DNA of 64,000 nt from Limisphaerales bacterium. GTDB taxonomy: Bacteria; Verrucomicrobiota; Verrucomicrobiia; Limisphaerales; JAJOIW01. Numbering within the stretch: the first letter of the stretch is position 1; every line of letters starts with the position of its first letter. The DNA is taken from positions 293,145 to 357,144 of the forward strand of contig CBFHOE010000003.1 of assembly GCA_965657355.1 (NCBI GenBank), written 5' to 3'. Shown piece by piece: positions 1-64,000 of this stretch. The translations under genes and the position numbers were made by a program. The notes under the pieces were generated by a model. The model made no database searches. It saw nothing but the letters and a program-made list of their open reading frames with translations, and had not been told where the DNA came from.

Positions 1-317
1 ATCTCCCCTCGGCAGGGTTTGATCCGAGATTGTGTGTTTGGTCGTATAAAGAATTCGTAGGCAAGCCTGATAAAAAGATATACGAGATTGCAGCAGCGCG
101 TCTCTTTGAGCATTATCAAATAAAACCCAATGACGTTTTATATATTGGGAATGACATGCTAAAAGATGTGGTGGCATCGCAATCAGTAGGATTTAAAGCC
201 GCCCTCTTTGCTGGTGATAAGCAGTCATTGAGGCTAAAGAAAAACGACCCTTTATGCTTCAATAAAAATCCAGACTGGGTTTTCAATAACTGGGAAAATG
301 CTATTGAGATGGCTTAG
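1..317 (+). CDS. HAD-superfamily hydrolase, C-terminal fragment (5' end lies outside the window)
   Basis: The frame is open from the window edge. The tail ...GKPDKKIYEIAAARL...YIGNDMLKDVVASQSVGFKAALF matches the conserved Lys (motif III) and the GxD-x3-D (motif IV) region of haloacid-dehalogenase-like phosphatases. Confidence 0.6.
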   Translation, partial: LPSAGFDPRLCVWSYKEFVGKPDKKIYEIAAARLFEHYQIKPNDVLYIGNDMLKDVVASQSVGFKAALFAGDKQSLRLKKNDPLCFNKNPDWVFNNWENAIEMA

Positions 318-732
318 AGTCAATGATTGCTTCTTGAGTTAAAGCTTGGATTTTAGTTAATCCAGCTTGTTGCACGGATTGCCAAATTCTCATCACGATG
401 CCATACGGAGCATCTTTATCTGCGTTCAGCGCGATTCGGGTTTCAGGATTTTTTCGGGCAATATCCTCAAAAACAAACTTAATATCCTCTATGTCAGTAA
501 GTGCTTGGTTGATATAGATGGCTGGAGGGGTCGTTGTGATAGATACAACTACAACTTCTGGTTTTTCGGTGCTGGTTGATTCACCTGCTCTCGGTAAATT
601 AATCTCCACAACAGGAAATTTTCTAAAAGATGTCGTAACGAGCAAAAAAATGAGGACGACCAATAATATGTCAATCAATGGCACGATAAGAATTTCAGGC
701 GATCTTTTGGGTTTTGGAGAACCAAATGCCAT
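301..732 (-). CDS. exbD: ExbD/TolR biopolymer transport protein
   Basis: 143 aa. The N-terminal basic segment plus a single TM helix (EILIVPLIDILLVVLIFLLV) and the periplasmic domain are typical of ExbD/TolR. The gene starts 3 nt after the exbB stop. Confidence 0.85.
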   Translation of the reverse strand: MAFGSPKPKRSPEILIVPLIDILLVVLIFLLVTTSFRKFPVVEINLPRAGESTSTEKPEVVVVSITTTPPAIYINQALTDIEDIKFVFEDIARKNPETRIALNADKDAPYGIVMRIWQSVQQAGLTKIQALTQEAIIDSKPSQ

Positions 733-734
733 GT

Positions 735-1358
735 TTAGCTATCCTCCTCGGTATCTGAATCAGGTTGGTAGAGCTCTTTGTAAATTTCATCGCAGAGGGA
801 TTCCATTTGAGCTCCGACTATTTCTACTCGTCTTTGAAAAACATGCCAGCCGATTACGCTTGGGATTGAAACGATAAGTCCTGCGAAGGTCGTCATTAGG
901 GCTATACCTATTCCTTTAGCCAAATCCATATTATCCACATTTGATACGTCACTAATTGATCCGAAAAGATAAATAAGCCCTTGGATAGTTCCAGCCAAGC
1001 CAAGCAATGGTGCTATGGTGGTTACGATTTCCAATGTGCGAAGTCCTCTCTGTAGGCGCAGTTGGGTTTCTTGCCCTAATGTATTTAGCAACTGACGATT
1101 TTCAGTCAGGCTTCTATCTTTATTTTCAAGAACATGCCGGACTAGTTTACCTGCAGGTGAGGTGAAAATTTTTTCATTAGGTGACATTTCATGTCTGGAG
1201 AATTTTTTTACCCAATGAATGAGAAAATCAGGTATGACCTTTGATGACCGAAGGTCATATGCCTTTTCAAGAATTACAGTCAAGGAAACAAGGGAGCAGA
1301 TACCGATGGGAATCATCAAAGGGCCGCCTTGTTCCAGAAATTTCCAAGCTGTTTCCAT
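735..1358 (-). CDS. exbB: MotA/TolQ/ExbB proton-channel protein
   Basis: 207 aa and three TM segments. The C-terminal signature APLLGLAGTIQGLI...LAKGIGIALMTTFAGLIVSIPS belongs to the MotA/TolQ/ExbB family. Confidence 0.85.
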   Translation of the reverse strand: METAWKFLEQGGPLMIPIGICSLVSLTVILEKAYDLRSSKVIPDFLIHWVKKFSRHEMSPNEKIFTSPAGKLVRHVLENKDRSLTENRQLLNTLGQETQLRLQRGLRTLEIVTTIAPLLGLAGTIQGLIYLFGSISDVSNVDNMDLAKGIGIALMTTFAGLIVSIPSVIGWHVFQRRVEIVGAQMESLCDEIYKELYQPDSDTEEDS

Positions 1359-1518
1359 ACTAGATCGAATCTCCCGATAAGCGCGTTGTTGAGTCGGTTT
1401 TTTGGGCTGTGAAATGGAGTGGGCTTTTCACAGTGGTGATAGGAAAGCATGCCGATAAACTTATTAAAATGTGATTCCTTTGCATATTGGTAATTAATTG
1501 TAAGTCCAACTGATATTC

Positions 1519-2628
1519 TTATCTGTAAATAAAGGTAAAGATTATGTCTCTATATGGTTTTCCAATTTCATTTCGCATCTTCTTAGTCCATTTTCCAAAC
1601 GGTGCGGCGTTTTCAATGGCATCTTGACAAGAAGCTGTAAATAACGAACCCACGGCCGTTTCCAATACTTTTGTTTCCTCTATGCTTCCTGATTCGTGCA
1701 GCCTGAACTTGATCTTAACGACACCTCTATCCACAGAGCCAGCAATCAGATTTGAAATATACTTATACCAGGTATTTTGAATGGACACTTGCAGCCTGAG
1801 GTCGTAATCACCAAAAGACTTGTTTGAAGCATCCACCATGCCGGTGGCTCCCGGGTTTTTATCCGATTGGCTCAATATCCTCGTCTTTTCTCCAACAAGA
1901 TTTTTTGCTTTCTTAGCCTCTCTTAAATTTCTAGGCCTTTTTTTGCGGGGGCGGGACGAAGGGGGGGCAGGCTTGGCGGCTTCAGGAGGTTCGATTAGGG
2001 CCTTTTTCCTATCAGGTGCATCTGTGTTAATATCCTGGTTTACATTGATTTTATCGATGGCCGGAAATTCACTCTCTTTCTCATCGGCGGTCAGAGCTGG
2101 AGGAGTTCCCTTATTGTCTGGCAAAGTTGGAGGCCTGACAGATATTGCAGCAGATGATCCTTCCCCGTTTTCGAGGTTATCAGAGTTGTCATCTTCTAGT
2201 GGTTCCGCTTGCTCTGATTGGTTGGAATCTTCGCTTTCTGATTCATCCGGTTGAAGCTGGGAGGTTACTGATTCCTCGAGGGTGACATCCTCGAGTCTAA
2301 GAATATCTTCTTGCTCGCCTTCTTGTGGTGCTAAATTGGTATCTTCTTTAGTTGGATCCTCTGTGTGTGCTTGAGAATCCTGATTAGAGTAATATGGCGT
2401 TTCTTCATCAGGTGGACTTTGTGCAGTCGAAGGGACTTCTACAAAAACCATGTCCAATAGTTGTTTTTGGGGCTCGATCCTTGCAGGTTTTTCAGAGACT
2501 TCCGGAAATAATTGACTCATCAAATTCATTCCGGGGCCGTTGAAGAACAAATAGATGGCGACATGGATAAATACCGCTGCGAAAAAAGCAACTATTCTCA
2601 ATGCTCGTTCCTTGCCATCAGTCATCAC
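1519..2628 (-). CDS. TonB-like energy transducer with a long acidic/basic low-complexity linker
   Basis: An N-terminal TM anchor (ALRIVAFFAAVFIHVAIYLFF) is followed by an acidic Glu/Asp/Ser-rich stretch, then a Pro/Lys/Arg-rich stretch. The C-terminal ~90 aa (VVKIKFRLHESGSIEETKVLE...CQDAIENAAPF) resemble a TonB/TolA C-terminal domain. The gene lies upstream of exbB-exbD on the same strand. Confidence 0.6.
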   Translation of the reverse strand: MMTDGKERALRIVAFFAAVFIHVAIYLFFNGPGMNLMSQLFPEVSEKPARIEPQKQLLDMVFVEVPSTAQSPPDEETPYYSNQDSQAHTEDPTKEDTNLAPQEGEQEDILRLEDVTLEESVTSQLQPDESESEDSNQSEQAEPLEDDNSDNLENGEGSSAAISVRPPTLPDNKGTPPALTADEKESEFPAIDKINVNQDINTDAPDRKKALIEPPEAAKPAPPSSRPRKKRPRNLREAKKAKNLVGEKTRILSQSDKNPGATGMVDASNKSFGDYDLRLQVSIQNTWYKYISNLIAGSVDRGVVKIKFRLHESGSIEETKVLETAVGSLFTASCQDAIENAAPFGKWTKKMRNEIGKPYRDIIFTFIYR

Positions 2629-2895
2629 TTTAATGTCCCGTTTTAATGCAAATGTATAAGAAAACAGTCAAAATTCTAAGAAGTTTCGTAAACATTTGTC
2701 CTCAGCATTCTTCTGATGAAATTAAAACGATCCTCAACAGCTCTCTTTCACGGATAGCTCCAAATGCAAAAACGATTCGTTAATTTTTCATAATTGATTG
2801 TGGCTAAAGCATTTTAGCAAACGGACGATTCAATTAGAGGAACGCATGTTTTCGATAATCACTGGTTTTTCAATGGACTAAATTTATAGTCGCCT

Positions 2896-4965
2896 ATGTT
2901 GGCTGTTTTAAAAAAGGTATTTGGCAATCACAGGTCAGAGGTCTCATCAAATCGAGACCGAGTAGGCTTATCGTTGGATGAAAAAAGATTCAACGATTCT
3001 GCCTCGTCAGGATGTGATGAACCAAAGGATCCCAATCGGGTTCCAGCCTCTAGCTCAGCCACAATTATTGTATACGATTTGCGGCATATTATTAGCCATT
3101 TACCAGATGAGCTTCGACGACACGTTGTAAAGGATTTGCCGGCAGGGCATAACATCCGCCTGCCAGCAGCTCTTCTAACCAGAAAAATCCAAAAAAGTGA
3201 TCTGACTATTAGTTTCAGTACGCTGAAAAAAATGTCTCCCTCTGGTATCTTTGAAGATAATAGAAGTCTTGATCACAAAAGAGTGAAACTTGATCTGGAG
3301 GAAACCAAAAACCAGCTAAGTGGGAAATCTCCATCCAATTTTAAAGCAGAAGATTTGGATGTTCCTTCGAAGGAAGTTGAAGAGAAATCAGATAGCGCAT
3401 ACGTTCAGGGAACAAAGCTTTTACCAGACCAAAACAGTCAGTGCCAGTCTGATGGTTCTCAGAGTTCACTCGGACATTCTACCCCTGAATTAGATGATGA
3501 TCCGAGCCCGTTAGTCATATCTGCAAGCAGAATAAAGGATTACATTACTGTAGCTTGTAAGTCTGAGATTTTGAGGTTGCCTCAGGGGTTCGAGACTCCC
3601 TTACATATCCCATATGCCGTAGCGCAATCCTTTTACGAAAACGCTGAGGCGACTGCTTCGTGGAGTGATTTTTGGTCCTGGTTTTATCCATCTCCAGAGC
3701 CAACAGGTTTTGATTACTCGGACCCCGTGAACATCCCCATGGACTTTTTTATTCCTGCCTTTACGGAGTGGAAAAAAGAATTGGAAGCTCCGGCCCCTTC
3801 AGTGAATGAGAAAAAGGCCATTCAAAAAAACCAATTGAAACCAGATCCAATCTTGCAATCAGGTCTTTCAGTTCAAAAAACATCACAGATGGAAATAAGA
3901 GTCCTTGATACCGACTCTCCAGAGCCTACAACGAAACATGAAGCTCGTGGTATTTCTTACATTAAAGAAAAACAAAAAGTAGAAGTTAGTCAGCTCCCTC
4001 ATACCGGTGATGACACCCATGTCGTTAGCACTTCCACAGGTAAATCTGAGCCACACCTCGCTATTGGATCTCGATTGGAGGACTCCTTGAATGATGAACA
4101 GGCTGCTAGTGATAAGGCATTGCCTGCTGATAGCGCATCACACAAGAAAAACGAAGAAACCGATAAATCTGTAGCCATCGATAAAGAAGTTTCCAAATCT
4201 AATATCGAAACTGAGGTCCATAGGAAACTAGTGCAAGATGTTAGTGCGGACACCGAGCCAGAAGATCAAGGAATCCATTTTGAAGTCAATGATACGCTTG
4301 GATTTGCTGAGGTAGCAGAGGCGCTAGATAGAGATATTATCGATGATTTGGAGGGTGTTAATGGTTTCTCACTCGAGTCTCACAAAACGGAAGTTCAAAA
4401 ACCTCTTCAGGGGCTTGAAAGTCAAGCTGACTTTGTGAATAAGGAGCAGACAGATATAGGGCAAGAAGTATCGGTGTCTTTTGATTCATTTGTCCAAAAA
4501 TCACGAAAGGCATACGACCCGGAGCTTTATCAGGATGGCATTAGTGGGGCTGGTGAGATTCATCAAGACGAGCTCACAGCTCGCTTAGCCAAAATGTTTC
4601 TGCAGCCAGAAAAGAAAATTTGGACAGTTAAAGAAATCATCCGTAAAGCTTCACTTTTCGAAGGTATCATCGGCTTGCTTGTTTTCTTTGATGATGGGCT
4701 CATGATCGGGTCGGAAGTGCCTGGAAGTATTAATGTTGATCAATTCCTCAAGGAAGCACCAACTATGTTTAGTCAAGCATCTCATATATGTGGCGGATCT
4801 GATAGCGATTTACCAGAATACGTGTCTGTTTATTTCCAGGATCAAACCGTTCACGCATTTAAATCTGGTAATATTTTTCTAATAGCCTTTAGTAATCCAG
4901 AGGTTCAAATACCTCGAGGAAATCTTAAATTTATAACAACTTACCTTTCAAGAAAACTCGGTTGA
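2896..4965 (+). CDS. Large acidic low-complexity protein with a C-terminal Roadblock/LC7-like domain
   Basis: 689-aa ORF. The last ~118 aa (nt ~4609-4962; ...FEGIIGLLVFFDDGLMIGSEVPG...EYVSVYFQDQTVHAFKSGNIFLIAFSN) follow the Roadblock/LC7 pattern. The stop codon lies 1 nt before the mglA ATG. Confidence 0.6.
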   Translation: MLAVLKKVFGNHRSEVSSNRDRVGLSLDEKRFNDSASSGCDEPKDPNRVPASSSATIIVYDLRHIISHLPDELRRHVVKDLPAGHNIRLPAALLTRKIQKSDLTISFSTLKKMSPSGIFEDNRSLDHKRVKLDLEETKNQLSGKSPSNFKAEDLDVPSKEVEEKSDSAYVQGTKLLPDQNSQCQSDGSQSSLGHSTPELDDDPSPLVISASRIKDYITVACKSEILRLPQGFETPLHIPYAVAQSFYENAEATASWSDFWSWFYPSPEPTGFDYSDPVNIPMDFFIPAFTEWKKELEAPAPSVNEKKAIQKNQLKPDPILQSGLSVQKTSQMEIRVLDTDSPEPTTKHEARGISYIKEKQKVEVSQLPHTGDDTHVVSTSTGKSEPHLAIGSRLEDSLNDEQAASDKALPADSASHKKNEETDKSVAIDKEVSKSNIETEVHRKLVQDVSADTEPEDQGIHFEVNDTLGFAEVAEALDRDIIDDLEGVNGFSLESHKTEVQKPLQGLESQADFVNKEQTDIGQEVSVSFDSFVQKSRKAYDPELYQDGISGAGEIHQDELTARLAKMFLQPEKKIWTVKEIIRKASLFEGIIGLLVFFDDGLMIGSEVPGSINVDQFLKEAPTMFSQASHICGGSDSDLPEYVSVYFQDQTVHAFKSGNIFLIAFSNPEVQIPRGNLKFITTYLSRKLG

Positions 4966-4966
4966 T

Positions 4967-5614
4967 ATGGCCTACTTAAATCGAAAGACAAAACAGCTCC
5001 AGCTAAAAATTGTTTACTATGGTCCAGCCTTGTCTGGAAAGACGACAAACCTGGTAAGAGTTCATGAATCAGTAAAATCCAAAAAAGCGAGTGACAAAAG
5101 CGATCTGGTGAATCTCGCGACAAGTAATGACAGGACTCTCTTTTTCGATTTTTTGCCCCTTCAGACGGTCAAAGTCAATGGGTATGACGCCCGTTTCCAA
5201 TTATATACTGTTCCCGGTCAAGTTATATATAATACGACTAGGCAGTTAGTACTTAGAGGGGTTGATGGGATTGTTTTTGTAGCAGATAGCTCTCAAGACC
5301 GTCTCAATGATAGTGTGGAGAGCCTTGAGAATCTTGACCAAAACTTAAAAGAGTTACGGATTGACCCCAAATCCGTTCCACTGGTTTTTCAATACAATAA
5401 GAGAGACATAGAAAATGCAGCCTCTGTTGATTACATGGACAACTTGTTAAACAAGCAGAACCGACCTTATTTTGAAGCTGTTGCTGGAAAGGGTGAAGGC
5501 GTTTTTCCAACTCTGAATGGGATTTCGAAAATATTACTAAGGAAGTTTTTGATGCAGGGCAAGCCAGCATCTTCTGAAAAAGAAGTGCCTTCCGGTGTCT
5601 CGGATTCCTTATAG
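4967..5614 (+). CDS. mglA: MglA-family Ras-like small GTPase
   Basis: The sequence KIVYYGPALSGKTTNL (P-loop), DRTLFFDFLP, LYTVPGQ (the MglA-type PGQ in place of DxxGQ), VDGIVFVADS and QYNKRD (NKxD) is collinear with Myxococcus MglA as I recall it. Confidence 0.9.
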   Translation: MAYLNRKTKQLQLKIVYYGPALSGKTTNLVRVHESVKSKKASDKSDLVNLATSNDRTLFFDFLPLQTVKVNGYDARFQLYTVPGQVIYNTTRQLVLRGVDGIVFVADSSQDRLNDSVESLENLDQNLKELRIDPKSVPLVFQYNKRDIENAASVDYMDNLLNKQNRPYFEAVAGKGEGVFPTLNGISKILLRKFLMQGKPASSEKEVPSGVSDSL

Positions 5615-5629
5615 GATGTCACTTGAAAA

Positions 5630-6160
5630 ATGTCTAACAACAAGCAATACAATTTGGAATCCGTTTTGGGCGATTTATCCGAGGAGATAGATGCCAGTTG
5701 CTTATTTGTAATGACGCCTTCCGGCATCATTGTTGGACATTGTGGGAGAATGCCTGCAATCGAAATAAATACTTTGGGCGCTTTGGTTTGGGGAATGTAT
5801 TCCGCCGCAGAAAAAATTCACGACCTTTTGGGCGATAATGAAATGCCAGCGCTTTCCCATTATACTTCCGCACAAAATTTTTTCGTATTTGGCATGCCCG
5901 GGGCTGCTGGGGTTTTGACAGTCGTCGGTAAAATGCCATTTTTGAGCCCTCCTCAGATTGATGTCATCAAAAAGGCTAGTCTGCAATTAAATGAACTGAT
6001 CCCTTCTGGATATAGTAATTGGGATGAAAATCTTATCTCAAAAGCGCCCGGCAGTCACCGCAGTGATGAAAGATTAAATGATCAAAGTCTCAATCAAGGC
6101 CTAGAGGAGGAATCCGATTTGTTTGAACTGGAATCCGATATCTTTCATTCCGATAAATAG
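5630..6160 (+). CDS. mglB: Roadblock/LC7 domain protein, MglB-like (putative GAP partner of MglA) with an acidic C-terminal tail
   Basis: 176 aa. The Roadblock pattern (ASCLFVMTPSGIIVGHCG...LGALVWGMYSAAEKI...NFFVFGMPGAAGVLTVVG) is followed by an Asp/Glu-rich tail. The gene starts 15 nt downstream of mglA. Confidence 0.7.
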   Translation: MSNNKQYNLESVLGDLSEEIDASCLFVMTPSGIIVGHCGRMPAIEINTLGALVWGMYSAAEKIHDLLGDNEMPALSHYTSAQNFFVFGMPGAAGVLTVVGKMPFLSPPQIDVIKKASLQLNELIPSGYSNWDENLISKAPGSHRSDERLNDQSLNQGLEEESDLFELESDIFHSDK

Positions 6161-6204
6161 GATAATCCAATAGGGTCAACGCAAGCCATATCACATTTTT
6201 CTTC

Positions 6205-6228
6205 AGGCAAATATAATGCCTATTTTTT
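6205..6228 (+). terminator. Weak intrinsic terminator after the mglA operon
   Basis: Stem AGGCA (6205-6209) pairs with TGCCT (6217-6221) around a 7-nt loop, followed by ATTTTTT. Confidence 0.45.
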
Positions 6229-6472
6229 CAGCTAGCCTTTTCTTAGCTTTTATTAATTTGATTTTGATGAATCTATTTTTAGCCATTTCCCAGCACAAAA
6301 TTCTGCAATAAATACGGTTAAAAGAGGACGGTTGGGAAAATCTTGAAATTCCAATATCAGTTTATTTGTGTATATGCTGACAAATATGCAGAATGATTAT
6401 TGCGATAAACAGCTCTTAAATAATCATCGGGGTCATCGTTGTTTATTTGCCGTATATATAACTGAAAAAGTC

Positions 6473-7498
6473 ATGATTTTATCAGCTTTCAGCTTCCTTC
6501 TAATTTTCTTCTCATCAAGTGTTTTTCCTTTATTAGGTGCCAGTGAAACCAATTCACTTATCCAGCATCTTGAATTCGTTCAAACGGCCAATAAATCCAC
6601 CTATGGTCTTCGTGACAATAAAGGGATGGGAATGGATTGTCTCAAGGTATTTCAACCCGCTCGTTATTCTGGTGGAAAAGTCATGGGGGTTTACCACAGC
6701 CGCAATGGAAGCGTGTTCTCGATACATCTTGCTTGGTCTTCCAATCTTATTGAATGGACTCACGTAGCGGTATTAGACAAGAACGCCTCTCAAGCCACGA
6801 TATGGCAATGTGATAATGAAGCATTTTTATTAGCCTATGAAAAAGATGCCCCTAACTCATGTTGGATTCGTTTTCGGTATTATGAAACTCTGTCTTCCCT
6901 TGTATCCGGAAATCATGAAAAGGAGTTTGATATAGAGCGCACTCTTGCACCAACGGCCGAAGGTACACCCAATTTAGAGTCGGTCGTTTTGGAAAGGAAT
7001 CGAATTGATTCCTCCGAAATTCAGATTCGCTTTCATTATTTTAAGAATGCAAGGGTGGATCAACTTGCTTTTGGGACGTTATCCAATTTTAAAACATGGA
7101 AATCTAAGTCATCTGATGTGGTGAATTTGGAGCTTATAAAAAGAGGGTGGAAAGGCAATCTTGGGGATCGAGATAGATTTATTTGGCAAGAAGATGTCTA
7201 TTACCTTCAGGAAGTTCAAAGAACAAGGAATGATTGGAGCTCATGGCGTATATGTTTATGTCGTGGTGACGGAATGCCGATACGAACACTTAAAATAAAG
7301 ACTCATAAAGGTTCAGTTGCTTTTGCTAACCCCAACACGACATGGATTACCGACCCAGAAGACAAGAGAAAACTGGTAATCACTCTCTTCCTTCCATCGG
7401 AAGGAAACAATCCCAATGAGCGAGGGACTCTACTTTATTTAATTGATCCCGCAACAACCAATGCCTTTCCCAAGGCAATAGGCGAGCCAGCTCCATAG
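6473..7498 (+). CDS. Secreted hypothetical protein
   Basis: Long ORF. The internal ATG at 6473 gives a clean signal peptide (MILSAFSFLLIFFSSSVFPLLGASE). I recognise no family motif. Confidence 0.6.
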   Translation: MILSAFSFLLIFFSSSVFPLLGASETNSLIQHLEFVQTANKSTYGLRDNKGMGMDCLKVFQPARYSGGKVMGVYHSRNGSVFSIHLAWSSNLIEWTHVAVLDKNASQATIWQCDNEAFLLAYEKDAPNSCWIRFRYYETLSSLVSGNHEKEFDIERTLAPTAEGTPNLESVVLERNRIDSSEIQIRFHYFKNARVDQLAFGTLSNFKTWKSKSSDVVNLELIKRGWKGNLGDRDRFIWQEDVYYLQEVQRTRNDWSSWRICLCRGDGMPIRTLKIKTHKGSVAFANPNTTWITDPEDKRKLVITLFLPSEGNNPNERGTLLYLIDPATTNAFPKAIGEPAP

Positions 7499-7600
7499 AA
7501 TATTAAGCAGCTGAAAAAAATCTAAATCATACCCCAATATTGGTATAAGAATCCTTTGGTGAAGACTTTTCCAAAGGATCACTTGCCAAATCATCGAGGC

Positions 7601-8926
7601 TTAATTTTTGCCGGGCGTTTTAGAATGCGCTTGTTGTGGGAAGTCAAAGGTAAGCACCAGGGGGTCCGTTCCGGTATTTTCAATCTCGACACCGCCCTTA
7701 TTGAGCGCAGCTTGAGTAATGAATCCGATTTCGGGATAAATTTCACCGAGCTTCATATCCTGGTGGTACCGCACTGCAAGTTTACCAACACGGCCACTAC
7801 CGCCATTCGTGTGAAAGAGCGCAGGGCTTTCCGGACAGAAATTTGTTTTTGCCCCAGGTTCCACGATGAGGCGGAGAATGGAACACTTTTGGTCGCCAAG
7901 GAAGTCACCATAAATAATCCACCTTGCGTCCACTCCATCGCCCGTGAACTCTTCAGCTGAGATTGCCGGACGTGAATTTTTCATGACAAAATCCGGGTCT
8001 TGATTTGCTTCGAAATCAAAAGTATCAACGAGAAATTCCCAGTCTTCGTGACGGTCTTTTGGATAGTCCTCTTCTCTGCAGGCGTAAAAAGCATCAGCTG
8101 CTCCGATACTTCCATCTAGAGTAAGGTCTTCTGCAAGGAAGTGCTCGTCCATTGTCACGTGCAGCTCGTGAGTACAAAGGTCAGTCGGTGAGTGGAGCAC
8201 TCCATTAGGCATGACGAAGCCGTTATCAAGTTGCATCATTGTATGGGGAGACAAATGCCGGACTCCGTTATATTCACCTCGTGCGAAATTTTTCATGCAT
8301 GACAGGAACTGGTCTTTTGTCACAAATGGGTAGAGTCCCATTGCCGTGGTGTGGTAATGGGAAGGACTAACTCCTGGATTATCGTATGAATTGATGTCGT
8401 AAACCTCCCATTTGGCCCAATGAAGGTGGTGCGGGATCGGGTTTAGGTTATCAAACTTTTTAGACACAATCGGCCATGTAGGGTTGCCGAATAGGGATTT
8501 CGAAAACGCTGTCATTTTTTCACCAATCACAACTTCTGGTTTAGCCGCGATTAAGTTCTGGAGGGAGATAACTTGACCGCCTGGCGTGAGGACATGCGAT
8601 TCCCCTTCACGAAATGGTGCTTTATTTGTGCGCGTATCAATGACTCCCGTCACTATAGGAACCGTGCAACACATCCACAGTTCATCTAGCCCGGTTCCGT
8701 CCATGTAATCTGGATAATAAGATTTGGCATCGAGACGAATTCTTTTTCCCGGAGTGCAAAAGGTCCGGCCTGCATAACGATGTAAAAGTTGTAACACGCC
8801 ATCGTTTTCGTTCAGGCAATCATCGAGAATTGAATCTACCCCTGCGCCGGATCCATCGATCACGTCTTGTTGGGGATACTCATGTAGTTTGTCCGGCAGA
8901 ATTGACGTCGAAGCAGTCATGGTCAA
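7601..8926 (-). CDS. Hypothetical cytoplasmic protein (His-rich core; possibly a cupin-type sugar isomerase; function not supported)
   Basis: 441-aa ORF with no signal peptide. It contains a His cluster (IPHHLHWAKWE) and HELHVTMDEH. Only the coding call is well supported. Confidence 0.55.
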   Translation of the reverse strand: MTMTASTSILPDKLHEYPQQDVIDGSGAGVDSILDDCLNENDGVLQLLHRYAGRTFCTPGKRIRLDAKSYYPDYMDGTGLDELWMCCTVPIVTGVIDTRTNKAPFREGESHVLTPGGQVISLQNLIAAKPEVVIGEKMTAFSKSLFGNPTWPIVSKKFDNLNPIPHHLHWAKWEVYDINSYDNPGVSPSHYHTTAMGLYPFVTKDQFLSCMKNFARGEYNGVRHLSPHTMMQLDNGFVMPNGVLHSPTDLCTHELHVTMDEHFLAEDLTLDGSIGAADAFYACREEDYPKDRHEDWEFLVDTFDFEANQDPDFVMKNSRPAISAEEFTGDGVDARWIIYGDFLGDQKCSILRLIVEPGAKTNFCPESPALFHTNGGSGRVGKLAVRYHQDMKLGEIYPEIGFITQAALNKGGVEIENTGTDPLVLTFDFPQQAHSKTPGKN

Positions 8927-9255
8927 TAGGTTCTAATTTAGCTGTAGAATTTATGTTATTATCTGTATTTTAAATCACAATGAGGCAGGCCTAGCGCCTG
9001 TAAACTCAAACTCAAATTGGATTCTGACTTTTAAGAATGGGATTAGCAAGGTTGAATGGTGCCAATGCCATACTGCGGGATGCCCAGACTATCTCAATGG
9101 GCTATCAGAATTAAACCTTGATTGAGTCCAAGTCGCTTAGCTCCCATCCGCATGACCCCTACAGGGGTATCGAAACTGCGGTGTTAATCTCATTGCCGAC
9201 GGTAAATTTTTTTCGCGAGGTATTATCTTATTTATTATTTAATAAGGCCTGAGTT

Positions 9256-10887
9256 TTAGAATTTTTCCGCTGTCAAGCCTGGCCAATCGTCTGTCCTGAA
9301 AGGTGTCAATGGAAGCCCCTCTTTATTCTGGACGTTGCAAACGGGATTGTCTGCCCACCCATATCTAACGGCTACTGGGTTTGGAACTTTATCACTCCAA
9401 ACTTCTACAGTGGTATTATTAATGATTTTTGCATTAGCCCAGTGAAATTTTCTATCCTCGCCAGCAATAGCAAACCCCACAGGTGTTCTGAAGTCAAATG
9501 TGTCCAGGCCTCCACCGACGTAATCAAATGTCACAGTTGCCTTACCGCCTTTACTAGAAAACGATTTATAGACGGGACTTCGATAAACGATTTCATATCC
9601 GTAGTCTTTTGCTAAAGCCCAGCGAGCTAACCTTTTAGCGACGTTCTGTTTATCTTTGGGATGGATGTCATGAGCTTCACCCAGGTCTATGATAACGGCT
9701 TCACCTGTATTTGGTAGCTTGGACATTGTCATTGTTTGTGCTTCTCGAAGTTCTGCCCAATCGCTTTCCGCCGGTTCAGTTTTTTCATCTCTGAAATCTG
9801 CCAACTGGACCCAATAGAAAGGGAAATCACCTTGCCCCCATTCATCTCTCCAATTTTGGATCATTAGTGGAAACAGATCACGATACTGATAAGCTCGACT
9901 TGCATTGCTTTCACCCTGATACCAGATAGTCCCTTTGATTCCGTATCCAATAATGGGTCTTAGGACTCCGTTATAAAGATTTCCAGGACGATGCTGGTTA
10001 GTTAGCTGGTTTCTTGGGCGTCTTGGTTTGGCTGGAATTTTCTCACCTTTGATTCTTGCCTGAAAACTTTTTCTCTGCCAGTCCTCTAGTGACTTCTGGT
10101 AATTTTTCATGGCACTATTGAGTTTGGGGTCAGCTTCGGTTTTTGCCCATCTTTCTAAAAGTGGAGTAAATACGGATTTGTCTTTGAGAAGATCTCTGCG
10201 AACCCATGCCTCTGCCGAAGACCCTCCCCATGCATTGTCGATAAGTCCGATTGGCATGTCCAGAGTCTGGTGAAGTTGTCTCCCAAAAAAATAACCAACA
10301 GCCGAGAAATTCTTAACAGTCTCAGGTGTGCATTTTTCCCATTGGCCTTCGAAGTCATTTTGAGGAACCTGCGTGCCAACCTGCGGAATGCTTATGAGTC
10401 TAATATCAGGGTAATTGGCACTCAATGATTCCAGATCAGGATCGTTCGAAGCATTGATGGACCACTGCATATTAGATTGCCCGGAACAGATCCAGACTTC
10501 ACCAAACTTTACATCATTAATCTCTATGGAATTATTTACCCCTTCGATTCTGAGTCTGACCTCAGTTTTTGCTGGTAAAGGGTCTAATAAAACAACCCAC
10601 CTTCCATCAGGGCCAGTTTGAGTTTTATGAGATTGGATGATTCTTTCAGAAGAGGCATCGATTCTCGTTTGCGTCCGTTTTGGCGCGGCGCCAGTACTGA
10701 CAGTAACTGAAACCTCCTCCCCAGCCAAAGCCCATCCCCATACTGGATTTTCCTGATCTCTTTGGAGAACCATGTGATTCCCGAACAAGGAAGATACACT
10801 TACGGCGGCAGGTGAGATCACTGGGTTTGCGAGCAACACGATGAGCAAGCATCCCCAAAACACTGGTGTTTTGGTTAAGATTTTCAT
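9256..10887 (-). CDS. Sialate O-acetylesterase (SASA/DUF303 family carbohydrate esterase)
   Basis: A signal peptide is present. The catalytic block [13 protein letters not shown] (GQSNM), then [11 protein letters not shown] and IWYQGESN, are typical of 9-O-acetylesterases. Confidence 0.85.
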
Positions 10888-11268
10888 GGTATTAGATGTT
10901 TCAATTCTGCCCCTTCCTCATGACTGAGTCCATAAAAAACTATGGCTCTTAGTAAACCCTTTAATCAGGTTCATGGAAAAAAAGTTAAGCTAAAGAATTT
11001 TTTACTCTGCTCTGGTGTGGCTTTGAATGTAGAAGCTCCGGGTAAAATTTTTTATTTATCGATTATCCGAGTCATCCATTGATCTCAGCAGTCAACTCAG
11101 CGTACGAATCGTATACCCAAAAAATTAGATTCACACAAGTAGGCTATATTTTTTTGAGCGATTGAGATAACTAGTCAATGGACATCCTTGTCCCATTCGA
11201 TGGTTACTTATATTCGAACAAATGCATGGTGCTTTTATTTTCCATTTAGAATAAACAAACAATGTTGC

Positions 11269-11297
11269 AAAAAAACCCTCCAAAAAATTTGAGAGGG
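11269..11297 (-). terminator. Intrinsic terminator downstream of the Zn-peptidase gene
   Basis: On the minus strand, CCCTC pairs with GAGGG (plus-strand 11276-11280 and 11293-11297) around a 12-nt loop, followed by seven U (plus-strand A run 11269-11275). It lies 43 nt past the stop codon. Confidence 0.6.
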
Positions 11298-11339
11298 TCG
11301 GCATTATTCAATTTAAAATCATTGGATGCTTAAATGCGT

Positions 11340-12026
11340 TTAATCGTCTGATCCTCCGATCAAAGGGAGCAGGTAATATAAAAGATAGGCTAGCGAAGTT
11401 AAGAAGGCTGCTACATACGTTAATGCTGCAGCATCCAACATTTTAGCCACTCCAGTAGATTCTTGGCCTCCCCTTACTATCGCTAAGTCACCAAGACACT
11501 TTTTCGCTCTTGCTGAGGCATCGAATTCAACGGGAAGAGTAATTAAGTTAAAGAACATGATTATTCCCCAACCAACGGCCATAATCATGAACCCTGTGCC
11601 TGTAGCGAATATGCCGGTGAACATCCCTATAATCGGCAACCACATAACCATTTGGTTGGCAATGTTGGTTGTTCCAGCAACTGCCATTCTCAAATTTAAA
11701 AGGCTGTATGACCTCGCGTGCTGAATGGCATGGCCGACTTCATGAGCAGCTATCCCAACAGCAGCGACTGATTTGCCATAATAATTTTGTTCCGATAAAA
11801 CCAAACGCTTATTCATGGGGTCATAATGGTCGATCAATTTACCTGGCTTGGCGACGACCTCGACGTCTTGAATGTTTTCCCTTCGAAGGATTTCGGCCGC
11901 TGCTTGCGCACCTGTGGCTCCAGATGACACCCCCAACTGTGAGTATTTTCTGTATTTGCCATTCACTTGAGATGAAGCCCAAAAGCTGATTCCGAGTGTA
12001 AATACTATAAGTAGTATAAATGTCAT
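11340..12026 (-). CDS. Membrane zinc metallopeptidase (YugP / Zn_peptidase_2 family)
   Basis: 228 aa. The HEXXH motif sits in AAHEVGHAIQH, with an N-terminal TM helix and C-terminal TM helices, as in the putative neutral zinc metallopeptidase family. Confidence 0.85.
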   Translation of the reverse strand: MTFILLIVFTLGISFWASSQVNGKYRKYSQLGVSSGATGAQAAAEILRRENIQDVEVVAKPGKLIDHYDPMNKRLVLSEQNYYGKSVAAVGIAAHEVGHAIQHARSYSLLNLRMAVAGTTNIANQMVMWLPIIGMFTGIFATGTGFMIMAVGWGIIMFFNLITLPVEFDASARAKKCLGDLAIVRGGQESTGVAKMLDAAALTYVAAFLTSLAYLLYYLLPLIGGSDD

Positions 12027-12853
12027 TTTGCTTAGTTTTTAGTTTTTAGACGTTATAAGACAGCGTCCTAACCTCCATCAAGAATCCTCAAAAATCCTTC
12101 AATGTCAATAACGGTATATCGATATAAATATAGCAAAGCTGTTGTAAACTTTTAAATGGATTGACGTGTTAACATGGGCAAAGGAGACATTCCAAACATA
12201 GAGATAGTGCTCCATTATTAACACAAGCGGCCTCACATAATCACTTGCCCCATGTTTTTAAATGAGATTAGAAAATTATTTCTAAAAAAGTGACAGTTCG
12301 ATTAATTGATTTTTATCTTGGACTGGGCCACTAATGTGGGATCGGGAATGTGTGTCCTATGATATTATGAGTCTCTCGCAGAAACCGCCATCGAGGTCGC
12401 ATTTGAGTGGTCATATTTTTAATCTCATTACAAAAGATCGGGAAAGTCATTTTTGTCTGGCTCTCCAAATTGCATTTCCTGGCTTGCAATGAAAAGGAAG
12501 GCCCTACTTCTTGGTTTGGATCCTTCGCTTTTGAAAATCACAAAATGAAAAAATAGATTGATTTCATCTGATGCCCTCTCAAGAGAGAAAGATCGCCAAA
12601 TTTGCTTCCCTAAATATTAGACAGAAAAGCAGAAATTCTTAAATTTCAGACAAAACCTAAACGTTTGTTGAGGTTCTTACTTAACGTTTCTCATACTCTC
12701 CGTTGGTTGATATGAGTTTTGTAAAAAACAAAAATTTTATGTCTAGAATTTGTTTAACAAAAAAGTTGTACACGGATTTGCGATGTCGAAGAACAATTAT
12801 ACGGTGCTTTGGAAATCAATATCGATTCAAACCAATTGTTAATAACACCAAAA

Positions 12854-14482
12854 ATGAAATTCACAAAATATGTAGCGGCTTCAGTCTTGGCTCTCTTCAT
12901 TGCGATGGGTAGCGCTCAAGCCGAAAAGAAAAATATCGTCGAAACTGCAGTCGGAGCAGGGCAATTTAACACGCTCACCGCCGCACTAAAAGCAGGCGGT
13001 CTAGTGGAAGCACTTCAAGCAAAAGGACCTTTCACGGTTTTCGCTCCAACAGATAAGGCATTTGCAAAACTTCCTAAAGGGACTGTTGAATCCCTTCTGA
13101 AGCCCGAAAACAAGGCAAAACTAGTAGATATCCTGACTTACCACGTTGTCTCTGGTGAAGTCCCCAGCAAAGTCGCTGTGACGTTGACAGAAGGCAAGGC
13201 ACTCAACAAAAAATCTTTCAAGGTCAACAATACGAAAAATGGCCTCTACATCAATCGATCCAAAGTTGTCATGGCCGACATTGAATGTTCGAATGGCGTC
13301 ATTCATGTTATTGATTCCGTGCTTTTGCCACCTGCCGAAAAAGCTGCTGAGCAAAAGAACATAATTGAAACCGCTGTCGGTGCTGGTTCTTTCAAAACAC
13401 TCGCAGCAGCACTTAAGGCCGGTGGTCTCATCGAAGCCCTTCAGGCCAAGGGACCATTTACAGTATTTGCTCCCACGGACAAAGCATTTGCTAAGCTTCC
13501 TAAGGAAACTGTTGCTTCCCTCCTCAAACCCGAGAACAAAAAGAAACTTGTCGACATTCTTACATACCACGTTGTTAAGGGGGAAGTTCCAGCCAAGGTC
13601 GCTGTCACGCTCACTCAGGCAAAAGCTCTTAACAAAAAAACCTTTAAAATCAACAACACCAAAAAAGGCCTATACATCAACAAATCTAAAGTTGTAAAAG
13701 CTGATATTAACTGTTCAAACGGAATCATTCATGTCATTGATACTGTTTTACTACCACCAGCAGAGAAGAAATACCAAAAAGCTTCCAACCAGAAAGATAT
13801 CATCCAGACAGCAGTCGGCGCGGGTGCTTTCAAAACCCTGGCGGCAGCGCTAGAAGCTGGTGGTCTAGTAGAGGCCCTTCAAGCTGATGGTCCTTTCACT
13901 GTTTTCGCCCCAACAGATGATGCATTCGCCAAGTTGCCAAAAGGCACTGTTGAATCTCTCCTCAAGCCCGAGAACAAAGACAAACTTGTTGACATCCTGA
14001 CATACCATGTTGTTGCCGGCAAGGTTCCTAGCAAAGTTGCTGTGACCTTAACGAAAGCGAATGCTCTTAACAAAAAATCATTGGGTATCAAAAACACCGC
14101 CAATGGATTGTTCATTAACAAATCCAAAGTGATTAAAGCTGATATTGATTGCTCAAACGGAGTCATTCATGTCATTGATTCTGTTCTACTTCCACCAGCT
14201 GGAAAAAATTACGAAAAGGCTGAAAACGAAGATGTTAAGAAATTTCTATCTACAGCTATCAACCATGGAGTATCTCATTTTAATGTTGGTAACCATAAGA
14301 CTTGCGAAGCCATATATTCGATAGCTGCTCAAGCATTGGTCATGATGCCTGATTGTTCTGTTTCGCAAACTGACAAAAACAGAATGAAAATGGTTATTGA
14401 CCAAGCGTCACGATCACACGATAGCACCAAAGATTCCTGGGCTTTCAGGAATGCTTTTGATCAAATGCTAGTTTCTCAATAA
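12854..14482 (+). CDS. Secreted protein with three tandem fasciclin (FAS1) domains and a Cys-containing C-terminal domain
   Basis: The ATG at 12854 gives the signal peptide MKFTKYVAASVLALFIAMGSAQA. There are three copies of ...TAVGAG.F.TL.AAL.AGGL.EALQA.GPFTVFAPTD.AFAKLP...LTYHVV...NG.IHVID.VLLPP. Confidence 0.9.
   Translation: MKFTKYVAASVLALFIAMGSAQAEKKNIVETAVGAGQFNTLTAALKAGGLVEALQAKGPFTVFAPTDKAFAKLPKGTVESLLKPENKAKLVDILTYHVVSGEVPSKVAVTLTEGKALNKKSFKVNNTKNGLYINRSKVVMADIECSNGVIHVIDSVLLPPAEKAAEQKNIIETAVGAGSFKTLAAALKAGGLIEALQAKGPFTVFAPTDKAFAKLPKETVASLLKPENKKKLVDILTYHVVKGEVPAKVAVTLTQAKALNKKTFKINNTKKGLYINKSKVVKADINCSNGIIHVIDTVLLPPAEKKYQKASNQKDIIQTAVGAGAFKTLAAALEAGGLVEALQADGPFTVFAPTDDAFAKLPKGTVESLLKPENKDKLVDILTYHVVAGKVPSKVAVTLTKANALNKKSLGIKNTANGLFINKSKVIKADIDCSNGVIHVIDSVLLPPAGKNYEKAENEDVKKFLSTAINHGVSHFNVGNHKTCEAIYSIAAQALVMMPDCSVSQTDKNRMKMVIDQASRSHDSTKDSWAFRNAFDQMLVSQ
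12926..14204 (+). repeat. Three in-frame tandem ~420-440-bp FAS1-encoding repeats
   Basis: The repeat units begin at 12926, 13352 and 13790. Long identical peptide runs (GPFTVFAPTDKAFAKLPK, SLLKPENK, KLVDILTYHVV) are shared between units. Confidence 0.85.
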
Positions 14483-14519
14483 TCATTATTTGCGATTTAG
14501 TAATAATATAAACATAAAA

Positions 14520-14548
14520 CCCGTGGACTCTAGGTTCACGGGTTTTTT
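14520..14548 (+). terminator. Intrinsic terminator after the fasciclin gene
   Basis: Stem CCCGTG (14520-14525) pairs with CACGGG (14537-14542), followed by TTTTTT. Confidence 0.75.
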
Positions 14549-14826
14549 AGCATCATGATAGAACTGAATTTATGAGTTTGGAAACTGCCTATTTGTATTA
14601 TCGAGTGGGGTGAAGCTGTTGATTCCTAACCTTTTCTTTAAATACAATTCATAATTATTTTTTCGTTCAAAACAGGGATTCATTTCCAGTGAAGTCTGTT
14701 TTGATCTTAATTTTTCGAAATTATCTTCGTTTAAATACGTGAGCATTATTTTGGTGACGTTTCAGGTTATTTTGCCGTAAAACGGAATAAGGATGCAGGG
14801 TGCGTTAATGAGCACGGAATACGATA

Positions 14827-16761
14827 GTGATTTATAGACCAGATATTGACGGGCTGAGAGCCATCGCTGTTCTCGCTGTTTTGTTTTTTCACGCCGGGCT
14901 TGGTTTCTCTGGTGGGTTTGTTGGCGTGGATATATTTTTTGTGATATCTGGTTTTTTAATCACTAGCATTATTATCAAGGACCTTTCTGCTGGTTCATTT
15001 TCCATACTTCACTTTTGGGAACGTAGGGCTCGTCGAATTCTTCCTGCCCTCTTCGTGGTTGTTCTTTTCTCTCTTATTTGCGGATACTTTCTCTTTTTTC
15101 CATTTGATTATTTTCGTCATGGATCTTCGGCTCTTATGCTGACTTCGTTGGCTTCCAATATTTATTTTTGGAGGAACTCAGATGGTTATTTTACAGGGCC
15201 GGTAGAAACAATGCCTTTGCTTCACACTTGGTCTCTATCCCTGGAAGAACAATTTTATGTAATAATGCCATTTGCCCTTTTACTATTATTTAAATTGGGA
15301 AGAGTAAAACTTATCATTAAGGCGCTCGCTGCGGTGGCTTCGATAAGCTTCTTTCTCTCTGTATATGGGGCGTTTGAATACCCATCTGATACATTTTATT
15401 TATTACATACAAGAGCATGGGAATTAGTTTTAGGCTCGCTTATCGCCTTTGCTCCCGGAATATCCAGTCAAAAAATAAGAATTACCATGTCGTGGGTTGG
15501 GATGATTTTTATTACAATTCCCTTTTTCTTATACAGTGGCGAGATTCCTTTTCCCGGATCAGCCGCCCTGCTACCCGTTGGTGGTACCGCTTTTATCATT
15601 TGGGCAGGAATAAAAAATAATAGGGATCAAAAAGATTGTTTAATCCATCAGTTGCTTTCTCATAAAATCCTTGTTTGGATTGGGCTATTATCCTACTCAC
15701 TCTATCTCTGGCATTGGCCACTCCTCGTTTTTAACGACTACATAGAAATGTGGAAAAATTCAGTTAGCGTGAAAATTTTTATCCTCATGATTTCACTTTT
15801 CTTATCCTGGCTTTCATACAAATTCATTGAAAAGCCTTTTAGAACAAAGAAACTAATAAAGTCACGTAATTCTGTTTTTATAATTAGTGCTGCCGCGATG
15901 ATTACGATTTTTTCACTCGGGTTGTTTATTAGACTTCAGGATGGGAAGGTTACCAGAACACCAGTGATCGAATTAGGGCAGAGAAGCCCTTTTCATGATC
16001 TTGAATTGCGTTTGAAAGTCGGTGATAAAATACCTGATTCATTACCAGTTTTAGGAAATAAAAAAAACGCGCCAACCTATCTCGTTTTCGGGGATAGTCA
16101 TGCCCAGCCCATTGCGCCCGAATTGGACCGTTTCAGTAATCAAAATGGGCTAACTGGACTTGCTTTTTGTGACTCCGGGAATCCTCCGTTAGTTGGCATG
16201 CATTCCAAGTTTCTCCAAAAACAAAGAAGAACCAACAAAAAAATCCTTTTCGATTTTTTGTCCCAAGGGCGGGAAAAAAACGGAATTGAGCGAGTCTTTC
16301 TCGTGGGAAGGTGGTGGTTATATATCCATGAAAGAGGCTTGCTCACTAAAGAATCACTAAACTTCTCGCAAGCCTTGATCGAAACAATCAGTTTCCTGAT
16401 CGATAATGACTATGAGGTGGTCGTTATGGAGCAGGTGCCCCAATTTACAGATCTTCTTATGCCTGAACTGAAAGAATGGTATATCAAATTTGATACCCAT
16501 TCATTCAGCTGGAAAGCAAAAGAAAATTATTCCATGTCTGAGAAAGAGCTTAACGGGCGATTTCAAAAGCAAAATGAGATTTTTACGAAACTCAAAGCCC
16601 AATTTCCGACGGTGAAATTTCTTGACCCTCTAAAATTATTCCTCACCGAAAATGAGTTCAAACTCAAAGATGAAGGGGGATACTTTTACTGGGACGATGA
16701 CCACCTCACTGAATATGGTTCCTCAAAACTGCGCCCTTTCTTTAGATACCTAATGGATTAA
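14827..16761 (+). CDS. Acyltransferase family 3 (OafA/YrhL-type O-acyltransferase) with a C-terminal SGNH-like domain
   Basis: The N terminus YRPDIDGLRAIAVLAVLFFHAG is followed by about 10 TM helices and a ~270-aa soluble C-terminal domain containing VFGDSHA. The start codon is GTG. Confidence 0.85.
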   Translation: MIYRPDIDGLRAIAVLAVLFFHAGLGFSGGFVGVDIFFVISGFLITSIIIKDLSAGSFSILHFWERRARRILPALFVVVLFSLICGYFLFFPFDYFRHGSSALMLTSLASNIYFWRNSDGYFTGPVETMPLLHTWSLSLEEQFYVIMPFALLLLFKLGRVKLIIKALAAVASISFFLSVYGAFEYPSDTFYLLHTRAWELVLGSLIAFAPGISSQKIRITMSWVGMIFITIPFFLYSGEIPFPGSAALLPVGGTAFIIWAGIKNNRDQKDCLIHQLLSHKILVWIGLLSYSLYLWHWPLLVFNDYIEMWKNSVSVKIFILMISLFLSWLSYKFIEKPFRTKKLIKSRNSVFIISAAAMITIFSLGLFIRLQDGKVTRTPVIELGQRSPFHDLELRLKVGDKIPDSLPVLGNKKNAPTYLVFGDSHAQPIAPELDRFSNQNGLTGLAFCDSGNPPLVGMHSKFLQKQRRTNKKILFDFLSQGREKNGIERVFLVGRWWLYIHERGLLTKESLNFSQALIETISFLIDNDYEVVVMEQVPQFTDLLMPELKEWYIKFDTHSFSWKAKENYSMSEKELNGRFQKQNEIFTKLKAQFPTVKFLDPLKLFLTENEFKLKDEGGYFYWDDDHLTEYGSSKLRPFFRYLMD

Positions 16762-17167
16762 GAATGGACCGGCCTTTGACTTTCAGCTTGAGCGGCTGCT
16801 GGATCAATAACCAAACCTTTGATTCGTTGGCCCAGCAAAGCGGGGAATCCAATCCAACCCGAGGAATTCTCCTCCAACTACTCGAGAGCTGAAACTGTGT
16901 TTTCGTTTATTTAGGTTATCCAGAGTCCCGTTTCACGCATCGCCGAGATTTTGCAATGTCTTCTCCTTCCGGTTTGAATCATTGTGGGTCCAACATATGG
17001 GATAACCCTTTAATGGAATCTTCCTTTGCGAATGTATCAGCCGTCGATAGAGTCATTGCAACGGGTGATACGATAGTTATCGCAGGAGCTACCCATATTA
17101 ATCTATAGGGCTCTTTTTATACATGCCCCTACCCCTGATTGCGGTAAGTCGAGCTCTATGCTTTCAT

Positions 17168-18229
17168 TTAATTTTTCGCGAAGCTGATCTCGGTGAATGG
17201 TATAATATGTTCGATACGTTGATTTCCTCGAATATCCCAGACTTCAGACATTAAATAAGGTTTGTTGTCGGAGAAATTGATGGTTATAAGCCCAAAATGG
17301 TTGTCCATAATCGGGCCTTCAATTCGATTTTTATTTGGTGTCGCAAATTTCCATGTCGATGACAAACCACTTGCTGTCATGTCATACAATGGGTAACAGC
17401 CCTTACTTTCCAATTTGGATATTTCTGCGTAGTGGACATCGCCGCTCAGAAAAACAACATGATTGGCTTGAGTCTTTTTTATGAGGTCAATCATTCGTTT
17501 TTGTTCATGTGGGAAATTTGCCCATGCTTCGTAACCATTGTACTCGATGCCAAATTGAGTGCCTGAAGCAATGATTCTAAAGTCTGCTGGTTTAAGCAGT
17601 TCGCGCTCGAGCCAGCTCCATTGTTTTTCCCCGAGAAGTGTCATTGAGGTGTCCGTGTGTGGGGAATAATCTAAGTGATAGAAAAAGCGCCGGTCTTTAT
17701 TTTTTTGATCTCCAGGTAAAAGGTTGTCCCGGAAGGTGCGCCCATCTAATAAGATGATTTGTATGGTATTCCCGGCGACCTCACGAAAAACTGAGTGGTA
17801 GATCCCTTCATGCTTATATCTTTCTGAATCCTCAGGTTCTTCAAAAAATTCCAGAAAAATTTCTTTGGAGGCTTCTTTTTTTGGGTAGTATTTCCCTGCA
17901 TCATTTTGACCATAATCGTGATCATCCCAGGTCGCTAAAATTTCAGTGTTTTCTTTGAGGTTTTTATACGAGTCTTTACTGCCCAGTAGTTGATATTTTT
18001 TCCGAAGGATATTCATGTCATTGGTGTCGCCATAGATATTATCACCAAGAAAAATAAACGCGTCCGGTTTATGGTTCACAACATGATTAAGAATTGGTAG
18101 TGGGTGATTCTGGCTTCCACACGATCCAAAGGCGATCTTAAAAATATGATTTGATGATGATTCATCACCTTCGATTACCCAAGGGCTAAAAAGGAGACAA
18201 AACGCCAAAATTTGTGCAGGGTATTTCAT
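17168..18229 (-). CDS. PhoD-like metallophosphatase (alkaline phosphatase D family)
   Basis: A signal peptide is present, along with the metallophosphoesterase motifs FLGDNIYGD, TWDDHDYG and LSGDVHYAE. Confidence 0.75.
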   Translation of the reverse strand: MKYPAQILAFCLLFSPWVIEGDESSSNHIFKIAFGSCGSQNHPLPILNHVVNHKPDAFIFLGDNIYGDTNDMNILRKKYQLLGSKDSYKNLKENTEILATWDDHDYGQNDAGKYYPKKEASKEIFLEFFEEPEDSERYKHEGIYHSVFREVAGNTIQIILLDGRTFRDNLLPGDQKNKDRRFFYHLDYSPHTDTSMTLLGEKQWSWLERELLKPADFRIIASGTQFGIEYNGYEAWANFPHEQKRMIDLIKKTQANHVVFLSGDVHYAEISKLESKGCYPLYDMTASGLSSTWKFATPNKNRIEGPIMDNHFGLITINFSDNKPYLMSEVWDIRGNQRIEHIIPFTEISFAKN

Positions 18230-19334
18230 AGGATTTAAGATTACCCAGGTTTCGCCTCAAATGCCAACCACTTCTAAAAATATAGTCCGGCGCGAAAGAG
18301 CTTTTATTTTTTGTGAAGAAGTCTAATAGGACAAGGTAGTATTACCAACGGGTAACGTTCCTGAAAACTTTCGACAGTGAGGAAGAATAATGACCAGATC
18401 TAAATGAAGAAGATCGTTTTAAAAACCAAACCATATCACACACAAAAACCTGGCTCATAATACGATAAAATTCCCGAAGTTCTCTCATTTATTTGCTTGA
18501 TCCTTGAAATCTGGACACAGTCAAAACGACACTGGATGAAAAACTTGCCCTTTGCTACCAGATCATAATGTTATCAGCTAGGCGTGGATTACTTAATGCG
18601 CGCGGAATACGAACTGGTTACACCCACTGGCTTGGTTCGGAGCTATCTAGGGAAGTTCGCTTCTTTATAGGTTTCGTTAGTAAGGAGGCAATCAATAATA
18701 ATAGCAATGTCGGACTGGTGCTAAAGCACTTTCTAAGAATTCAAACAGAGTTGACTAAACTGATCAGAAGGCATTTGTCTGAAGGAGAAAACGAGAAAGA
18801 ATTCGTTGAGGAGGTAAAACGGCTGGAGTAAGTTCACAACGTGACAAAAGAGGAAGATACGAAACTCCGCAGAGAATAATTCAAAGGTGACTATGAGCTT
18901 GCTGGTATTGAGCTTGTGTATTGGAGCAACATTTCTCTATAAAGTCGGGTTTTCCTAAAAAAGAAACTTCAAGGCAATGTAGCAGATTTTCATGAATACA
19001 ATACTTGGAATTGATTTAAAGCAGAACTCTATTAATCGCGACTAGTTTGCCTACCTGCAGCTGTTCTTTTGGCTATCCAAAAAGTCGCTAGGTCGGACTG
19101 GCTTCTTTAGTCTCATTGATTTCAGTAGAATTTATTACGTCCTCAAAAAATACACAATAGATCAGCTACATTGAGCGGGTAACAGATGAAAGTGAGAACC
19201 CGAAGGTCAATTCCTTCCCAGGATGCCACCTCGGCAAGCCTATTGATCGCTTAGGCATTAGGAGGTTTCACTCAAATAATACCCACCCTATCATAATTAT
19301 TTCTTTGTCCGAACGTCAAAAGACAGGCACGCCG

Positions 19335-20513
19335 TTAGGCGCTGCCCGCTCTGCCTTGTTCGGCATTCTTCTTTTTATTCTTATGGGTGCTCAAGGGTGC
19401 CGTTTGAGCTGTCCTTTTGTAATCTTTCCATGCTTCCATTTGAGGCAGCAAGTTTGGCAATCGTGGTTCCAACGGATAAAGGCGGTGGAAAACACCGGTG
19501 GACGAGCCGGAGATGGGCGGCACGATCCATGACCATTCGGCCTGTACTTCGTGGCCTTGAGATCGCTCGCTCTCACAGTGGGCGAGGAATTCGCGTGAAG
19601 CTTGGTGGTGGTCCACCATGCGCACACCTTCACGGGCGAAGGAATGCAATACGGCTTCGTTGAGCACGAGCAGGGCACGGTCCTTCCACAGGTTTCTGCC
19701 AAGCTGCAATCCGAGCCGCTCTGCCACTTCTGGAAGGAGGTTGTAGCGGTCGGCATCGCCGAGGTTGCGGGCACCGATCTCAGTTCCCATGTACCAACCG
19801 TTGAAGGGGGCGCAGGGAAAGACATCGTCTAGCGTGACCAGCATCATGTCTGTGATCGCCGGCACGGCGTGCCATCGCAACCCGAGTTTCGCGAACCAGG
19901 GATATTCAGGGTGTTCAAGTTCGACCTCCAATACCACCTCGCGCGGCAATTCTCGGACGACAACCCGTCCGTCCACCTCGATGACCAAAGGCAGCAAATC
20001 GAAGCGTCCGGGGTCAACCGGTGGCGACCAGCCGAGTGAGCGGACCCGCTCGGTGAAGGCCACGTTCATGGGGTCGCCTAACACCGAGCCGTCCGGGCGG
20101 CGGTATCCGGCGTAGCGGATCAGCTGGTGGTTCCATATCCGAATGCTCGGATGCCCTTCCCGCCACTTGGCGAAAACCGTTTGCGTTGGAATGATGCGGC
20201 CACCGTTGGTGGCTACGCGCAGGTGTTCGACACAGGCCTCGAATACTTCGTCGGCATTATCCAGCGAGCGGGCGTCGACGACCTGCAGCGACCGCCAGTG
20301 CAGACGTCCGATGCAACGCACTGATTCGCGCCAGGCTAGGCGTGCGGCATCGGCCAGCTTCATCCCGCCGGAGCCGTCCGACATGCTTTGAACTAGCTTC
20401 CAAGCCTCGTCAGCCCGCCAGCGACGCGCATGATCGAAAACACCGGCGGCGTAAGGGCACTCACCGCCAGATGTCGCTGCGCCGGTCGGGTCTTTATCGG
20501 AGATCGGATCCAT
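19335..20513 (-). CDS. nos: Bacterial nitric-oxide synthase, oxygenase domain only
   Basis: The motifs WRESVRCIGRLHW (haem-thiolate Cys loop), IRIWNHQLIRYAGY, PFNGWYMGTEIGARN (substrate Glu) and WSWIVPPISGS are collinear with Bacillus subtilis NOS as I recall it. There is no reductase domain. Confidence 0.9.
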   Translation of the reverse strand: MDPISDKDPTGAATSGGECPYAAGVFDHARRWRADEAWKLVQSMSDGSGGMKLADAARLAWRESVRCIGRLHWRSLQVVDARSLDNADEVFEACVEHLRVATNGGRIIPTQTVFAKWREGHPSIRIWNHQLIRYAGYRRPDGSVLGDPMNVAFTERVRSLGWSPPVDPGRFDLLPLVIEVDGRVVVRELPREVVLEVELEHPEYPWFAKLGLRWHAVPAITDMMLVTLDDVFPCAPFNGWYMGTEIGARNLGDADRYNLLPEVAERLGLQLGRNLWKDRALLVLNEAVLHSFAREGVRMVDHHQASREFLAHCESERSQGHEVQAEWSWIVPPISGSSTGVFHRLYPLEPRLPNLLPQMEAWKDYKRTAQTAPLSTHKNKKKNAEQGRAGSA

Positions 20514-20864
20514 GAACCTTCAGGGATAGACCGGCAATAAGCGATGTAATGTACTGGTAGGAGATTGCTTTGAATCCTGCGGCCATCGCTTCACCAGAGG
20601 CCAGAGGTTGAAAAGTGTTCTGACTTAGTTTCCATCGGGCTGTTTCTTCGCCGAACGGTTTTATTATGCCGATAGCGATAATTTTGGGAATCGCTGGCGA
20701 TTTTCCGTTTTCCATGTGGTAAATTATCCAAAAAAAGGTAAAGAAGCAAATTGAGACCATTTTGGTTGGGTTTAATTTTAATAAAAAATTATCGTTATCG
20801 TTCATGAATCATAATTTTTGTTATTGGTTGCACTTGCTCGGAGATTAGGAGGAACTTAAGCCAT

Positions 20865-21422
20865 TTAAATCTTAACTATCTCAGCCACCTTCCTGGAGTT
20901 TGAATTCAGCAAATGGACATAAGTTCTCATAGCCAGTGTGACGCAATTCTCGTGACCAAGCCAACGTGATGCGGTTTTGATATCAACACGGCTCTCAATG
21001 CAACGTGTGGCGAACAAATGCCTGAAATCATGCAGCGTGAGACTCTTTCGCCCCATATCTTTAAAGGCCAATTATATTACCTTATTGAAGGTGACAATTG
21101 GTATTATTGCATCCTCCTCCCCAATGGGGAATCAACGATCTGAAAGTTCTGTTCGCAGTTGCTTGTAAATTTCTTCAACCCCACCAATGAATAGGACGTG
21201 CCTTTCTTGTATTTCGTGCTCACGCCCTTTGGCCGTTTTGATATAGGTCTCGCGATTATCACAATCGATATCGCCCCAAGTGATCGCTTTCGGTTCCAAC
21301 AATCGTGTTCCAGTTCGGGAAACAATTTCCAATGCCCAAATACCAATCCAAATAATGAGGCTTTGGATAGCATTGACTCTGCCGATGGAGTAGGACTCAA
21401 AAAGTTCAGCCAAGTATGCCAC
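20865..21422 (-). pseudogene. Tyrosine recombinase / phage-type integrase remnant (N-terminally truncated, two in-frame stops)
   Basis: One reading frame contains SRTGTRLLEPKAITWGDID (Arg-I box), then TGA (21132-21134), FPIGEEDAIIPIVTFNKVI, TAA (21072-21074), and LTLHDFRHLFAT...WLGH...RTYVHL (HxxR, GH and the catalytic Tyr). About 185 of the expected 350 or more codons remain. Confidence 0.75.
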
Positions 21423-21469
21423 ATACTCCCGTTTAGTGATGTCCTCGACCTCGACCTGAGATAGCGATA

Positions 21470-21961
21470 TATGAAATTGAGCTTCAGAAATTAGGGATCA
21501 TAACGGAGCTTTTTCAAAACCAAATCTTACCGGAGTTTGATTTATCAATTGCTGGAAACCAAAGTGTAGGAGGATCTCTTTTTAAAGACACAGGTGAATT
21601 TGAACTCAAACTAGGCCTGGAATTTAGTTTGCCTCTGCAAAGAAATAAGACCAAAGGCGCCATTGCATCCAATGCTGCAAAAGTTAATATGGAATTAGCT
21701 TCCGAAAATAGTGATTTGGCCATCGCTTTGAGAGAAATTGAATACGATAGATTTAGAATTGGTGCCACTAATTTATTATCTCCTCAGATTCGAGAGCAAA
21801 CTTCTCTCAAAGCCAGGCAAGAATGGATTAAGTCACAATACGATTACTATTTGGCTCTTGTGGACTTAATCATTGCTAGTGCAGTAAATTTCAGGCAATA
21901 CAAGGATTCACAGAAGGGGGTTTTCGACATAGCTTCCCAATGGGATAATATAGCCAATTGA
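21470..21961 (+). pseudogene. 3' remnant of a TolC-family outer-membrane efflux protein gene
   Basis: The frame is open from 21440 with no credible start. The translation ...LSIAGNQSVGGSLFKDTGEFELKLGLEFSLPLQRNKTKGAI...EIEYDRFRIGATNLL...QEWIKSQYDYYLALVDL is the last ~165 aa of a ~450-aa OEP/TolC repeat protein. Confidence 0.65.
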
Positions 21962-22247
21962 GTTTTTACTTCCCAAGACTCTGCTCATTTCATGTCAGCC
22001 AAGAGCCCTGTCTTTTGTTCGAAGAGAACGGTTAAATTGTTTTCCTTGTTTCTTGCATCGCAGGTAGTAAATTTAACTCTCGTCATGGCGGTAAAGATTC
22101 TCACCAACACGGCTAAAGAGTGGTTTCTTCTCAGATGAGCTAGGCCTGCTGAGTGTTGTTTTGGGACTACCCATTATCCCATCATAGGGATGCAACTCTG
22201 GAATTGTGTGAGTGTGAGAAATTGAAATTGCCAACAGCCCGTAGGCT

Positions 22248-22323
22248 GTCCCTGTAGTTCAAATGGATAGAACGACGCTCTCCTAAAGCGAAGATCTGGG
22301 TTCAATTCCCGGCGGGGGCACCA
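22248..22323 (+). tRNA. tRNA-Arg: tRNA-Arg (anticodon CCT)
   Basis: Cloverleaf folded by hand. The acceptor GTCCCTG pairs with CGGGGGC (two G-U pairs). The D arm is GTTC/GAAC. The anticodon arm is ACGCT/AGCGA with loop CT-CCT-AA. The T arm is CTGGG-TTCAATT-CCCGG. The discriminator is A and CCA is encoded. Total length is 76 nt. Confidence 0.9.
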
Positions 22324-22373
22324 TCTCTTCTTTCTTGCCCGTTGCTTTAATGGGATTTAAATTTTCTTATCTC

Positions 22374-24284
22374 ATGTGTAAGCAACGAAAAAAAAGTGGC
22401 AAAAATCATCAAAATAAGCGTAAGGCAACGTGCGGCTTGGTTTGTTTGATTACTTTTCTATTTCTTGCCTGCACCCCTGAAAGCCAAGATGGAGTCGAAA
22501 AATCTGGAGGAGAGAAAATTGAGTCAGCCGTTGCTGTGGATGCTCAGGACCTAATCGATGAGATAGTGACTGCCCCTGGCCTTGGTAACGAGAATATCAC
22601 TTATGTCGCTCCTCTTGCTGATGCATACAGCCGAATCGATCCCACGCGAGACGGGTGGGAAAGTGAGGCTTTCAGCGAAGCCGCCTCCAAGCAATTGAAA
22701 AATCTGGCAAAGGATCTGACAAATCCAAAAAAGGTCAAAACAGGACAATTTTACAATATTTTTGGATCTAGCCCATCTCTCAAGGTTCTACCTGAAGATG
22801 TAAAACCATTTTATTCCGACGATGTTTTCCAAATCAATCGTGGCGATCTTGAGCAGCTGAAGGAATTCAATGATCCAAAGCAGGCCATCAAGGCTCTGAT
22901 GGCACCAATATTGCAGTCTGAAATCATTCAGACAGGAGTTAAACTTTATAAAATTGAGCCGCGGACTGAGGGCGTCTTCACGCGTGTGATATTCCATGCG
23001 ACTGGGGAGTCAGAATCTGGTCGCATGCAAATTAACACAGAGTTTGATTGCTTGTGGGAGCCTAACGTCAAAAAGCCAATGCTCGAAAAAATGACATTGT
23101 CGTCCTATGAAGAGGCCATTCGAAAGAGTAAAGATGGGGATCCTTTGTTCTCTGATGTTACCGAAGCTGTTTTTGATGGAAATGATGTTTATATAAAGCA
23201 CTTGATGCGAAGTACGGACCATTGGAGATCCAGAATACCCAGAATATATGGATTGGACGTTGTGGCCAATCACGGCATAGCACTCGGAGATGTCAATGGT
23301 GATGGATTGGATGACCTCTACCTTTGTCAACAAGGTGGCTTGCCTAACCGATTATTTATTCAAAAACCAGATGGGGCGCTGGCAGATTTTACTGAAGAAA
23401 GTGAAACAGGCTGGTTGGATTATTGCTCCAGTTCTCTCATCATAGACGTCGATAATGATGGGCATAGAGATCTGGTTATCGCTCAGGATTTTAATCTCAT
23501 TTTTATGCGGAACAATGGAGAGGCCAAGTTTGAGCAAATTTTAAGAATTCCAGCCCATGCCCAAACTTTCTCTATAACTGCCGCTGACTATGATGAGGAC
23601 GGGGATCTAGATATTTTTGCTTGTGGATATAACCCATCAGGAGATCGGATACGTACGGGGGCACTTGGAGAACCCATGCCTTATCATGATGCACAAAACG
23701 GGGGTAGAAACATTTTTCTCGAAAACCAAGGGGATTGGGCATTTGTCGAGAAAACGTCCGAAGTCGGTTTCGATCAAAATAATAATAGATTTAGTTTTGC
23801 GGCGACATGGGTTGATTTTGACAATGACAATGATCTAGATCTTTATGTTGCCAATGACTACGGCCGAAATAATCTTTACAGAAATATTGGAGGTAAATTT
23901 CAGGACGCAGCCGCTGAGTTGGGTGTCGAAGATATGTCCGCAGGAATGTCAACCAATTGGGCTGATTTTAATCGTGACGGTGCCTTAGACCTTTATGTAA
24001 GTAATATGTTTTCGGCAGCGGGAAACAGAATTACTTTCCAGCGTCAATTTAAGCCGGGTACCTCCACTTCTCTAAAGGCACAATACCAGCGCCATGCAAG
24101 GGGGAACAGTCTCTTTCAGGGAAGTCCAGACGGAGGCCCGTTTCTGGATATTAGTGAATCCCAGGGAGTTGCCATAGGAAGATGGGCCTGGGGTTCCAGA
24201 TTCACCGACATCAATGGCGATGGATGGGAAGACATTGTCGTCGCCAATGGTTTCATATCCACCGAAGACACAGGTGATTTGTGA
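22374..24284 (+). CDS. FG-GAP/VCBS-repeat (CRTAC1-like) lipoprotein, N-terminal part of a frame that continues past an in-frame TGA
   Basis: The ATG at 22374 gives a lipoprotein signal (LITFLFLAC). Repeated xDxNGDGxxDL(Y/V) FG-GAP motifs are present (GDVNGDGLDDLYL, DVDNDGHRDLVI, DYDEDGDLDIF, DFDNDNDLDLYV, DFNRDGALDLYV, DINGDGWEDIVV). The frame stops at TGA 24282-24284. Confidence 0.8.
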   Translation: MCKQRKKSGKNHQNKRKATCGLVCLITFLFLACTPESQDGVEKSGGEKIESAVAVDAQDLIDEIVTAPGLGNENITYVAPLADAYSRIDPTRDGWESEAFSEAASKQLKNLAKDLTNPKKVKTGQFYNIFGSSPSLKVLPEDVKPFYSDDVFQINRGDLEQLKEFNDPKQAIKALMAPILQSEIIQTGVKLYKIEPRTEGVFTRVIFHATGESESGRMQINTEFDCLWEPNVKKPMLEKMTLSSYEEAIRKSKDGDPLFSDVTEAVFDGNDVYIKHLMRSTDHWRSRIPRIYGLDVVANHGIALGDVNGDGLDDLYLCQQGGLPNRLFIQKPDGALADFTEESETGWLDYCSSSLIIDVDNDGHRDLVIAQDFNLIFMRNNGEAKFEQILRIPAHAQTFSITAADYDEDGDLDIFACGYNPSGDRIRTGALGEPMPYHDAQNGGRNIFLENQGDWAFVEKTSEVGFDQNNNRFSFAATWVDFDNDNDLDLYVANDYGRNNLYRNIGGKFQDAAAELGVEDMSAGMSTNWADFNRDGALDLYVSNMFSAAGNRITFQRQFKPGTSTSLKAQYQRHARGNSLFQGSPDGGPFLDISESQGVAIGRWAWGSRFTDINGDGWEDIVVANGFISTEDTGDL

Positions 24285-24291
24285 AGTGTCT

Positions 24292-24315
24292 ATTGGCGGC
24301 AGGTCGTGTCGCAAT
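24292..24315 (+). promoter_or_regulatory. SECIS-like stem-loop 7 nt downstream of the in-frame TGA
   Basis: Pairs 24292-24294 with 24313-24315, G24295 is bulged, and 24296-24301 pair with 24307-24312 (one G-U pair). The apical loop is GGUCG. The loop GGU lies at +21 to +23 counting the U of UGA as +1. Confidence 0.35.
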
Positions 24316-26252
24316 CACCAGTTGGAAAAATTACCCCAGAAAATACTTTGAAATATCGACAAGGCTGGATGGCCCTTAACCGATTGCTTCATGAGGACCG
24401 TTCATTCAGTGGCAATGAAAGAAATTGTGCTTTTTTAAATTGCGGGGGAGGAAGTTTTGCTGACGTCTCGTCGGTTACTGGATTTGACTTTACAGACGAT
24501 GCCAGGAGTTTGGTTGTTTCCGATTGGGATTTTGACGGAGACCTTGATATATGGACCACAGCAAGGACGGCCCCTCGACTGCGGCTTCTTCTAAACGACT
24601 CTAAATCAAACTCGGATTGGATTTCTATCAAGTTAGTTGGAGATAGAAAAAAGATAAATCTGGATGCCATTGGAGCGAGAGCCGAGCTCTATATTTCCGG
24701 GCAACTTATCCCATTCATCAAAACAGTTCATGCAGGTGATGCCTTCTTATCTCAAAATTCAAGCTGGCTACATTTTGCATTTCCCGAAGGATCCCAAGTT
24801 GAAAAATTGGTTGTGCGCTGGCCGGGAGGAATTTTAGAAACCTTTGACACGGGGCTGACGCAAGGAAATAAGTATTTGGTTTCTCCAGGTGGGCGACCTT
24901 TGGAATGGAAACCTCCAATAAACCGCAAGTCTTTAATTCCATCCCAACCCAAATTAGCTAAACCCGATCCTACAGCTCGCATTGTTGTTTCTGGGCGCAT
25001 GCCATTGCCTCCAATATACGTTGTGGAGAATGGAACGGAATCTGAATACCCAGTAACTCAACTTAAAGGGCCTCTTCTCATTAATCTATGGGCCAGCTGG
25101 TGCGCTCCATGCAGGGTAGAACTCAAATCATGGGTGGGGCATTCAGAGGATTTTGAACAGGCTGGCTTACGATTACTGGCTCTCAACTCAGAAATAGCTT
25201 CTAAATCTGCAGCTGATAAGTTTTTAAAATCAATAAATTTTGGTTTTGAATCTCGTGATACCTCACCAAAAACGGTTCGCAACCTCGATTTATTTCAAAG
25301 ATCGATGCTGGATAGATGGACGGACCTGCCTGTTCCGAGTAGTTTCCTCTTAGACAAGTCGGGAAGGGTTGCCGTCATATACAAAGGCCCAGTTGAAGCA
25401 AAACAGATCCTTTCGGATTTGGAGCTTTTGGGAATGTCTCCAACTGAAGTCAGGGATGCTTCAGTCCCATTTGCTGGTCGATGGAGTTTTCCTCCCGCGA
25501 GCGGTAATCCGCTTTTAGTCAATTCGCAATTTGTCTCTGCAAATGAATACAACGAAGGCGTTGTTTATCTAAAACGATATGCCACGTTAGCTCAGGATAC
25601 TGGTCAACTTTCTCAAAAGGGACTCGGAGATGTCCATTATGTGATAGGCGTTATCGAAAGGAATAATGGAAATTTGCAAGGAGCCGAGGAGACCCTAGTT
25701 AAAGCGCAGCAATTTTCGCCAGATGATTTTCGTATACAGCGTGATTTGGCAGAGCTCTTTATCGAAACTCGGCAATTCGGAAATGCCTCTGAGCAAGTTT
25801 CCAAAATGATGTCTCATGCACCCCAGAACACAGAAGCTAAAAGACTCCAGGGACAAGTCTTAATGGGAAAAGCTAATCAGCTGAACGAGGCAGGCGAAGC
25901 AGCAAAAGCAATCCCACTATACCGGTCTGCTCTGCGTGCAAATAACAAGCTTTTGTCTGCCGCAAATAATCTTTCTCTTATTCTCTCTACATCTGCTGAC
26001 CCAGATTTGCGAAACCCTGAAGAAGCTAAAGCTCTTGGTCAAGTCCTTTGCCGATTAACTAAAAACAAAAATCCTGAGTATTTGGAGACATATGCTTTTG
26101 CTCACGCCAGCGCTGGAGATTTTCAGAGCGCGTTGAAATTCTCAAAGGCGGCTCGCAAATTATACGAGGCTGCCAATAATCAATCCAAGGTCTCCGAGAT
26201 AGATGCACGCATTAGAGATTATGAGGAGACTAAATCTCAGCCAAAGCCGTGA
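24306..26252 (+). CDS. ASPIC/UnbV domain + TlpA-like thioredoxin (WCAPC) + TPR region; same frame as 22374-24284
   Basis: GNERNCAFLN...DWDFDGDLDIW...GARAELYISG...AGDAFLSQNSSWLHFAF...LVVRWPGG is an ASPIC/UnbV domain. It is followed by LINLWASWCAPCRVEL (redoxin CxxC) and C-terminal TPR-like helices. There is no ATG or RBS of its own. Codons 24285-24305 (SVYWRQV) are open and in frame with the upstream ORF. Confidence 0.75.
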   Translation: MSQSPVGKITPENTLKYRQGWMALNRLLHEDRSFSGNERNCAFLNCGGGSFADVSSVTGFDFTDDARSLVVSDWDFDGDLDIWTTARTAPRLRLLLNDSKSNSDWISIKLVGDRKKINLDAIGARAELYISGQLIPFIKTVHAGDAFLSQNSSWLHFAFPEGSQVEKLVVRWPGGILETFDTGLTQGNKYLVSPGGRPLEWKPPINRKSLIPSQPKLAKPDPTARIVVSGRMPLPPIYVVENGTESEYPVTQLKGPLLINLWASWCAPCRVELKSWVGHSEDFEQAGLRLLALNSEIASKSAADKFLKSINFGFESRDTSPKTVRNLDLFQRSMLDRWTDLPVPSSFLLDKSGRVAVIYKGPVEAKQILSDLELLGMSPTEVRDASVPFAGRWSFPPASGNPLLVNSQFVSANEYNEGVVYLKRYATLAQDTGQLSQKGLGDVHYVIGVIERNNGNLQGAEETLVKAQQFSPDDFRIQRDLAELFIETRQFGNASEQVSKMMSHAPQNTEAKRLQGQVLMGKANQLNEAGEAAKAIPLYRSALRANNKLLSAANNLSLILSTSADPDLRNPEEAKALGQVLCRLTKNKNPEYLETYAFAHASAGDFQSALKFSKAARKLYEAANNQSKVSEIDARIRDYEETKSQPKP

Positions 26253-26304
26253 TTTTCAAGTTGGTGTTTTTATTTGGCTTCCTTTCATTTAAAAAATCGG
26301 ATTT

Positions 26305-26646
26305 ATGGAAGAACAAAAATTGAATTCTTTCCGTTCGCAATTGCTCAGGCTGAAGACCGAGCTTGAGAATCTGAGTCAATCCTCTAGCGAGCAAGCGAAG
26401 CCGGTTACTCTCGACCAGACAAGTGTTGGCCGGCTCTCCAGGATGGATTCTATCCAAGGGCAGCAAATGGCCATAGAGCTGAAAAGAAGGCGCCAATCTC
26501 AATTAGCCAAAATTAAAGCAGCACTCAAAAGAATTGATGACGGAAAATATGGCTTTTGTTTAGGCTGCAAAAATCAAATTAATAGACACCGTCTCGAATT
26601 CGATCCGACGCACACCCTTTGCGTAGATTGCGCAGAAAAAATCTGA
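26305..26646 (+). CDS. DksA/TraR-family C4 zinc-finger protein
   Basis: 113 aa. A coiled-coil N-terminal half is followed by CLGCKNQI...LCVDC, a four-Cys finger. Confidence 0.8.
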   Translation: MEEQKLNSFRSQLLRLKTELENLSQSSSEQAKPVTLDQTSVGRLSRMDSIQGQQMAIELKRRRQSQLAKIKAALKRIDDGKYGFCLGCKNQINRHRLEFDPTHTLCVDCAEKI

Positions 26647-27524
26647 TAATGAGGATGACCCGTCTGGTTTAACCTTGGTGGCATATAAGCTATTCTCTAA
26701 AACATCTATGGATGTCATTACCCAATTATTATTCGGGATTACCAATGTCGCTTTTTAATTTTTGTTCCTGCATTGTTCTTCTTTCCACGGGCACATCCCG
26801 ATGGCTTTCAAGAAATTACGTCAAAATTTCCCGCTTCGGATGACCAACCCATTAGTGAAATAACGGATGCCCTTTCGGATGGCTTTTCCATGGTGCTTTC
26901 TGGCATATTCTCCGCTAAATCTTTTCTTTTTGTGGTTTTGAGAGGGGCCCGTTTGAATAAAATAACCAGGCTATTTCCCTGATGTTTTCTCCTAATAAGA
27001 CTTATCTTGCCTTCCATTTCACTCACTTATTTGGATATCTCATTTTACGCTTTCTTGGCGCCAGACGACGCTTCTGTCCAGGAACTCCAACGGTAATTTG
27101 CAGTTCTTTAACGATCCCTGCTCGCATAGAAGTAATCTCAAATTAAATAAATATATTCATCAATGCCCTACCTTTGCTGGCCACATATACATCCCTGAAC
27201 CGGTTCTCCCAGGGTATTCCCGATCGCTTCATTGGTGCTATATACCAATCGGTGAAAAATTCCTCAGCTTGCATCGGGTTGTGAAAGTAAGCCTGTTCCT
27301 GATCTTCAAAAATAATTCTCCATTCACCACGCGGCCCGCCTGAAGAACAACCCGGCCCCAAAACTTAAATATCCGACTAGATCTGGGGGAGCTCATAACA
27401 TTCAGAAAATAGAAATGTTAATAATTTTGTTTCAAACACCAGTTTATATAAAAAAAATTAAAATCGGCTTGCAAGTCAATGGTTCAGCTGTTTTACTTCT
27501 TGCCCTTTTAAATTGGGAATCATT

Positions 27525-27788
27525 ATGGCACGAATTTGTCCATTAACCGGTAAGAGGCCTGTAAAAGGTCGTAGTATAGTTCGCAGCGGTAAAGCGAAAA
27601 AAGAAGGTGGTATAGGCACGCACGTTGTTAAATCGACGAAGCGCAAGTGGTATCCGAACCTGCAGCGTGTGAAATGTGTCATCGACGGCGAGGTGCGGTA
27701 TGTTCGCGTAGCAGCGAGTGCTATCAAAAAGGGGCTAGTGGTAAAGCCGCCAAAACGAACCTGGAAGCCAAAATCAGAACGCGACTAA
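27525..27788 (+). CDS. rpmB: 50S ribosomal protein L28
   Basis: MARICPLTGKRPVKGRSIVRSGKAKKEGGIG...RKWYPNLQRV is the L28 signature. The ATG at 27525 is preferred over the TTG at 27513. Confidence 0.9.
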   Translation: MARICPLTGKRPVKGRSIVRSGKAKKEGGIGTHVVKSTKRKWYPNLQRVKCVIDGEVRYVRVAASAIKKGLVVKPPKRTWKPKSERD

Positions 27789-27832
27789 AATCGAGTCCCA
27801 CTTCAAAAAGCTGAATAATTTAATTTCTGAGA

Positions 27833-27863
27833 GCCCCTAGAGTCCCTAGGGGCTTTTATTTTT
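27833..27863 (+). terminator. Intrinsic terminator after rpmB
   Basis: The 8-bp stem GCCCCTAG (27833-27840) pairs with CTAGGGGC (27846-27853) around a 5-nt loop, followed by TTTTATTTTT. Confidence 0.8.
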
Positions 27864-27933
27864 GTCAGCACTGTGATACTTTTACCAAGGTCTGCGAATA
27901 TGAAATGGAGTGAAAAAGGAGGGCCTTCTCGAA

Positions 27934-28725
27934 ATGTTTAGCCCGTGGAAGTTATTCATCCCAGCTCTGGTTATTCTGAGTTGGGGCCCACTCTCTGGGT
28001 GTTATCGTGAATCCGAAATTCGCATTTCCACTCCTATGACCGAGTCTGCCGAATTCGTAGGCAATTCGAGTTGTGAAACTTGTCATCAGCGTTATATCGA
28101 TGAATTTGGCTCGAGCCCACACGGACAATTTCACAACGAAAATGATTTGGTTGGGAAGTCCGGAGAGACTGGCTGTGAAAGCTGCCACGGTCCTGGAAGT
28201 CTTCACGTGGCTTCTGGTGGTAATAAAAAGGGTTTGATTGTCAACCCAGGAAAAAACCCTGAGTCGTGCTTGCAATGTCATATCTCGCAGCATGCTCAGT
28301 TTAGGTTTCCTTACCGGCATCCTGTCATTGAAGGGCGGATGAATTGCGTGGATTGCCACGATCCCCATGGCCAAAACATTTTTAGACCGGCGGGCGGGCT
28401 CATTAGCAAAACTTCAAGGCAGTTCTGTGGGGAGTGTCATCCGGCACAATCGCACGCATTTGTCTTCGAGCATGCAGCGATGACAGATGGATGCCAATCA
28501 TGCCACGAACCGCACGGATCTCCTAACCGGAAGATGTTAACGACACCTGGTCCTAATTTGTGTTTGAAATGTCATGCACAAGTTGTCGGGCCGTCTATTG
28601 CGCCAGGAAATTTAATCATAGGTGCCATTGACCACAGTAATTTCGTGAGTCAGGGAACTTGTTGGAGCTCAGGCTGCCACACAGCGGTTCACGGATCGAA
28701 TGTTCAACCGACACTTCTTTATTAG
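27934..28725 (+). CDS. Multihaem c-type cytochrome lipoprotein (7 CXXCH + 1 CX4CH; doubled-CXXCH type)
   Basis: The RBS AAGGAGG (27916-27922) lies 11 nt before the ATG at 27934. The lipobox is in ALVILSWGPLSGC. The haem motifs are CETCH, CESCH, CLQCH, CVDCH, CGECH, CQSCH, CLKCH and CWSSGCH, all within 263 aa. Confidence 0.85.
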   Translation: MFSPWKLFIPALVILSWGPLSGCYRESEIRISTPMTESAEFVGNSSCETCHQRYIDEFGSSPHGQFHNENDLVGKSGETGCESCHGPGSLHVASGGNKKGLIVNPGKNPESCLQCHISQHAQFRFPYRHPVIEGRMNCVDCHDPHGQNIFRPAGGLISKTSRQFCGECHPAQSHAFVFEHAAMTDGCQSCHEPHGSPNRKMLTTPGPNLCLKCHAQVVGPSIAPGNLIIGAIDHSNFVSQGTCWSSGCHTAVHGSNVQPTLLY

Positions 28726-28754
28726 TGGCTCAACCAAGAGAGATCAATAAGCCC

Positions 28755-31187
28755 ATGTATCCGATTTGGAAAATAGTTTCTTTTTGGTCCTTGTTTCTCC
28801 TCCTTTCCTTCAAGGGGCTTGTTTACGGTGAAGATTTAGATTGGTCCGAGGGAGTAAATCTAAAAGCGATTCCTGAGGCTATAGGTCGAAAGGTGGATTT
28901 TAAGTCCGAGGTCTGGCCCATATTAGATAGGCATTGCATAAAGTGCCACGGTTCCTCGAAACCTCAATCAGGTTATCGGATGACGAGCCGAGAACTCGCC
29001 ATTGAATCGGGAGACTACGGTGGAAATATCATCGTTGGTGATGGGTTTAGAAGTCCGTTAATTCACTTTGTGGCCTACGCTATTGAAGATTGGGAGATGC
29101 CTCCGATTGACGACAGAGAGGGAAACAAAAAACTTAGCTTGAAGGAGATATCCATTTTGCGTGCGTGGATAGATCAAGGAGTTGAATGGGAAGAGGTATC
29201 ACCTCAAGTTGTCAGTGCCAATGTAAAGTCTACCGCCAGAATTTGGTGGGTAGAGGGCAATAAGAATCAGTTTCGGCAGCTTCAGGGATATAGGGAGGAT
29301 GATGGTGCTGGGCTGACCTCATTCTCTCTTAACAACCCGGTAAAAGACGGTGCTGAGTGGTATTTAAACGGATCTGTATGGGATCGTCCTGACGAATACA
29401 AACTTTCTATTGGATATGACCAGCCATCGGGTATTTGGTTCGAAAGTGGAATAGAACAATGGAAATCATTTGATACTGCGACCGGTGGGTATTGGAGTCA
29501 ATTTTCAAACCCAGCGCCAGTGCTTCCTGGAATCATAGCCCAGACGCACAAGGATTTTTATTTCAAGTGGGGCATTCAAAGTGATGATGGTCCCAGTCTT
29601 TCTGTCTCTTACAACATTGCCTCTGTGGATGGACAGAAGTCACTCACATCATTTGGCCCTGTAGCTCAAATGATAGGCTCTAATTATACCTTGCGATCAA
29701 TAAGGCCTGCGACCAAAGACCGGGATAATCAAGTGCATCGTTTGGACATACTTCTTAAATCCAGCGAGGACACGAATCTTTATTGGGAGGATCAAGCCAC
29801 GATCGTATGGCAATCTCTTGATGAGACCAGAAGTGAGTATGCTTCATTCGGGGCTGGAGTGCCTAGTCCTGAAGAAAGGGTAGACCGCAGAGACACCTGG
29901 GATTCTTTACGTGGTTCCAATTCCATTCGAATGCTCAAAAAACTCGATGATATGTGGCAACTTTCTTTGGGGCATTCTTTCGCCCTCATGGAGGGTGAAT
30001 CAGTTTTTGCTGAGAATTTCATAGGGCTAAGCTCTCCCTTTTCTTTTCAGGGGCCTGTGGGACAAGGGATTATTTTGAACCAGCATAGCCAAATGGGGAA
30101 CGTTAACCTAAGCAGTGGACCGTGGTTTGGTGCCGTGAATTTCACATCCGGAATTCAGTTTGATTGGCTTACCCAAGATGGAGAAGGGCAAATTATACCT
30201 TTTCCTGGGGCTAATCCACAGACCTTGGATACAGGTTGGGATCAAACGCGATTTACAGAGTATTTAAGAGCAAACTATACAGGGTTAAAGAAACAGACGA
30301 TATACGTTGAAACGAGATTCCGCCAGATGGGGTATGATCAGAGTGAGTTACTCGAAACTGTCGTCAACCGAATGACGGAAGCGGACCACCGGTACGGCCA
30401 GTATTCTGCTGGATGGCAGATGAGGCCGCATTCTAAATTAGGCATACATCTGAGAGGAAAGCTCTCTCACGAGATAACGGAATTCAATCATCCATTGGAT
30501 CAGGAATTTGGAGTTCAGGGTAATGGATATCCCGCCTTTTTGAGAGATCGTTATTCGGAAAGTATGGAGTTGGATGCACGAATATCTTGGAGGCCTCACA
30601 GCCAGCTGCAATTTGAGAAAAATTACAAATGGGCTAAGACTGACTTTGAGACGACAACTGATGCGGCCAGAGATTTCAGCGGTTCGATTCTTTCCCCGGG
30701 GGGGAATATAGATTCTGCTGAATACGAGACTCATACGACGGGATTGACGATGACATGGACGCCTGCCCCTCGAGTTCACGGAACGGTTCATGGCAATGTT
30801 ACTCGTTGGGATATGGCTAGCCAGGCCAATGGTTTTGCTGGTGTGTCACCTTTCAAGGGGTGGACATGGTGGGCCGGCACATATTGGTCTTACATTCTTA
30901 ATACGAAGACGAATGTATTTTTCTCCGGGGATATAAACAGGGCTCATTTTTTTGATGGTGATAGTGGTTTTGCTTTTGCCCATGGACTGGATTATTTGTG
31001 GAAAAGGGCTCGGGCTGGAATACATCACAAATTGCGTCCTAACTTTAGTGCCTTTGCTGAATATTCATTTTCTATCTGGGATCAGCCATCTTTTGGCGGA
31101 TTCAATGACTTCGAAGCTCATGGGATCTTTATTGGATTTGACTGGGATCTTGAAGTGGAGAAAAAACAAAAAAAATCGAAGAATTAG
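28755..31187 (+). CDS. Fusion of an N-terminal monohaem PSCyt1-type cytochrome c domain to a ~650-aa putative outer-membrane beta-barrel
   Basis: The ATG at 28755 gives the signal peptide MYPIWKIVSFWSLFLLLSFKGLVYG. It is followed by VWPILDRHCIKCHG...WEMPP...ISILRAWIDQG (planctomycete cytochrome c domain). The remainder is rich in short alternating aromatic/polar strands (TIYVETRFRQMGY, LGIHLRGKLSHE, ELDARISWRP, TGLTMTWTP, FAEYSFSIWD, GIFIGFDWDL). Confidence 0.7.
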   Translation: MYPIWKIVSFWSLFLLLSFKGLVYGEDLDWSEGVNLKAIPEAIGRKVDFKSEVWPILDRHCIKCHGSSKPQSGYRMTSRELAIESGDYGGNIIVGDGFRSPLIHFVAYAIEDWEMPPIDDREGNKKLSLKEISILRAWIDQGVEWEEVSPQVVSANVKSTARIWWVEGNKNQFRQLQGYREDDGAGLTSFSLNNPVKDGAEWYLNGSVWDRPDEYKLSIGYDQPSGIWFESGIEQWKSFDTATGGYWSQFSNPAPVLPGIIAQTHKDFYFKWGIQSDDGPSLSVSYNIASVDGQKSLTSFGPVAQMIGSNYTLRSIRPATKDRDNQVHRLDILLKSSEDTNLYWEDQATIVWQSLDETRSEYASFGAGVPSPEERVDRRDTWDSLRGSNSIRMLKKLDDMWQLSLGHSFALMEGESVFAENFIGLSSPFSFQGPVGQGIILNQHSQMGNVNLSSGPWFGAVNFTSGIQFDWLTQDGEGQIIPFPGANPQTLDTGWDQTRFTEYLRANYTGLKKQTIYVETRFRQMGYDQSELLETVVNRMTEADHRYGQYSAGWQMRPHSKLGIHLRGKLSHEITEFNHPLDQEFGVQGNGYPAFLRDRYSESMELDARISWRPHSQLQFEKNYKWAKTDFETTTDAARDFSGSILSPGGNIDSAEYETHTTGLTMTWTPAPRVHGTVHGNVTRWDMASQANGFAGVSPFKGWTWWAGTYWSYILNTKTNVFFSGDINRAHFFDGDSGFAFAHGLDYLWKRARAGIHHKLRPNFSAFAEYSFSIWDQPSFGGFNDFEAHGIFIGFDWDLEVEKKQKKSKN

Positions 31188-31273
31188 CCTGCTAACTATT
31201 GACACACAATGTAGTGAGAGTGACTTTAGGCCAGGCTCTATCAAACATAGACCCCAATTATAAGCCAAATTTC

Positions 31274-32053
31274 ATGAATAAAATTAAGGACCAACCATCG
31301 CGTCGTAACTTTATAAAAACCTTTGCATATGTGGCTGCTGCAGGGTGCGGTTTGAAGAAACTTTGTGGGAACTCAGCCATAGGCGCGCTACTACCTGAGC
31401 CTGCTACTGGTGCTGGTTATATCCACCTCAAGACCCAAGATTTTCCAGAGATGAAAACCAATGGGCAAACCTTGAGATTGGGATTCACAGCAATTTCCGG
31501 AGGAGGGAGCCAACGCCGCCCGGTGAATACGACTTTTTTTCCATTACTTATCACGCGCAATGGTCCTGGTGATTATTTTGTGGTTGATTCCAATTGTACA
31601 CACGCTAGTTGGATGGTTCAGCAATCCGGAACTCGACTACGCTGTCCTGTCCACGGTTCGCAGTGGCAATTGGATGGAACCCGGATTAGTGGTCCGGCTT
31701 CCGCTCCTTTGAAAAAGTATGACTTCGTATGGCAGCCTACTGGCGAGGGATCCGAAGGCACTCTTTCTATAGAAGTTCCCAAACTTGGATACTCCATAGA
31801 ATTACAGCCAGTTGAAGAGGGCGAATTTCTTGAATTTAAGTTTTTGGCCAGGCGCGCGATCAAATATCAAATCCTGTTTCGTGAATCGTTCTCGGAAAGC
31901 TGGCAAGTTGTCGAGCACGCCCAAACAAAGGGTCAGGAGCCAAATCAAACTCAGTTTGTTAAAAATGATTTCGACTCATTTGTGAATATCTGGGTGAAAA
32001 AACCAAATGCCCAGGGGTTTTTTGGTATCAACAATATTGTTGAAAAAGTTTGA
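31274..32053 (+). CDS. Tat-exported Rieske [2Fe-2S] domain protein with an uncharacterised C-terminal domain
   Basis: The ATG at 31274 gives MNKIKDQPSRRNFIKTFAYVAAAG (a twin-arginine signal). The cluster ligands are CTH...CPVHGSQW. The bc1-type disulfide cysteines are absent. Confidence 0.8.
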   Translation: MNKIKDQPSRRNFIKTFAYVAAAGCGLKKLCGNSAIGALLPEPATGAGYIHLKTQDFPEMKTNGQTLRLGFTAISGGGSQRRPVNTTFFPLLITRNGPGDYFVVDSNCTHASWMVQQSGTRLRCPVHGSQWQLDGTRISGPASAPLKKYDFVWQPTGEGSEGTLSIEVPKLGYSIELQPVEEGEFLEFKFLARRAIKYQILFRESFSESWQVVEHAQTKGQEPNQTQFVKNDFDSFVNIWVKKPNAQGFFGINNIVEKV

Positions 32054-32085
32054 TTAGAAGTTGACTCATTCCCTCTCCACTCGCG

Positions 32086-32751
32086 ATGGATATTTCAATA
32101 GCTGTTGCCACAGGTAACAAGCACAAGCTCCAAGAAATCGCTGTTATCTTAGGCCTGAGTCCTGAGTCGATTTACTCATCGCATGATTTTGAAGGTTTTC
32201 TTGATCCTGTCGAGGATGGGGAGTCCTTTGCTGAAAACGCTACGATAAAAGCGAAAGCATTAGCTCAATTCATCCAATCACAACACCCGCACCATCCCTT
32301 CCTATGTGGTCCTGGATTGAAGTTAGTCATATCAGACGACAGCGGCCTCGAAGTGGATGCATTAGGTGGACGACCAGGTATTCATTCTGCACGATTCGCT
32401 TCAACTGAACTTGGTATTGAAGGTAATTCTCCTGATTCATCAAATAATGAGAAGTTACTGAGGCTTTTAAGCACAACAGATCCTGATAAGAGGCAATCAA
32501 GATTTGTTTGTGTCATCGCTTGTCTGCCTCTAAATGCACCGGTGATGAATGTTCAGACGTTCCATGGGGATTGTCCTGGGCGTATTTCCAATACACCTTC
32601 AGGACTTCATGGTTTTGGATACGATCCGCTCTTCATTCCCGATGGATATGAAGAGTCGATGGCCGAATTGGGGGAGCATACGAAGTCAAAAATTAGTCAC
32701 CGGTCAAGAGCCCTAGAGGGATTTAAAAAATACCTCCACTCCATTTTATAA
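32086..32751 (+). CDS. rdgB: dITP/XTP pyrophosphatase (RdgB/HAM1 family)
   Basis: IAVATGNKHKLQEI, DDSGLEVDALGGRPGIHSARF, GFGYDPLFIP and KISHRSRAL are present. Confidence 0.9.
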   Translation: MDISIAVATGNKHKLQEIAVILGLSPESIYSSHDFEGFLDPVEDGESFAENATIKAKALAQFIQSQHPHHPFLCGPGLKLVISDDSGLEVDALGGRPGIHSARFASTELGIEGNSPDSSNNEKLLRLLSTTDPDKRQSRFVCVIACLPLNAPVMNVQTFHGDCPGRISNTPSGLHGFGYDPLFIPDGYEESMAELGEHTKSKISHRSRALEGFKKYLHSIL

Positions 32752-32941
32752 TTCGTTACCATTTGCCCGGCTTTTGGCCCCACAACTAAGCTATCGGGCA
32801 CTTTTTCGCGGAGAAAACGTTCTCTCAATGAAAGGCTTAATAACTCCAATTAAACCATGGAAAAATGTTTCACTTCTTCGTTTTTCTGGTATTATTGGGA
32901 AAATGTCTCTTTCAAACGTTAGAGACCAACCTTTACTAACC

Positions 32942-34477
32942 ATGAAAAGACTTTTCTTATCAGCCACTTTCGCAACCATCTGCGCAATGGGTTCTGTTCA
33001 GGCAGAGGTCAATTTTGCAAAGGATGTATTACCTATTCTACGAGATAATTGCATTAGCTGCCACGGAGCCAAAAAGAAGAAGGGCAGACTTCGCCTGGAC
33101 ACCGAGGCCTTTGCTCACAAAGACTCTCTAATCCCAGGCGACCTTGAGGGGTCTGAGTTATACCAACGAGTCATCCTACCTGCTGACGACGATGACATCA
33201 TGCCTCCATTGGACGATGGCCGAAAGCCACTCAAAAAGGCAGAAATCGAAATTATTAAAAATTGGATTCAAGAAGGTGGCAAATACACCGGAGTTGACAT
33301 AATCACTCCTGCTGCTGAAAAACCAGTAGAAGCTGCTGAAGTTGCGGACAAGATCGATTCATCTTTTGATTTTAACCAAGACATCCGTCCTATACTCGAC
33401 AGTCTTTCAGCTGATCAAAAAACAAAACTGATGGCTTGGATTGCCAAAGGTGCTGAGATGCCACAAGTTAAAGCATCGGAACCTCAGTTGGTTGAGACAG
33501 AAGTTTCGGATGCGGAGAAGGCCGCCATAGCAAAACTCCAATCTGAAGGAGTTCTGGCTATGAAGGTTGCGCAAAATGTCAATTGGGTACAGGCGAATTT
33601 CCGATTGGCTGGCGAAGCCGTCAAGGATGAAAACATAGCTGTTCTCAAAGATATTAAAAATCTGACAGATTTAGATTTATCAAAGACAAGTGTTACTGAT
33701 TCCGGCCTGGCTCATCTTAAGGATCTGACCAACATTACCCGCCTCAATCTTAACAACACTGCTATAACTGATGAGGGACTTAGTCACCTTGTTGGACTAA
33801 AGAATCTAACCTATCTCAATCTTTACGGCACAGCAGTGACTGACAAAGGTCTGGCTAAATTAAGTAAAATACAGACGCTTAAAAAGCTTTACCTTTGGCA
33901 GACAAAAGTGACCGATTCAGGCGCAAACGCCCTCAAATCTGAACTCCCATGGATTTATATTAATCGAGGAATCGAATTAGCAGCGCTTGCTCCAGAACCC
34001 AAGAAGGAAGAACCGAAAAAGGAGGCGGCACCTAAACAGGCAGCCAAGGCCCCAGTCGAAAAGAAAAAACCCGAGCCATCATCAAAGGCCAAAGGTCCTT
34101 CTATTTCTGACGTTATATTATTTTTAAGCCAGGCAGATGCGCCTCAGAAGGCTGCACCGAAAGCGAAAGCTGCGGTTGCCAAAAAGAAGGAGACTCAAAA
34201 GAGTGCTGAAGCCAAAGGCCCGTCTATTTCTGACGTTATATTGTTTTTGAGCCAGGCAGATGCGCCTCAGAAGGCTGCACCGAAAGCGAAAGCTGCGGTC
34301 GCCGAAAAGAAAGAGACTAAGAAGAGCGCTGAGGCAAAAGCTCCCTCTATCTCCGACATTATTCTCTTTTTGAGTAAATCTGAAGTAGCCAAGGACAAGG
34401 CTGTTTCGGCAAAGAAAAAAGTAAAAACGAAGCCAACTGGCTTGACAATAGCCGAAGTCGTTCTGAGCCTGAACTAA
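32942..34477 (+). CDS. Secreted PSCyt1 cytochrome c domain + leucine-rich repeats + Lys/Ala-rich tandem-repeat tail
   Basis: The ATG at 32942 gives the signal peptide MKRLFLSATFATICAMGSVQA. It is followed by VLPILRDNCISCHG...IMPP...IEIIKNWIQEG, about five LRRs (LTDLDLSKTSVTDSGLAHLKDL...) and then 41-aa repeats. Confidence 0.8.
   Translation: MKRLFLSATFATICAMGSVQAEVNFAKDVLPILRDNCISCHGAKKKKGRLRLDTEAFAHKDSLIPGDLEGSELYQRVILPADDDDIMPPLDDGRKPLKKAEIEIIKNWIQEGGKYTGVDIITPAAEKPVEAAEVADKIDSSFDFNQDIRPILDSLSADQKTKLMAWIAKGAEMPQVKASEPQLVETEVSDAEKAAIAKLQSEGVLAMKVAQNVNWVQANFRLAGEAVKDENIAVLKDIKNLTDLDLSKTSVTDSGLAHLKDLTNITRLNLNNTAITDEGLSHLVGLKNLTYLNLYGTAVTDKGLAKLSKIQTLKKLYLWQTKVTDSGANALKSELPWIYINRGIELAALAPEPKKEEPKKEAAPKQAAKAPVEKKKPEPSSKAKGPSISDVILFLSQADAPQKAAPKAKAAVAKKKETQKSAEAKGPSISDVILFLSQADAPQKAAPKAKAAVAEKKETKKSAEAKAPSISDIILFLSKSEVAKDKAVSAKKKVKTKPTGLTIAEVVLSLN
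34091..34400 (+). repeat. In-frame 123-bp tandem repeat (two near-identical units plus one degenerate unit)
   Basis: The units start at 34091, 34214 and 34337. Each encodes KGPSISDVILFLSQADAPQKAAPKAKAAVA(K/E)KKETxKSAEA. Units 1 and 2 differ at only a handful of mostly synonymous positions. Confidence 0.85.
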
Positions 34478-34530
34478 TTGTTGAAAGTTCAAGCTAAATT
34501 GATACATTTTTCAATAATAACCAAAATCCT

Positions 34531-35160
34531 ATGAAGATAATCAAAACACTTCTCTCAATCATTGTATTGGCAACAGTGACTTCGTCATATGCTGCTTCCA
34601 ACGAAAAATGCCCGATCTCCGGAAGACCGGTGAATGCTGAAGTCTCTGAAAACATCAATGGCAAAGATGTTGGATTCTGCTGCAAGAATTGTAAAAAGGA
34701 CTTCACTTCTAAGTTGAACCTCCAGGACAAAGAGGGACCAGGAAAATGCCCGATTTCAGGAAAGCTAGCTTCTCTAGATAATCAAATTCTCCATGTAAAA
34801 ACTGAAGCTGTTCAGTTTTGTTGTAACAACTGTCAGGCAAAATATGCCAAAGAAAACAAATTAGCCATCAAGGACGGCAAACCTGGCAAATGTCCAATGT
34901 CTGGTCAGCCTGCCAAAGCGGACAAAATGGTTATTCACAACGGCGAGAAAGTATTCTTTTGCTGTAACAACTGCAAAGGAAAATATGTTGCGAAGGTCGC
35001 TACAGTGAAAAATGAAGGGCCTGTCAAATGCCCTCTTTCAGGAAAGGAAACCAATCCTGAAACCATGATGCTTGTTACCAAGACCTCTAAAGTCAATTTC
35101 TGCTGTCCAAATTGTCCTAAGGCATACACCAAAAAACACTTCGCCAAAGCCGGCAAGTAA
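34531..35160 (+). CDS. Secreted protein made of four Cys-rich repeats (C-P-x-S-G ... F-C-C-x-N-C; YHS/TRASH-like)
   Basis: The signal peptide is MKIIKTLLSIIVLATVTSSYA. Four ~45-aa units follow: KCPISGRP...VGFCCKNCKKDF, KCPISGKL...VQFCCNNCQAKY, KCPMSGQP...VFFCCNNCKGKY and KCPLSGKE...VNFCCPNCPKAY. Confidence 0.7.
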   Translation: MKIIKTLLSIIVLATVTSSYAASNEKCPISGRPVNAEVSENINGKDVGFCCKNCKKDFTSKLNLQDKEGPGKCPISGKLASLDNQILHVKTEAVQFCCNNCQAKYAKENKLAIKDGKPGKCPMSGQPAKADKMVIHNGEKVFFCCNNCKGKYVAKVATVKNEGPVKCPLSGKETNPETMMLVTKTSKVNFCCPNCPKAYTKKHFAKAGK

Positions 35161-35185
35161 AGGAATTCTCAATTAGCTTTCACAA

Positions 35186-35219
35186 AGCCCTGCCTATCCA
35201 GCAGGGCTTTTTTATTTTT
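35186..35219 (+). terminator. Intrinsic terminator
   Basis: The 8-bp stem AGCCCTGC (35186-35193) pairs with GCAGGGCT (35201-35208) around a 7-nt loop, followed by TTTTTTATTTTT. Confidence 0.8.
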
Positions 35220-35319
35220 AACTGGAATTTATAAACCGGATTGGCCAACCAAATCCTGATAAATAAATAAATTTTGGTGTATTTGATGGTTGGAACTGAT
35301 AAAAAGAGCTTTAAATCCC

Positions 35320-36453
35320 ATGAGTGATACTAATGAAAAAAAGACAGTAGAAAACGATCCCAATAGTGAGGATCCAAAGGGCATTGGTAAACCGCAAAAA
35401 TTTATGGGGAAATTGAGTTGGGGGATATTGGCTTTAGGTCTTGTTATCCTGGGTTTTGCTCTAAATTTGGTTGTTGGGAAGGGAGCCCCGATTTCTGAGT
35501 ATCTGATTCTATTCGCCAAGCATTCAGTTTCATTAGTTGTTATCCCATTAGTTTTGAGTTATGTCGTTTGGGTCAGCACAAAATGCAATAAGACCCTATC
35601 AGGGATAGTTTACTATATTGCCTTTATTGCGACATTTGGTTGGATACTCGCCCAAGAGGTTTCGAGCCCACAAAACTTTAAGACCTTTGGGAGTTTTGTT
35701 AAAAATAGATATGACCTTCAGAAGAAATATGACTTAGCAAAAAAGGAAAATAAAAAGACAGACGAGTTAGTTCAAAAAATATTTTTAGTAAACAGTAACT
35801 ACCTCGCCCAAATGTCCAGCCAAAGTGATGGCGCGCAGAAAGAATTATTTCAAAACATACTTACCTTTACATCTTTAAAACACGAAAATTCAGCCAAATT
35901 ATCTGAGCTGGAAAAGTCGATTTTCACTGATACCTTCGTAAATTACCCCGACCTTAGAGAGAACACTCAGGCACAAGAGAAAATTAAAATTATAAATGAA
36001 TACCTAACGACTATTGAAAGTCTGCGGAGGAATAGCGAGGCATTCAAAGAGTTCTTTGGGGAGGATAAGAGTGACGGAATATTGCTGAAGAGGATGGAAT
36101 TGAGATTCTTATTTGAGAAAGTGATTCTTCCTCACGCCGATTCTGTTAATAAGCTTGAGACGTATTATTTATCCTGTGAGAATTTTGTGACTAATTTAAA
36201 AAAACTTATTCTTTGGACGTCGGAGAACACTGACCAATGGACATACGAAAGTGACGAAAGTGCGCAGCCGGCGAAAATAACAATTAAGTTAAATTCACCC
36301 GAGGCTGAAAATTTTTTCTCTGCATTGGTTAATGAGACAGAGCAGGGGTTAAAAGAGTTGAATGCCGCCACCCAAAGGATCATGAATCCATCTTCAGAAA
36401 ATTCAAATCAATCTGGTGATGCAGAATCTAAAAAAGATAATCCTGCAGAATAG
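35320..36453 (+). CDS. Hypothetical membrane protein (four predicted TM helices followed by a long helical soluble region)
   Basis: Long ORF. The ATG at 35320 is preferred to the TTG at 35290. Hydrophobic segments include GILALGLVILGFALNLVV, SLVVIPLVLSYVVWV and IVYYIAFIATFGWILA. I recognise no family. Confidence 0.6.
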   Translation: MSDTNEKKTVENDPNSEDPKGIGKPQKFMGKLSWGILALGLVILGFALNLVVGKGAPISEYLILFAKHSVSLVVIPLVLSYVVWVSTKCNKTLSGIVYYIAFIATFGWILAQEVSSPQNFKTFGSFVKNRYDLQKKYDLAKKENKKTDELVQKIFLVNSNYLAQMSSQSDGAQKELFQNILTFTSLKHENSAKLSELEKSIFTDTFVNYPDLRENTQAQEKIKIINEYLTTIESLRRNSEAFKEFFGEDKSDGILLKRMELRFLFEKVILPHADSVNKLETYYLSCENFVTNLKKLILWTSENTDQWTYESDESAQPAKITIKLNSPEAENFFSALVNETEQGLKELNAATQRIMNPSSENSNQSGDAESKKDNPAE

Positions 36454-36500
36454 CTTTACTTATTTTCTTCATTTCTTTCTTTAATCTAAAATAATTTGTC

Positions 36501-39056
36501 ATGGGAAGTGTTCAAATGATAGCAATCCAAAAATGGTTTTCTCTGATAATGGGAATCGCTATTTTCTTTGCTAAGACTGAGCTGCCCGGTGTTGATTACA
36601 ATAAAGATGTTCGGCGTATTTTATCCGAAAATTGCTTTGAATGCCATGGCCCCGACAAAGGCGCGCGCAAAGCTAATCTACGCTTGGACACCCAAAAAGG
36701 TGCCCACTTGTCTCGCGGTGGGATCAGGGCTATTGCTCCAGGTAATCTTTCTCAGTCTGCACTGTGGGAACGCATAACAACATCAGACCCCGATGAGGTG
36801 ATGCCCCCGCCTGAATCCAAGAAAATTATAAATATAAAACAAAAAGACATCCTTCGCCAGTGGATAGAAGATGGTGGCGAGTATGTCGATCATTGGGCAT
36901 TTATACACCCTTCTGAAACTGATTTTAGTGCTCTTCATATCGACACCAGCGAACAAAACCCGATTGATATCCTGGTTGAGAGAAATCTAAAATCCATAGG
37001 TCTTGATTTTAGTGAGCAAGCGCAACCAGAAAAATTGGTCCGAAGGTTGCATATTGATTTGGTAGGCTTACCTCCAAGTATCTCGGAGGTTGAGGAATTT
37101 GTTCAGGGTATCAAGCGCGGGCGATTGGGGTTTTATCAGTCCTATGTGGACAAATTACTAAGATCATCAGGCTTCGGAGAAAAATGGGCAAGGCACTGGC
37201 TGGATTTGGCTCGTTATGCAGATTCCAATGGCTTCCAGGCCGACCAGCTCAGGGATTCTTGGGCTTATAGGGATTGGGTGATATCCGCTCTCAATTCAAA
37301 CATGCCATACGATCGATTTACGATAGAACAGCTCGCTGGAGATTTACTTCCTCAAGCAACTTTGGAACAGAAGATTGCAACCGGATTTCATCGCACAGTG
37401 ACCTGCAACGTCGAAGCCGGTGTCCACGCGGAGAAAAATCGGGTGGATCAGGTATTTGATAGGGTGAATACGACGGCGACTGTGTGGTTGGGACTGACGC
37501 TTGAGTGTGCCCAATGTCACCACCATAAATACGATCCTATATCTACTGACGAATACTATTCTTTTTTTGCCTACTTCAATAATACTCCCCTTGAAGTTGA
37601 GCTTCCTTCCAGCGTTACCGACGTACAACACAACTTTATAGGTCCTTACCTGACTCTGCCCATGTCCAAAATTCGAAGCGAGCACAAAGATCAGCTTCGC
37701 ATCCAAGCACTCACACTCCAAAAGGCTCTTGAGTCAAAAGAGGGCGATCCCCAAAAAGGCCTGCAGGCCTGGTTAAAGGAACAGCGATCAAAAGATAACG
37801 AAGAGCAGAATAAAGAATTACTTAAAATTTTATCTCAGCCCGAAACACAATGGACAGAAGGGCAGAGGAAAAAAATTAAAGAAAAGTATTATCAATCGAC
37901 TTCCGAACTCAAGGAGACGAAGCGTGAACTGGATGAGATAAATGATAGATATCACGCAATAAAACCCTATCAAACATTGGTAATGCAGGAATTGGATAAA
38001 AAAAGGATTACCAAGGTTATGAGGCGCGGAAATTACCAGGATACTTTGCACGAGGTATTACCAAACACATTAGGCTTACTTCATGACAAAAAACCAAAAT
38101 ACCCGGATAATAGGCTTGGACTAGCGCAATGGATTACAGACAAAGATAATCCGCTTACGGCGCGAGTAGCTGTGAATAGGGTCTGGGCCGAAGTTTGGGG
38201 GGCGGGTATTGTGCGGACACTGGAAGATTTTGGTATGCAATCAGAGGCCCCTACTGATCCCATTTTGTTAGATTGGCTTGCAACCTACTTCATGGATAGT
38301 GGTTGGGATTTGAAAGCATTGCTAAAAGTAATATGCACCTCTCGTGCCTACAAACAGACATCGAGGATAAGTGGCCAACTGATGAAAGCTGACCCTGAAA
38401 ATAAATACTTTAGCAGGGGCGCCCGTTACAGAATGGATGCGGAAAGAATACGTGACTCAATGTTAGCATCTAGTGGTCTGCTTTCACAAAAAATGTTTGG
38501 GCCCCCGGTGATGCCTTATCAGCCTACAGGCGTGTGGCGGGCAGTCGGACGAAATGCACCAGTATGGCGTGAGATGAAAAATGAAGACCGCTGGAGAAAG
38601 GGAATTTATATCGTCTATAGAAGAGCAGCTCCTTATCCAAGCATGGTCAATTTTGATGCTCCGGATCGTTCTGCCTGCACTGTGTCACGACCACGAACTA
38701 ATACACCCCTTCAAGCTCTGACTCTTATGAATGATCCTGCATATATAGAGATGGCTATTGGTCTAACTGATAGAGTCATTAGGGAAGCTGAGGGAGTGGA
38801 TTTTGAAAGTAGATTGGAAATGTTATACATGCTGAGCCTTTCGCGGAAGCCAAATCCAAACGAGTTAGCCTACCTAAAGCAGGCGTATGAAAAGCATTTG
38901 AAAGATTTCCAAAAGAACACGGGCAGAGCAAAAAAACTGCTATCTCAAAAGTCGGTCTTTTATAAGCCTCATGTTCAAGACCCTGCGGAATTCGCGGCAT
39001 GGTTTTTAATTTCAACAAGCATACTGAACCTTGACGAAACAGTGACCAGAGGATAA
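36501..39056 (+). CDS. PSCyt1 + PSCyt2 (DUF1549) + PSD1 (DUF1553) protein
   Basis: [27 protein letters not shown]...VMPPPES...LRQWIEDGG is the PSCyt1 domain. [15 protein letters not shown] and [16 protein letters not shown] are DUF1549 motifs. [16 protein letters not shown] and NDP...E are DUF1553 motifs. Confidence 0.9.
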
Positions 39057-39060
39057 CGGC

Positions 39061-40527
39061 ATGGATCAGAATCAACAAAAATTGAGAGAGATTACCAGAC
39101 GGCTATTTTTCCAAAAAGCAGGGTATGGCATAGGAGGAGCTGCTCTTCTTAACCTGCTTAACCAAGATGTCATGGGATCAGCTCAAAGCGGGCCGGTGGG
39201 TTTTAAAACCCAGGGATTGCCAAGTGGTCTTCATCACCGCCAAAAGGCTAAGAACGTTATATTTCTCCATATGGTTGGGGCTCCTAGTCATCTGGATCTA
39301 TATGATTACAAACCCGAGCTTCAAAAAAGGACCGGCGAACTATGTCCCGATGAATTTTTTAAGGGGAAAAATTTAGCTTTTATTAGGCAGCAGCCAAATC
39401 TCATGGGAACACCGGATAAAGTAGATTTTCGGTTTTCTCCTTGTGGTGTGTCGGGGCAGATGATTTCGGATTTATTACCTCATATTCAAGGCGTTGCGGA
39501 TGAAATGTGCATGATCCGATCGTTGCATACCGAGCAGTTTAATCATGCCCCAGCACAGCTCTTTTCACTAACTGGATTTTCAAGGTTTGGAAGGCCTAGT
39601 ATTGGTTCATGGGTCAGTTATGGACTGGGGTCTGAGAATCGAAACCTGCCATCTTTTGTTGTATTGATCACAGGCTCTGTACTTGGTGCTGGGAATAGTG
39701 CCTGGGGCAGTGGTTTTTTACCAACAGTTCACCAGGGTGTTGAATTCAGAAGCAAAGGAGATCCCGTACTTTTTCTCTCCGACCCAGAGTCTTTTACTCG
39801 TAAGAATAGAAGAGATGTTGTCGATCACATCAATTACTTGAACCAAATGAATTTTGATTTGGTCAAGGATCCAGAAATAGAAACAAGGATCAGTCAATAT
39901 GAACTTGCCTACAGAATGCAGACCTCAGTTCCTGAGCTGATGGACATCAGGTCAGAGTCAAAGGCCACTCATGAAATGTACGGTACGTCTCCAGGGAAAT
40001 CGAGTTTTGCCAATAATTGTCTTCTGGCTCGCAGGTTGGTTGAGAGGGGAGTGCGATTTGTGCAATTATTTGATCAAGGTTGGGACCACCACAATAACCT
40101 CTTCAATAATCTAAAGAACAAGGTGAGGTCTGTGGATAAACCCATAGCGGCTCTGATTAAAGACCTTAAGCAGCGGGGGATGCTCGATGATACGCTTGTG
40201 GTTTGGAATTCCGAATTTGGTAGGACTCCCATGGCTCAAACGACCTCCGGAACGGGGGTCATAAATAAAAATACTGGTCGAGACCATCATAAAGAAGCCT
40301 TTTCGGTTTGGATGGCTGGTGGTGGCATCAAGCCTGGCATTTCGTATGGAGCCACAGATGACCTCGGTTATTCCATTGTTCAAGACCCGGTAACCACCTT
40401 TGATTATAATGCCACGATCCTGCACCAGCTTGGGGTCGATCACGAGAAGCTAACTTTTAAATACCAAGGCAGACAATTCAGACTGACAGATGTACAGGGG
40501 AAACCAATCTTTCCTATCATTAGCTGA
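39061..40527 (+). CDS. DUF1501 protein (sulfatase/alkaline-phosphatase-like fold, Tat signal)
   Basis: [18 protein letters not shown] is a Tat-like signal. WDHHNNL, SEFGRTP and GRDHH are hallmark DUF1501 motifs. The gene starts 4 nt after the DUF1553 gene, which is the canonical pairing. Confidence 0.9.
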
Positions 40528-40646
40528 GGTGACATCAAATAACTTATCTTTTTTTATCCATATAAATGGCGTCAATAGACTGGAATTTTTAACGTTATTG
40601 GATATGGGATTGCGACATCCTCCTATTGGATTCATTCTACGTATCA

Positions 40647-41453
40647 ATGGAACTCAAAGATTGGAAACTTGAAGGAAAGACTGCATTTGTTTCAGGGGGA
40701 ACCCAAGGTATAGGTGCTGCGTGTGTGGAGAGCTTAGCCATGATGGGGGCTGAAGTTTTTCTGGCGGCACGCGACAAAGATAGATTAGATCGCAAGTTAC
40801 ACGAGTGGAAGAGTAAAGGCTTGCAGGTGGATGGAATTGCATGCGATATGTCCTCTCCAGAGAAAGTTGGCCCCGTTGTTGAAGCGCTAAACTCCAAATG
40901 GGGATCATTGGACATCCTCATAAACAATGTTGGAGGTAACAGGCGAAAGGAATCTTCAGAATATACTATTCAAGAATATCAAATGTTAATGGATTGGAAC
41001 CTGGGGGCTTCTTTTGAGATTTCCAGAAAACTGCATCCCATGTTAAAAGCTTCTGGCGATGGAAGGATTATCACTGTTGCTTCTGTAGCTGGAATGACTC
41101 ACATTCGGAGTGGGGTTGTTTATGCTATGGCAAAAGCGGCATTGATTCAGATGACCAAGAATTTCTGTGTTGAATGGGCTCGGGATGGCATCAAGGTCAA
41201 CGCCGTTAGTCCCTGGTATACGAGAACTCCACTAGTTCGGTTTTCTATTGAAGATCCTGTGAGATATAAAGGAATTATCGAGCGGACTCCACTCGGAAGA
41301 TTTGGCGAAGCGGACGAGGTGGCCTCTGCGGTAACATTTCTCGCACTGCCGGCGTCTCGATTTATTACCGGGCAATGTTTGGCCGTCGATGGTGGTTTTA
41401 TGGCCTTTGGATTTGATCCGACCGTAGCTGAAAACCCTCCTGTTGATAGCTAG
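40647..41453 (+). CDS. Short-chain dehydrogenase/reductase (tropinone-reductase-like SDR)
   Basis: LEGKTAFVSGGTQGIGAA (TGxxxGIG), NNVG and YAMAKAAL (YxxxK) are present. Confidence 0.85.
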   Translation: MELKDWKLEGKTAFVSGGTQGIGAACVESLAMMGAEVFLAARDKDRLDRKLHEWKSKGLQVDGIACDMSSPEKVGPVVEALNSKWGSLDILINNVGGNRRKESSEYTIQEYQMLMDWNLGASFEISRKLHPMLKASGDGRIITVASVAGMTHIRSGVVYAMAKAALIQMTKNFCVEWARDGIKVNAVSPWYTRTPLVRFSIEDPVRYKGIIERTPLGRFGEADEVASAVTFLALPASRFITGQCLAVDGGFMAFGFDPTVAENPPVDS

Positions 41454-41460
41454 TATAGTC

Positions 41461-41697
41461 ATGAAAAAACTTAGCAAATATTCAAAGTATCTTTATCTAA
41501 TAGCTACTGGGACAACATTGGTGGGTCTTTTATTGTGGCAATTATACTTTCAACCGGATCTGGATGCGCCAAGTGAGGCTGAGATCAATAATGCAGAGGC
41601 TATTAAGAGCTGGATGGATGGCGAGAGAGCCAAAAAGTCGGCCCTTCAAAAGACCAATCAGTCCTCGCCTCAGCCTTTTCTGCCGGGCTCGGAATAA
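41461..41697 (+). CDS. Small single-pass membrane protein (hypothetical)
   Basis: The ATG at 41461 gives MKKLSKYSKYLYLIATGTTLVGLLLWQLYF. The only support is the TM segment and the tight spacing after the SDR gene. Confidence 0.35.
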   Translation: MKKLSKYSKYLYLIATGTTLVGLLLWQLYFQPDLDAPSEAEINNAEAIKSWMDGERAKKSALQKTNQSSPQPFLPGSE

Positions 41698-41786
41698 GTT
41701 GGAAGACATTCATCTTATCCAAAATTATAGTGAGACCTGTTTGACACAGCTACTTTTTTAGCGTTATTTCTGGATGGATTAGAATT

Positions 41787-42797
41787 ATGAATTCAGAACC
41801 AGTCATTGCGATTGCCGGAGCCACCGGTGCTGTTGGCCAAGAAATGTTGGAAGTCCTCCAGAATAGGGATTTCCCGGTTAAGGACATTAAATTATTAGCA
41901 TCTGCCCGTTCCAAGGGAAAAAAATTAAACTTCAAAGGCAATGAGATCGAAGTTGGAGAGTTGAAAGAGGGGGCTTTTGAAGGTGTGGATATAGCGCTTT
42001 TCAGCGCCGGAGGTGGAACGTCGAAGGCTTTTGCCGCAGATGCGACAAAAGCTGGGGCGGTGGTTATAGATAATTCAAGTGCTTTCAGAATGGATGAGGA
42101 TGTTCCGTTAGTCATACCTGAAATAAATTCTGAAGATCTCAAGAATCACAAGGGCATCATAGCTAATCCGAACTGTTCCACTATTGTCACCCTCATGGCC
42201 CTGGCGCCCTTGCACAGGGCTTTTGGATTGAAAAGGTTGGTAGCCTCCACATACCAAGCTGTTTCCGGGACTGGGGCTATGGCCATTAAGGAATTAGAGG
42301 ATCAAGTCCAGCAGTTGACTGCGGGGCATGAAGTCAAGCCCGAGGTTTATCCGCACCAGATAGCCTTCAACCTACTTCCTCACGTCGATGCGTTTCTAGA
42401 CTCTGGATATACCAAAGAGGAGATGAAAATGGAGAATGAAGGCCGGAAGATTCTTCATCACTCAAAATTAAAAATAAGTTGTACATGCGTTCGGGTTCCT
42501 GTATATCGTGCTCACTCAATTTCAGTTGCTGCTGAATTTGAAAACCCAGTTTCAGTAAAAGGAGCGCAAGAGGCTATCTCGGCTGCTGAGGGAGTCCAAA
42601 TGAAAGATGACCCCGCAGCGAATATCTACCCAATGCCCCTTGATATTGCCGGGGAATACGATTGCTTTGTTGGGCGACTCAGGAAGGATTGTGCCTTTGA
42701 AAATGGGCTGAGTTTCTGGGTTGTCGGTGATCAGCTTCTGAAGGGAGCAGCTCTAAATGCGGTGCAAATAGCTGAAAAGTTGGTTGAAATTACATAA
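41787..42797 (+). CDS. asd: Aspartate-semialdehyde dehydrogenase
   Basis: IAIAGATGAVGQEMLEVL, IANPNCSTI (active-site Cys) and TCVRVPVYRAHS are present; the protein is 336 aa. Confidence 0.92.
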   Translation: MNSEPVIAIAGATGAVGQEMLEVLQNRDFPVKDIKLLASARSKGKKLNFKGNEIEVGELKEGAFEGVDIALFSAGGGTSKAFAADATKAGAVVIDNSSAFRMDEDVPLVIPEINSEDLKNHKGIIANPNCSTIVTLMALAPLHRAFGLKRLVASTYQAVSGTGAMAIKELEDQVQQLTAGHEVKPEVYPHQIAFNLLPHVDAFLDSGYTKEEMKMENEGRKILHHSKLKISCTCVRVPVYRAHSISVAAEFENPVSVKGAQEAISAAEGVQMKDDPAANIYPMPLDIAGEYDCFVGRLRKDCAFENGLSFWVVGDQLLKGAALNAVQIAEKLVEIT

Positions 42798-42854
42798 ATT
42801 CATTTCGATATTTGACCAAGCCGGGTGAGATAAATTACCTTCATAGTTATAAAT

Positions 42855-44447
42855 ATGAAGGTAGTCGTCTGCGACAAAGTATCTGATAGGGGAGTCGAAG
42901 TCTTTCGACAGCAAGAAGGTTTTGAGGCAATAGTTCTGGATCGTAAGCATTCAGAAGATGAAATGGTGGAAATATGTAAGGACGTATCTGCCATTGTTGT
43001 TCGATCTGAAACAAAGATCACAAAAAAAATTCTTGATAATGCGCCTGCACTCAAAGTTGTTGGTCGGGCTGGCGTAGGCGTTGATAATGTAGATGTTTCT
43101 GAGGCGACAAGGCGGGGTGTCGTCGTGATGAATACACCCAGCGGGAATACCATCTCAACATGCGAGTTGACATGCTCTATGATGTTGGCCTTGGCTCGCA
43201 ATATCCCTCAAGCCCACGCCTCCATGAAATCAGGGAAATGGGATAGAAAAGCCTTCAAAGGAAATGAGGTCTATAAAAAAACTTTGGGAATCGTAGGGCT
43301 CGGCAGAATTGGTGCCGAAGTCAGTCAACGTGCTTTGGCGTTTGGAATGAGAGTTCTTGCATACGATCCCTATCTATCGAGACCTAGGGCGGAGCAGCTT
43401 GGGGTTGAGTTGAAGGAACAATTGGATGATTTACTCGCAGAAAGTGATTATATCACTGTCCACATGCCCAAAACACCTGAAACATCGGGCATGATAAATA
43501 AGGCGTCCTTCAATAAAATGAAAGATGGGGTCAAGATTCTCAATTGTGCTCGAGGTGGAATCATTGTTGAAGATGACTTGGTTGAGGCGATCAAGAGCGG
43601 AAAGGTAGCTGGAGCTGCACTCGATGTTTACGAATCTGAGCCAGTAGCAGAGGAACATCCATTCCGGTCCATGCCGCAGGTCATCATGACTCCCCATTTA
43701 GGTGCGAGTACGGCAGAGGCTCAGGAAAATGTTGGAATAGAGGTGGCTGAAGCCATTGTTGACTTTCTCAAAAATGGTGAAGTTCGCAACGCCGTAAACC
43801 TTCCAAATCTGGATGCAAAGACTTTTGCTCGAGTTGAACCATATTTAAAATTGGCTGAAAAATTAGGAAAATTAGTTGGTCAACTTTCAGAAAAGAGGAA
43901 TGACAAATTGGTCATTACTTATGGAGGTAAGGTAACCGATGTTCCTTGTGACCCAGTTACGAGGTCTGTTCTCAAAGGGTTTTTAGAAGAGGCTGGTGGT
44001 GAAGGAATCAATGAAATCAATGTGCGCACATTGGCTGACTCCTTGGGCTTAAAAGTTGAAGAAATCAAATCGACTGAAAAGACCGATTTTACCGAGTGGG
44101 TGCATGTCGCTGCCATATCCGGAGACCAAAAAGTATCTGCTGGGGGGACTATATTCGGGACTCGGCATGATCCTCGAATTGTCCGAATTCATAGTAGAAC
44201 AGTGGAAATCGTTCCCGAAGGAACTCTTTTGTTTTATTTGAACGAAGATAAACCTGGTATTGTCGGAAATTTAGGTTCTATTTTGGGCCGACATAATGTG
44301 AACATCGCGAGTATGACTGTTAGCCGCAAATCTATTGGAGGAGATGCCTTGTCAGTGGCAAGCTTAGATTCAGTGCCTCCAGCGGAAGCCATTGCTGAAA
44401 TCGAAAGCGATCCGTCCATCACACGTGTTCAAATCGTCAATCTATAG
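42855..44447 (+). CDS. serA: D-3-phosphoglycerate dehydrogenase (long form with ASB and ACT domains)
   Basis: LKVVGRAGVGVDNVD, GIVGLGRIGAEV, NCARGGIV and TPHLGAST are present. The 530-aa protein has a C-terminal ACT-like segment. Confidence 0.92.
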   Translation: MKVVVCDKVSDRGVEVFRQQEGFEAIVLDRKHSEDEMVEICKDVSAIVVRSETKITKKILDNAPALKVVGRAGVGVDNVDVSEATRRGVVVMNTPSGNTISTCELTCSMMLALARNIPQAHASMKSGKWDRKAFKGNEVYKKTLGIVGLGRIGAEVSQRALAFGMRVLAYDPYLSRPRAEQLGVELKEQLDDLLAESDYITVHMPKTPETSGMINKASFNKMKDGVKILNCARGGIIVEDDLVEAIKSGKVAGAALDVYESEPVAEEHPFRSMPQVIMTPHLGASTAEAQENVGIEVAEAIVDFLKNGEVRNAVNLPNLDAKTFARVEPYLKLAEKLGKLVGQLSEKRNDKLVITYGGKVTDVPCDPVTRSVLKGFLEEAGGEGINEINVRTLADSLGLKVEEIKSTEKTDFTEWVHVAAISGDQKVSAGGTIFGTRHDPRIVRIHSRTVEIVPEGTLLFYLNEDKPGIVGNLGSILGRHNVNIASMTVSRKSIGGDALSVASLDSVPPAEAIAEIESDPSITRVQIVNL

Positions 44448-44471
44448 GTGCTATTCGATTAAGAGAGCAAT

Positions 44472-45533
44472 ATGAAAAATATATTTTTTAGAAATGAAAC
44501 TAATTTGCGCCGTGGTCTTTACATTGTCGCCACATCGTTTTGCATGACCCTTTTGAGCGTCGTTGCCCACTCACAAGAGACACCGGCACCAGCAAAGCAA
44601 CCCCTATTCGAAAACCCTGTCGTGGCTCAAGGAGAGGACTTCAAAATCTATAAAAATGAATTAGAGGAAGAATATATTATATACAAAAACGAGACGGAAC
44701 GGAATGGACGCATCAAGCTGAATAAAAATCTTAAACACGTCTACGAAAAAAATCTTTTAAAACGGATAGTTTTTTCAAAATTACTTCAAAGTAAGTCTAC
44801 TGAAGAGGAAAAAAAGTCGGCAAAAGATCTTACAAACCAGATTATTCAGCAAAATTTGAGTTCTGATATCAAAAAACAGTCCTTCAAGGCACAGATTCTA
44901 GCACTTGGCCTCACAGAGGAAAAATATATTAGAAAACTTGAGGAAAGAAAATTAGCGGACACAGTTTTGTTTCGCCTTATGGACTCCATGATCAAAGTTG
45001 GTGCCACAGAAGTCAAAGCCTACTATGATTCTAATCCGTCATTATTTGAAGTCCCTACGCAATACAAAGTAGCCCACATCATGTTGTCAACTCGCATGCC
45101 TGCGAGCAGCGAGAGTATTTCCTTTGCTGATATGGTTAAGAAAAAAGGAGAGGCAGAATCGATAGCAGAAGAGGCTAAAAAAGAGGGGGCCGATTTTGAG
45201 GCTTTGGTCTCAAAGTATTCTGAGGATCCACGCACGAAATCTCGTGGAGGTGTTTATGAGTTTGTGGCTGGATCACTGGACCCGGATTTTGAAAAAGTTG
45301 CCATGCAAATGGTTCCCGGGCAGATAAGTGATCCTGTTAAATCAAAATACGGTTTTCACATAATAAAATTTATTGAGATGAAACCATCCAAGATGGAGCC
45401 ATTGGAGGGTAAATTGGCGGAGGATATTACAAACCACTTGAAGTCCCAAAAATTACAAAAGAATCTTCAAGCCTTTCAAGATAAACTCATTGCCGAGAGT
45501 GATGTGGAGTTCCTCCTATCTTCAGAGAAGTAA
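44472..45533 (+). CDS. Periplasmic parvulin-type peptidyl-prolyl isomerase (SurA/PrsA-like)
   Basis: A signal/anchor segment is present. The PpiC block is KVAHIMLS...YSEDPRTKSRGGVYEFVAGSLDPDFEKVA...GQISDPVKSKYGFHIIKF. Confidence 0.8.
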   Translation: MKNIFFRNETNLRRGLYIVATSFCMTLLSVVAHSQETPAPAKQPLFENPVVAQGEDFKIYKNELEEEYIIYKNETERNGRIKLNKNLKHVYEKNLLKRIVFSKLLQSKSTEEEKKSAKDLTNQIIQQNLSSDIKKQSFKAQILALGLTEEKYIRKLEERKLADTVLFRLMDSMIKVGATEVKAYYDSNPSLFEVPTQYKVAHIMLSTRMPASSESISFADMVKKKGEAESIAEEAKKEGADFEALVSKYSEDPRTKSRGGVYEFVAGSLDPDFEKVAMQMVPGQISDPVKSKYGFHIIKFIEMKPSKMEPLEGKLAEDITNHLKSQKLQKNLQAFQDKLIAESDVEFLLSSEK

Positions 45534-45581
45534 GTGCTTTAACTCAGATCTGAAGATTTTTTTGAAGACTCTTTTTGGGAT

Positions 45582-46568
45582 TCAAAGCTTCGAAATCCTA
45601 TGCACCTCAACTTCTGGGATCTCACTCAAAAGGCGATTCATTTGAGCTTCATCAAGAATGTGCGCCAGTGTGGCCAGTCCATCTGCGAGGGCGCATGAGT
45701 GAGCGATTACTGTAATGGATTCGTATTGTATTTCTATAGGGGAACCCGTTTTTGGATTTAAGATGTGAGAATAAACTTTCTCGCCAATTTTAAAGTTTTT
45801 CTGATTATGTCCGCTGGTTGCCAGGCACTGATTTATAAGTTGGTATTTTTTATTACGGCCTCTCATTGGGTGCGATGAATCGGGGGATACAATCCCAACA
45901 GTCCAATATTCATTATTTATTTTTTTTCCTCTCGCAGCTACTTCTCCTCCAACGTTGATGATGTAATTATTGATTTTGTTTTTACTGAGGTAGTTTGAGA
46001 CCAGGTCTACGGCAAACCCTTTTGCTATTGATGACAAATTGAGTTGTAGTTCCTTTTGAGTTTTTAAAACCGACTTTTCATCGGTGTTTATGGCCAATTT
46101 GTGATAGCCAACTTTTGCCAGCGCACGTTTGATGAGCGGCTCATCAGGTATGACGTTTCCTTTTTTCGTACCAAAGCCCCAAAGGTCAATGAGCGGACTA
46201 AGGGTAGGATCTATTAATCCATCAGATTTTTCGGCAAGGTCAATGGCAAGCTTTAAAAGTTCGAATGCGTAATCAGGTGCTGCAACTGGTATGCCTGAAG
46301 GGGAGCTGTTAAATTTGTTAATCCAGCTATCAGGATTCCAGTTTGATACCTGGGCATCTAGTCGTGCAAAAATACCTTGGATTTCCGATTTGAGTGATTC
46401 TTCCTCTGTGTAATGCTTTGCCCAATAGGTGATAGTGAAAAACGTTCCCATCGTATCCCCATGTATGTGCTTTAGCGAAGGTGGGGGGTGACAGGATAGA
46501 AGCGGAGCCAATGAGACGAGTAGGACAAGCGTCTTAAGGCCTTTGAATTCTGATAAGAACTTTTTCAA
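45582..46568 (-). CDS. apbE: FAD:protein FMN transferase (ApbE family) lipoprotein
   Basis: GDTMGTFFTITYW..., then IDPTLSPLIDLWGFG, AKGFAVD and GLATLA are present. A TTG at 46568 gives the lipoprotein signal MKKFLSEFKGLKTLVLLVSLAPLLSC; the ORF-track ATG at 46652 would add 28 non-signal residues. The gene overlaps the upstream gene by 35 nt. Confidence 0.85.
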   Translation of the reverse strand: MKKFLSEFKGLKTLVLLVSLAPLLSCHPPPSLKHIHGDTMGTFFTITYWAKHYTEEESLKSEIQGIFARLDAQVSNWNPDSWINKFNSSPSGIPVAAPDYAFELLKLAIDLAEKSDGLIDPTLSPLIDLWGFGTKKGNVIPDEPLIKRALAKVGYHKLAINTDEKSVLKTQKELQLNLSSIAKGFAVDLVSNYLSKNKINNYIINVGGEVAARGKKINNEYWTVGIVSPDSSHPMRGRNKKYQLINQCLATSGHNQKNFKIGEKVYSHILNPKTGSPIEIQYESITVIAHSCALADGLATLAHILDEAQMNRLLSEIPEVEVHRISKL

Positions 46569-47583
46569 TAATATTGTGAGCAGAGGTGATTTGGCTTGAA
46601 TCGTAATAAATTTCTCCGGCTTGCTGGTTTTTACTGCCCCCGTGGCCCACATAATCCATTAAATAGTATTTTTTAGATTCTGAAGGATCCACAAAAGTGC
46701 TGAAATATATTGAGGGTTGCCCAACGCCAGGAAGGGTGTATCCCTCGTTGTTTTCCTGCTGATCAGAATTATAGAAACCATTCCCATCATCCGGGATATT
46801 TACTTCCACACAAATGTAAAACCCCTCTGGATCTTCATCGATATATTTTTCAACAGAGAAACTATGTTCGGGGGTAGCTCCTGAAAAAGTATCAATATCT
46901 CCATTTGGCTCTACACCTGAAGCAAGTGTAAATTGATGCCTCCAAATCGGAAGTATATCTACCCTATTCCTCTGGTTTTCTCCCCACGAGAATGATTCAT
47001 TGAAAGCACTCTCTTCCGAGACAAAAAAAGTTTCTATTAGAGAACCCACAGAAGATTCTGCCCAGACTGCGATTTGGGGCCGAGCCCCACTAAAGGGGGT
47101 AGGAAACCTTGCCACGGGGTCGTAAGAACTACCCCATTCAATTTCAACAAATACGGAGGATTTATCAGTGGTAGACTTCTTAATTTGTGTTTGATCGATT
47201 AAATGCCTTGTATGAACGTCGTCCTCAGGACGGAAGATGATTGATGTATTTCTCACTTCATAACTCCATGACAACAGCTGGGGAACAGGCCACCAAGACC
47301 ACACGCACGCTCCCAAAAAATATCCACAAAAGATTAAAGGTATAATTAATAATGAAATGCCATTACTTTTTCGTCGGCTACCATTTTTATCAGCTCTCAA
47401 CATTTTTGTGAAATAATGCAAGCGTGCCAATAAGTGGAGAGCCACAGTGATAAAAACTAAGAATCCAAAAACAATATGTACTCTGGTTGTAGCTAAAGAA
47501 AATGGCTGAAAAAATCGAAGGAGTGCACTCGATATCAAAACCACAAAGGAGAGCAGTAATGTAAAATTAACATAATGCTTCAT
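46534..47583 (-). CDS. Membrane-anchored DUF2271-like periplasmic protein carrying an ApbE flavinylation motif
   Basis: The N-terminal TM helices contain conserved His residues (RVHIVFGFLVFITVALHLLARLH). The periplasmic domain has PQIAVWAESSVGSLIETFFVS (DUF2271-like) and DTFSGATP (nt 46873-46893), which matches the Dxx(s/t)GAT FMN-attachment consensus. Confidence 0.75.
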   Translation of the reverse strand: MKHYVNFTLLLSFVVLISSALLRFFQPFSLATTRVHIVFGFLVFITVALHLLARLHYFTKMLRADKNGSRRKSNGISLLIIPLIFCGYFLGACVWSWWPVPQLLSWSYEVRNTSIIFRPEDDVHTRHLIDQTQIKKSTTDKSSVFVEIEWGSSYDPVARFPTPFSGARPQIAVWAESSVGSLIETFFVSEESAFNESFSWGENQRNRVDILPIWRHQFTLASGVEPNGDIDTFSGATPEHSFSVEKYIDEDPEGFYICVEVNIPDDGNGFYNSDQQENNEGYTLPGVGQPSIYFSTFVDPSESKKYYLMDYVGHGGSKNQQAGEIYYDSSQITSAHNIIEKVLIRIQRP

Positions 47584-47728
47584 ATTAAAAATAAAAGTTG
47601 AATGGTGTCTTAGGTGCCTATTCGATAATTATAGGTAAATCTACGGTGGCATGCATGAACGTTTGCTTATACCTGTGTCGTGGTAATTTGCGTATGTCAT
47701 TTAATTTGTTCATACTAGTGATTTGGTA

Positions 47729-49549
47729 TTATGAATATCCACACAGGTTCCGTAATTCTTGGATATGTTTTTTTCCGACTTCTCTTGGGTTTGCTTTATA
47801 TTTTTTGCAAAGAGAGGCAGCGAAGCCTGTCGCGACACCCATTTGCCCGCATGTATTCATGACTCTTGGTCCGCCTAGTCCAACATGTGTGCAGCTAAAG
47901 CATCGTCCAGCCATTTGGAGGTTATCAATGTCTTTGGAATAGAGTGAACGGTATGGGATGTAGTAAAAGGTATTTTTGATACTCTGAAAAAGTGCCTCTG
48001 ATAAGAAATCTACCGATCGTCCCAAAAGTTTTTCCTGGTAATGGACATCAATTTTCCTTTTTTCAGTGACTACCGTATCGGGGAATTCAACTGAGTCTCG
48101 AGCGTCTACCCCAGTATATATGTGATCACCCATTATTCTTCTAGACTCTCTTTTGCCAACGAGAAAAGAAATCCAATCCAATTCTAAATTTGCAAATTGG
48201 CGACGCTTAATAGCATTCGCGTATGACCCATAGATAGCGCGAAACATGTGGTCTCGAATAGTCTCCGAGTCATGTATCTGATGGAGTTCGTTGTGGGTAA
48301 ATTCCCACTGCCACTCACCTGCAGTCGCCACATGGTTTTTAGCTACAGGCTTAGCCCAAGGAACCGAGGGAAAAGAGATCCTTTTATTTCTTTTCTTTGT
48401 ATACCACATAACACTTGATCCCATAACTCTATTATCTGGCACTTCAGGGGACCACAGGTCCCCGTGTTTATCCCAGCCTTCACCAAATTCATTTTTTGAT
48501 TCTCGACCGTAGCGAAATTCACAACCAGCCATGTAAGCCAGCCAAGCATCTCCGGATGTATCAATGAACTGATCTGCAGAGAAATTTTTCAAAATTCCGT
48601 TGGCGGTTTCTACTGCTTTGACTGATACAATTCTGTTTCCTTTTTTTTCTGCGGCGACCATTGTGTGGCTCAGGAAAATATCCACATTCTCAAGCGCATT
48701 CATGTTAGCCATACGTTTTTTGTCGGCTTTTAATGCTTCGGGTGAGGAATTAGGGTAATGAGGTGTGTCGATCATCTTGAGGATTTCCTCTGCTTTTGAA
48801 TGGATTCCCTCCGTATGTACTCTAATTTCGCTGCTTGCATTACCTCCCAAAACAGGCCGGTTATGAATAAGGGCAACTTTCACTCCTTGTGAGTTCGCAG
48901 CAATAGCAGCTGCACAGCCTGAAATCCCTCCTCCGATAATGATGAGGTCATAATGCCCTTTATCAAAGGCAGAAGAAGGGAGTCCTACTTTCTGTCTTCG
49001 CCATTTTGGGAGAATTTCTCTTTCAATCGGCGGTCTATCATTTTTGTCCGGGCTAAAATATATAGCCGAGCATCTTCCTTCAAATCCAGTCAGGTCTTTC
49101 AATGAAATGGAGTTATTTAGCTCATCTTTTTTGATTTCAATTTGGCCACCGTATTGCCATGCCCACCCCTCTTTGGTTCCAAAAGTTTCTGGTAATGGCT
49201 TATTATTGACAAGGATTTGGAATTTTCCGGGGGCTTCCCAATTTCCCGGGCACCAATCTTTGGTCAGTACCCAAGCATGGTATTTGCCTTTTTTGGGGAA
49301 TTTAATTTGACCGGTCGCATCATCTACAGGTTTTCCGAGCCCATGTGCCAATAAATAACTAAATCCTAAATGGTTCTCGAACTGGTTATCTAACATCCAG
49401 CCACCGAGATTTTCAAAATGGGCAGTTTCTACCAAAACAGATTCTGTATCTGTGGATTGAGCCGCTTTACCAAATAAAGGGTGCATTGATAAGGCAGCAG
49501 CAGATGCCACGCTCATATCCTTAAAAAAGCTTCTTCGTGTCTTACTCAT
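47729..49549 (-). CDS. Tat-exported FAD-dependent oxidoreductase (PVC glycan-locus type)
   Basis: MSKTRRSFFKDMSVASAAAL is a Tat signal. A ~170-aa N-terminal beta-sandwich-like region is followed by the dinucleotide fold YDLIIIGGGISGCAAAIAA. Confidence 0.8.
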   Translation of the reverse strand: MSKTRRSFFKDMSVASAAALSMHPLFGKAAQSTDTESVLVETAHFENLGGWMLDNQFENHLGFSYLLAHGLGKPVDDATGQIKFPKKGKYHAWVLTKDWCPGNWEAPGKFQILVNNKPLPETFGTKEGWAWQYGGQIEIKKDELNNSISLKDLTGFEGRCSAIYFSPDKNDRPPIEREILPKWRRQKVGLPSSAFDKGHYDLIIIGGGISGCAAAIAANSQGVKVALIHNRPVLGGNASSEIRVHTEGIHSKAEEILKMIDTPHYPNSSPEALKADKKRMANMNALENVDIFLSHTMVAAEKKGNRIVSVKAVETANGILKNFSADQFIDTSGDAWLAYMAGCEFRYGRESKNEFGEGWDKHGDLWSPEVPDNRVMGSSVMWYTKKRNKRISFPSVPWAKPVAKNHVATAGEWQWEFTHNELHQIHDSETIRDHMFRAIYGSYANAIKRRQFANLELDWISFLVGKRESRRIMGDHIYTGVDARDSVEFPDTVVTEKRKIDVHYQEKLLGRSVDFLSEALFQSIKNTFYYIPYRSLYSKDIDNLQMAGRCFSCTHVGLGGPRVMNTCGQMGVATGFAASLCKKYKANPREVGKKHIQELRNLCGYS

Positions 49550-49762
49550 ATCCGTAAAAGTTCAATTTCCTAATGCGCTATTCTTCTTAGATCCGGACAG
49601 CGCACAAGTCGATTGTGTTATTAAGTGTATGGCCTTTATGAATTAATGGAGGGAAATTTCAATAAAAATGTCCCTCTTTGATCTTTGTTTAATGAGGATT
49701 CTATTTTCTATTGATGTTAGAGGTTTTCAAAAATAGCCATTAGGTTATATTCGCCATTCCTC

Positions 49763-50800
49763 ATGAAAAAACTAAGCGTAGGCATTATTGGGTATGGTTG
49801 GGCTGCTGGGGCTCACATAGAAGCAATTAATAATTCAGGCCTTGCGGAAGTCCGTTCTATTTTCTCTTCCCGCGAATTAGATTCTGACGAGGTCTCCCAA
49901 AAGCATGGCCCTGGTTTGCAAGTTCATACAGATCTAAAGGAATTCCTTATGGATGAAACTTTAGACGTCGTTTCAATAACCAGTCATCCATGGAAACACA
50001 GGGAGCAAGCAGAATTAGCCGCTCTTGCGGGTAAGCATATAATTCTTGAAAAGCCAATGTCACTTTCTTTGGAGGATTGCCAATCCTTGTCAAAAGTTAT
50101 TCGGGAAACTGGAGTTGGATTCTGTTTATGTTTTGAGTGCCGTTTTTCAAGCCAGTTTAAAGCGACTAAATCTATTATTGACCAAGGTTTATTAGGGGAT
50201 ATCCATTATGGTGAAGTTGATTATTATCATGGGATTGGCCCATGGTACGGGCAATATTCTTGGAATGTAAAAAAAGATGGGGGCTGCAGTTCGCTACTTT
50301 CAGCTGGGTGTCATGCCCTTGACGCACTTCTTTACTGCATGGGGGGAGAAGTGGAGACAGTGTCTAGCTATTCTACAAAATCTCGAAATGACGATTTTTC
50401 CAAATATGAATACGACACAACCTCCGTCACCATTTTAAAATTCACCGACGGAAGAGTTGGAAAGACTTCTTCTGTAATTGATTGTATTCAGCCGTATTAT
50501 TTTCATACTCATTTAGTTGGCAGTCAGGGGAGTCTTTTGGACAATAAAATCCATACAGAAAAAATCCACGGACTTAATAAAAATAAATGGGGGCATCTCA
50601 ACTTCGGGCTAGTGGACTCCGGTGACGTCGCTGATCATCCTTATCAAAGTCAGTTTACCATTTTTTTTCAAAAAATTCTCGCAGGTGAGCCCATGGTCGA
50701 GACAGGTCTTGATGGTGCCATGAAAACGCATAATGTGATTTTTGCTGCGGATCTCTCAGCCGAAGAAGGAAAGCCGATTTCCATTCAGAGTTTAGTTTGA
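49763..50800 (+). CDS. Gfo/Idh/MocA-family NAD(P)-dependent oxidoreductase
   Basis: KLSVGIIGYGWAAGAHIEAI is a Rossmann motif, and ILEKPMSLSLEDC is the EKP motif. Confidence 0.85.
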   Translation: MKKLSVGIIGYGWAAGAHIEAINNSGLAEVRSIFSSRELDSDEVSQKHGPGLQVHTDLKEFLMDETLDVVSITSHPWKHREQAELAALAGKHIILEKPMSLSLEDCQSLSKVIRETGVGFCLCFECRFSSQFKATKSIIDQGLLGDIHYGEVDYYHGIGPWYGQYSWNVKKDGGCSSLLSAGCHALDALLYCMGGEVETVSSYSTKSRNDDFSKYEYDTTSVTILKFTDGRVGKTSSVIDCIQPYYFHTHLVGSQGSLLDNKIHTEKIHGLNKNKWGHLNFGLVDSGDVADHPYQSQFTIFFQKILAGEPMVETGLDGAMKTHNVIFAADLSAEEGKPISIQSLV

Positions 50801-50815
50801 GATAAATATTTTCGA

Positions 50816-51586
50816 ATGAAGAAGGTTGCCTTAGCTATAGCTGCTCATCCTGATGACATTGAGTTTGTGATGTCAGGTACACTGATGTTGCTTCGCAAAT
50901 CTGGGTTTGAAATCCATTACCTCAATCTTTCCTCAGGGAATTTGGGGAGCAATACGTTATCGGAGTCCGATATCAAAGAGGTCAGAGCTGAAGAGTCTCG
51001 CTCCTCAGCGTTGCTCATGGGCGCGACTTGGCATCCTCCATTTTTGAATGATCTTGAAATCGTATATCATATAAACTACCTCCGTGAACTTTCAGCGCTG
51101 ATTCGTTCAATAAAGCCTACTATTTTGTTGACCCACTCTCCGCAGGACTACATGGAAGATCATATGTGTACTTCAAGGTTAGCAGTGACAGCTGCATTTT
51201 CTCGGGGTATGCCCAATTTTAAAACCCTACCTCCCAAAAGCCACTTCGATGCTCCTATTGCGATCTACCATTCTCAACCGCATATGAATAGAGATCAAAT
51301 GGGTGAGTTTATTGAACCAAAATTTGGAGTTGATGTGTCGTCGGTAATAGCAGAAAAAAGAGAGTCGCTCTTATCACATAAAAGTCAAAAAGATTGGCTG
51401 GATGCCAGCCAGGGAATCGATTCCTACATCAATACTATGGAATCAAATTTGAAAGAGGTGGGCAAGTCTCTGCATGTTGATGGATTTGTAGAAGGGTGGA
51501 GGCCACACTCTCATTTTGGGTATTGTGATTCTAACTTTAAACCATTAGAAAAAGCCCTGAAACCTTATCTTATAAATAGAAATTAA
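50816..51586 (+). CDS. PIG-L/LmbE-family N-acetylglucosaminyl deacetylase
   Basis: VALAIAAHPDDIEFVMSGT is the AHPDD motif, and HxDH-like residues (MEDHM) are present. The gene starts 15 nt after the preceding gene. Confidence 0.85.
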   Translation: MKKVALAIAAHPDDIEFVMSGTLMLLRKSGFEIHYLNLSSGNLGSNTLSESDIKEVRAEESRSSALLMGATWHPPFLNDLEIVYHINYLRELSALIRSIKPTILLTHSPQDYMEDHMCTSRLAVTAAFSRGMPNFKTLPPKSHFDAPIAIYHSQPHMNRDQMGEFIEPKFGVDVSSVIAEKRESLLSHKSQKDWLDASQGIDSYINTMESNLKEVGKSLHVDGFVEGWRPHSHFGYCDSNFKPLEKALKPYLINRN

Positions 51587-51595
51587 TATATTCAT

Positions 51596-52528
51596 ATGGC
51601 TCGAAAAATCAGTTCCGTCGCACCGGGGTGGTGGGATTATACCACATTAGATAGCGATCTTATTCGAGATGCCGCTGCTCTGACACCAGCTAAAATGAAG
51701 AAGCTCTCAAGGCCTGGGTTTTCCGTTGTGATGTACGATACCTTGGAAGAATTTTATTTAGCAGAAGCCTTGGAATACATTCATGCATGGAAACAGTCGA
51801 CAGCCGATAACCCAGTTGGTATTTGTGGGCCAATAGGTCCCACCGAACAGCTTCCTCTTGTTGCTAGAATCATTAATGACTTGGACCTCGACCTGAGGTC
51901 AGGGCATTTTTGGGGAATGGATGAATGGGTTGTTGATGGAAAGTCAGTGCCATCAAACCATCCTTTGTCTTTTGAGAAAGCAGATAGGGAGCTGTGTTTT
52001 AGTCGGATAAAGAAGAAGCTTCAGTTCCCGAATTCCCACCTTCATTTTCCCTCGTCAGATATAACTTCATTCAAACAGACATGGCAATCTGGTGTTAAAT
52101 GCGCCTTGATGCAGGGAGGGCAGGGAGATGTTAAGCACTGGGCATTCAATGACCCACTTCCGAGAAAGGGGAAGTGGAAAGATACCCCACCCACATTTGA
52201 AGCTTATTCCAAACTTGGAACTCGAGTTGTAAACTTACATCCTCTGACCATATCTCAAAATGCCAGAACCAGTGGTGGGGGAAATATTTCACTGGTCCCA
52301 TCACAAGCGGTGACTGTTGGGCCTCAAGAAACCTGGATGTCTGAAAAAGTGTCTATCTGGCATGCTGGATGTCATGATAATGCTTTTGGGCAAAGGTTGA
52401 CTTGTCTTATGATATCCGAAGGATTACTGGATTCCAGCGTTCCCATGTCTCTATTGGCCAACCACCCGAATGTCCAATTCAATTATCTTATTTCGGGTAT
52501 CGGAACATGCTCTGTAGAAATGCATTAG
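51596..52528 (+). CDS. Glucosamine-6-phosphate deaminase / 6-phosphogluconolactonase-fold protein (NagB-like, divergent)
   Basis: [19 protein letters not shown]...HFWGMDEW resembles the NagB GxxxG...(L/M)DE(Y/W) region. The assignment is tentative. Confidence 0.5.
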
Positions 52529-52666
52529 GAAGAAATGGGAGGACTTTTCGTCGAAAGTTTATGAAATAGGAGTTTGACCCCCTTGTTTTTCATACGAAAA
52601 TAGATTACTTAATCTATATCATCACGTCTGCCGGGACATGATCTAAACCATAAAATAACCAACTAA

Positions 52667-53464
52667 ATGCATATCCATCCATCAGGAAAACGATTAAAAG
52701 GTTTTACTCTTATTGAACTTCTTGTAGTCATTGCCATCATTGCCATATTGGCTAGCATGATGCTTCCTGCTCTTGCCAAGGCCAAAGAGGCAGGTAGATC
52801 AGCTAAATGTAAAAGCAACCTTCGTCAGATCAGCATGGGGATGGTCATGTATGCTGAAGACAGTCAGGATACTTTGCCATGGGCTGGTGGTGTCGATCGA
52901 AACCTTCAGCCTGACTGGGTTTGGGGTGGGCACAGAATGAGCAACCCAAATGATCAAAGGCAGTGGAGTCGTTCAAATTGGGCTTTGCATGCCGAATCTG
53001 GTTCCATATTTAATTATGTAACTGGTCTTCCTCGTGTTCTTCCAAAAGCTGGCAGAAGGGATACAGATTTTTATACGCGAACACATGACGTTTATCGTTG
53101 CCCAAGTACCGGTGAGTTGGGGCGATCTAGACGTGTTAATTTTAGCATGAACGCCTGGATTGACCCGGATCGCCGATTAAAAAATGGCAGAGTGGGCAAA
53201 AGAGGCGTTGAATTACTCAAAGTAAAAAGGCCCGTTTCCAAGCTTATGGTTTTAGATGAATCTCCAGAGACCATGCATAATGCCAGTTTCTTTCCTGGTG
53301 GCTCCGCTTCACGAGGAAACTTTACCTACCACAATGGAAAAATTAATATGGGTTTCATGGACGGGCACGTCGAGTCCATGAGGCATGAAAATGTCATGAA
53401 GATCCAACGCGACACAACCCGTGGTCACTACAATCGCTACCGCTTTTTCGATCCATATTATTGA
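52667..53464 (+). CDS. DUF1559 / prepilin-type N-terminal methylation-domain protein with the H-X9-DG motif
   Basis: [26 protein letters not shown] is a type IV pilin-like leader and helix. The C-terminal motif is [13 protein letters not shown]. Confidence 0.9.
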
Positions 53465-54979
53465 TTATCTAAATCTAGAATAATCACCATTTTGGATTTC
53501 CTTGAATTGGGACTCCATTTTTTTTGCGATTTGGGGAAAATCATCAATTAGGTTTACTTGTTCCCTTGGATCATTGTTTAAATCGTATAGTTGCCATTTC
53601 CCTTGAAATGGTTTTGAAGAGGGTTTTTCTCTTCCACCTGAACCTTCACTAAGAATGAGTTTCATGGAGCCATACCTGATTGCGAATGTCCCGTTAGCCG
53701 AGTGATTGATCACCGGCGGTCTGAGTGCTTTCGATTCTTTCTCCAAAAGATCATCCAAAAAGCTAAAGCTGTCGTCCGCAGCTGATTCTTCGAGCTTGGT
53801 GTTTAAAATTTCGGCCAGTGTTGCTAGAATATCCACATGGCAAGTTGTTCTTTCAGAGATTGAGCCACCCCTTACGGTTCCTGGCCATTTGACTAGGAAG
53901 GGTACTCTGTGTCCTCCTTCAAATACGTCTGCTTTAGTTCCTCTGAAGATAAAATTAGAGCGATGGTTTGTCTCATTATATGCTTGAATTGTTTCATCAG
54001 AAACATGGTCCTCGGTCTCTGAAAAATTTTTCCTATACATAAATGAGCCATTATCACTGGTGAAGATCACAATCGTGTTATTCTCGATTTTATTCTTTTT
54101 AACTGCATTTAAAATTTGTCCGACCGTCCAATCAGTTTGGATTATAAAATCTCCATAAAGTCCAAGACCTGATTTTCCAACAAACCTATCAGCAGGTAGA
54201 ACCGGCTTATGAGGCGATGTGAGTGGGATATAGAGAAAGAATGGTTTGCTCTTCTCTACTGATGTTGAAATAAAATCGGAAGCCTTTGATGCTATTTGGT
54301 CCAGTATTTTGACGGCATGAAAGTCTGGCGATCTTTCTCCTTTTCTGAGAAAGCCAGGAAATCTAATGGCTGATTGGTTCGCTGAAGGGAATTGTTCAAT
54401 TCTATCATTTTTTACCCAGACATACGGGGGGAAGTCCAGGGAAGCGGGTATGACTTCCGAATGGCTGAATCCATTCACATTCGGTGAATTGCCGATGGGT
54501 TTCGAGAAGTCGAATTTATTCGGGCTCTTTTTAGATTTAGCAAAGTTCAAACCTAGGTGCCATTTTCCAATAACACCCGTCCTGTATCCTTCATTCCTGA
54601 AAAGGTCCGCAAGGGTAAATCTGTTTGGATCAATTAATGATTTTGAATAGCCATTAAGAACACCTCGTTTGAGATTTGTTCTCCAGCAATACCTTCCCGT
54701 CACGAGTCCGTAGCGGGTGGGCGTGCAAACCGCAGATGGAGAATGAGCGTCAATGAATCTCATTCCTGATTTTGCTAGTCCATCCAGATTGGGAGTTGGT
54801 ATTTTTGAGTGTGGGTTAAGACTTTGGATATCTCCATACCCCATATCATCAGCTAGAATAACAACAACATTCGGTCGGTCATTATAAGATTTACTCCACC
54901 CATAGTTTGTGTAAATAAAAAGAGTCAATGCGGTTATCACCACGCTAGCGACTCTCATAAGTGTTTTGTCCTGATTCAT
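53465..54979 (-). CDS. Arylsulfatase (formylglycine-dependent, S1 family)
   Basis: VVILADDMGYGD, SAVCTPTRYGLVTGRY (the CxPxR FGly motif) and GKWHLG are present. Confidence 0.9.
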   Translation of the reverse strand: MNQDKTLMRVASVVITALTLFIYTNYGWSKSYNDRPNVVVILADDMGYGDIQSLNPHSKIPTPNLDGLAKSGMRFIDAHSPSAVCTPTRYGLVTGRYCWRTNLKRGVLNGYSKSLIDPNRFTLADLFRNEGYRTGVIGKWHLGLNFAKSKKSPNKFDFSKPIGNSPNVNGFSHSEVIPASLDFPPYVWVKNDRIEQFPSANQSAIRFPGFLRKGERSPDFHAVKILDQIASKASDFISTSVEKSKPFFLYIPLTSPHKPVLPADRFVGKSGLGLYGDFIIQTDWTVGQILNAVKKNKIENNTIVIFTSDNGSFMYRKNFSETEDHVSDETIQAYNETNHRSNFIFRGTKADVFEGGHRVPFLVKWPGTVRGGSISERTTCHVDILATLAEILNTKLEESAADDSFSFLDDLLEKESKALRPPVINHSANGTFAIRYGSMKLILSEGSGGREKPSSKPFQGKWQLYDLNNDPREQVNLIDDFPQIAKKMESQFKEIQNGDYSRFR

Positions 54980-55173
54980 TTTAATTTTGATAATATTCCA
55001 ATTCCGAAAAGTGATATTGAGGCCGCAATGAGTGATAAGCCCCCCCTCGCACCGCCTGAGAGAAGGCCCAATACGAGCCCTAATGCAGCAACAATAATTA
55101 GACCAGCTCGAGCTAGTTTATACATCTCATGAGGATCTGAGTCTTTTAAGAATTCTTCCCACTTTTTATTCAT
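54976..55173 (-). CDS. Small two-TM membrane protein (hypothetical)
   Basis: 65 aa with two hydrophobic helices. Its stop overlaps the sulfatase ATG (ATGA), and it starts 16 nt after the GH32 stop, which suggests translational coupling. Confidence 0.45.
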   Translation of the reverse strand: MNKKWEEFLKDSDPHEMYKLARAGLIIVAALGLVLGLLSGGARGGLSLIAASISLFGIGILSKLK

Positions 55174-55189
55174 ACAATTAGAACTTTCT

Positions 55190-57235
55190 TCAGTCCTTTA
55201 TACCCATAGATTGTTTTAGTTTCCAGACATGAAGATCTAGTAGTCTGGTTTTTTCATCTCCCGAAAACGTAATTGGTGTTCCCCTATCTACTGGAAAAAC
55301 ACGAGAGGTAATCGTTTGTAATCCATCATTGAGAAATATCTCAATTGAAGAATTATCGACCACTGCCTTCATATGGATACGTTTATTGGAGCCTTCCAAA
55401 GGAATTTGAGTTCGACTCGGGAATCGAGGGTGAAATGAAACATTTCCTGATTGTGATCTATCGAACTCAACCATCCTGCCCATATGATCAATTTCAAGAA
55501 TAGTCTTTTGAGTATTGTGGTTAAAAAATGAAATTCTAACTGGTTCGGTAGAATGCCTCGGCACAAGAGTAGCGGATACTTCAAATGGTGGCTGGAGATC
55601 GACAAATTGATTTTTGATAAATTGATTCGCTTCATTTACAGTTGCGTGATCTAAACTCTTGCCCGATCTTCTGAGGCCAAAAAATTCGGCGGGCAGTGAT
55701 TGTTGAAGTCGAAGGTTTTTCCCTTTTCCGGATACCACCCACTGACGCGGTAAGCTCATTGCGCTGCGCCAAGGCGCTACTGGTAGGTTATTTGCATATT
55801 CCCAATTGGACATCCAACCCAATGATAATCTTCTGCCATCTGATTCTGGTATGTCTGACCATGTCACTGTAGCATAATAATCTTTGCCGTAGTCCAGCCA
55901 CAGAGGTTTGTTGATATTGGTTATGGGCCTAAATGTCCTGCCATCAAATTTGCCAATAAAGTATTGTCCCCCTGAACCACCGGCATAACTCCCCGGATTA
56001 AGATTTACAATAAGAACCCAATGCTCATTGCCATCCCCATCTTGGAGCGGAAATAAGTCGGGGCATTCCCATATACCATCAATCGCACCTGCTGGTCCAA
56101 ACTCTGAAAGAAAAAGCCATTTTTTAAGGTCTTTGGATTTGTAGAAGACCACTTTTTTTTCTAGGGGAAGGCATACCGTCATAATCCAACATTTTTCATG
56201 GTCATACCAAATAACTTTTGGGTCCCTGAAGTTTTCCATCTTATGGTCCAATACCGGGTTCTTGTCATATTTAGTCCAGGTTCTGCCTTTATCCAAGCTG
56301 TAGGCAATATGTTGGTTTTGTAGTCCATGCCCCAGGTTCGTGTAATGGCCAGTGTAAATGGCAACCATTGGTGGGTGTGGATCTTTATTTTTCTGAAATC
56401 CGGTGGTGTTATTCCAATCAATGACTGCGCTCCCAGAAAATATCATGACACCATCCTCTTCGAGAAGTGCAACTGGGAGGTGCTTCCAATGAAATAAATC
56501 TGAGCTGACGGCGTGGCCCCAACTCATGTGTCCCCATTTTTGTCCAAACGGATTGTATTGATAAAAAAGATGGAATTCACCATCGTAATACACCATTCCA
56601 TTTGGGTCATTCATCCAATTGATTTGAGGTGTGAAGTGAATGCCTGGGCGCCAGATTTCTTTGTAATAGCCAATTGAAGAAGCGTATTCGTCTAAGCTCC
56701 AAGGTGTTTTACCTTTTTGTTTTGGGGTGTCACAAAAAATTATTTGATCAATATTGATATGGCCCCATCCATCTTTTTTTGAGTCTAGAATTCTTACCCT
56801 AGCCAGCTGCCCTTTAAGGTCTTTTACATTCCAGTTTTTCCAATCCAAAAATTCATCATCATTACCTGTTGCTGAGCGTACAATTTTATTATCTATCCAT
56901 AATTCTATGCAGGTTTGATTTACATGAGCTCCTCCACCAATTTTGAAAGAAATGTTGTCTTTGGAAATTGTGAATTCGCGAGACAATAGAGAACCGACAG
57001 ATTTATCCCCCTGAAAGAATGAGTTTACCAACCTCTTGCCGATAAAGCCTGTGACAGGATTTTGATTTTCCATGGTGCCCCTTGAAGGGGAATCTCCAAA
57101 AGCACTTCCCGTGATTTGCCAACCGTTGTAGATCCCCGATTCGAAGTTTTCAAAAACCTCATCTTCTGCTCGAAGGTCTTGACCGGTAAGACAGGTGGTG
57201 AAACAAATGCAAGAGAAGAGCTGACTAAGTTTCAT
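55190..57235 (-). CDS. Glycoside hydrolase family 32 (beta-fructofuranosidase/levanase-type) with an N-terminal lectin-like domain
   Basis: WMNDPNGMVYYDGEFHLFYQYNP is the GH32 nucleophile block. FRDPKV (RDP) and WECPDLF (EC) follow. A signal peptide is present. Confidence 0.9.
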   Translation of the reverse strand: MKLSQLFSCICFTTCLTGQDLRAEDEVFENFESGIYNGWQITGSAFGDSPSRGTMENQNPVTGFIGKRLVNSFFQGDKSVGSLLSREFTISKDNISFKIGGGAHVNQTCIELWIDNKIVRSATGNDDEFLDWKNWNVKDLKGQLARVRILDSKKDGWGHINIDQIIFCDTPKQKGKTPWSLDEYASSIGYYKEIWRPGIHFTPQINWMNDPNGMVYYDGEFHLFYQYNPFGQKWGHMSWGHAVSSDLFHWKHLPVALLEEDGVMIFSGSAVIDWNNTTGFQKNKDPHPPMVAIYTGHYTNLGHGLQNQHIAYSLDKGRTWTKYDKNPVLDHKMENFRDPKVIWYDHEKCWIMTVCLPLEKKVVFYKSKDLKKWLFLSEFGPAGAIDGIWECPDLFPLQDGDGNEHWVLIVNLNPGSYAGGSGGQYFIGKFDGRTFRPITNINKPLWLDYGKDYYATVTWSDIPESDGRRLSLGWMSNWEYANNLPVAPWRSAMSLPRQWVVSGKGKNLRLQQSLPAEFFGLRRSGKSLDHATVNEANQFIKNQFVDLQPPFEVSATLVPRHSTEPVRISFFNHNTQKTILEIDHMGRMVEFDRSQSGNVSFHPRFPSRTQIPLEGSNKRIHMKAVVDNSSIEIFLNDGLQTITSRVFPVDRGTPITFSGDEKTRLLDLHVWKLKQSMGIKD

Positions 57236-57374
57236 GGTGCCTCAAACTAGTATTGGAATCTAATTCTGACAAATCAAAACTAATGAGCTTCATAAGGTGG
57301 GAAAAATATGCAATTTTGCTTGCCATGATCTGGTGTTTAGCTGAACTTCAATGATTCTACCCCAGGTTAATAAT

Positions 57375-58148
57375 ATGAATAAAATTTTTGTCTTAATTGT
57401 CGTGTTTCTAGTCTGCAGTTTGAGCCAGGCCCAAGATAAACCAGGTTATCGTGATACTCCGACCATTCCCGGTCAAAAATGGAAAGTTCATGATCCTGAC
57501 AGGCCTCAACCCAATGTGGTTCAGCCAGGCAAATCATTCAGTGAAAATGCCAAGGCTCCATCCGATGCTCTCGTACTTTTTGATGGGTCCAATTTAGACA
57601 AATGGAGGGGTGGAAAATGGAAGGTTCAAGACGGCTTCATGGAAGTCACAAAAGGTCAGATTTCCACAGACCTTCCATGGAGGGATTTTCAACTTCACCT
57701 CGAGTGGGCATCACCTGCAGTTGTAAAGGGTAATAGTCAAGGTCGAGGTAATAGTGGTTTGTTTCTTCCTGGCCGGCATGAAATTCAAATTTTGGATAGT
57801 TTTGAAAATCCAACTTATCCTGACGGGTCGGCTGGGTCCTTATATGGCCAGTGGCCACCCCTAGTTAATGCCTCGCGTGGGCCTGGAAAATGGCAAACTT
57901 ACGATGTAATTTTCGAAGCCCCCAAATGGGACGCCAATGATAAACTTATTTCTCCAGGTTTCGTGACTCTTCTTCACAATGGTGTTTTGGTTCATCACAA
58001 GAAAGCATACAACGGGCCAACAAGTCACAAAAGGGCATCGGATTACAAACGCGTCCAAAACAGTCGCACGATCTCTTTGCAAGACCATGGTAACCCGATG
58101 AAGTTTAGAAATATTTGGGCCAGATCCATCGATGCATACGATAACTAA
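57375..58148 (+). CDS. DUF1080 (3-keto-disaccharide hydrolase-like) secreted protein
   Basis: The ATG at 57375 gives the signal peptide MNKIFVLIVVFLVCSLSQA. WKVQDGFMEV, NSGLFL...EIQILDS and ISLQDHGNPMKFRNIW are present. Confidence 0.85.
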   Translation: MNKIFVLIVVFLVCSLSQAQDKPGYRDTPTIPGQKWKVHDPDRPQPNVVQPGKSFSENAKAPSDALVLFDGSNLDKWRGGKWKVQDGFMEVTKGQISTDLPWRDFQLHLEWASPAVVKGNSQGRGNSGLFLPGRHEIQILDSFENPTYPDGSAGSLYGQWPPLVNASRGPGKWQTYDVIFEAPKWDANDKLISPGFVTLLHNGVLVHHKKAYNGPTSHKRASDYKRVQNSRTISLQDHGNPMKFRNIWARSIDAYDN

Positions 58149-58205
58149 TCTGTTCAAATTGGATAACGAGTCTTTTATTTCAATTTCTTAGCTGCATGAC
58201 TTGAA

Positions 58206-59759
58206 GTGAAAGGAACCGAGATAAACATATGTCAAAGGCCAATTTGGGAAAGACAAAGAATTCCAAATTGGTTTCTTTTTATATTCATATTCAGCCAATT
58301 AGCATTTTTCCAGGCACTCAAACTGAAGGGTGATCCCCCTAATATCGTTTTTATTATCGCGGATGATATGGAGTGGGATGATGCTGGTTGTTACGGGCAT
58401 TCTGTAGTCCGTACACCAAATCTGGATAAGATGGCGGCTGAGGGTATGCTGTTTAGCCATGGCTTTGTGACAAGTAGCTCATGTAGCCCAAGTAGAGCCA
58501 GCATAATCACTGGAAAATATCCCCATAATACTGGAGCAGAGGAACTTCATTGGCCTGTTCCTGCGGGTCAGAAGACTTTTGTTGAAGAGCTTAAAGAAAA
58601 TGGGTATTGGACGGGTGCCGCGGGCAAATGGCATTTGGGCGAGGCCATGAAGTCTCGCTTTGACGAGGTCATGGAAGTTGACACTTCAGGTTTCCAACTG
58701 CCTTCTGGTGAGAAAGGGTTATCAGGAAAGTTTAAACAAACATATCAAGGTGATGCTCGCAGTGGTTGCACCGATTGGATTCCATTGTTTAAAAAGCGGC
58801 CGAAAGGAAAGCCATTTTTTCTCTGGCTGGCAGCACTGGACCCACATCGTCCTTATGATAAAAATGCCATCCCCAATCCTCATAAACCAGAGGATGTGCT
58901 CATTTCTCCTTATCACCCTGATTTACCGTCGGTAAGAGAAGACTACGCTCTCTACTACGATGAAGTGACTCGATTGGATTTTTTTGTCGGGAAAGTTATC
59001 GATCAATTGAGTATTGAAGGATTGGAGCAAAATACTTTTATTTTATTTATTAGCGACAATGGCAAACCTTTTCCTCGAGATAAAACAACTCTCTATGATA
59101 GTGGAATAAGGTCCCCATGGATAATAAAATGGCCAAAAAATGTGCGGCCTGGAACGCGGAGTAAAAGCTTGGTGAGTTCGATTGATATTGCGCCGACTTT
59201 TCTGGACATAGCAGGCGTCAAACCTCATGAGCGATATTCAGGAAAGAGCATGCTCCCGTTGATAAAAAACCCAGATGATAAGATTCGAGAATACATCTTT
59301 GCGGAAAAAAATTGGCATGATTATGAAGATCACTCGCGAGCAGTTCGGGATAGTCGGTATAAACTGATTGTGAATAGTTACGTTGATTTACCCAATACCC
59401 CACCGGCTGACGCTGTGCGAAGTCCCATTTTTCAATCCATGTTAAAATTGTATAACGAAGGTAGTCTTGAAATTTCTAAACAACAGATCTTCCTGAAACC
59501 CAGGCCTGGTTTGGAGCTTTACGATACCAAAGTTGATCCCTTTGAACTTAATAATCTCGCCGGGCGTATTCCGTATCTTGAAATTCAGAAAAGACTATCT
59601 TTAGCATTAAATAAATGGGTTGCTGAAACGGGCGATTATGTTCCTAGTTTAAGGACAGCTGATGAGTTTGATCGTGAGACTGGCAAGCCGACGCCAGCCC
59701 GTGTTCGGCCACGTTTATCTAAAATCCAAATGCAGTCCAAAGGGTTGACGGCTCCTTGA
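58206..59759 (+). CDS. Sulfatase (S1 family; N-sulfoglucosamine/heparan-type)
   Basis: NIVFIIADDMEWDD, SSSCSPSRASIITGKY (CxPxR) and GKWHLG are present. The start codon is GTG. Confidence 0.9.
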   Translation: MKGTEINICQRPIWERQRIPNWFLFIFIFSQLAFFQALKLKGDPPNIVFIIADDMEWDDAGCYGHSVVRTPNLDKMAAEGMLFSHGFVTSSSCSPSRASIITGKYPHNTGAEELHWPVPAGQKTFVEELKENGYWTGAAGKWHLGEAMKSRFDEVMEVDTSGFQLPSGEKGLSGKFKQTYQGDARSGCTDWIPLFKKRPKGKPFFLWLAALDPHRPYDKNAIPNPHKPEDVLISPYHPDLPSVREDYALYYDEVTRLDFFVGKVIDQLSIEGLEQNTFILFISDNGKPFPRDKTTLYDSGIRSPWIIKWPKNVRPGTRSKSLVSSIDIAPTFLDIAGVKPHERYSGKSMLPLIKNPDDKIREYIFAEKNWHDYEDHSRAVRDSRYKLIVNSYVDLPNTPPADAVRSPIFQSMLKLYNEGSLEISKQQIFLKPRPGLELYDTKVDPFELNNLAGRIPYLEIQKRLSLALNKWVAETGDYVPSLRTADEFDRETGKPTPARVRPRLSKIQMQSKGLTAP

Positions 59760-59781
59760 TTAACATGAACATGCTGAAACA

Positions 59782-60120
59782 ATGATAAATTTAAAATGGC
59801 TTTCCCGGATTTTTTTTATAGCCCTTATTCACATTTTTTTGAGTTGCCAGACCAATCCCTTAAAAAGCGAAATTGGTAAAATGACATCCCAACAGGCGAA
59901 GCTAAGATTTGGATCACCTGATGAAACAAACCAGTTGCCTTCCGGATTTCTAGAACTTAGTTGGTTTATTTCATCTGAATTCGGAAGTTTGAGAAAGCAA
60001 GTCATGACATTTAATGACAAAGGGTTGCTCGCTGATGTAAGATCCTACTACGTAGGGGAAGTAACTCCTCCCCTTGGGCCCGTATTTACCGACAAATATG
60101 AACGATCTGTTCTTGAATAG
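59782..60120 (+). CDS. Small putative lipoprotein (hypothetical)
   Basis: The lipobox-like signal is IALIHIFLSCQ. The gene starts 22 nt after the sulfatase gene and ends 21 nt before the next gene. Confidence 0.45.
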   Translation: MINLKWLSRIFFIALIHIFLSCQTNPLKSEIGKMTSQQAKLRFGSPDETNQLPSGFLELSWFISSEFGSLRKQVMTFNDKGLLADVRSYYVGEVTPPLGPVFTDKYERSVLE

Positions 60121-60141
60121 AAACTGCTAAAAGAATTTCAA

Positions 60142-63100
60142 ATGAAACAAATACATATCGTTGCCTTCATACTTTTTTTATTTCCGAAAATCATATTTTC
60201 CCAATCAGATTCCGATCCAACCTTTCCAATAACAGCCGACGGTTTCACCGTCCAATTATTTGCCAGGGATCCAATGGTCCGCAATCCTTGCGCTATTACC
60301 TTTGACGCCCAGGGCCGGCTTACAGTGGGAATGGGACCTCAATACCGGAAACCAAAACCCGAGACTCCCGGCGACAGCGTTTATATATTGGAGGATACAA
60401 ACAATGATGGAGAGGCCGACCGAAAAATTGAATTTGCTACCGGATTCAACAACATACAAGGCTTATTGTGGGACCGGGATCAGCTCTACATTGCCAATGC
60501 TCCCGACTTCACAGTGGTTAGAGATATCGACAATGATGGTAAAGCTGATGTTTATACCAAACTGTATACTGATTTGGGCAATCTTGAGCACGGATTGCAT
60601 GGGCTCAACTGGGGGCCTGATGGGTATCTCTATATGTCAAAGGGTAATTCAAAAGGTTTAACCCAGCCCCCCAACAGGATCGCTCCAGGCCCCTTCCGTA
60701 AACTTTGGGGCATTGATGTCGATGGGCTTCCCGATTTTCCTGATCCCAAAACATACTCCGGGACTGAATACAAAAGGGCCTTTCATGATCCTTCCGACGA
60801 CTGGGGGAGGCAGGGAGGTATTTTGAGGTGTCAGCCCGATGGGAGCGGATTAGAGATCTTTGCTGCAGGATTCAGAAACCCGTGGGATATTGCCTTCGAT
60901 AGCTCCTTTAATTGGCTTGGAACGGATAATGACCAAAATTTAGGAGATAAGATATTTTCCCCTTTTTATGGTGCTCACTTTGGATGGGGGCACGAATGGA
61001 GTTCTGATTGGGCCGGTGAAAATCATCTGCCTACGTTACCTCGCAATGGGCCTTTATTCGAAGGCTCTGGGACAGGCGTTACTTGGTGGAACCCCGATGG
61101 TGTGCCCGATGAATACAAGGGCGTCTTTCTCATTAATGATTGGTTGACTCGGGAGGTCCTGGTTTACAAGCCCGAATGGGATGGTGCTCGTATGAGACCG
61201 AGTAAGACACCACTTGAAATTCTGGCGACAGCTGAAAGAGGAAGAGATATGTCGCGAAGCGATGGGAGAAGTTTTGATCCTGTCGATATAGAAATAGGAC
61301 CGGATGGCTCAATTTATATTTCAAGTTGGGGTCGTGAATATGGTGCTGTATTCAAAGATAATAAATTTTCCAATGAAGGCAGGATTTATAAATTAACTCA
61401 TTCCGATTTGAAAATGAGAAGTCCGGTTGTTCCTTCAAAGTTTACATCTCTTACCAATGATGCATTGATTGGATTGTTTGCTGACGAACATATCCAAGTT
61501 CGACTTAGGTTGCTCCAACAAGAACTCATAAAAAGGATCAAGAGTGGAGATCTTGAAGTTGCGAGTACCTTCGATCATGACCTTCCGGAGAAGACCAGGA
61601 CTTGGTTGATTCATGCGGCTTCTCTTGCCGGTGATACAACGTTTTTAAGAGGTGAATTGAATCGATCCAATCTATTGGATAAGAAGCGCGAACAAACTCT
61701 TATCCAGGTTATTCGTAGTTTATCCAAACAAGATTTCATAGATTCAAAAGTATTCTTCATGTCTGTTGTCGGCTCCGATTATAAACGTGTTTCCCATGAG
61801 ATATGTGTGGGGGTCCATCGGCATAAGCTCCCTTGGCACCAGCTGTTGGTTAAAGCCTTGTCAGAAGAAACCGACCGTTTGGTATATTACACTGCCTGGC
61901 GCGCGTTGGGTGAAATTTGTTCACAGAAGGAATTAATTGCTTACACCAAAGCAAGTCATCCAAGGGTCAGGTTAGGGGCTTTACTCGGTTTGCTTGAAGA
62001 GGATATGGGGTCTGACGAGGTCGTCTCTCACCTTACAAAAGACCCTGACTCAATTGTCGCTAATATCGCTAAGAAATGGATGTCAGGGAAGGATTCATAC
62101 GTCATTAAAGGAAAACCTTTATTGGTAAACTCTGCGTTGAAACCTGATGCCAAAGAGTCCAGAGAACTCTACACAGTTTTTATCAATGGCGCTCCGAAAA
62201 TTTATGCAAAACAAAGTTCAGGAGAATTTTCATGGAGCCTAGTAGAGGAAGGCGCTGAAACATACACGGACCGATCATATGCGCTGAAAAACGTGCCGGA
62301 AAAATTTTGCGGGATGTTACTTCTAAAGACTTCCAATGCAGACGATAGGAACAAGGATGTAAAATTGAATATGACAATAGACAAGAACGCCAGTCTCTAC
62401 GTCTGTCATGATAGACGCGTTCCGAAAAAGTATCACCCTCAATGGCTAAGGTCATTTAAAAAACTGGACCACATAATCACGAATGAGGATAGTGAGTTTG
62501 ACATATTTTACAAAGATGTCTCACCTGGAGAGATTGCTTTGGGAGCAAACTGGGAGGGCACAGAAAACCCGACTTGGTCACAAGCCCAATATTTTGTTTT
62601 TATGGATATTCCAGGGTTTACTGTGACTCGGAAAAAATCTGAAACTAATATCGAAGATTCTATCAAGCTTTTGGCAAGCGCTGACAAACAAAGAGGAAAG
62701 AATTTATTTTTTAACAGAGACGGCGCTGCTTGCGCAAAGTGTCACAGGCTTGAGGGTGTCGGGAATGCCTTTGCTCCAGATCTCAATGATATAGGTAAAA
62801 GAGTATCCGCCGAATTTATTGTCCAATCTATAATTGACCCCGATGCGCACATCACAGAGGGTTTTCATCAGTCAGTCATTGAGACTAAGGGCGGAGGTGT
62901 TTATTCAGGGATTTTGCTCAGCGAATCAGGTCGTAATGTCCGCGTGGCACTGATGAGTGGAGACTTGGTTTCCGTCCCAACCCTTGATATTTCATCGAGG
63001 ACTGTATTAAAGGCATCTGGAATGCCCTCGTATTTTAAGGCACTGCTTTCCTCGAGAGACGTGGCTGACATCACGGCGTATTTGCTTTCAGCTTCAACAG

Positions 63101-63969
63101 CTCAGAGCGATGTGATCGAAGGTGGTAGCTGGAGAATTGAGAAGTCTGCTGAAAAACTGGATATTTTCTACCAACGGAAATTGATTGCAACATATGTTAT
63201 GCAACATCCCAAATTAACACGGCCTGCTCTAGTGAATGTGCATACTTTATCAGGCGAGCCAGTGACCCGGAAGTTTCCCGCAGGACCAGATGCAGACCAT
63301 CAGTATATGCATCCTGGGTTATCCGTGAGCTTTGGCTGGATCAGTGGAAATGACTACTGGAGAATGAAATCTCCAGTCAATCACATTGGTTTTGTCAAGC
63401 AACCAGCTATTGAAAATGGAGTTCTAGAGTTTGAAGTGAAAAACGCTTATTTATCCAAGAACCAAAAGGCAACTATTTGTTTTGAACTTCTTAATCTGAA
63501 ATTAAAACCATTGAAAAAGGGGCAACTCCATGTTTCCTGGAACTCGAAATTCTACAACGACCAAAACTCGTTCATATTCGGTGATCAAGAGGAATCAGGT
63601 CTAGCTTTCCGCATTTCTGAGGATTTGAATGTTAAAAGTGGAAACGGAAGGATTACTAATGATATGGGTATGAGTAATGGTTCTGGGACTTGGGGAAAAC
63701 CCTTTTCTTGGATAGAATATTCCGGCATCCGAAATAAAAAGAGAATCGGAGCGATAATCAAGCCCAGGCCTACTAATCAAAGAAAGTGCTGGGCCCATAG
63801 CCGTGACTACGGAGTGTTAGTTGCCAATCCATTTCCAAGACAGGATCGAGAACAGAGGACTCCGCTCAGGCCAACTCAAATTGCCGAGAAATCCGTATAC
63901 GACCTGTCTTATGAGATGATCATATTCGAATCTTCCCCCGAGATTTTGGCGGACAGGGTTTGGAAATAA
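60142..63969 (+). CDS. 1275-aa multidomain protein: PVC-type membrane-bound dehydrogenase beta-propeller + HEAT repeats + cytochrome c (haem-binding) domain + PmoA-like (DUF6807) C-terminal domain
   Basis: The N-terminal part (VRNPCAITFDAQGRL...DTNNDGEADR...DIDNDGKADV...GLNWGPDGYLYMS) is the dehydrogenase domain. GKNLFFNRDGAACAKCHRLEG...ADITAYLLS is the haem-binding domain. The C-terminal DHQYMHPGLSVSFGWISGNDYWR resembles the PmoA-like family. Confidence 0.85.
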   Translation: MKQIHIVAFILFLFPKIIFSQSDSDPTFPITADGFTVQLFARDPMVRNPCAITFDAQGRLTVGMGPQYRKPKPETPGDSVYILEDTNNDGEADRKIEFATGFNNIQGLLWDRDQLYIANAPDFTVVRDIDNDGKADVYTKLYTDLGNLEHGLHGLNWGPDGYLYMSKGNSKGLTQPPNRIAPGPFRKLWGIDVDGLPDFPDPKTYSGTEYKRAFHDPSDDWGRQGGILRCQPDGSGLEIFAAGFRNPWDIAFDSSFNWLGTDNDQNLGDKIFSPFYGAHFGWGHEWSSDWAGENHLPTLPRNGPLFEGSGTGVTWWNPDGVPDEYKGVFLINDWLTREVLVYKPEWDGARMRPSKTPLEILATAERGRDMSRSDGRSFDPVDIEIGPDGSIYISSWGREYGAVFKDNKFSNEGRIYKLTHSDLKMRSPVVPSKFTSLTNDALIGLFADEHIQVRLRLLQQELIKRIKSGDLEVASTFDHDLPEKTRTWLIHAASLAGDTTFLRGELNRSNLLDKKREQTLIQVIRSLSKQDFIDSKVFFMSVVGSDYKRVSHEICVGVHRHKLPWHQLLVKALSEETDRLVYYTAWRALGEICSQKELIAYTKASHPRVRLGALLGLLEEDMGSDEVVSHLTKDPDSIVANIAKKWMSGKDSYVIKGKPLLVNSALKPDAKESRELYTVFINGAPKIYAKQSSGEFSWSLVEEGAETYTDRSYALKNVPEKFCGMLLLKTSNADDRNKDVKLNMTIDKNASLYVCHDRRVPKKYHPQWLRSFKKLDHIITNEDSEFDIFYKDVSPGEIALGANWEGTENPTWSQAQYFVFMDIPGFTVTRKKSETNIEDSIKLLASADKQRGKNLFFNRDGAACAKCHRLEGVGNAFAPDLNDIGKRVSAEFIVQSIIDPDAHITEGFHQSVIETKGGGVYSGILLSESGRNVRVALMSGDLVSVPTLDISSRTVLKASGMPSYFKALLSSRDVADITAYLLSASTAQSDVIEGGSWRIEKSAEKLDIFYQRKLIATYVMQHPKLTRPALVNVHTLSGEPVTRKFPAGPDADHQYMHPGLSVSFGWISGNDYWRMKSPVNHIGFVKQPAIENGVLEFEVKNAYLSKNQKATICFELLNLKLKPLKKGQLHVSWNSKFYNDQNSFIFGDQEESGLAFRISEDLNVKSGNGRITNDMGMSNGSGTWGKPFSWIEYSGIRNKKRIGAIIKPRPTNQRKCWAHSRDYGVLVANPFPRQDREQRTPLRPTQIAEKSVYDLSYEMIIFESSPEILADRVWK

Positions 63970-64000
63970 ATTATCTTATTTTAAATCGATTTTATATGAC

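Follow-up and report, generated by a model that had tools for sequence, protein, structure and literature searches.

A nitric-oxide synthase gene on a probable solitary integron cassette in a Limisphaerales genome

Results

Features of the NOS locus

We analysed a 64-kb stretch of Limisphaerales DNA, referred to below as the window, which contains a nitric-oxide synthase (NOS) gene. The features of the locus are collected in Table 1.

Table 1. Features of the NOS locus, numbered from the first nucleotide of the window
Feature	Position	Strand	Remarks
Lineage-specific PhoD–tRNA-Arg interval, ∼4 kb	18216..22219	.	No blastn homology in L058/L057; NOS is the sole intact gene
Probable NOS integron gene cassette	19314..20655	-	1342 bp, ∼59% G+C; bounded by the ends of blastn homology, G|TT divergence and a G+C step
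attC, 57 nt	19308..19364	-	R'' GCCGAAC 19364-19358; R' GTTCGGA 19314-19308; crossover between 19314 and 19313
NOS oxygenase CDS (predicted)	19335..20513	-	392 aa, ATG start; PF02898, PDB matches, motifs
Cassette leader, 142 nt	20514..20655	-	∼90% identical across cassette copies
uORF, 14 codons, METKSEHFSTSGLW and stop	20635-20591	-	Translated; GAAG/GGAG ahead
Promoter-like site TTCCCA-16-CATAAT	20663..20690	-	Host DNA, ends 7 nt before the cassette; 9/12 positions
Decayed tyrosine recombinase	20865..21422	-	Catalytic domain only; PF00589 on both fragments; one frame, two in-frame stops
tRNA-Arg(CCT)	22248..22323	+	Conserved edge of the variable interval

The NOS frame is predicted to encode a complete, reductase-less oxygenase of the bacterial type. 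A preliminary description of this DNA had already called the gene an intact NOS oxygenase without a reductase domain, and the profile search bore this out. A full-length family match to PF02898 was obtained (E = 3.4e-124; 414.9 bits against a cutoff of 22.7; profile positions 51–362 of 362) and all the motifs were present, with RCIGRLHW at residue 66, NHQLIRYAGY at residue 128, FNGWYMGTEIGARN at residues 237–250 and WSWIVPP at residue 327. The best PDB match was to Geobacillus NOS (2flq, E = 2.9e-97), with inducible NOS oxygenase domains at ∼1e-96. The key residues, which are C67 (the haem thiolate, in RCIGR), W61, W240, E245 (in GTEIGARN), R248 and W327/W329 (in WSWIVPP), align to counterparts in gsNOS and iNOS; the catalytic Cys and Glu, on which the first identification had been made to depend, are both kept (C67 and E245). 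The haem-thiolate Cys, the haem-stacking Trp, the substrate Glu and the pterin Arg/Trp fall in alignment columns that are conserved in at least 97% of 121 homologues.

Ile220 is of the bacterial type, with PAITDM aligning to PIISDM in gsNOS and to PAVANM in iNOS. No reductase domain was found in the frame, which ends 29 aa past the oxygenase domain. There is no CxxxxC Zn hook, with a single Cys (C19) preceding the haem Cys, and no calmodulin site was found in the protein, as in other bacterial-type NOS. The protein belongs to a verrucomicrobial clade whose members share an N-terminal Gly-Gly-x-Cys-Pro motif and a C-terminal tail rich in Lys and Asn. Six overlapping open reading frames of 65–144 aa lie in the other frames inside the NOS gene and are spurious, as had been suggested before. 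The 103-aa frame at 20494–20805, which overlaps the NOS start, was also rejected as spurious; it is stopped in other copies of the sequence and has no Pfam match.

The NOS gene has a G+C content of 60.1% (GC3 68%) compared with 42.7% for the rest of the window (z = 7.8), where the maximum for any other 1179-bp stretch is 48.3%. In a sliding profile, G+C is 56% or more over ∼19425–20550 and then drops through 53% and 49% to 39% by ∼20625–20774, with flanks of 35–46%. Both measures agree with the sharply GC-rich patch of the preliminary description, whose hand counts (38/60, 13/60 and 21/60) were exact on recount.

Assembly error does not explain the patch. An identical NOS protein, with DNA that is 99.7–99.97% identical, was recovered in five independent metagenome assemblies, and three of these (L001, L003 and L005) cross both ends of the patch. 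Seven of the eight further contigs from the PhoD side enter the NOS gene or the attC over the same 3′ junction, while the other (L044) stops short. Six of these eight contigs break inside the NOS gene, and the breaks in metagenome contigs, many of which fall in its 3′ part (19509–19595), indicate that the gene behaves as a repeat in assembly graphs. They could be read as favouring an assembly chimera, in which part of a NOS gene from a high-GC genome present alongside had been joined to the contig. This explanation can be given hardly any weight, since the agreeing assemblies come from separate projects (TARA, other ENA and Logan) and the window copy carries 45 private substitutions that are absent from every other copy.

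The GC-rich patch as a probable integron gene cassette

The change in base composition is abrupt, with 59.0% G+C within the cassette boundaries of Table 1 and 39.8% and 40.9% outside them. The sequence so delimited runs from TTCGGCG... to ...TTTTGACG, with crossovers at G|TTCGGC (20656|20655) and GACG|TT (19314|19313). The GC-rich patch is very probably an integron gene cassette composed of one promoterless NOS gene and an attC site.

Sites of the attC type were sought with a home-made scanner, not IntegronFinder, that is noisy in high-GC DNA. An attC is expected to have an RYYYAAC-like inverse core and a complementary GTTRRRY-like core, the whole spanning 57–141 nt. The 57-nt site at the end of the NOS gene was the only match on either strand of the window (128 kb of scanned strand), and neither a second attC nor a cassette array was found in the 64 kb, relaxed settings included. 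The R'' and R' boxes are complementary. In both boxes the fourth base is off the textbook consensus, with the cassette core GTTCGGC (rather than GTTRRRY) being compensated by the inverse core GCCGAAC. The reverse complement of R'', GTTCGGC, equals a G followed by the first six bases of the cassette, and circularization of the cassette would restore a perfect GCCGAAC/GTTCGGC pair.

The attC forms an imperfect hairpin: bases bulge out of the R''/L'' arm (columns 18 and 24 of the alignment, on the R'' arm), and the apical loop, TAAC, contains the stop codon. The attC hairpin folds had z scores of −1.9 to −3.4; the window attC folds into an R-box stem and an inner stem with z scores of −2.4 to −2.6. 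The inner helix has 13 pairs, five of them with compensatory double changes, although these may reflect few events as the six sequences compared represent two main haplotypes. In this helix 94.9% of cells were paired, compared with 31–43% in slid controls. Taken as a plain terminator, the hairpin that follows the stop codon has a terminator-like score, but more is explained by the complementary R boxes, by the common G|TT ends and by the occurrence in integrons described below, and we rejected the terminator reading.

The last nine NOS codons and the stop codon lie within the attC. It had been proposed that the C-terminal tail of the protein was a junction product; this proves to be wrong, as the junction is 20 bp past the stop codon, the end of the frame is encoded by the attC and cassette copies in other genomes have the same Lys/Asn-rich tail conserved.

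At the other end of the cassette, the uORF in the leader is homologous to the true N-terminus of short-leader variants (L015, L017, L018 and L019). The only Rfam match in the leader or its flanks was the tRNA-Arg (E ≤ 1). A structured leader RNA was not supported, the RNAalifold fold being weak, with a covariation penalty and double changes in 3 of 44 pairs. The promoter-like site immediately upstream in the host DNA offers a weak lead, in that it might drive the promoterless cassette; the number of promoter-like sites in the region was not above chance.

Copies of the cassette in other Verrucomicrobiota

Copies of the cassette that are ∼88–92% identical at the DNA level were found, with unrelated flanks, in 10 or more further species of Verrucomicrobiota that belong to several orders. 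When a 7.5-kb query was compared by blastn, window positions 19305–20657 were common to L022, L011, L012, L013, L014 and L020, while the rest of the query was unmatched there. Homology among the copies always ends at the G|TT crossover. At the junctions, ∼9 distinct 5′ contexts end at G|TTCGGCGG, and six 3′ contexts part right after GACGTT (TTCGGAC, TTCGAC, TTGTGC, TTCGCT, TTCACA and TTGACC). Relative to the other copies, the NOS gene of the window gave dN/dS values of 0.09–0.20, indicating purifying selection.

Two of the contexts are complete integrons, in which the NOS cassette is the second of the array. In L022, an intI gene at 7885–9195 (TIGR02249, 335 bits against a cutoff of 265) is followed by a first cassette, whose attC (GCCGAAC...GTTCGGC, 9738–9864) abuts the NOS cassette. 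In L015/L048, an intI gene (TIGR02249, 328.5 bits) is followed by a two-ORF cassette ending in ...GAC|GTTCAGC and then by the NOS cassette. The two integrases are only 38–43% identical to each other.

The NOS gene has a G+C content of 60–62% across hosts whose flanks range from 49% to 61%. The dS values are only 0.20–0.36 relative to copies whose MAGs carry the labels Akkermansiaceae, Opitutae and Limisphaerales; such labels are fallible for mobile DNA, although the contigs are of 20–460 kb with distinct flanks. The donor is a cassette pool of ∼60% G+C that circulates within the Verrucomicrobiota. The preliminary description had proposed a recent foreign acquisition from a high-GC donor. Horizontal transfer from a source of higher G+C (∼60%) stands, but the pool lies within the host's own phylum, and the mechanism, an attC cassette with G|TT crossovers, had been missed. 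The word ‘recent’ also needs to be qualified. The 45 private substitutions of the window copy are spread over 1352 bp, with 28 G/C-to-A/T changes compared with 12 in the reverse direction, and the cassette is present in every recovered contig that reaches the locus.

The same locus in sister species

In the sister species L058, the gene order is FG-GAP–tRNA-Arg–CotH–PhoD, with CotH in the place where the window has NOS. The same tRNA-Arg(CCT) gene adjoins the FG-GAP gene in this species, and the blastn comparison of L058 and L057 with the window found nothing homologous inside the variable interval. NOS is missing from the syntenic locus; the preliminary description had proposed this comparison as a check. 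The NOS-free locus is that of a sister species and not of the same population, in which no NOS-free variant of the site was found among the eight PhoD-side contigs.

These comparisons bear on the possibility that NOS is native and vertically inherited, its high G+C content having arisen by selection or biased gene conversion. A native gene would account for its presence in every recovered contig of the population and for the purifying selection. It would not account for the lack of NOS at the sister locus, nor for copies in other orders and classes that are 88–92% identical in DNA (dS 0.2–0.36), where the host housekeeping proteins are only ∼65% identical to those of the nearest named Verrucomicrobiae (65–66% for SerA, with the nearest PhoD relatives at ∼70%). 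In addition, the homology and the high G+C extend to the non-coding leader and the attC. We therefore regard vertical inheritance as exceedingly improbable.

The decayed recombinase and the solitary state of the cassette

The NOS gene had been described as kept intact while its neighbours decayed, and the adjoining tyrosine recombinase is indeed a pseudogene. The remnant, which has the same orientation as the cassette, ends 209 bp before the cassette starts and is ∼830 bp away from the tRNA-Arg, on the 5′ side of the latter. It has lost its N-terminal domain. The best NCBIfam match of its C-terminal fragment is ‘integron integrase’ (TIGR02249, E = 1.3e-8), and an imperfect inverted repeat lies between the fragment and the cassette. 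Together with the short distance to the cassette, this raises the question of whether a complete ‘inverted’ integron, with the integrase co-directional with the cassettes, once stood here and has since been wrecked by decay of intI and loss of the other cassettes.

Where the remnant is compared with genuine integron integrases, the resemblance fades. The TIGR02249 score is 34.5 bits against a cutoff of 265, with Xer models scoring almost equally well. The distance from the box I Arg to HxxR is ∼92 aa compared with ∼131 aa in IntI, and the ∼40-aa IntI-specific insertion is missing despite a continuous frame. The similarity to the IntI of L022 amounts to 40% identity over 45 aa only. On domain spacing and scores, the remnant was rejected as a decayed integron integrase. 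A tblastn search of the 64-kb window with two true IntI proteins gave no match at 1e-5, and the window has its single attC; a wrecked integron is accordingly very unlikely. As the window has one attC, no integron integrase and only a decayed recombinase that is not an IntI, the copy in the window is a solitary cassette (SALIN, ‘single attC lacking integron-integrase’) and not a complete integron.

Given the adjacent recombinase remnant, NOS may also have arrived on another element. In this reading, NOS would be the cargo of a tRNA-Arg-linked integrative island, corresponding to the whole variable interval, that used the now-decayed recombinase and has otherwise decayed. Islands of this kind, with tyrosine integrases, resemble the window in having a variable interval beside a tRNA that holds a recombinase remnant and a foreign gene. 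The tRNA-Arg at the edge, and the complete absence of the interval from the sister species, where CotH is found, fit such an island. Unlike known tRNA-linked islands, however, the interval is found 5′ of the tRNA and not at its 3′ end, and tRNA-derived direct repeats were absent from 17900–22500. The foreign DNA is also bounded by attC-type crossovers rather than by island ends: NOS homology and the G+C step stop exactly at G|TT, and the remaining interval has a host-like G+C of 40–41%. We consider an island origin of NOS unlikely. It would be compatible with a cassette entering an older islet, and it competes with the cassette reading solely on the order of events.

Discussion

A route for the arrival of the NOS cassette can be proposed. 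An IntI, either from elsewhere in the host genome or present transiently, would have excised the cassette from a verrucomicrobial integron of ∼60% G+C. The cassette would then have been inserted by attC × G|TT recombination at a non-integron site, in the variable tRNA-Arg–PhoD interval. This insertion step is inferred, as the window shows neither an integron integrase nor an attI. The solitary cassette would subsequently have been kept by selection while starting to drift towards A/T, and its transcription would probably come from upstream host DNA. Experiments have demonstrated SALIN and the insertion of cassettes at genomic attG sites (bioRxiv 10.1101/2022.09.11.507474).

The NOS would be expected to make NO from arginine with non-dedicated host reductases and host pterin. 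Bacterial NOS genes normally have no adjacent reductase or pterin gene. The lack of such neighbours, which had led the preliminary description to leave the role of the gene open, is thus normal and fits a single-gene cassette. Promiscuous reductases of the cell serve bacterial NOS (Gusarov et al. 2008, as cited in PMC7658456). Borrowing reductases and pterin from the host would make NOS workable as a cassette of one gene. The uses of the enzyme may include protection against oxidative or antibiotic stress, support of NO-to-nitrite respiration, or signalling to algae.

Bacterial NOS is scattered across phyla, and ideas on its movement have so far come from phylogenetic trees. In the present case the vehicle can be followed at the level of single bases, as an attC cassette in two unrelated integrons and as solitary insertions in several genomes. 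We tentatively suggest, as a reading somewhat short of probable, that NOS is a plug-and-play cassette in marine, bloom-associated Verrucomicrobiota that passes from one integron to another, unrelated one and also enters chromosomes as a solitary cassette. If so, the patchy distribution of bacterial NOS would have a concrete mechanism in integron recombination, and NO production would be tradable within Verrucomicrobiota communities for protection against stress or antibiotics, or for signalling or antagonism towards algae. The leader uORF and the N-terminal Cys-Pro motif could then be cassette-specific regulatory features.

Environmental integron cargo consists mostly of genes with unknown functions, toxin–antitoxin pairs and resistance genes. 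A haem enzyme for a reactive signalling gas now joins this list, and a search of the literature turned up no relevant report of a NOS carried by an integron cassette. The NOS cassette shows integrons at work in the Verrucomicrobiota and is a tractable test system. It offers a natural example of the SALIN/attG route, with a NOS-free sister locus for comparison.

Known SALIN and integron cassettes likewise consist of one ORF without a promoter and, behind it, an attC whose R''/R' boxes are complementary, with an imperfect hairpin and a G|TT crossover; the NOS cassette occurs in arrays beside intI elsewhere and is solitary in the window, as a SALIN. It differs in its cargo, a haem enzyme making a signalling or toxic gas, and in its conserved 142-nt leader with a uORF, an unusual length among cassettes. 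It also differs in being hosted by marine Verrucomicrobiota and not by Proteobacteria.

Among bacterial NOS proteins, Geobacillus gsNOS (2flq), Bacillus subtilis bsNOS, Staphylococcus saNOS and the Deinococcus and Streptomyces (TxtD) enzymes are likewise single oxygenase domains of ∼360–390 aa without a reductase. Like the window NOS, they lack the CxxxxC hook and have the haem Cys, the substrate Glu and the pterin Arg/Trp, as well as the Ile where mammalian NOS has Val. Unlike these comparators, the window NOS rides on an integron cassette. It is only ∼50% identical to Firmicutes NOS and scores equally well against the mammalian iNOS oxygenase and gsNOS. Relative to mammalian iNOS, it is without the Zn hook, the calmodulin site and the reductase, and has Ile for Val at the haem pocket. 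The core of the mammalian iNOS oxygenase (3e7g and 1nsi) nevertheless aligns with it end to end (E ∼1e-96), and the ‘EAWK’ segment, which precedes the calmodulin linker in animal NOS, also aligns in the window NOS.

A bacterial-type NOS oxygenase gene on GC-rich DNA

The nitric-oxide synthase (NOS) ORF was found as the preliminary description had it, and its product matched PF02898 over profile positions 51–362 of 362 (E = 3.4e-124 in a profile search) and solved NOS structures at ~1e-97, both Geobacillus 2flq and mammalian inducible NOS oxygenase domains. The four family motifs picked out earlier lie at residues 66, 128, 237 and 327, the predicted catalytic residues are complete (C67, W61, W240, E245, R248 and W327/W329), and Ile220 is the bacterial form of the Val/Ile switch. 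The protein thus belongs to a verrucomicrobial clade of bacterial-type NOS oxygenases. Ahead of the catalytic core, residues 16–21 (GGECPY) form an N-terminal Gly-Gly-x-Cys-Pro motif that is kept in all clade members, its cysteine being present in at least 85% of 121 homologues. This is not the CxxxxC zinc site of mammalian NOS; it resembles a Cys-Pro haem-regulatory motif.

The three G+C counts made by hand were exact on recount, and six spurious ORFs do overlap the gene in other frames; the original observation was confirmed. The G+C content is 60.1% in the gene (GC3 68%) and 42.7% in the remaining window, where the next-highest 1179-bp stretch reaches at most 48.3% (z = 7.8 for the gene). 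The reported lack of an adjoining reductase or pterin gene also stands. Bacterial NOS makes use of cellular reductases that are not dedicated to it (Gusarov et al. 2008, as cited in PMC7658456), so this lack is expected, and by the same reasoning it would be what suits NOS to life on a one-gene cassette.

The gene lies on an integron cassette

The region 17000–24500 was compared by blastn with the loci of the closest NOS homologues. The sole shared unit was 19305–20657, comprising NOS, ~144 nt upstream and ~30 nt downstream, with identical end points in six loci from other Verrucomicrobiota (L022, L011, L012, L013, L014 and L020). In alignments of the ends, every copy begins at G↓TTCGGCGG (arrows mark junctions) with unrelated sequence before it; about nine 5′ contexts were distinguished. 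In window-type copies the end is ...TTTTGACG↓TT, and six 3′ contexts (TTCGGAC, TTCGAC, TTGTGC, TTCGCT, TTCACA and TTGACC) diverge at once thereafter. An assembly artefact at the junctions is ruled out by five independent metagenome assemblies with the same protein and 99.7–99.97% DNA identity, three of which (L001, L003 and L005) cross both junctions.

Coordinates of the cassette, its neighbours and related features (window positions unless a locus is named)
Feature	Position	Strand	Details
NOS cassette	20655–19314	−	crossover to crossover
attC	19364–19308	−	57 nt: GCCGAAC-AAGGCAGAGCGGGCAGCGCC-TAAC-GGCGTGCCTGTCTTTTGAC-GTTCGGA
NOS oxygenase CDS	19335–20513	−	392 aa, ATG start; PF02898
Tyrosine-recombinase pseudogene	21422–20865	−	one frame, two in-frame stops, catalytic domain only
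tRNA-Arg(CCT)	22248–22323		
First-cassette attC in L022	9738–9864		GCCGAAC...GTTCGGC boxes
~270-bp insertion in NOS tail region	L014 11134–11430; L017 11128–11430; L018 2078–2380		conserved across copies

The G and the six bases that open the unit together read GTTCGGC, and the GCCGAAC of the recombination site (attC) is the exact reverse complement of this heptamer. A circularised unit would therefore regain a perfectly paired inverse-core/core box, and this predicted pairing is the hallmark of an integron attC and its G↓TT crossover. On folding, the site gave an R-box stem and an inner stem with bulged bases. Across six copies the inner helix has 13 pairs, five of them with compensatory double changes, and 94.9% of cells are paired, compared with 31–43% in a slid-partner control. 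Only AAC/GTT is invariant in the outer box, as expected because the bases past G↓TT come from downstream sequence. When both strands of the 64-kb window were scanned for complementary NNNNAAC...GTTNNNN boxes 50–150 nt apart with a stable fold pairing the boxes, this site was the only match, and relaxed settings gave no convincing further attC near the cassette. Except for its GTTCGGC/GCCGAAC core variant, the unit is a standard integron cassette.

We are confident, short of certainty, that the GC-rich patch is an integron cassette. The best explanation of the data is a cassette carrying a predicted functional bacterial NOS, here as a solitary insertion. NOS genes in verrucomicrobial MAGs have already been noticed, with their mobility uncommented (PMC5673642), and a non-exhaustive literature search found no report of NOS on an integron cassette. 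The enzyme and the mobile system are each known; their combination and the host group are new.

The same cassette in complete integrons

The locus L022 (an 87.5-kb contig from a MAG labelled Akkermansiaceae) encodes an integron integrase at 7885–9195 on the minus strand (TIGR02249, 335 bits; cutoff 265 bits), divergent from the first cassette. The latter opens at G↓TTCGGC around 9405, has a 97-aa ORF and closes with a 127-nt attC; the NOS cassette directly abuts it (NOS attC at 11150–11206), with further small ORFs after. In L015 (a 166-kb contig from a MAG labelled Opitutae) and its near-twin L048, the integron integrase (328.5 bits) shares only 38–43% identity with the L022 enzyme. Next to it comes a cassette that holds two small overlapping ORFs and ends ...GAC↓GTTCAGC, and the NOS cassette is second in line. 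The two L015 ORFs (9363–9650 and 9643–9909; 95 and 88 aa) have a toxin–antitoxin-like arrangement, and neither matches NCBIfam. No integrase was found near NOS in the other genomes with readable flanks, for which 10 kb upstream (L014, L016, L017, L019 and L020) or 8 kb (L045) was examined, the downstream flank being shorter in L017 and L020. Both cassette ends are gone in L016.

Spread and donor composition

At least ten species-representative genomes carry NOS copies with 84–91% protein identity; their labels are Verrucomicrobiales, Akkermansiaceae, Opitutae/Opitutales, Coraliomargaritaceae and Limisphaerales. The protein's 90% cluster comprises 143 sequences. Judged by substitution ratios, the gene is under purifying selection (dN/dS 0.09–0.20 against close copies, with dS only 0.20–0.36). 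Its G+C content is constant at 60–62% while that of the host flank ranges from 49% to 61%. The two match only in genomes of ~58–61% G+C (L011/L045, L008 and L029), suggesting that the donor pool had a composition in this range. In contrast to the closeness of the NOS copies, the host SerA protein shares only 65–66% identity with its counterparts in the nearest named Verrucomicrobiae. The host is thus itself a verrucomicrobium, with a window rich in PSCyt/PSD1/DUF1501, sulfatase and GH32 genes, and the transfer was within the phylum. The proposed foreign acquisition from a high-GC donor is thus right as to horizontally gained DNA of higher G+C, with the correction that the donor belongs to the host's own phylum.

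Insertion site and age

An integron integrase (IntI) would have excised the cassette from a verrucomicrobial integron and joined its folded attC by recombination to a non-integron G↓TT site, the reconstructed target being ...ATAATAAAACCG↓TTCGGACAAAGAAA... and the outcome a solitary cassette. Experiments have shown that integrases place cassettes at genomic ‘attG’ sites, and genomes commonly contain solitary cassettes (bioRxiv 10.1101/2022.09.11.507474); in the terms of that study the window cassette is a SALIN (single attC lacking integron-integrase), and an unusually clean natural case of such insertion. We lean towards direct IntI-mediated insertion at this site over arrival on, or into, a neighbouring recombinase islet.

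The minus-strand order is FG-GAP, tRNA-Arg, ~830 bp of non-coding DNA, the recombinase pseudogene, 209 bp of AT-rich DNA, the cassette, ~1.1 kb with no convincing gene, and PhoD. The recombinase remnant was rejected as an integron integrase: ~92 residues separate the box I Arg from HxxR (~131 in IntI), the IntI-specific segment is missing despite the continuous frame, and NCBIfam gives it 34.5 bits where the cutoff is 265, Xer models reaching almost the same score. Between PhoD and the cassette, several metagenome annotations include an 87-aa ORF (18568–18831, plus strand) among their genes. It has no Pfam or NCBIfam match, sits in the lineage-specific interval, and is only doubtfully coding. 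The AT-rich host DNA beside the cassette contains an imperfect 16-nt inverted repeat (20670–20685/20785–20800), whose arms are 94% complementary and separated by 99 nt; it comes to 14 nt from the 5′ crossover. It fails the attC scan, and could be a hairpin aiding insertion targeting or a relic of an older low-GC attC.

In the sister-species locus L058 (PhoD 82% identical; 42.7% G+C) the order is FG-GAP–tRNA-Arg–CotH–PhoD, with no NOS and no homology to window 18216–22219. A 563-aa CotH-family gene (L058 2592–4283) stands where the window has the recombinase remnant and the cassette. This arrangement marks the tRNA-Arg–PhoD interval as a variable spot, a hotspot of gene turnover, and the absence of NOS from it implies gain after the lineages split. 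The window copy has 45 private substitutions in 1352 bp, 28 from G/C to A/T and 12 the reverse, a bias indicating that amelioration has begun. The acquisition is therefore recent, as had been proposed, in post-dating that split, but not very recent; overall, the earlier interpretation was partly supported.

No NOS-free variant within the host population was found among eight PhoD-side contigs from other metagenomes. Seven reach the NOS gene or its attC, the eighth stopping short of it, and six of them break inside the gene, as expected for sequence repeated across several co-occurring genomes. The host-PhoD contigs L037–L042, from six metagenomes, all end within the NOS 3′ region (19509–19595), probably because a cassette common to several co-occurring genomes splits assembly graphs. 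As a practical warning, cassettes of this kind are under-represented in MAGs.

The C-terminal tail and the leader

The suggestion that the C-terminal tail (KDYKRTAQTAPLSTHKNKKKNAEQGRAGSA) is a junction product was refuted, since the tail belongs to the cassette and is kept in L022 and others. Its last 9 codons and stop lie within the attC arm and loop, and the lower G+C of 19335–19424 (48.9%) is due to a Lys/Asn-rich stretch. In L014, L017 and L018, and also in L019 and L049, the tail region has a conserved ~270-bp insertion that truncates the protein at ...LNTP and may be a small mobile element; in L017 and L018 an attC of the same family (GCCGAACAAGACAG...) lies farther downstream.

The 142-nt leader at 20514–20655 is conserved along with the cassette, and gave no RNA family match and no convincing RNA structure. 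Two forms exist. In the short form (L015, L017, L018 and L019), the first ATG is the NOS start (METNSRPP...KDP...). The window copy has the long form, in which ~97 nt of additional sequence make that ATG the start of a 14-codon uORF, and NOS begins at an internal ATG. The uORF is homologous to the genuine NOS N-terminus in short-leader copies. Leader and 3′-end variants have recombined among copies, L014 combining the long 5′ form with the variant 3′ end and L015 the reverse. The cassette has no obvious promoter of its own; the host DNA ahead of it has a weak promoter-like site, which stops 7 nt short of the cassette, and read-through transcription from the recombinase pseudogene into NOS is possible.

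Elsewhere in the window, the fasciclin-domain gene region 12726–14491 (ORF 12809–14482) has internal tandemly repeated domains, seen as several offset blastn self-matches of ~72–75% identity in comparisons with relatives.

Follow-up and report, generated by a model that had tools for sequence, protein, structure and literature searches.

Evidence for a selenocysteine codon in a CRTAC1-like FG-GAP/ASPIC protein of a Limisphaerales bacterium

Reading frame and domain architecture

The window analysed here, a 64,000-nucleotide stretch of contig CBFHOE010000003.1 from a Limisphaerales bacterium (assembly GCA_965657355.1, positions 293,145–357,144), holds on its forward strand a coding sequence of ~1,300 codons (22350–26252; ~143 kDa) in which one frame is broken only by TGA 24282–24284. 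The initial annotation had described two same-frame ORFs (22335–24284 and 24306–26252) parted by nothing but this TGA, and the sequence bears this out: the translation reads STEDTGDL up to the stop and continues with SVYWRQVVSQSPVG after it. Translation may begin at ATG 22350 or ATG 22374, the earliest possible start being TTG 22335, and a start further upstream is precluded by a tRNA-Arg that ends at 22323; the final stop is TGA 26250–26252. The closest relatives of the organism are Verrucomicrobiia or Verrucomicrobiales MAGs.

The N-terminus contains a putative export signal (22350–22472; MGFKFSYLMCKQRKKSGKNHQNKRKATCGLVCLITFLFLAC) with a basic segment, then a hydrophobic one and a lipobox-like FLAC, the Cys codon of which is 22470–22472. 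Several homologues have clear lipoboxes (LSAC, LCSC), and the protein is probably exported by means of a signal or lipoprotein peptide. FG-GAP β-propeller repeats follow at 23259–24281, directly 5' of the TGA (Pfam FG-GAP_3, E = 6e-34; FG-GAP, E = 8e-18), and a further FG-GAP repeat is present 3' of it (C-half residues 44–90), hence the propeller spans the stop. Downstream lie an ASPIC/UnbV domain (24666–24848; Pfam PF07593, E = 8e-10), a TlpA/ResA-like thioredoxin-fold domain (25029–25373; Pfam AhpC-TSA, E = 1.9e-8) and C-terminal TPR repeats (25629–26171; Pfam TPR_19, TPR_14 and TPR_2). The assignment of an ASPIC/UnbV domain and a TlpA-like WCAPC thioredoxin domain to the C half, proposed earlier from the sequence, is thereby confirmed by Pfam. 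The WCAPC motif is encoded at 25101–25112 (TGCGCTCCATGC), and the domain also matches NCBIfam ResA/TlpA models with scores under their full-length cut-offs; having both the fold and the CxxC motif, it belongs to the TlpA/ResA-like thiol-disulfide oxidoreductase type, with a corresponding predicted activity.

FG-GAP repeats followed by UnbV_ASPIC in one read-through chain constitute the CRTAC1/ASPIC-UnbV arrangement. The fold was assessed through a model of the homologue P0008 (pLDDT 86), for which the murine CRTAC1 crystal structure 9etn_A is a match (E = 2e-25; TM-scores 0.63/0.68). In the homologue model, the residue equivalent to the UGA is predicted to be the second of an α-helix.

Conservation of the UGA and of the hairpin that follows it

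The aligned codon is TGA in 79 of 79 related loci, and likewise in four extra paralogue copies. These loci come from at least five phyla, including Verrucomicrobiota, Planctomycetota and Acidobacteriota, and at least 13 MAGs have two or three copies of the gene. Directly after the TGA the motif S[VF][YF]WR[QHR]VV is encoded in frame across the 79 loci, and in nearly all complete loci the frame stays open for 540–720 more codons, ending in a mixture of TAA, TAG and TGA. An in-frame UGA that is conserved in orthologues, with coding sequence continuing downstream, is one of the marks by which selenoproteins are recognized. Seen in one window alone, a single in-frame stop looks identical to a recent nonsense mutation or a sequencing or assembly error, which were the alternatives named at the outset; both are excluded by the recurrence of the TGA in 79 independent assemblies and in the extra paralogues, with intact downstream frames, and the probability left to them is negligible. 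A recoded genetic code is not the explanation either, as had been pointed out before, because TGA ends the ORF at 4963–4965 and 9 of the 39 other long ORFs in the window, in keeping with the standard code.

A SECIS-like hairpin begins 7 nt after the TGA (24292–24315; conserved core 24294–24313). It has the nine pairs, the bulged G and the GGUCG loop that were ascribed to it initially, with an upper stem of 24297–24301 paired to 24307–24311, the loop at 24302–24306 and the bulged G at 24296. The core pairs are kept in 99–100% of the 79 loci; the lower stem is weakly conserved. Two of the five upper pairs are dictated automatically by the amino acids R-Q-V-V-S/A; compensatory changes are found at three of the five, namely C16-G30 to A-U, G18-U28 to A-U, G-C or C-G, and A20-U26 to G-C, and some of them alter the protein (WRRVAAQ or WRQVVPQ). 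Synonymous sites are frozen within the hairpin (normalised codon entropy 0.37 versus 0.91, p = 1.2e-5): Gln is encoded by CAG in 56/57 cases, Val by GTG in 63/63 and Ser by TCG in 57/57, while for the Ser and Pro that come next every synonymous codon is used. As a control, the upper stem is intact in 78/79 Sec loci and in 3/9 non-Sec loci. The minimum free energy of –10.5 kcal/mol is no lower than that of shuffled sequence (z = +0.42), and the significance of the hairpin therefore lies in the comparative data and not in thermodynamics. Judged by these comparisons, the hairpin is under selection at the RNA level.

The published bSECIS consensus specifies a loop of 3–9 nt, an upper stem of 4–16 bp, an MFE of at most –7.5 kcal/mol, a G in the first two loop positions (G[G|U]) and a UGA-to-loop distance of 16–37 nt (PMC13188914, Fig. 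2A). The hairpin conforms in every respect: its 5-nt loop GGUCG has the required G ahead of a U, the spacing between UGA and loop is 17 nt, the MFE is –10.5 kcal/mol and the stem consists of 5 bp, a bulge and 2–4 bp. It has no match among Rfam SECIS families. Taken together, the invariant TGA, the RNA-level selection on the hairpin and the fit to the bSECIS consensus support the original proposal of a selenocysteine site, and we assign a probability of roughly 88% to TGA 24282–24284 being a genuine selenocysteine codon.

In all public annotations examined, each of these genes appears as two, an "FG-GAP/VCBS protein" and an "ASPIC/redoxin/TPR protein"; DL is the C-terminus of all ~75 N-half proteins, and among 5.8 billion proteins searched no close homologue is annotated as read-through. 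Gene callers everywhere annotate the locus as divided, as would fit a genuinely split gene, whose N half would end at the UGA and whose C half would initiate or reinitiate at GTG 24306, the two chains assembling and the hairpin serving translational coupling. A GTG does occur six to seven codons after the TGA in 76/80 loci; however, GTG 24306 belongs to the hairpin and to the conserved Val-Val, two loci (L042 and L056) are without any start codon for 25–33 codons, and only 5/80 loci show an SD-like motif. The six codons that separate TGA from GTG (S-V/F-Y/F-W-R-Q) encode amino acids that are conserved in uninterrupted homologues too, a stop needed for coupling only need not always be TGA, and the break would cut the propeller and, according to the model, a helix. 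In addition, the rare Cys, Ser and Glu homologues that nest within the same clade consist of one chain each. We regard a split gene as very improbable, and consequently hundreds of PVC and acidobacterial genes appear to be mis-called, with the selenoproteomes of these groups, which are abundant in sea and soil, underestimated.

Residue at the site and a proposed redox role

The residue at the site is Ser, Glu, Asp, Asn, Ala or Met in the majority of read-through homologues, and most of the distant ones, which lie outside the Sec clade, have such a variable non-Cys residue; Gly is found in P0106 and P0124. A variable, usually non-Cys residue outside the Sec clade is atypical for a catalytic Sec. 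Cys-containing homologues aligned at the Sec position, another hallmark of selenoproteins, account for 3 of the 80 read-through homologues (P0160, P0176 and P0215). P0160, which nests within the Sec clade, is a full-length orthologue of the same architecture that has TGC at the site and retains the hairpin; among metagenome contigs, a DNA-pattern scan yielded no Cys form. The initial annotation had proposed that Cys at this position would support Sec and that a variable non-Cys residue would refute it. The outcome is mixed: Cys occurs in a few sequences, including one inside the Sec clade, but not in most of the distant homologues. Since nearly all outgroups are non-Cys and since Cys, Ser and Glu forms, one of them with the hairpin, are nested within the clade, the family offers a clean case for the gain of Sec and its later replacement.

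The Sec forms make up one clade, which is also characterized by two other features. A Cys located 48 residues after the Sec is present in 53/65 Sec-clade proteins, and in all three Cys-site homologues, compared with Val in outgroup homologues; in the window it is encoded by TGT 24426–24428, within NERNC-AFLN, and is a candidate resolving cysteine. The thioredoxin CxxC is found in 64–65 of 65 Sec-clade members and in 5 of the 80 other homologues.

Read-through signals, too, are marked by a conserved stop with a structure downstream of it, and the UGA could in principle be a leaky one at which a near-cognate tRNA (Trp, Cys or Arg) decodes independently of SelB, with the hairpin as stimulator and a regulated short:long ratio of products. 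We consider this improbable too, to about the same degree as a split gene. The hairpin has the specific features of a bacterial SECIS, the right spacing and an fdhF-like GCAGGUC apex, the co-evolving +48 Cys and CxxC speak for a redox residue in this position, and the Cys orthologue keeps the hairpin, which fits a Sec-to-Cys conversion. Furthermore, planctomycetes with such genes have the full set of selA, selB, selC and selD (PMC4807772, S8 and S9 Tables). No selA, selB, selD or tRNA-Sec lies within the 64-kb window, and a tRNA scan of the flanks of 60 related loci found no tRNA-Sec. One related locus, L068, contains an SCO1/SenC gene with a CxxxU motif.

Under selenocysteine decoding, the hairpin 7 nt after the UGA would act as a bacterial SECIS, in which a 5-bp stem with its bulged G displays the loop GGUCG. 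It would bind SelB-GTP-Sec-tRNASec with the ribosome positioned at the UGA, and Sec would thereby be inserted in competition with RF2. The product would be a single exported chain of ~1,300 residues, comprising a CRTAC1-like FG-GAP propeller, ASPIC/UnbV, a TlpA-like thioredoxin domain and TPR repeats, with the Sec predicted to occupy the N-terminal turn of a helix that forms an insertion in the propeller. When selenium or SelB is limiting, translation would stop at the UGA and leave a 649-residue fragment with an incomplete propeller. As regards chemistry, co-occurrence of the three elements suggests a redox relay among Sec, the +48 Cys and the CxxC as the most likely role: the Sec would act as redox nucleophile and join the clade-specific +48 Cys in a selenenylsulfide, which the fused CxxC domain may re-reduce, in a manner comparable with peroxidase or reductase relay cycles.

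A wider reading, to which we give even odds, is that the gene belongs, as a founding-type member, to a large family of exported selenoenzymes that the catalogues lack. A CRTAC1-like propeller would have gained in one event a catalytic Sec at an ancestrally non-Cys site, a partner Cys and a CxxC for recycling in cis, and would then have expanded in Verrucomicrobiota, Planctomycetota and Acidobacteriota to several paralogues per genome. It would be a major selenium sink in PVC bacteria of sea and soil, and the FG-GAP/ASPIC fold would have been put to a new catalytic use.

Comparison with known systems

The initial annotation regarded the family as not known to contain selenoproteins. It is indeed missing from the standard catalogues: the 2026 catalogue of 119 prokaryotic selenoprotein families has no FG-GAP, ASPIC or CRTAC1 entry (PMC13188914, Table 1), no NCBIfam selenoprotein model covers the site, and the deep-Sep and BSepDB papers are silent on an ASPIC/FG-GAP family in their main texts. 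The family is not wholly new, however, in that ASPIC/UnbV FG-GAP "selenoprotein gene candidates" were listed for the planctomycetes P1 and P2 by Kim et al. in 2016 (PLoS One, PMC4807772, S9 Table). By their description these resemble the window gene, each consisting of two adjacent ASPIC/UnbV and FG-GAP genes split by a UGA; a SECIS was reported for three of the four, and the closest read-through homologue given is acidobacterial with Gly at the site, in agreement with P0106 and P0124. They differ in coming from another organism and in being confined to one supplementary table without analysis.

The hairpin can be compared with that of E. coli fdhF, where an in-frame UGA is likewise followed directly by a coding-region hairpin with a bulged nucleotide on its 5' arm. 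The heptamer GCAGGUC, which the initial annotation had named as common to both, is confirmed in E. coli K-12 fdhF, where, counted from the U of the UGA, it occupies +19 to +25 as against +18 to +24 in the window, and the loop G and U are at +22 to +24 and +21 to +23, respectively. In fdhF, SelB contacts G23, U24 and the bulged U17. The proteins are unrelated, the fdhF loop has 4 nt (GGUC) and not 5 (GGUCG), and its bulge is a U above which there is a 3-bp upper stem, whereas here a bulged G lies below an upper stem of 5 bp.

Selenoproteins of the TlpA/ResA type are catalogued as UGC-containing TlpA, the WAxxUGC ResA-like family NF041054 and thiol-disulfide isomerase-like UxxC proteins. They share with the present protein a periplasmic-type thioredoxin fold, an occurrence in marine and PVC bacteria and an association with selenium use; however, their Sec is part of the motif itself (UxxC or UGC), while the window protein scores 22.6 bits against NF041054 (cut-off 300), has an ordinary CxxC and would carry its Sec within the propeller, ~270 residues before that motif.

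Vertebrate cartilage acidic protein 1 (CRTAC1; 9etn) has the same combination of FG-GAP propeller and ASPIC/UnbV domain, and "CRTAC1 family protein" is the NCBI name of the read-through relatives. The window protein differs by an additional N-terminal region of ~300 residues, the thioredoxin domain and the TPR repeats, and its identity to 9etn is 18%. To our knowledge, CRTAC1 is neither a selenoprotein nor a redox enzyme. The family would thus place Sec outside a thioredoxin-type motif, in a β-propeller related to that of vertebrate CRTAC1, for which a redox-active site in the bacterial relatives provides a testable lead.

Reading frame and conservation of the in-frame TGA

The frame opening at TTG 22335 runs through the TGA at 24282-24284 to a second TGA at 26250-26252. 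The gene likely starts at ATG 22350 or ATG 22374; TTG 22335 is the earliest start possible, because the 3' end of a tRNA-Arg(CCT) lies at 22323. This tRNA gene (22248-22323, +) is located directly upstream, 26 nt from the first ATG; either the promoter must therefore be inside the tRNA gene or 5' of it, or both genes share a transcript. The translated N-terminus has a basic stretch followed by a hydrophobic stretch and a lipobox-like FLAC (Cys codon at 22470), features that suggest an exported protein. Pfam assigns FG-GAP repeats up to the TGA and one further repeat after it, followed by UnbV_ASPIC, a TlpA/ResA-like thioredoxin fold with its WCAPC motif at 25101-25112, and C-terminal TPR repeats. 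Since FG-GAP repeats are present on both sides of the TGA, the propeller spans the stop codon.

When a 352-residue query spanning the site was searched against 5.8 billion proteins, the close relatives (60-79% identity) covered exactly the pre-stop or the post-stop part, and none of them read through. About 75 different N-half proteins terminate at the same ...DL, and the annotated C-half proteins begin at the Val-Val that comes shortly after it. In the DNA of species-representative genomes, 79 loci were recovered from Verrucomicrobiota, Planctomycetota and Acidobacteriota (including Terriglobia and Thermoanaerobaculia), together with one Krumholzibacteriia bin and one Dehalococcoidia bin. TGA is the codon after ...DL in 79/79 loci, and S[VF][YF]WR[QHR]VV comes next in the frame. 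Downstream, 540-720 codons are open in almost every complete locus (exceptions are L012 with 121 codons and L045 with 263), and the frames end in a mixture of TAA, TAG and TGA. A conserved TGA followed by open frames excludes both a pseudogene and a sequencing error. It is also unlikely that the two halves are translated separately, as the codons from the TGA to the GTG show conservation at the amino-acid level, two loci lack any start codon over a stretch of 25-33 codons, Shine-Dalgarno-like motifs are rare, and a helix within the propeller would be severed at the break.

The statement in the initial annotation that TGA serves as an ordinary stop elsewhere in the window is borne out, as TGA ends 9/39 other long ORFs; the genetic code is therefore standard, and reassignment of UGA to Trp or Gly is rejected. 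A scan of the window returned no other plausible in-frame TGA genes. The same scan of the related loci gave mostly noise from spurious ORFs in high-GC DNA, the exceptions being tandem paralogues and one SCO1/SenC candidate. Two or three copies of the TGA gene occur in at least 13 MAGs, on different contigs and some in tandem. Carriers of the gene include the closed MAG chromosomes OZ240232.1, OZ245024.1 and OZ244053.1. Second copies adjoin or lie near the first at L030:2387, L058:2424, L012:261-292(-), L031:163-194(-) and L090:1-464; in L090 the C half of a Sec form, i.e., a relative with TGA at the site, is located directly upstream of a Glu-form paralogue.

The related loci share no strongly conserved gene neighborhood. 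The commonest same-strand neighbor, upstream in about 14-20 of them (e.g., L026:3262-4233), encodes a PEP-CTERM protein of about 320 residues that reads as LamG/concanavalin-like; it is not universal and is absent beside the window gene. In the window, a gene for a NO_synthase oxygenase domain (19335-20513, -; Pfam E = 3e-124) lies about 1.8 kb upstream on the opposite strand; such bacterial nitric-oxide-synthase oxygenase genes are uncommon in PVC-type genomes. Downstream, a run of redox and metal genes (27910-36453, +) encodes a multihaem cytochrome with paired CXXCH motifs, two PSCyt1 planctomycete-cytochrome proteins, a Rieske protein and a TRASH/YHS-like metal-binding protein (34531-35160). 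The catalogued selenoprotein families include YHS-domain proteins; this gene has no in-frame TGA. A Ras/Arf-like small GTPase gene (4967-5614) is found between two ORFs without a Pfam match (2896-6160, +), the first of which ends in a TGA that is separated by one base from the GTPase start codon.

The hairpin downstream of the TGA

A hairpin with nine pairs, a bulged G and a GGUCG loop is present at 24292-24315, just as had been described from the sequence. By itself it is not more stable than shuffled sequence (z = +0.42). The hairpin is under selection as RNA. Its core helix, i.e., U13-A32, G14-C31 and the five upper pairs C16-G30 to A20-U26, keeps its pairing in 99-100% of the 79 loci, and compensatory changes occur at three of the upper pairs, some of them altering the protein; the variants CGCCGGGUCGCGGCG and AGGCAGGUCGUGCCU, for example, encode WRRVAAQ and WRQVVPQ, respectively. 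The lower stems are often broken and are therefore probably non-essential. Synonymous sites within the hairpin are nearly frozen (Gln CAG 56/57, Val GTG 63/63, Ser TCG 57/57), and the Ser and Pro codons just 3' of it use all their codons. The mean normalized codon entropy is 0.37 in the hairpin versus 0.91 at 221 other conserved columns of the same proteins (p = 1.2e-5). For two of the five upper pairs, the pairing is already dictated by the residues R-Q-V-V-S/A; the upper stem is intact in 78/79 Sec loci versus 3/9 read-through homologues used as control, two of those three being nested within the Sec clade.

The element displays all features of the published bacterial SECIS consensus (PMC13188914, Fig. 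2A), with a 5-nt apical loop carrying G in the first two loop positions and then U, and with a UGA-to-loop spacing of 17 nt and an MFE of -10.5 kcal/mol that both fall within the consensus. The segment GCAGGUC, which the initial annotation had described as common to the hairpin and the Escherichia coli fdhF element, was confirmed on the fdhF sequence, where it occupies +19 to +25 as compared with +18 to +24 in the window. An Rfam scan of the site returned noise alone, without a match to a SECIS family, which is expected because bacterial SECIS elements are family-specific.

The residue at the site and co-occurring cysteines

Read-through homologues, i.e., single chains with an ordinary residue at the site, were represented by 80 proteins; an initial search supplied 17 of them, and a search of 1.84 billion proteins added 63 cluster representatives. 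Cys, the residue that the initial annotation would take as support for Sec, aligns with the TGA in three of them (P0160, P0176 and P0215); most others have Ser, Glu, Asp, Asn, Ala or Met. With 1,184 residues in one chain, P0160 has the architecture of the window protein (43% identity over 807 residues), and in it DLCSFFWRQVV, with a TGC codon, aligns with DL-U-SVYWRQVV. Its locus (L082:2134-2180) retains a SECIS-like hairpin with a GGUCG loop, fully paired despite the TGC; it appears to be a fossil SECIS that has persisted after Sec was recently replaced by Cys. A metagenome scan for the TGY (Cys) version of the site gave two spurious matches alone, in a collection lacking a positive control; with TGA in place of TGY, the DNA pattern matches 67/79 family loci. 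The called genes of three short read-through homologues (P0004, P0009 and P0013, on contigs L084, L085 and L086) have overlapping FG-GAP fragments on their flanks, in different frames. Frameshifts in long-read assemblies have therefore probably broken up genes that are in fact full-length, so that the called lengths fall short of the true ones.

In a crude neighbor-joining tree, all 65 full-length Sec forms fall in one clade of 69 tips, with four nested non-Sec tips, i.e., P0160 (Cys), P0153 and P0156 (Ser), and P0165 (Glu). A cysteine 48 residues after the site (NERN-C; codon 24426-24428) is present in 53/65 Sec-clade members, six more have a Cys 1-5 residues away, and the outgroup residue is Val; all three Cys-site homologues have this +48 Cys as well. 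The thioredoxin CxxC is found in 64-65 of 65 Sec-clade members versus 5/80 other homologues, four of these five being the nested exceptions, and in outgroup proteins retaining the thioredoxin-like domain the motif is degenerate (e.g., WATTAPLC and WALSAPAS). The co-occurrence of Sec, the +48 Cys and CxxC fits the pattern expected of a redox unit, with counts that are not phylogenetically independent. SelB-independent read-through of the UGA is unlikely; it would leave both the SECIS-specific features and these co-evolving cysteines unexplained.

The Ser-form homologue P0008 was modeled with a pLDDT of 86 and a pTM of 0.89. In the model, the residue equivalent to Sec comes second in a helix preceded by a loop, and the next β-strand begins with the +48 position. 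Redox-active Cys and Sec nucleophiles are typically placed at the N-terminus of a helix, and the same may apply to the Sec site. A sequence search of the PDB gave no match; among solved structures, the model is matched best by murine CRTAC1 (9etn, E = 2e-25), with fungal FG-GAP lectins next.

The UGA is conserved, the SECIS-type hairpin is selected as RNA, the coding frame is continuous and a Cys orthologue exists. In the mechanism we propose, Sec-tRNASec would be delivered by SelB at the UGA, yielding an exported protein of about 143 kDa, in which Sec would act as nucleophile, be resolved by the +48 Cys and be recycled by the fused CxxC domain.

Sec machinery and relation to known selenoproteins

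Pfam annotation identified no sel genes among the 39 other long ORFs in the window, and no tRNA-Sec was found in the window or in the flanks of 60 related loci; a literature search on Sec use in Verrucomicrobiota returned nothing relevant. Indirect support for the machinery comes from two planctomycetes with full selA, selB, selC and selD sets (Kim et al. 2016, PMC4807772), and from an acidobacterial MAG locus (L068) with a SCO1/SenC-family gene (9832-10578, -; Pfam E = 7e-18) about 4 kb from the FG-GAP gene. A TGA at 10266 replaces the second Cys of its CxxxC copper-binding motif (C-T-E-R-U-P) and is followed by a stable hairpin (-23.6 kcal/mol, z = -3.3), which makes this gene a candidate selenoprotein; SCO1/SenC is not named in the family table of the 2026 catalogue.

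The FG-GAP/ASPIC family is absent from that catalogue of 119 prokaryotic selenoprotein families (PMC13188914), from the main texts of the deep-Sep and BSepDB papers and from NCBIfam, and the gene is split in two in every database entry matched. The ASPIC/UnbV FG-GAP family was flagged once, without analysis, in a 2016 supplementary table (PMC4807772); those candidates were matched to the window gene by description, and the Gly homologue given there fits the same site. The proposed mechanism is ordinary bacterial Sec insertion and is not new; the family is of moderate to good interest because it is widespread, places Sec in an unusual protein context and has almost no Cys forms.
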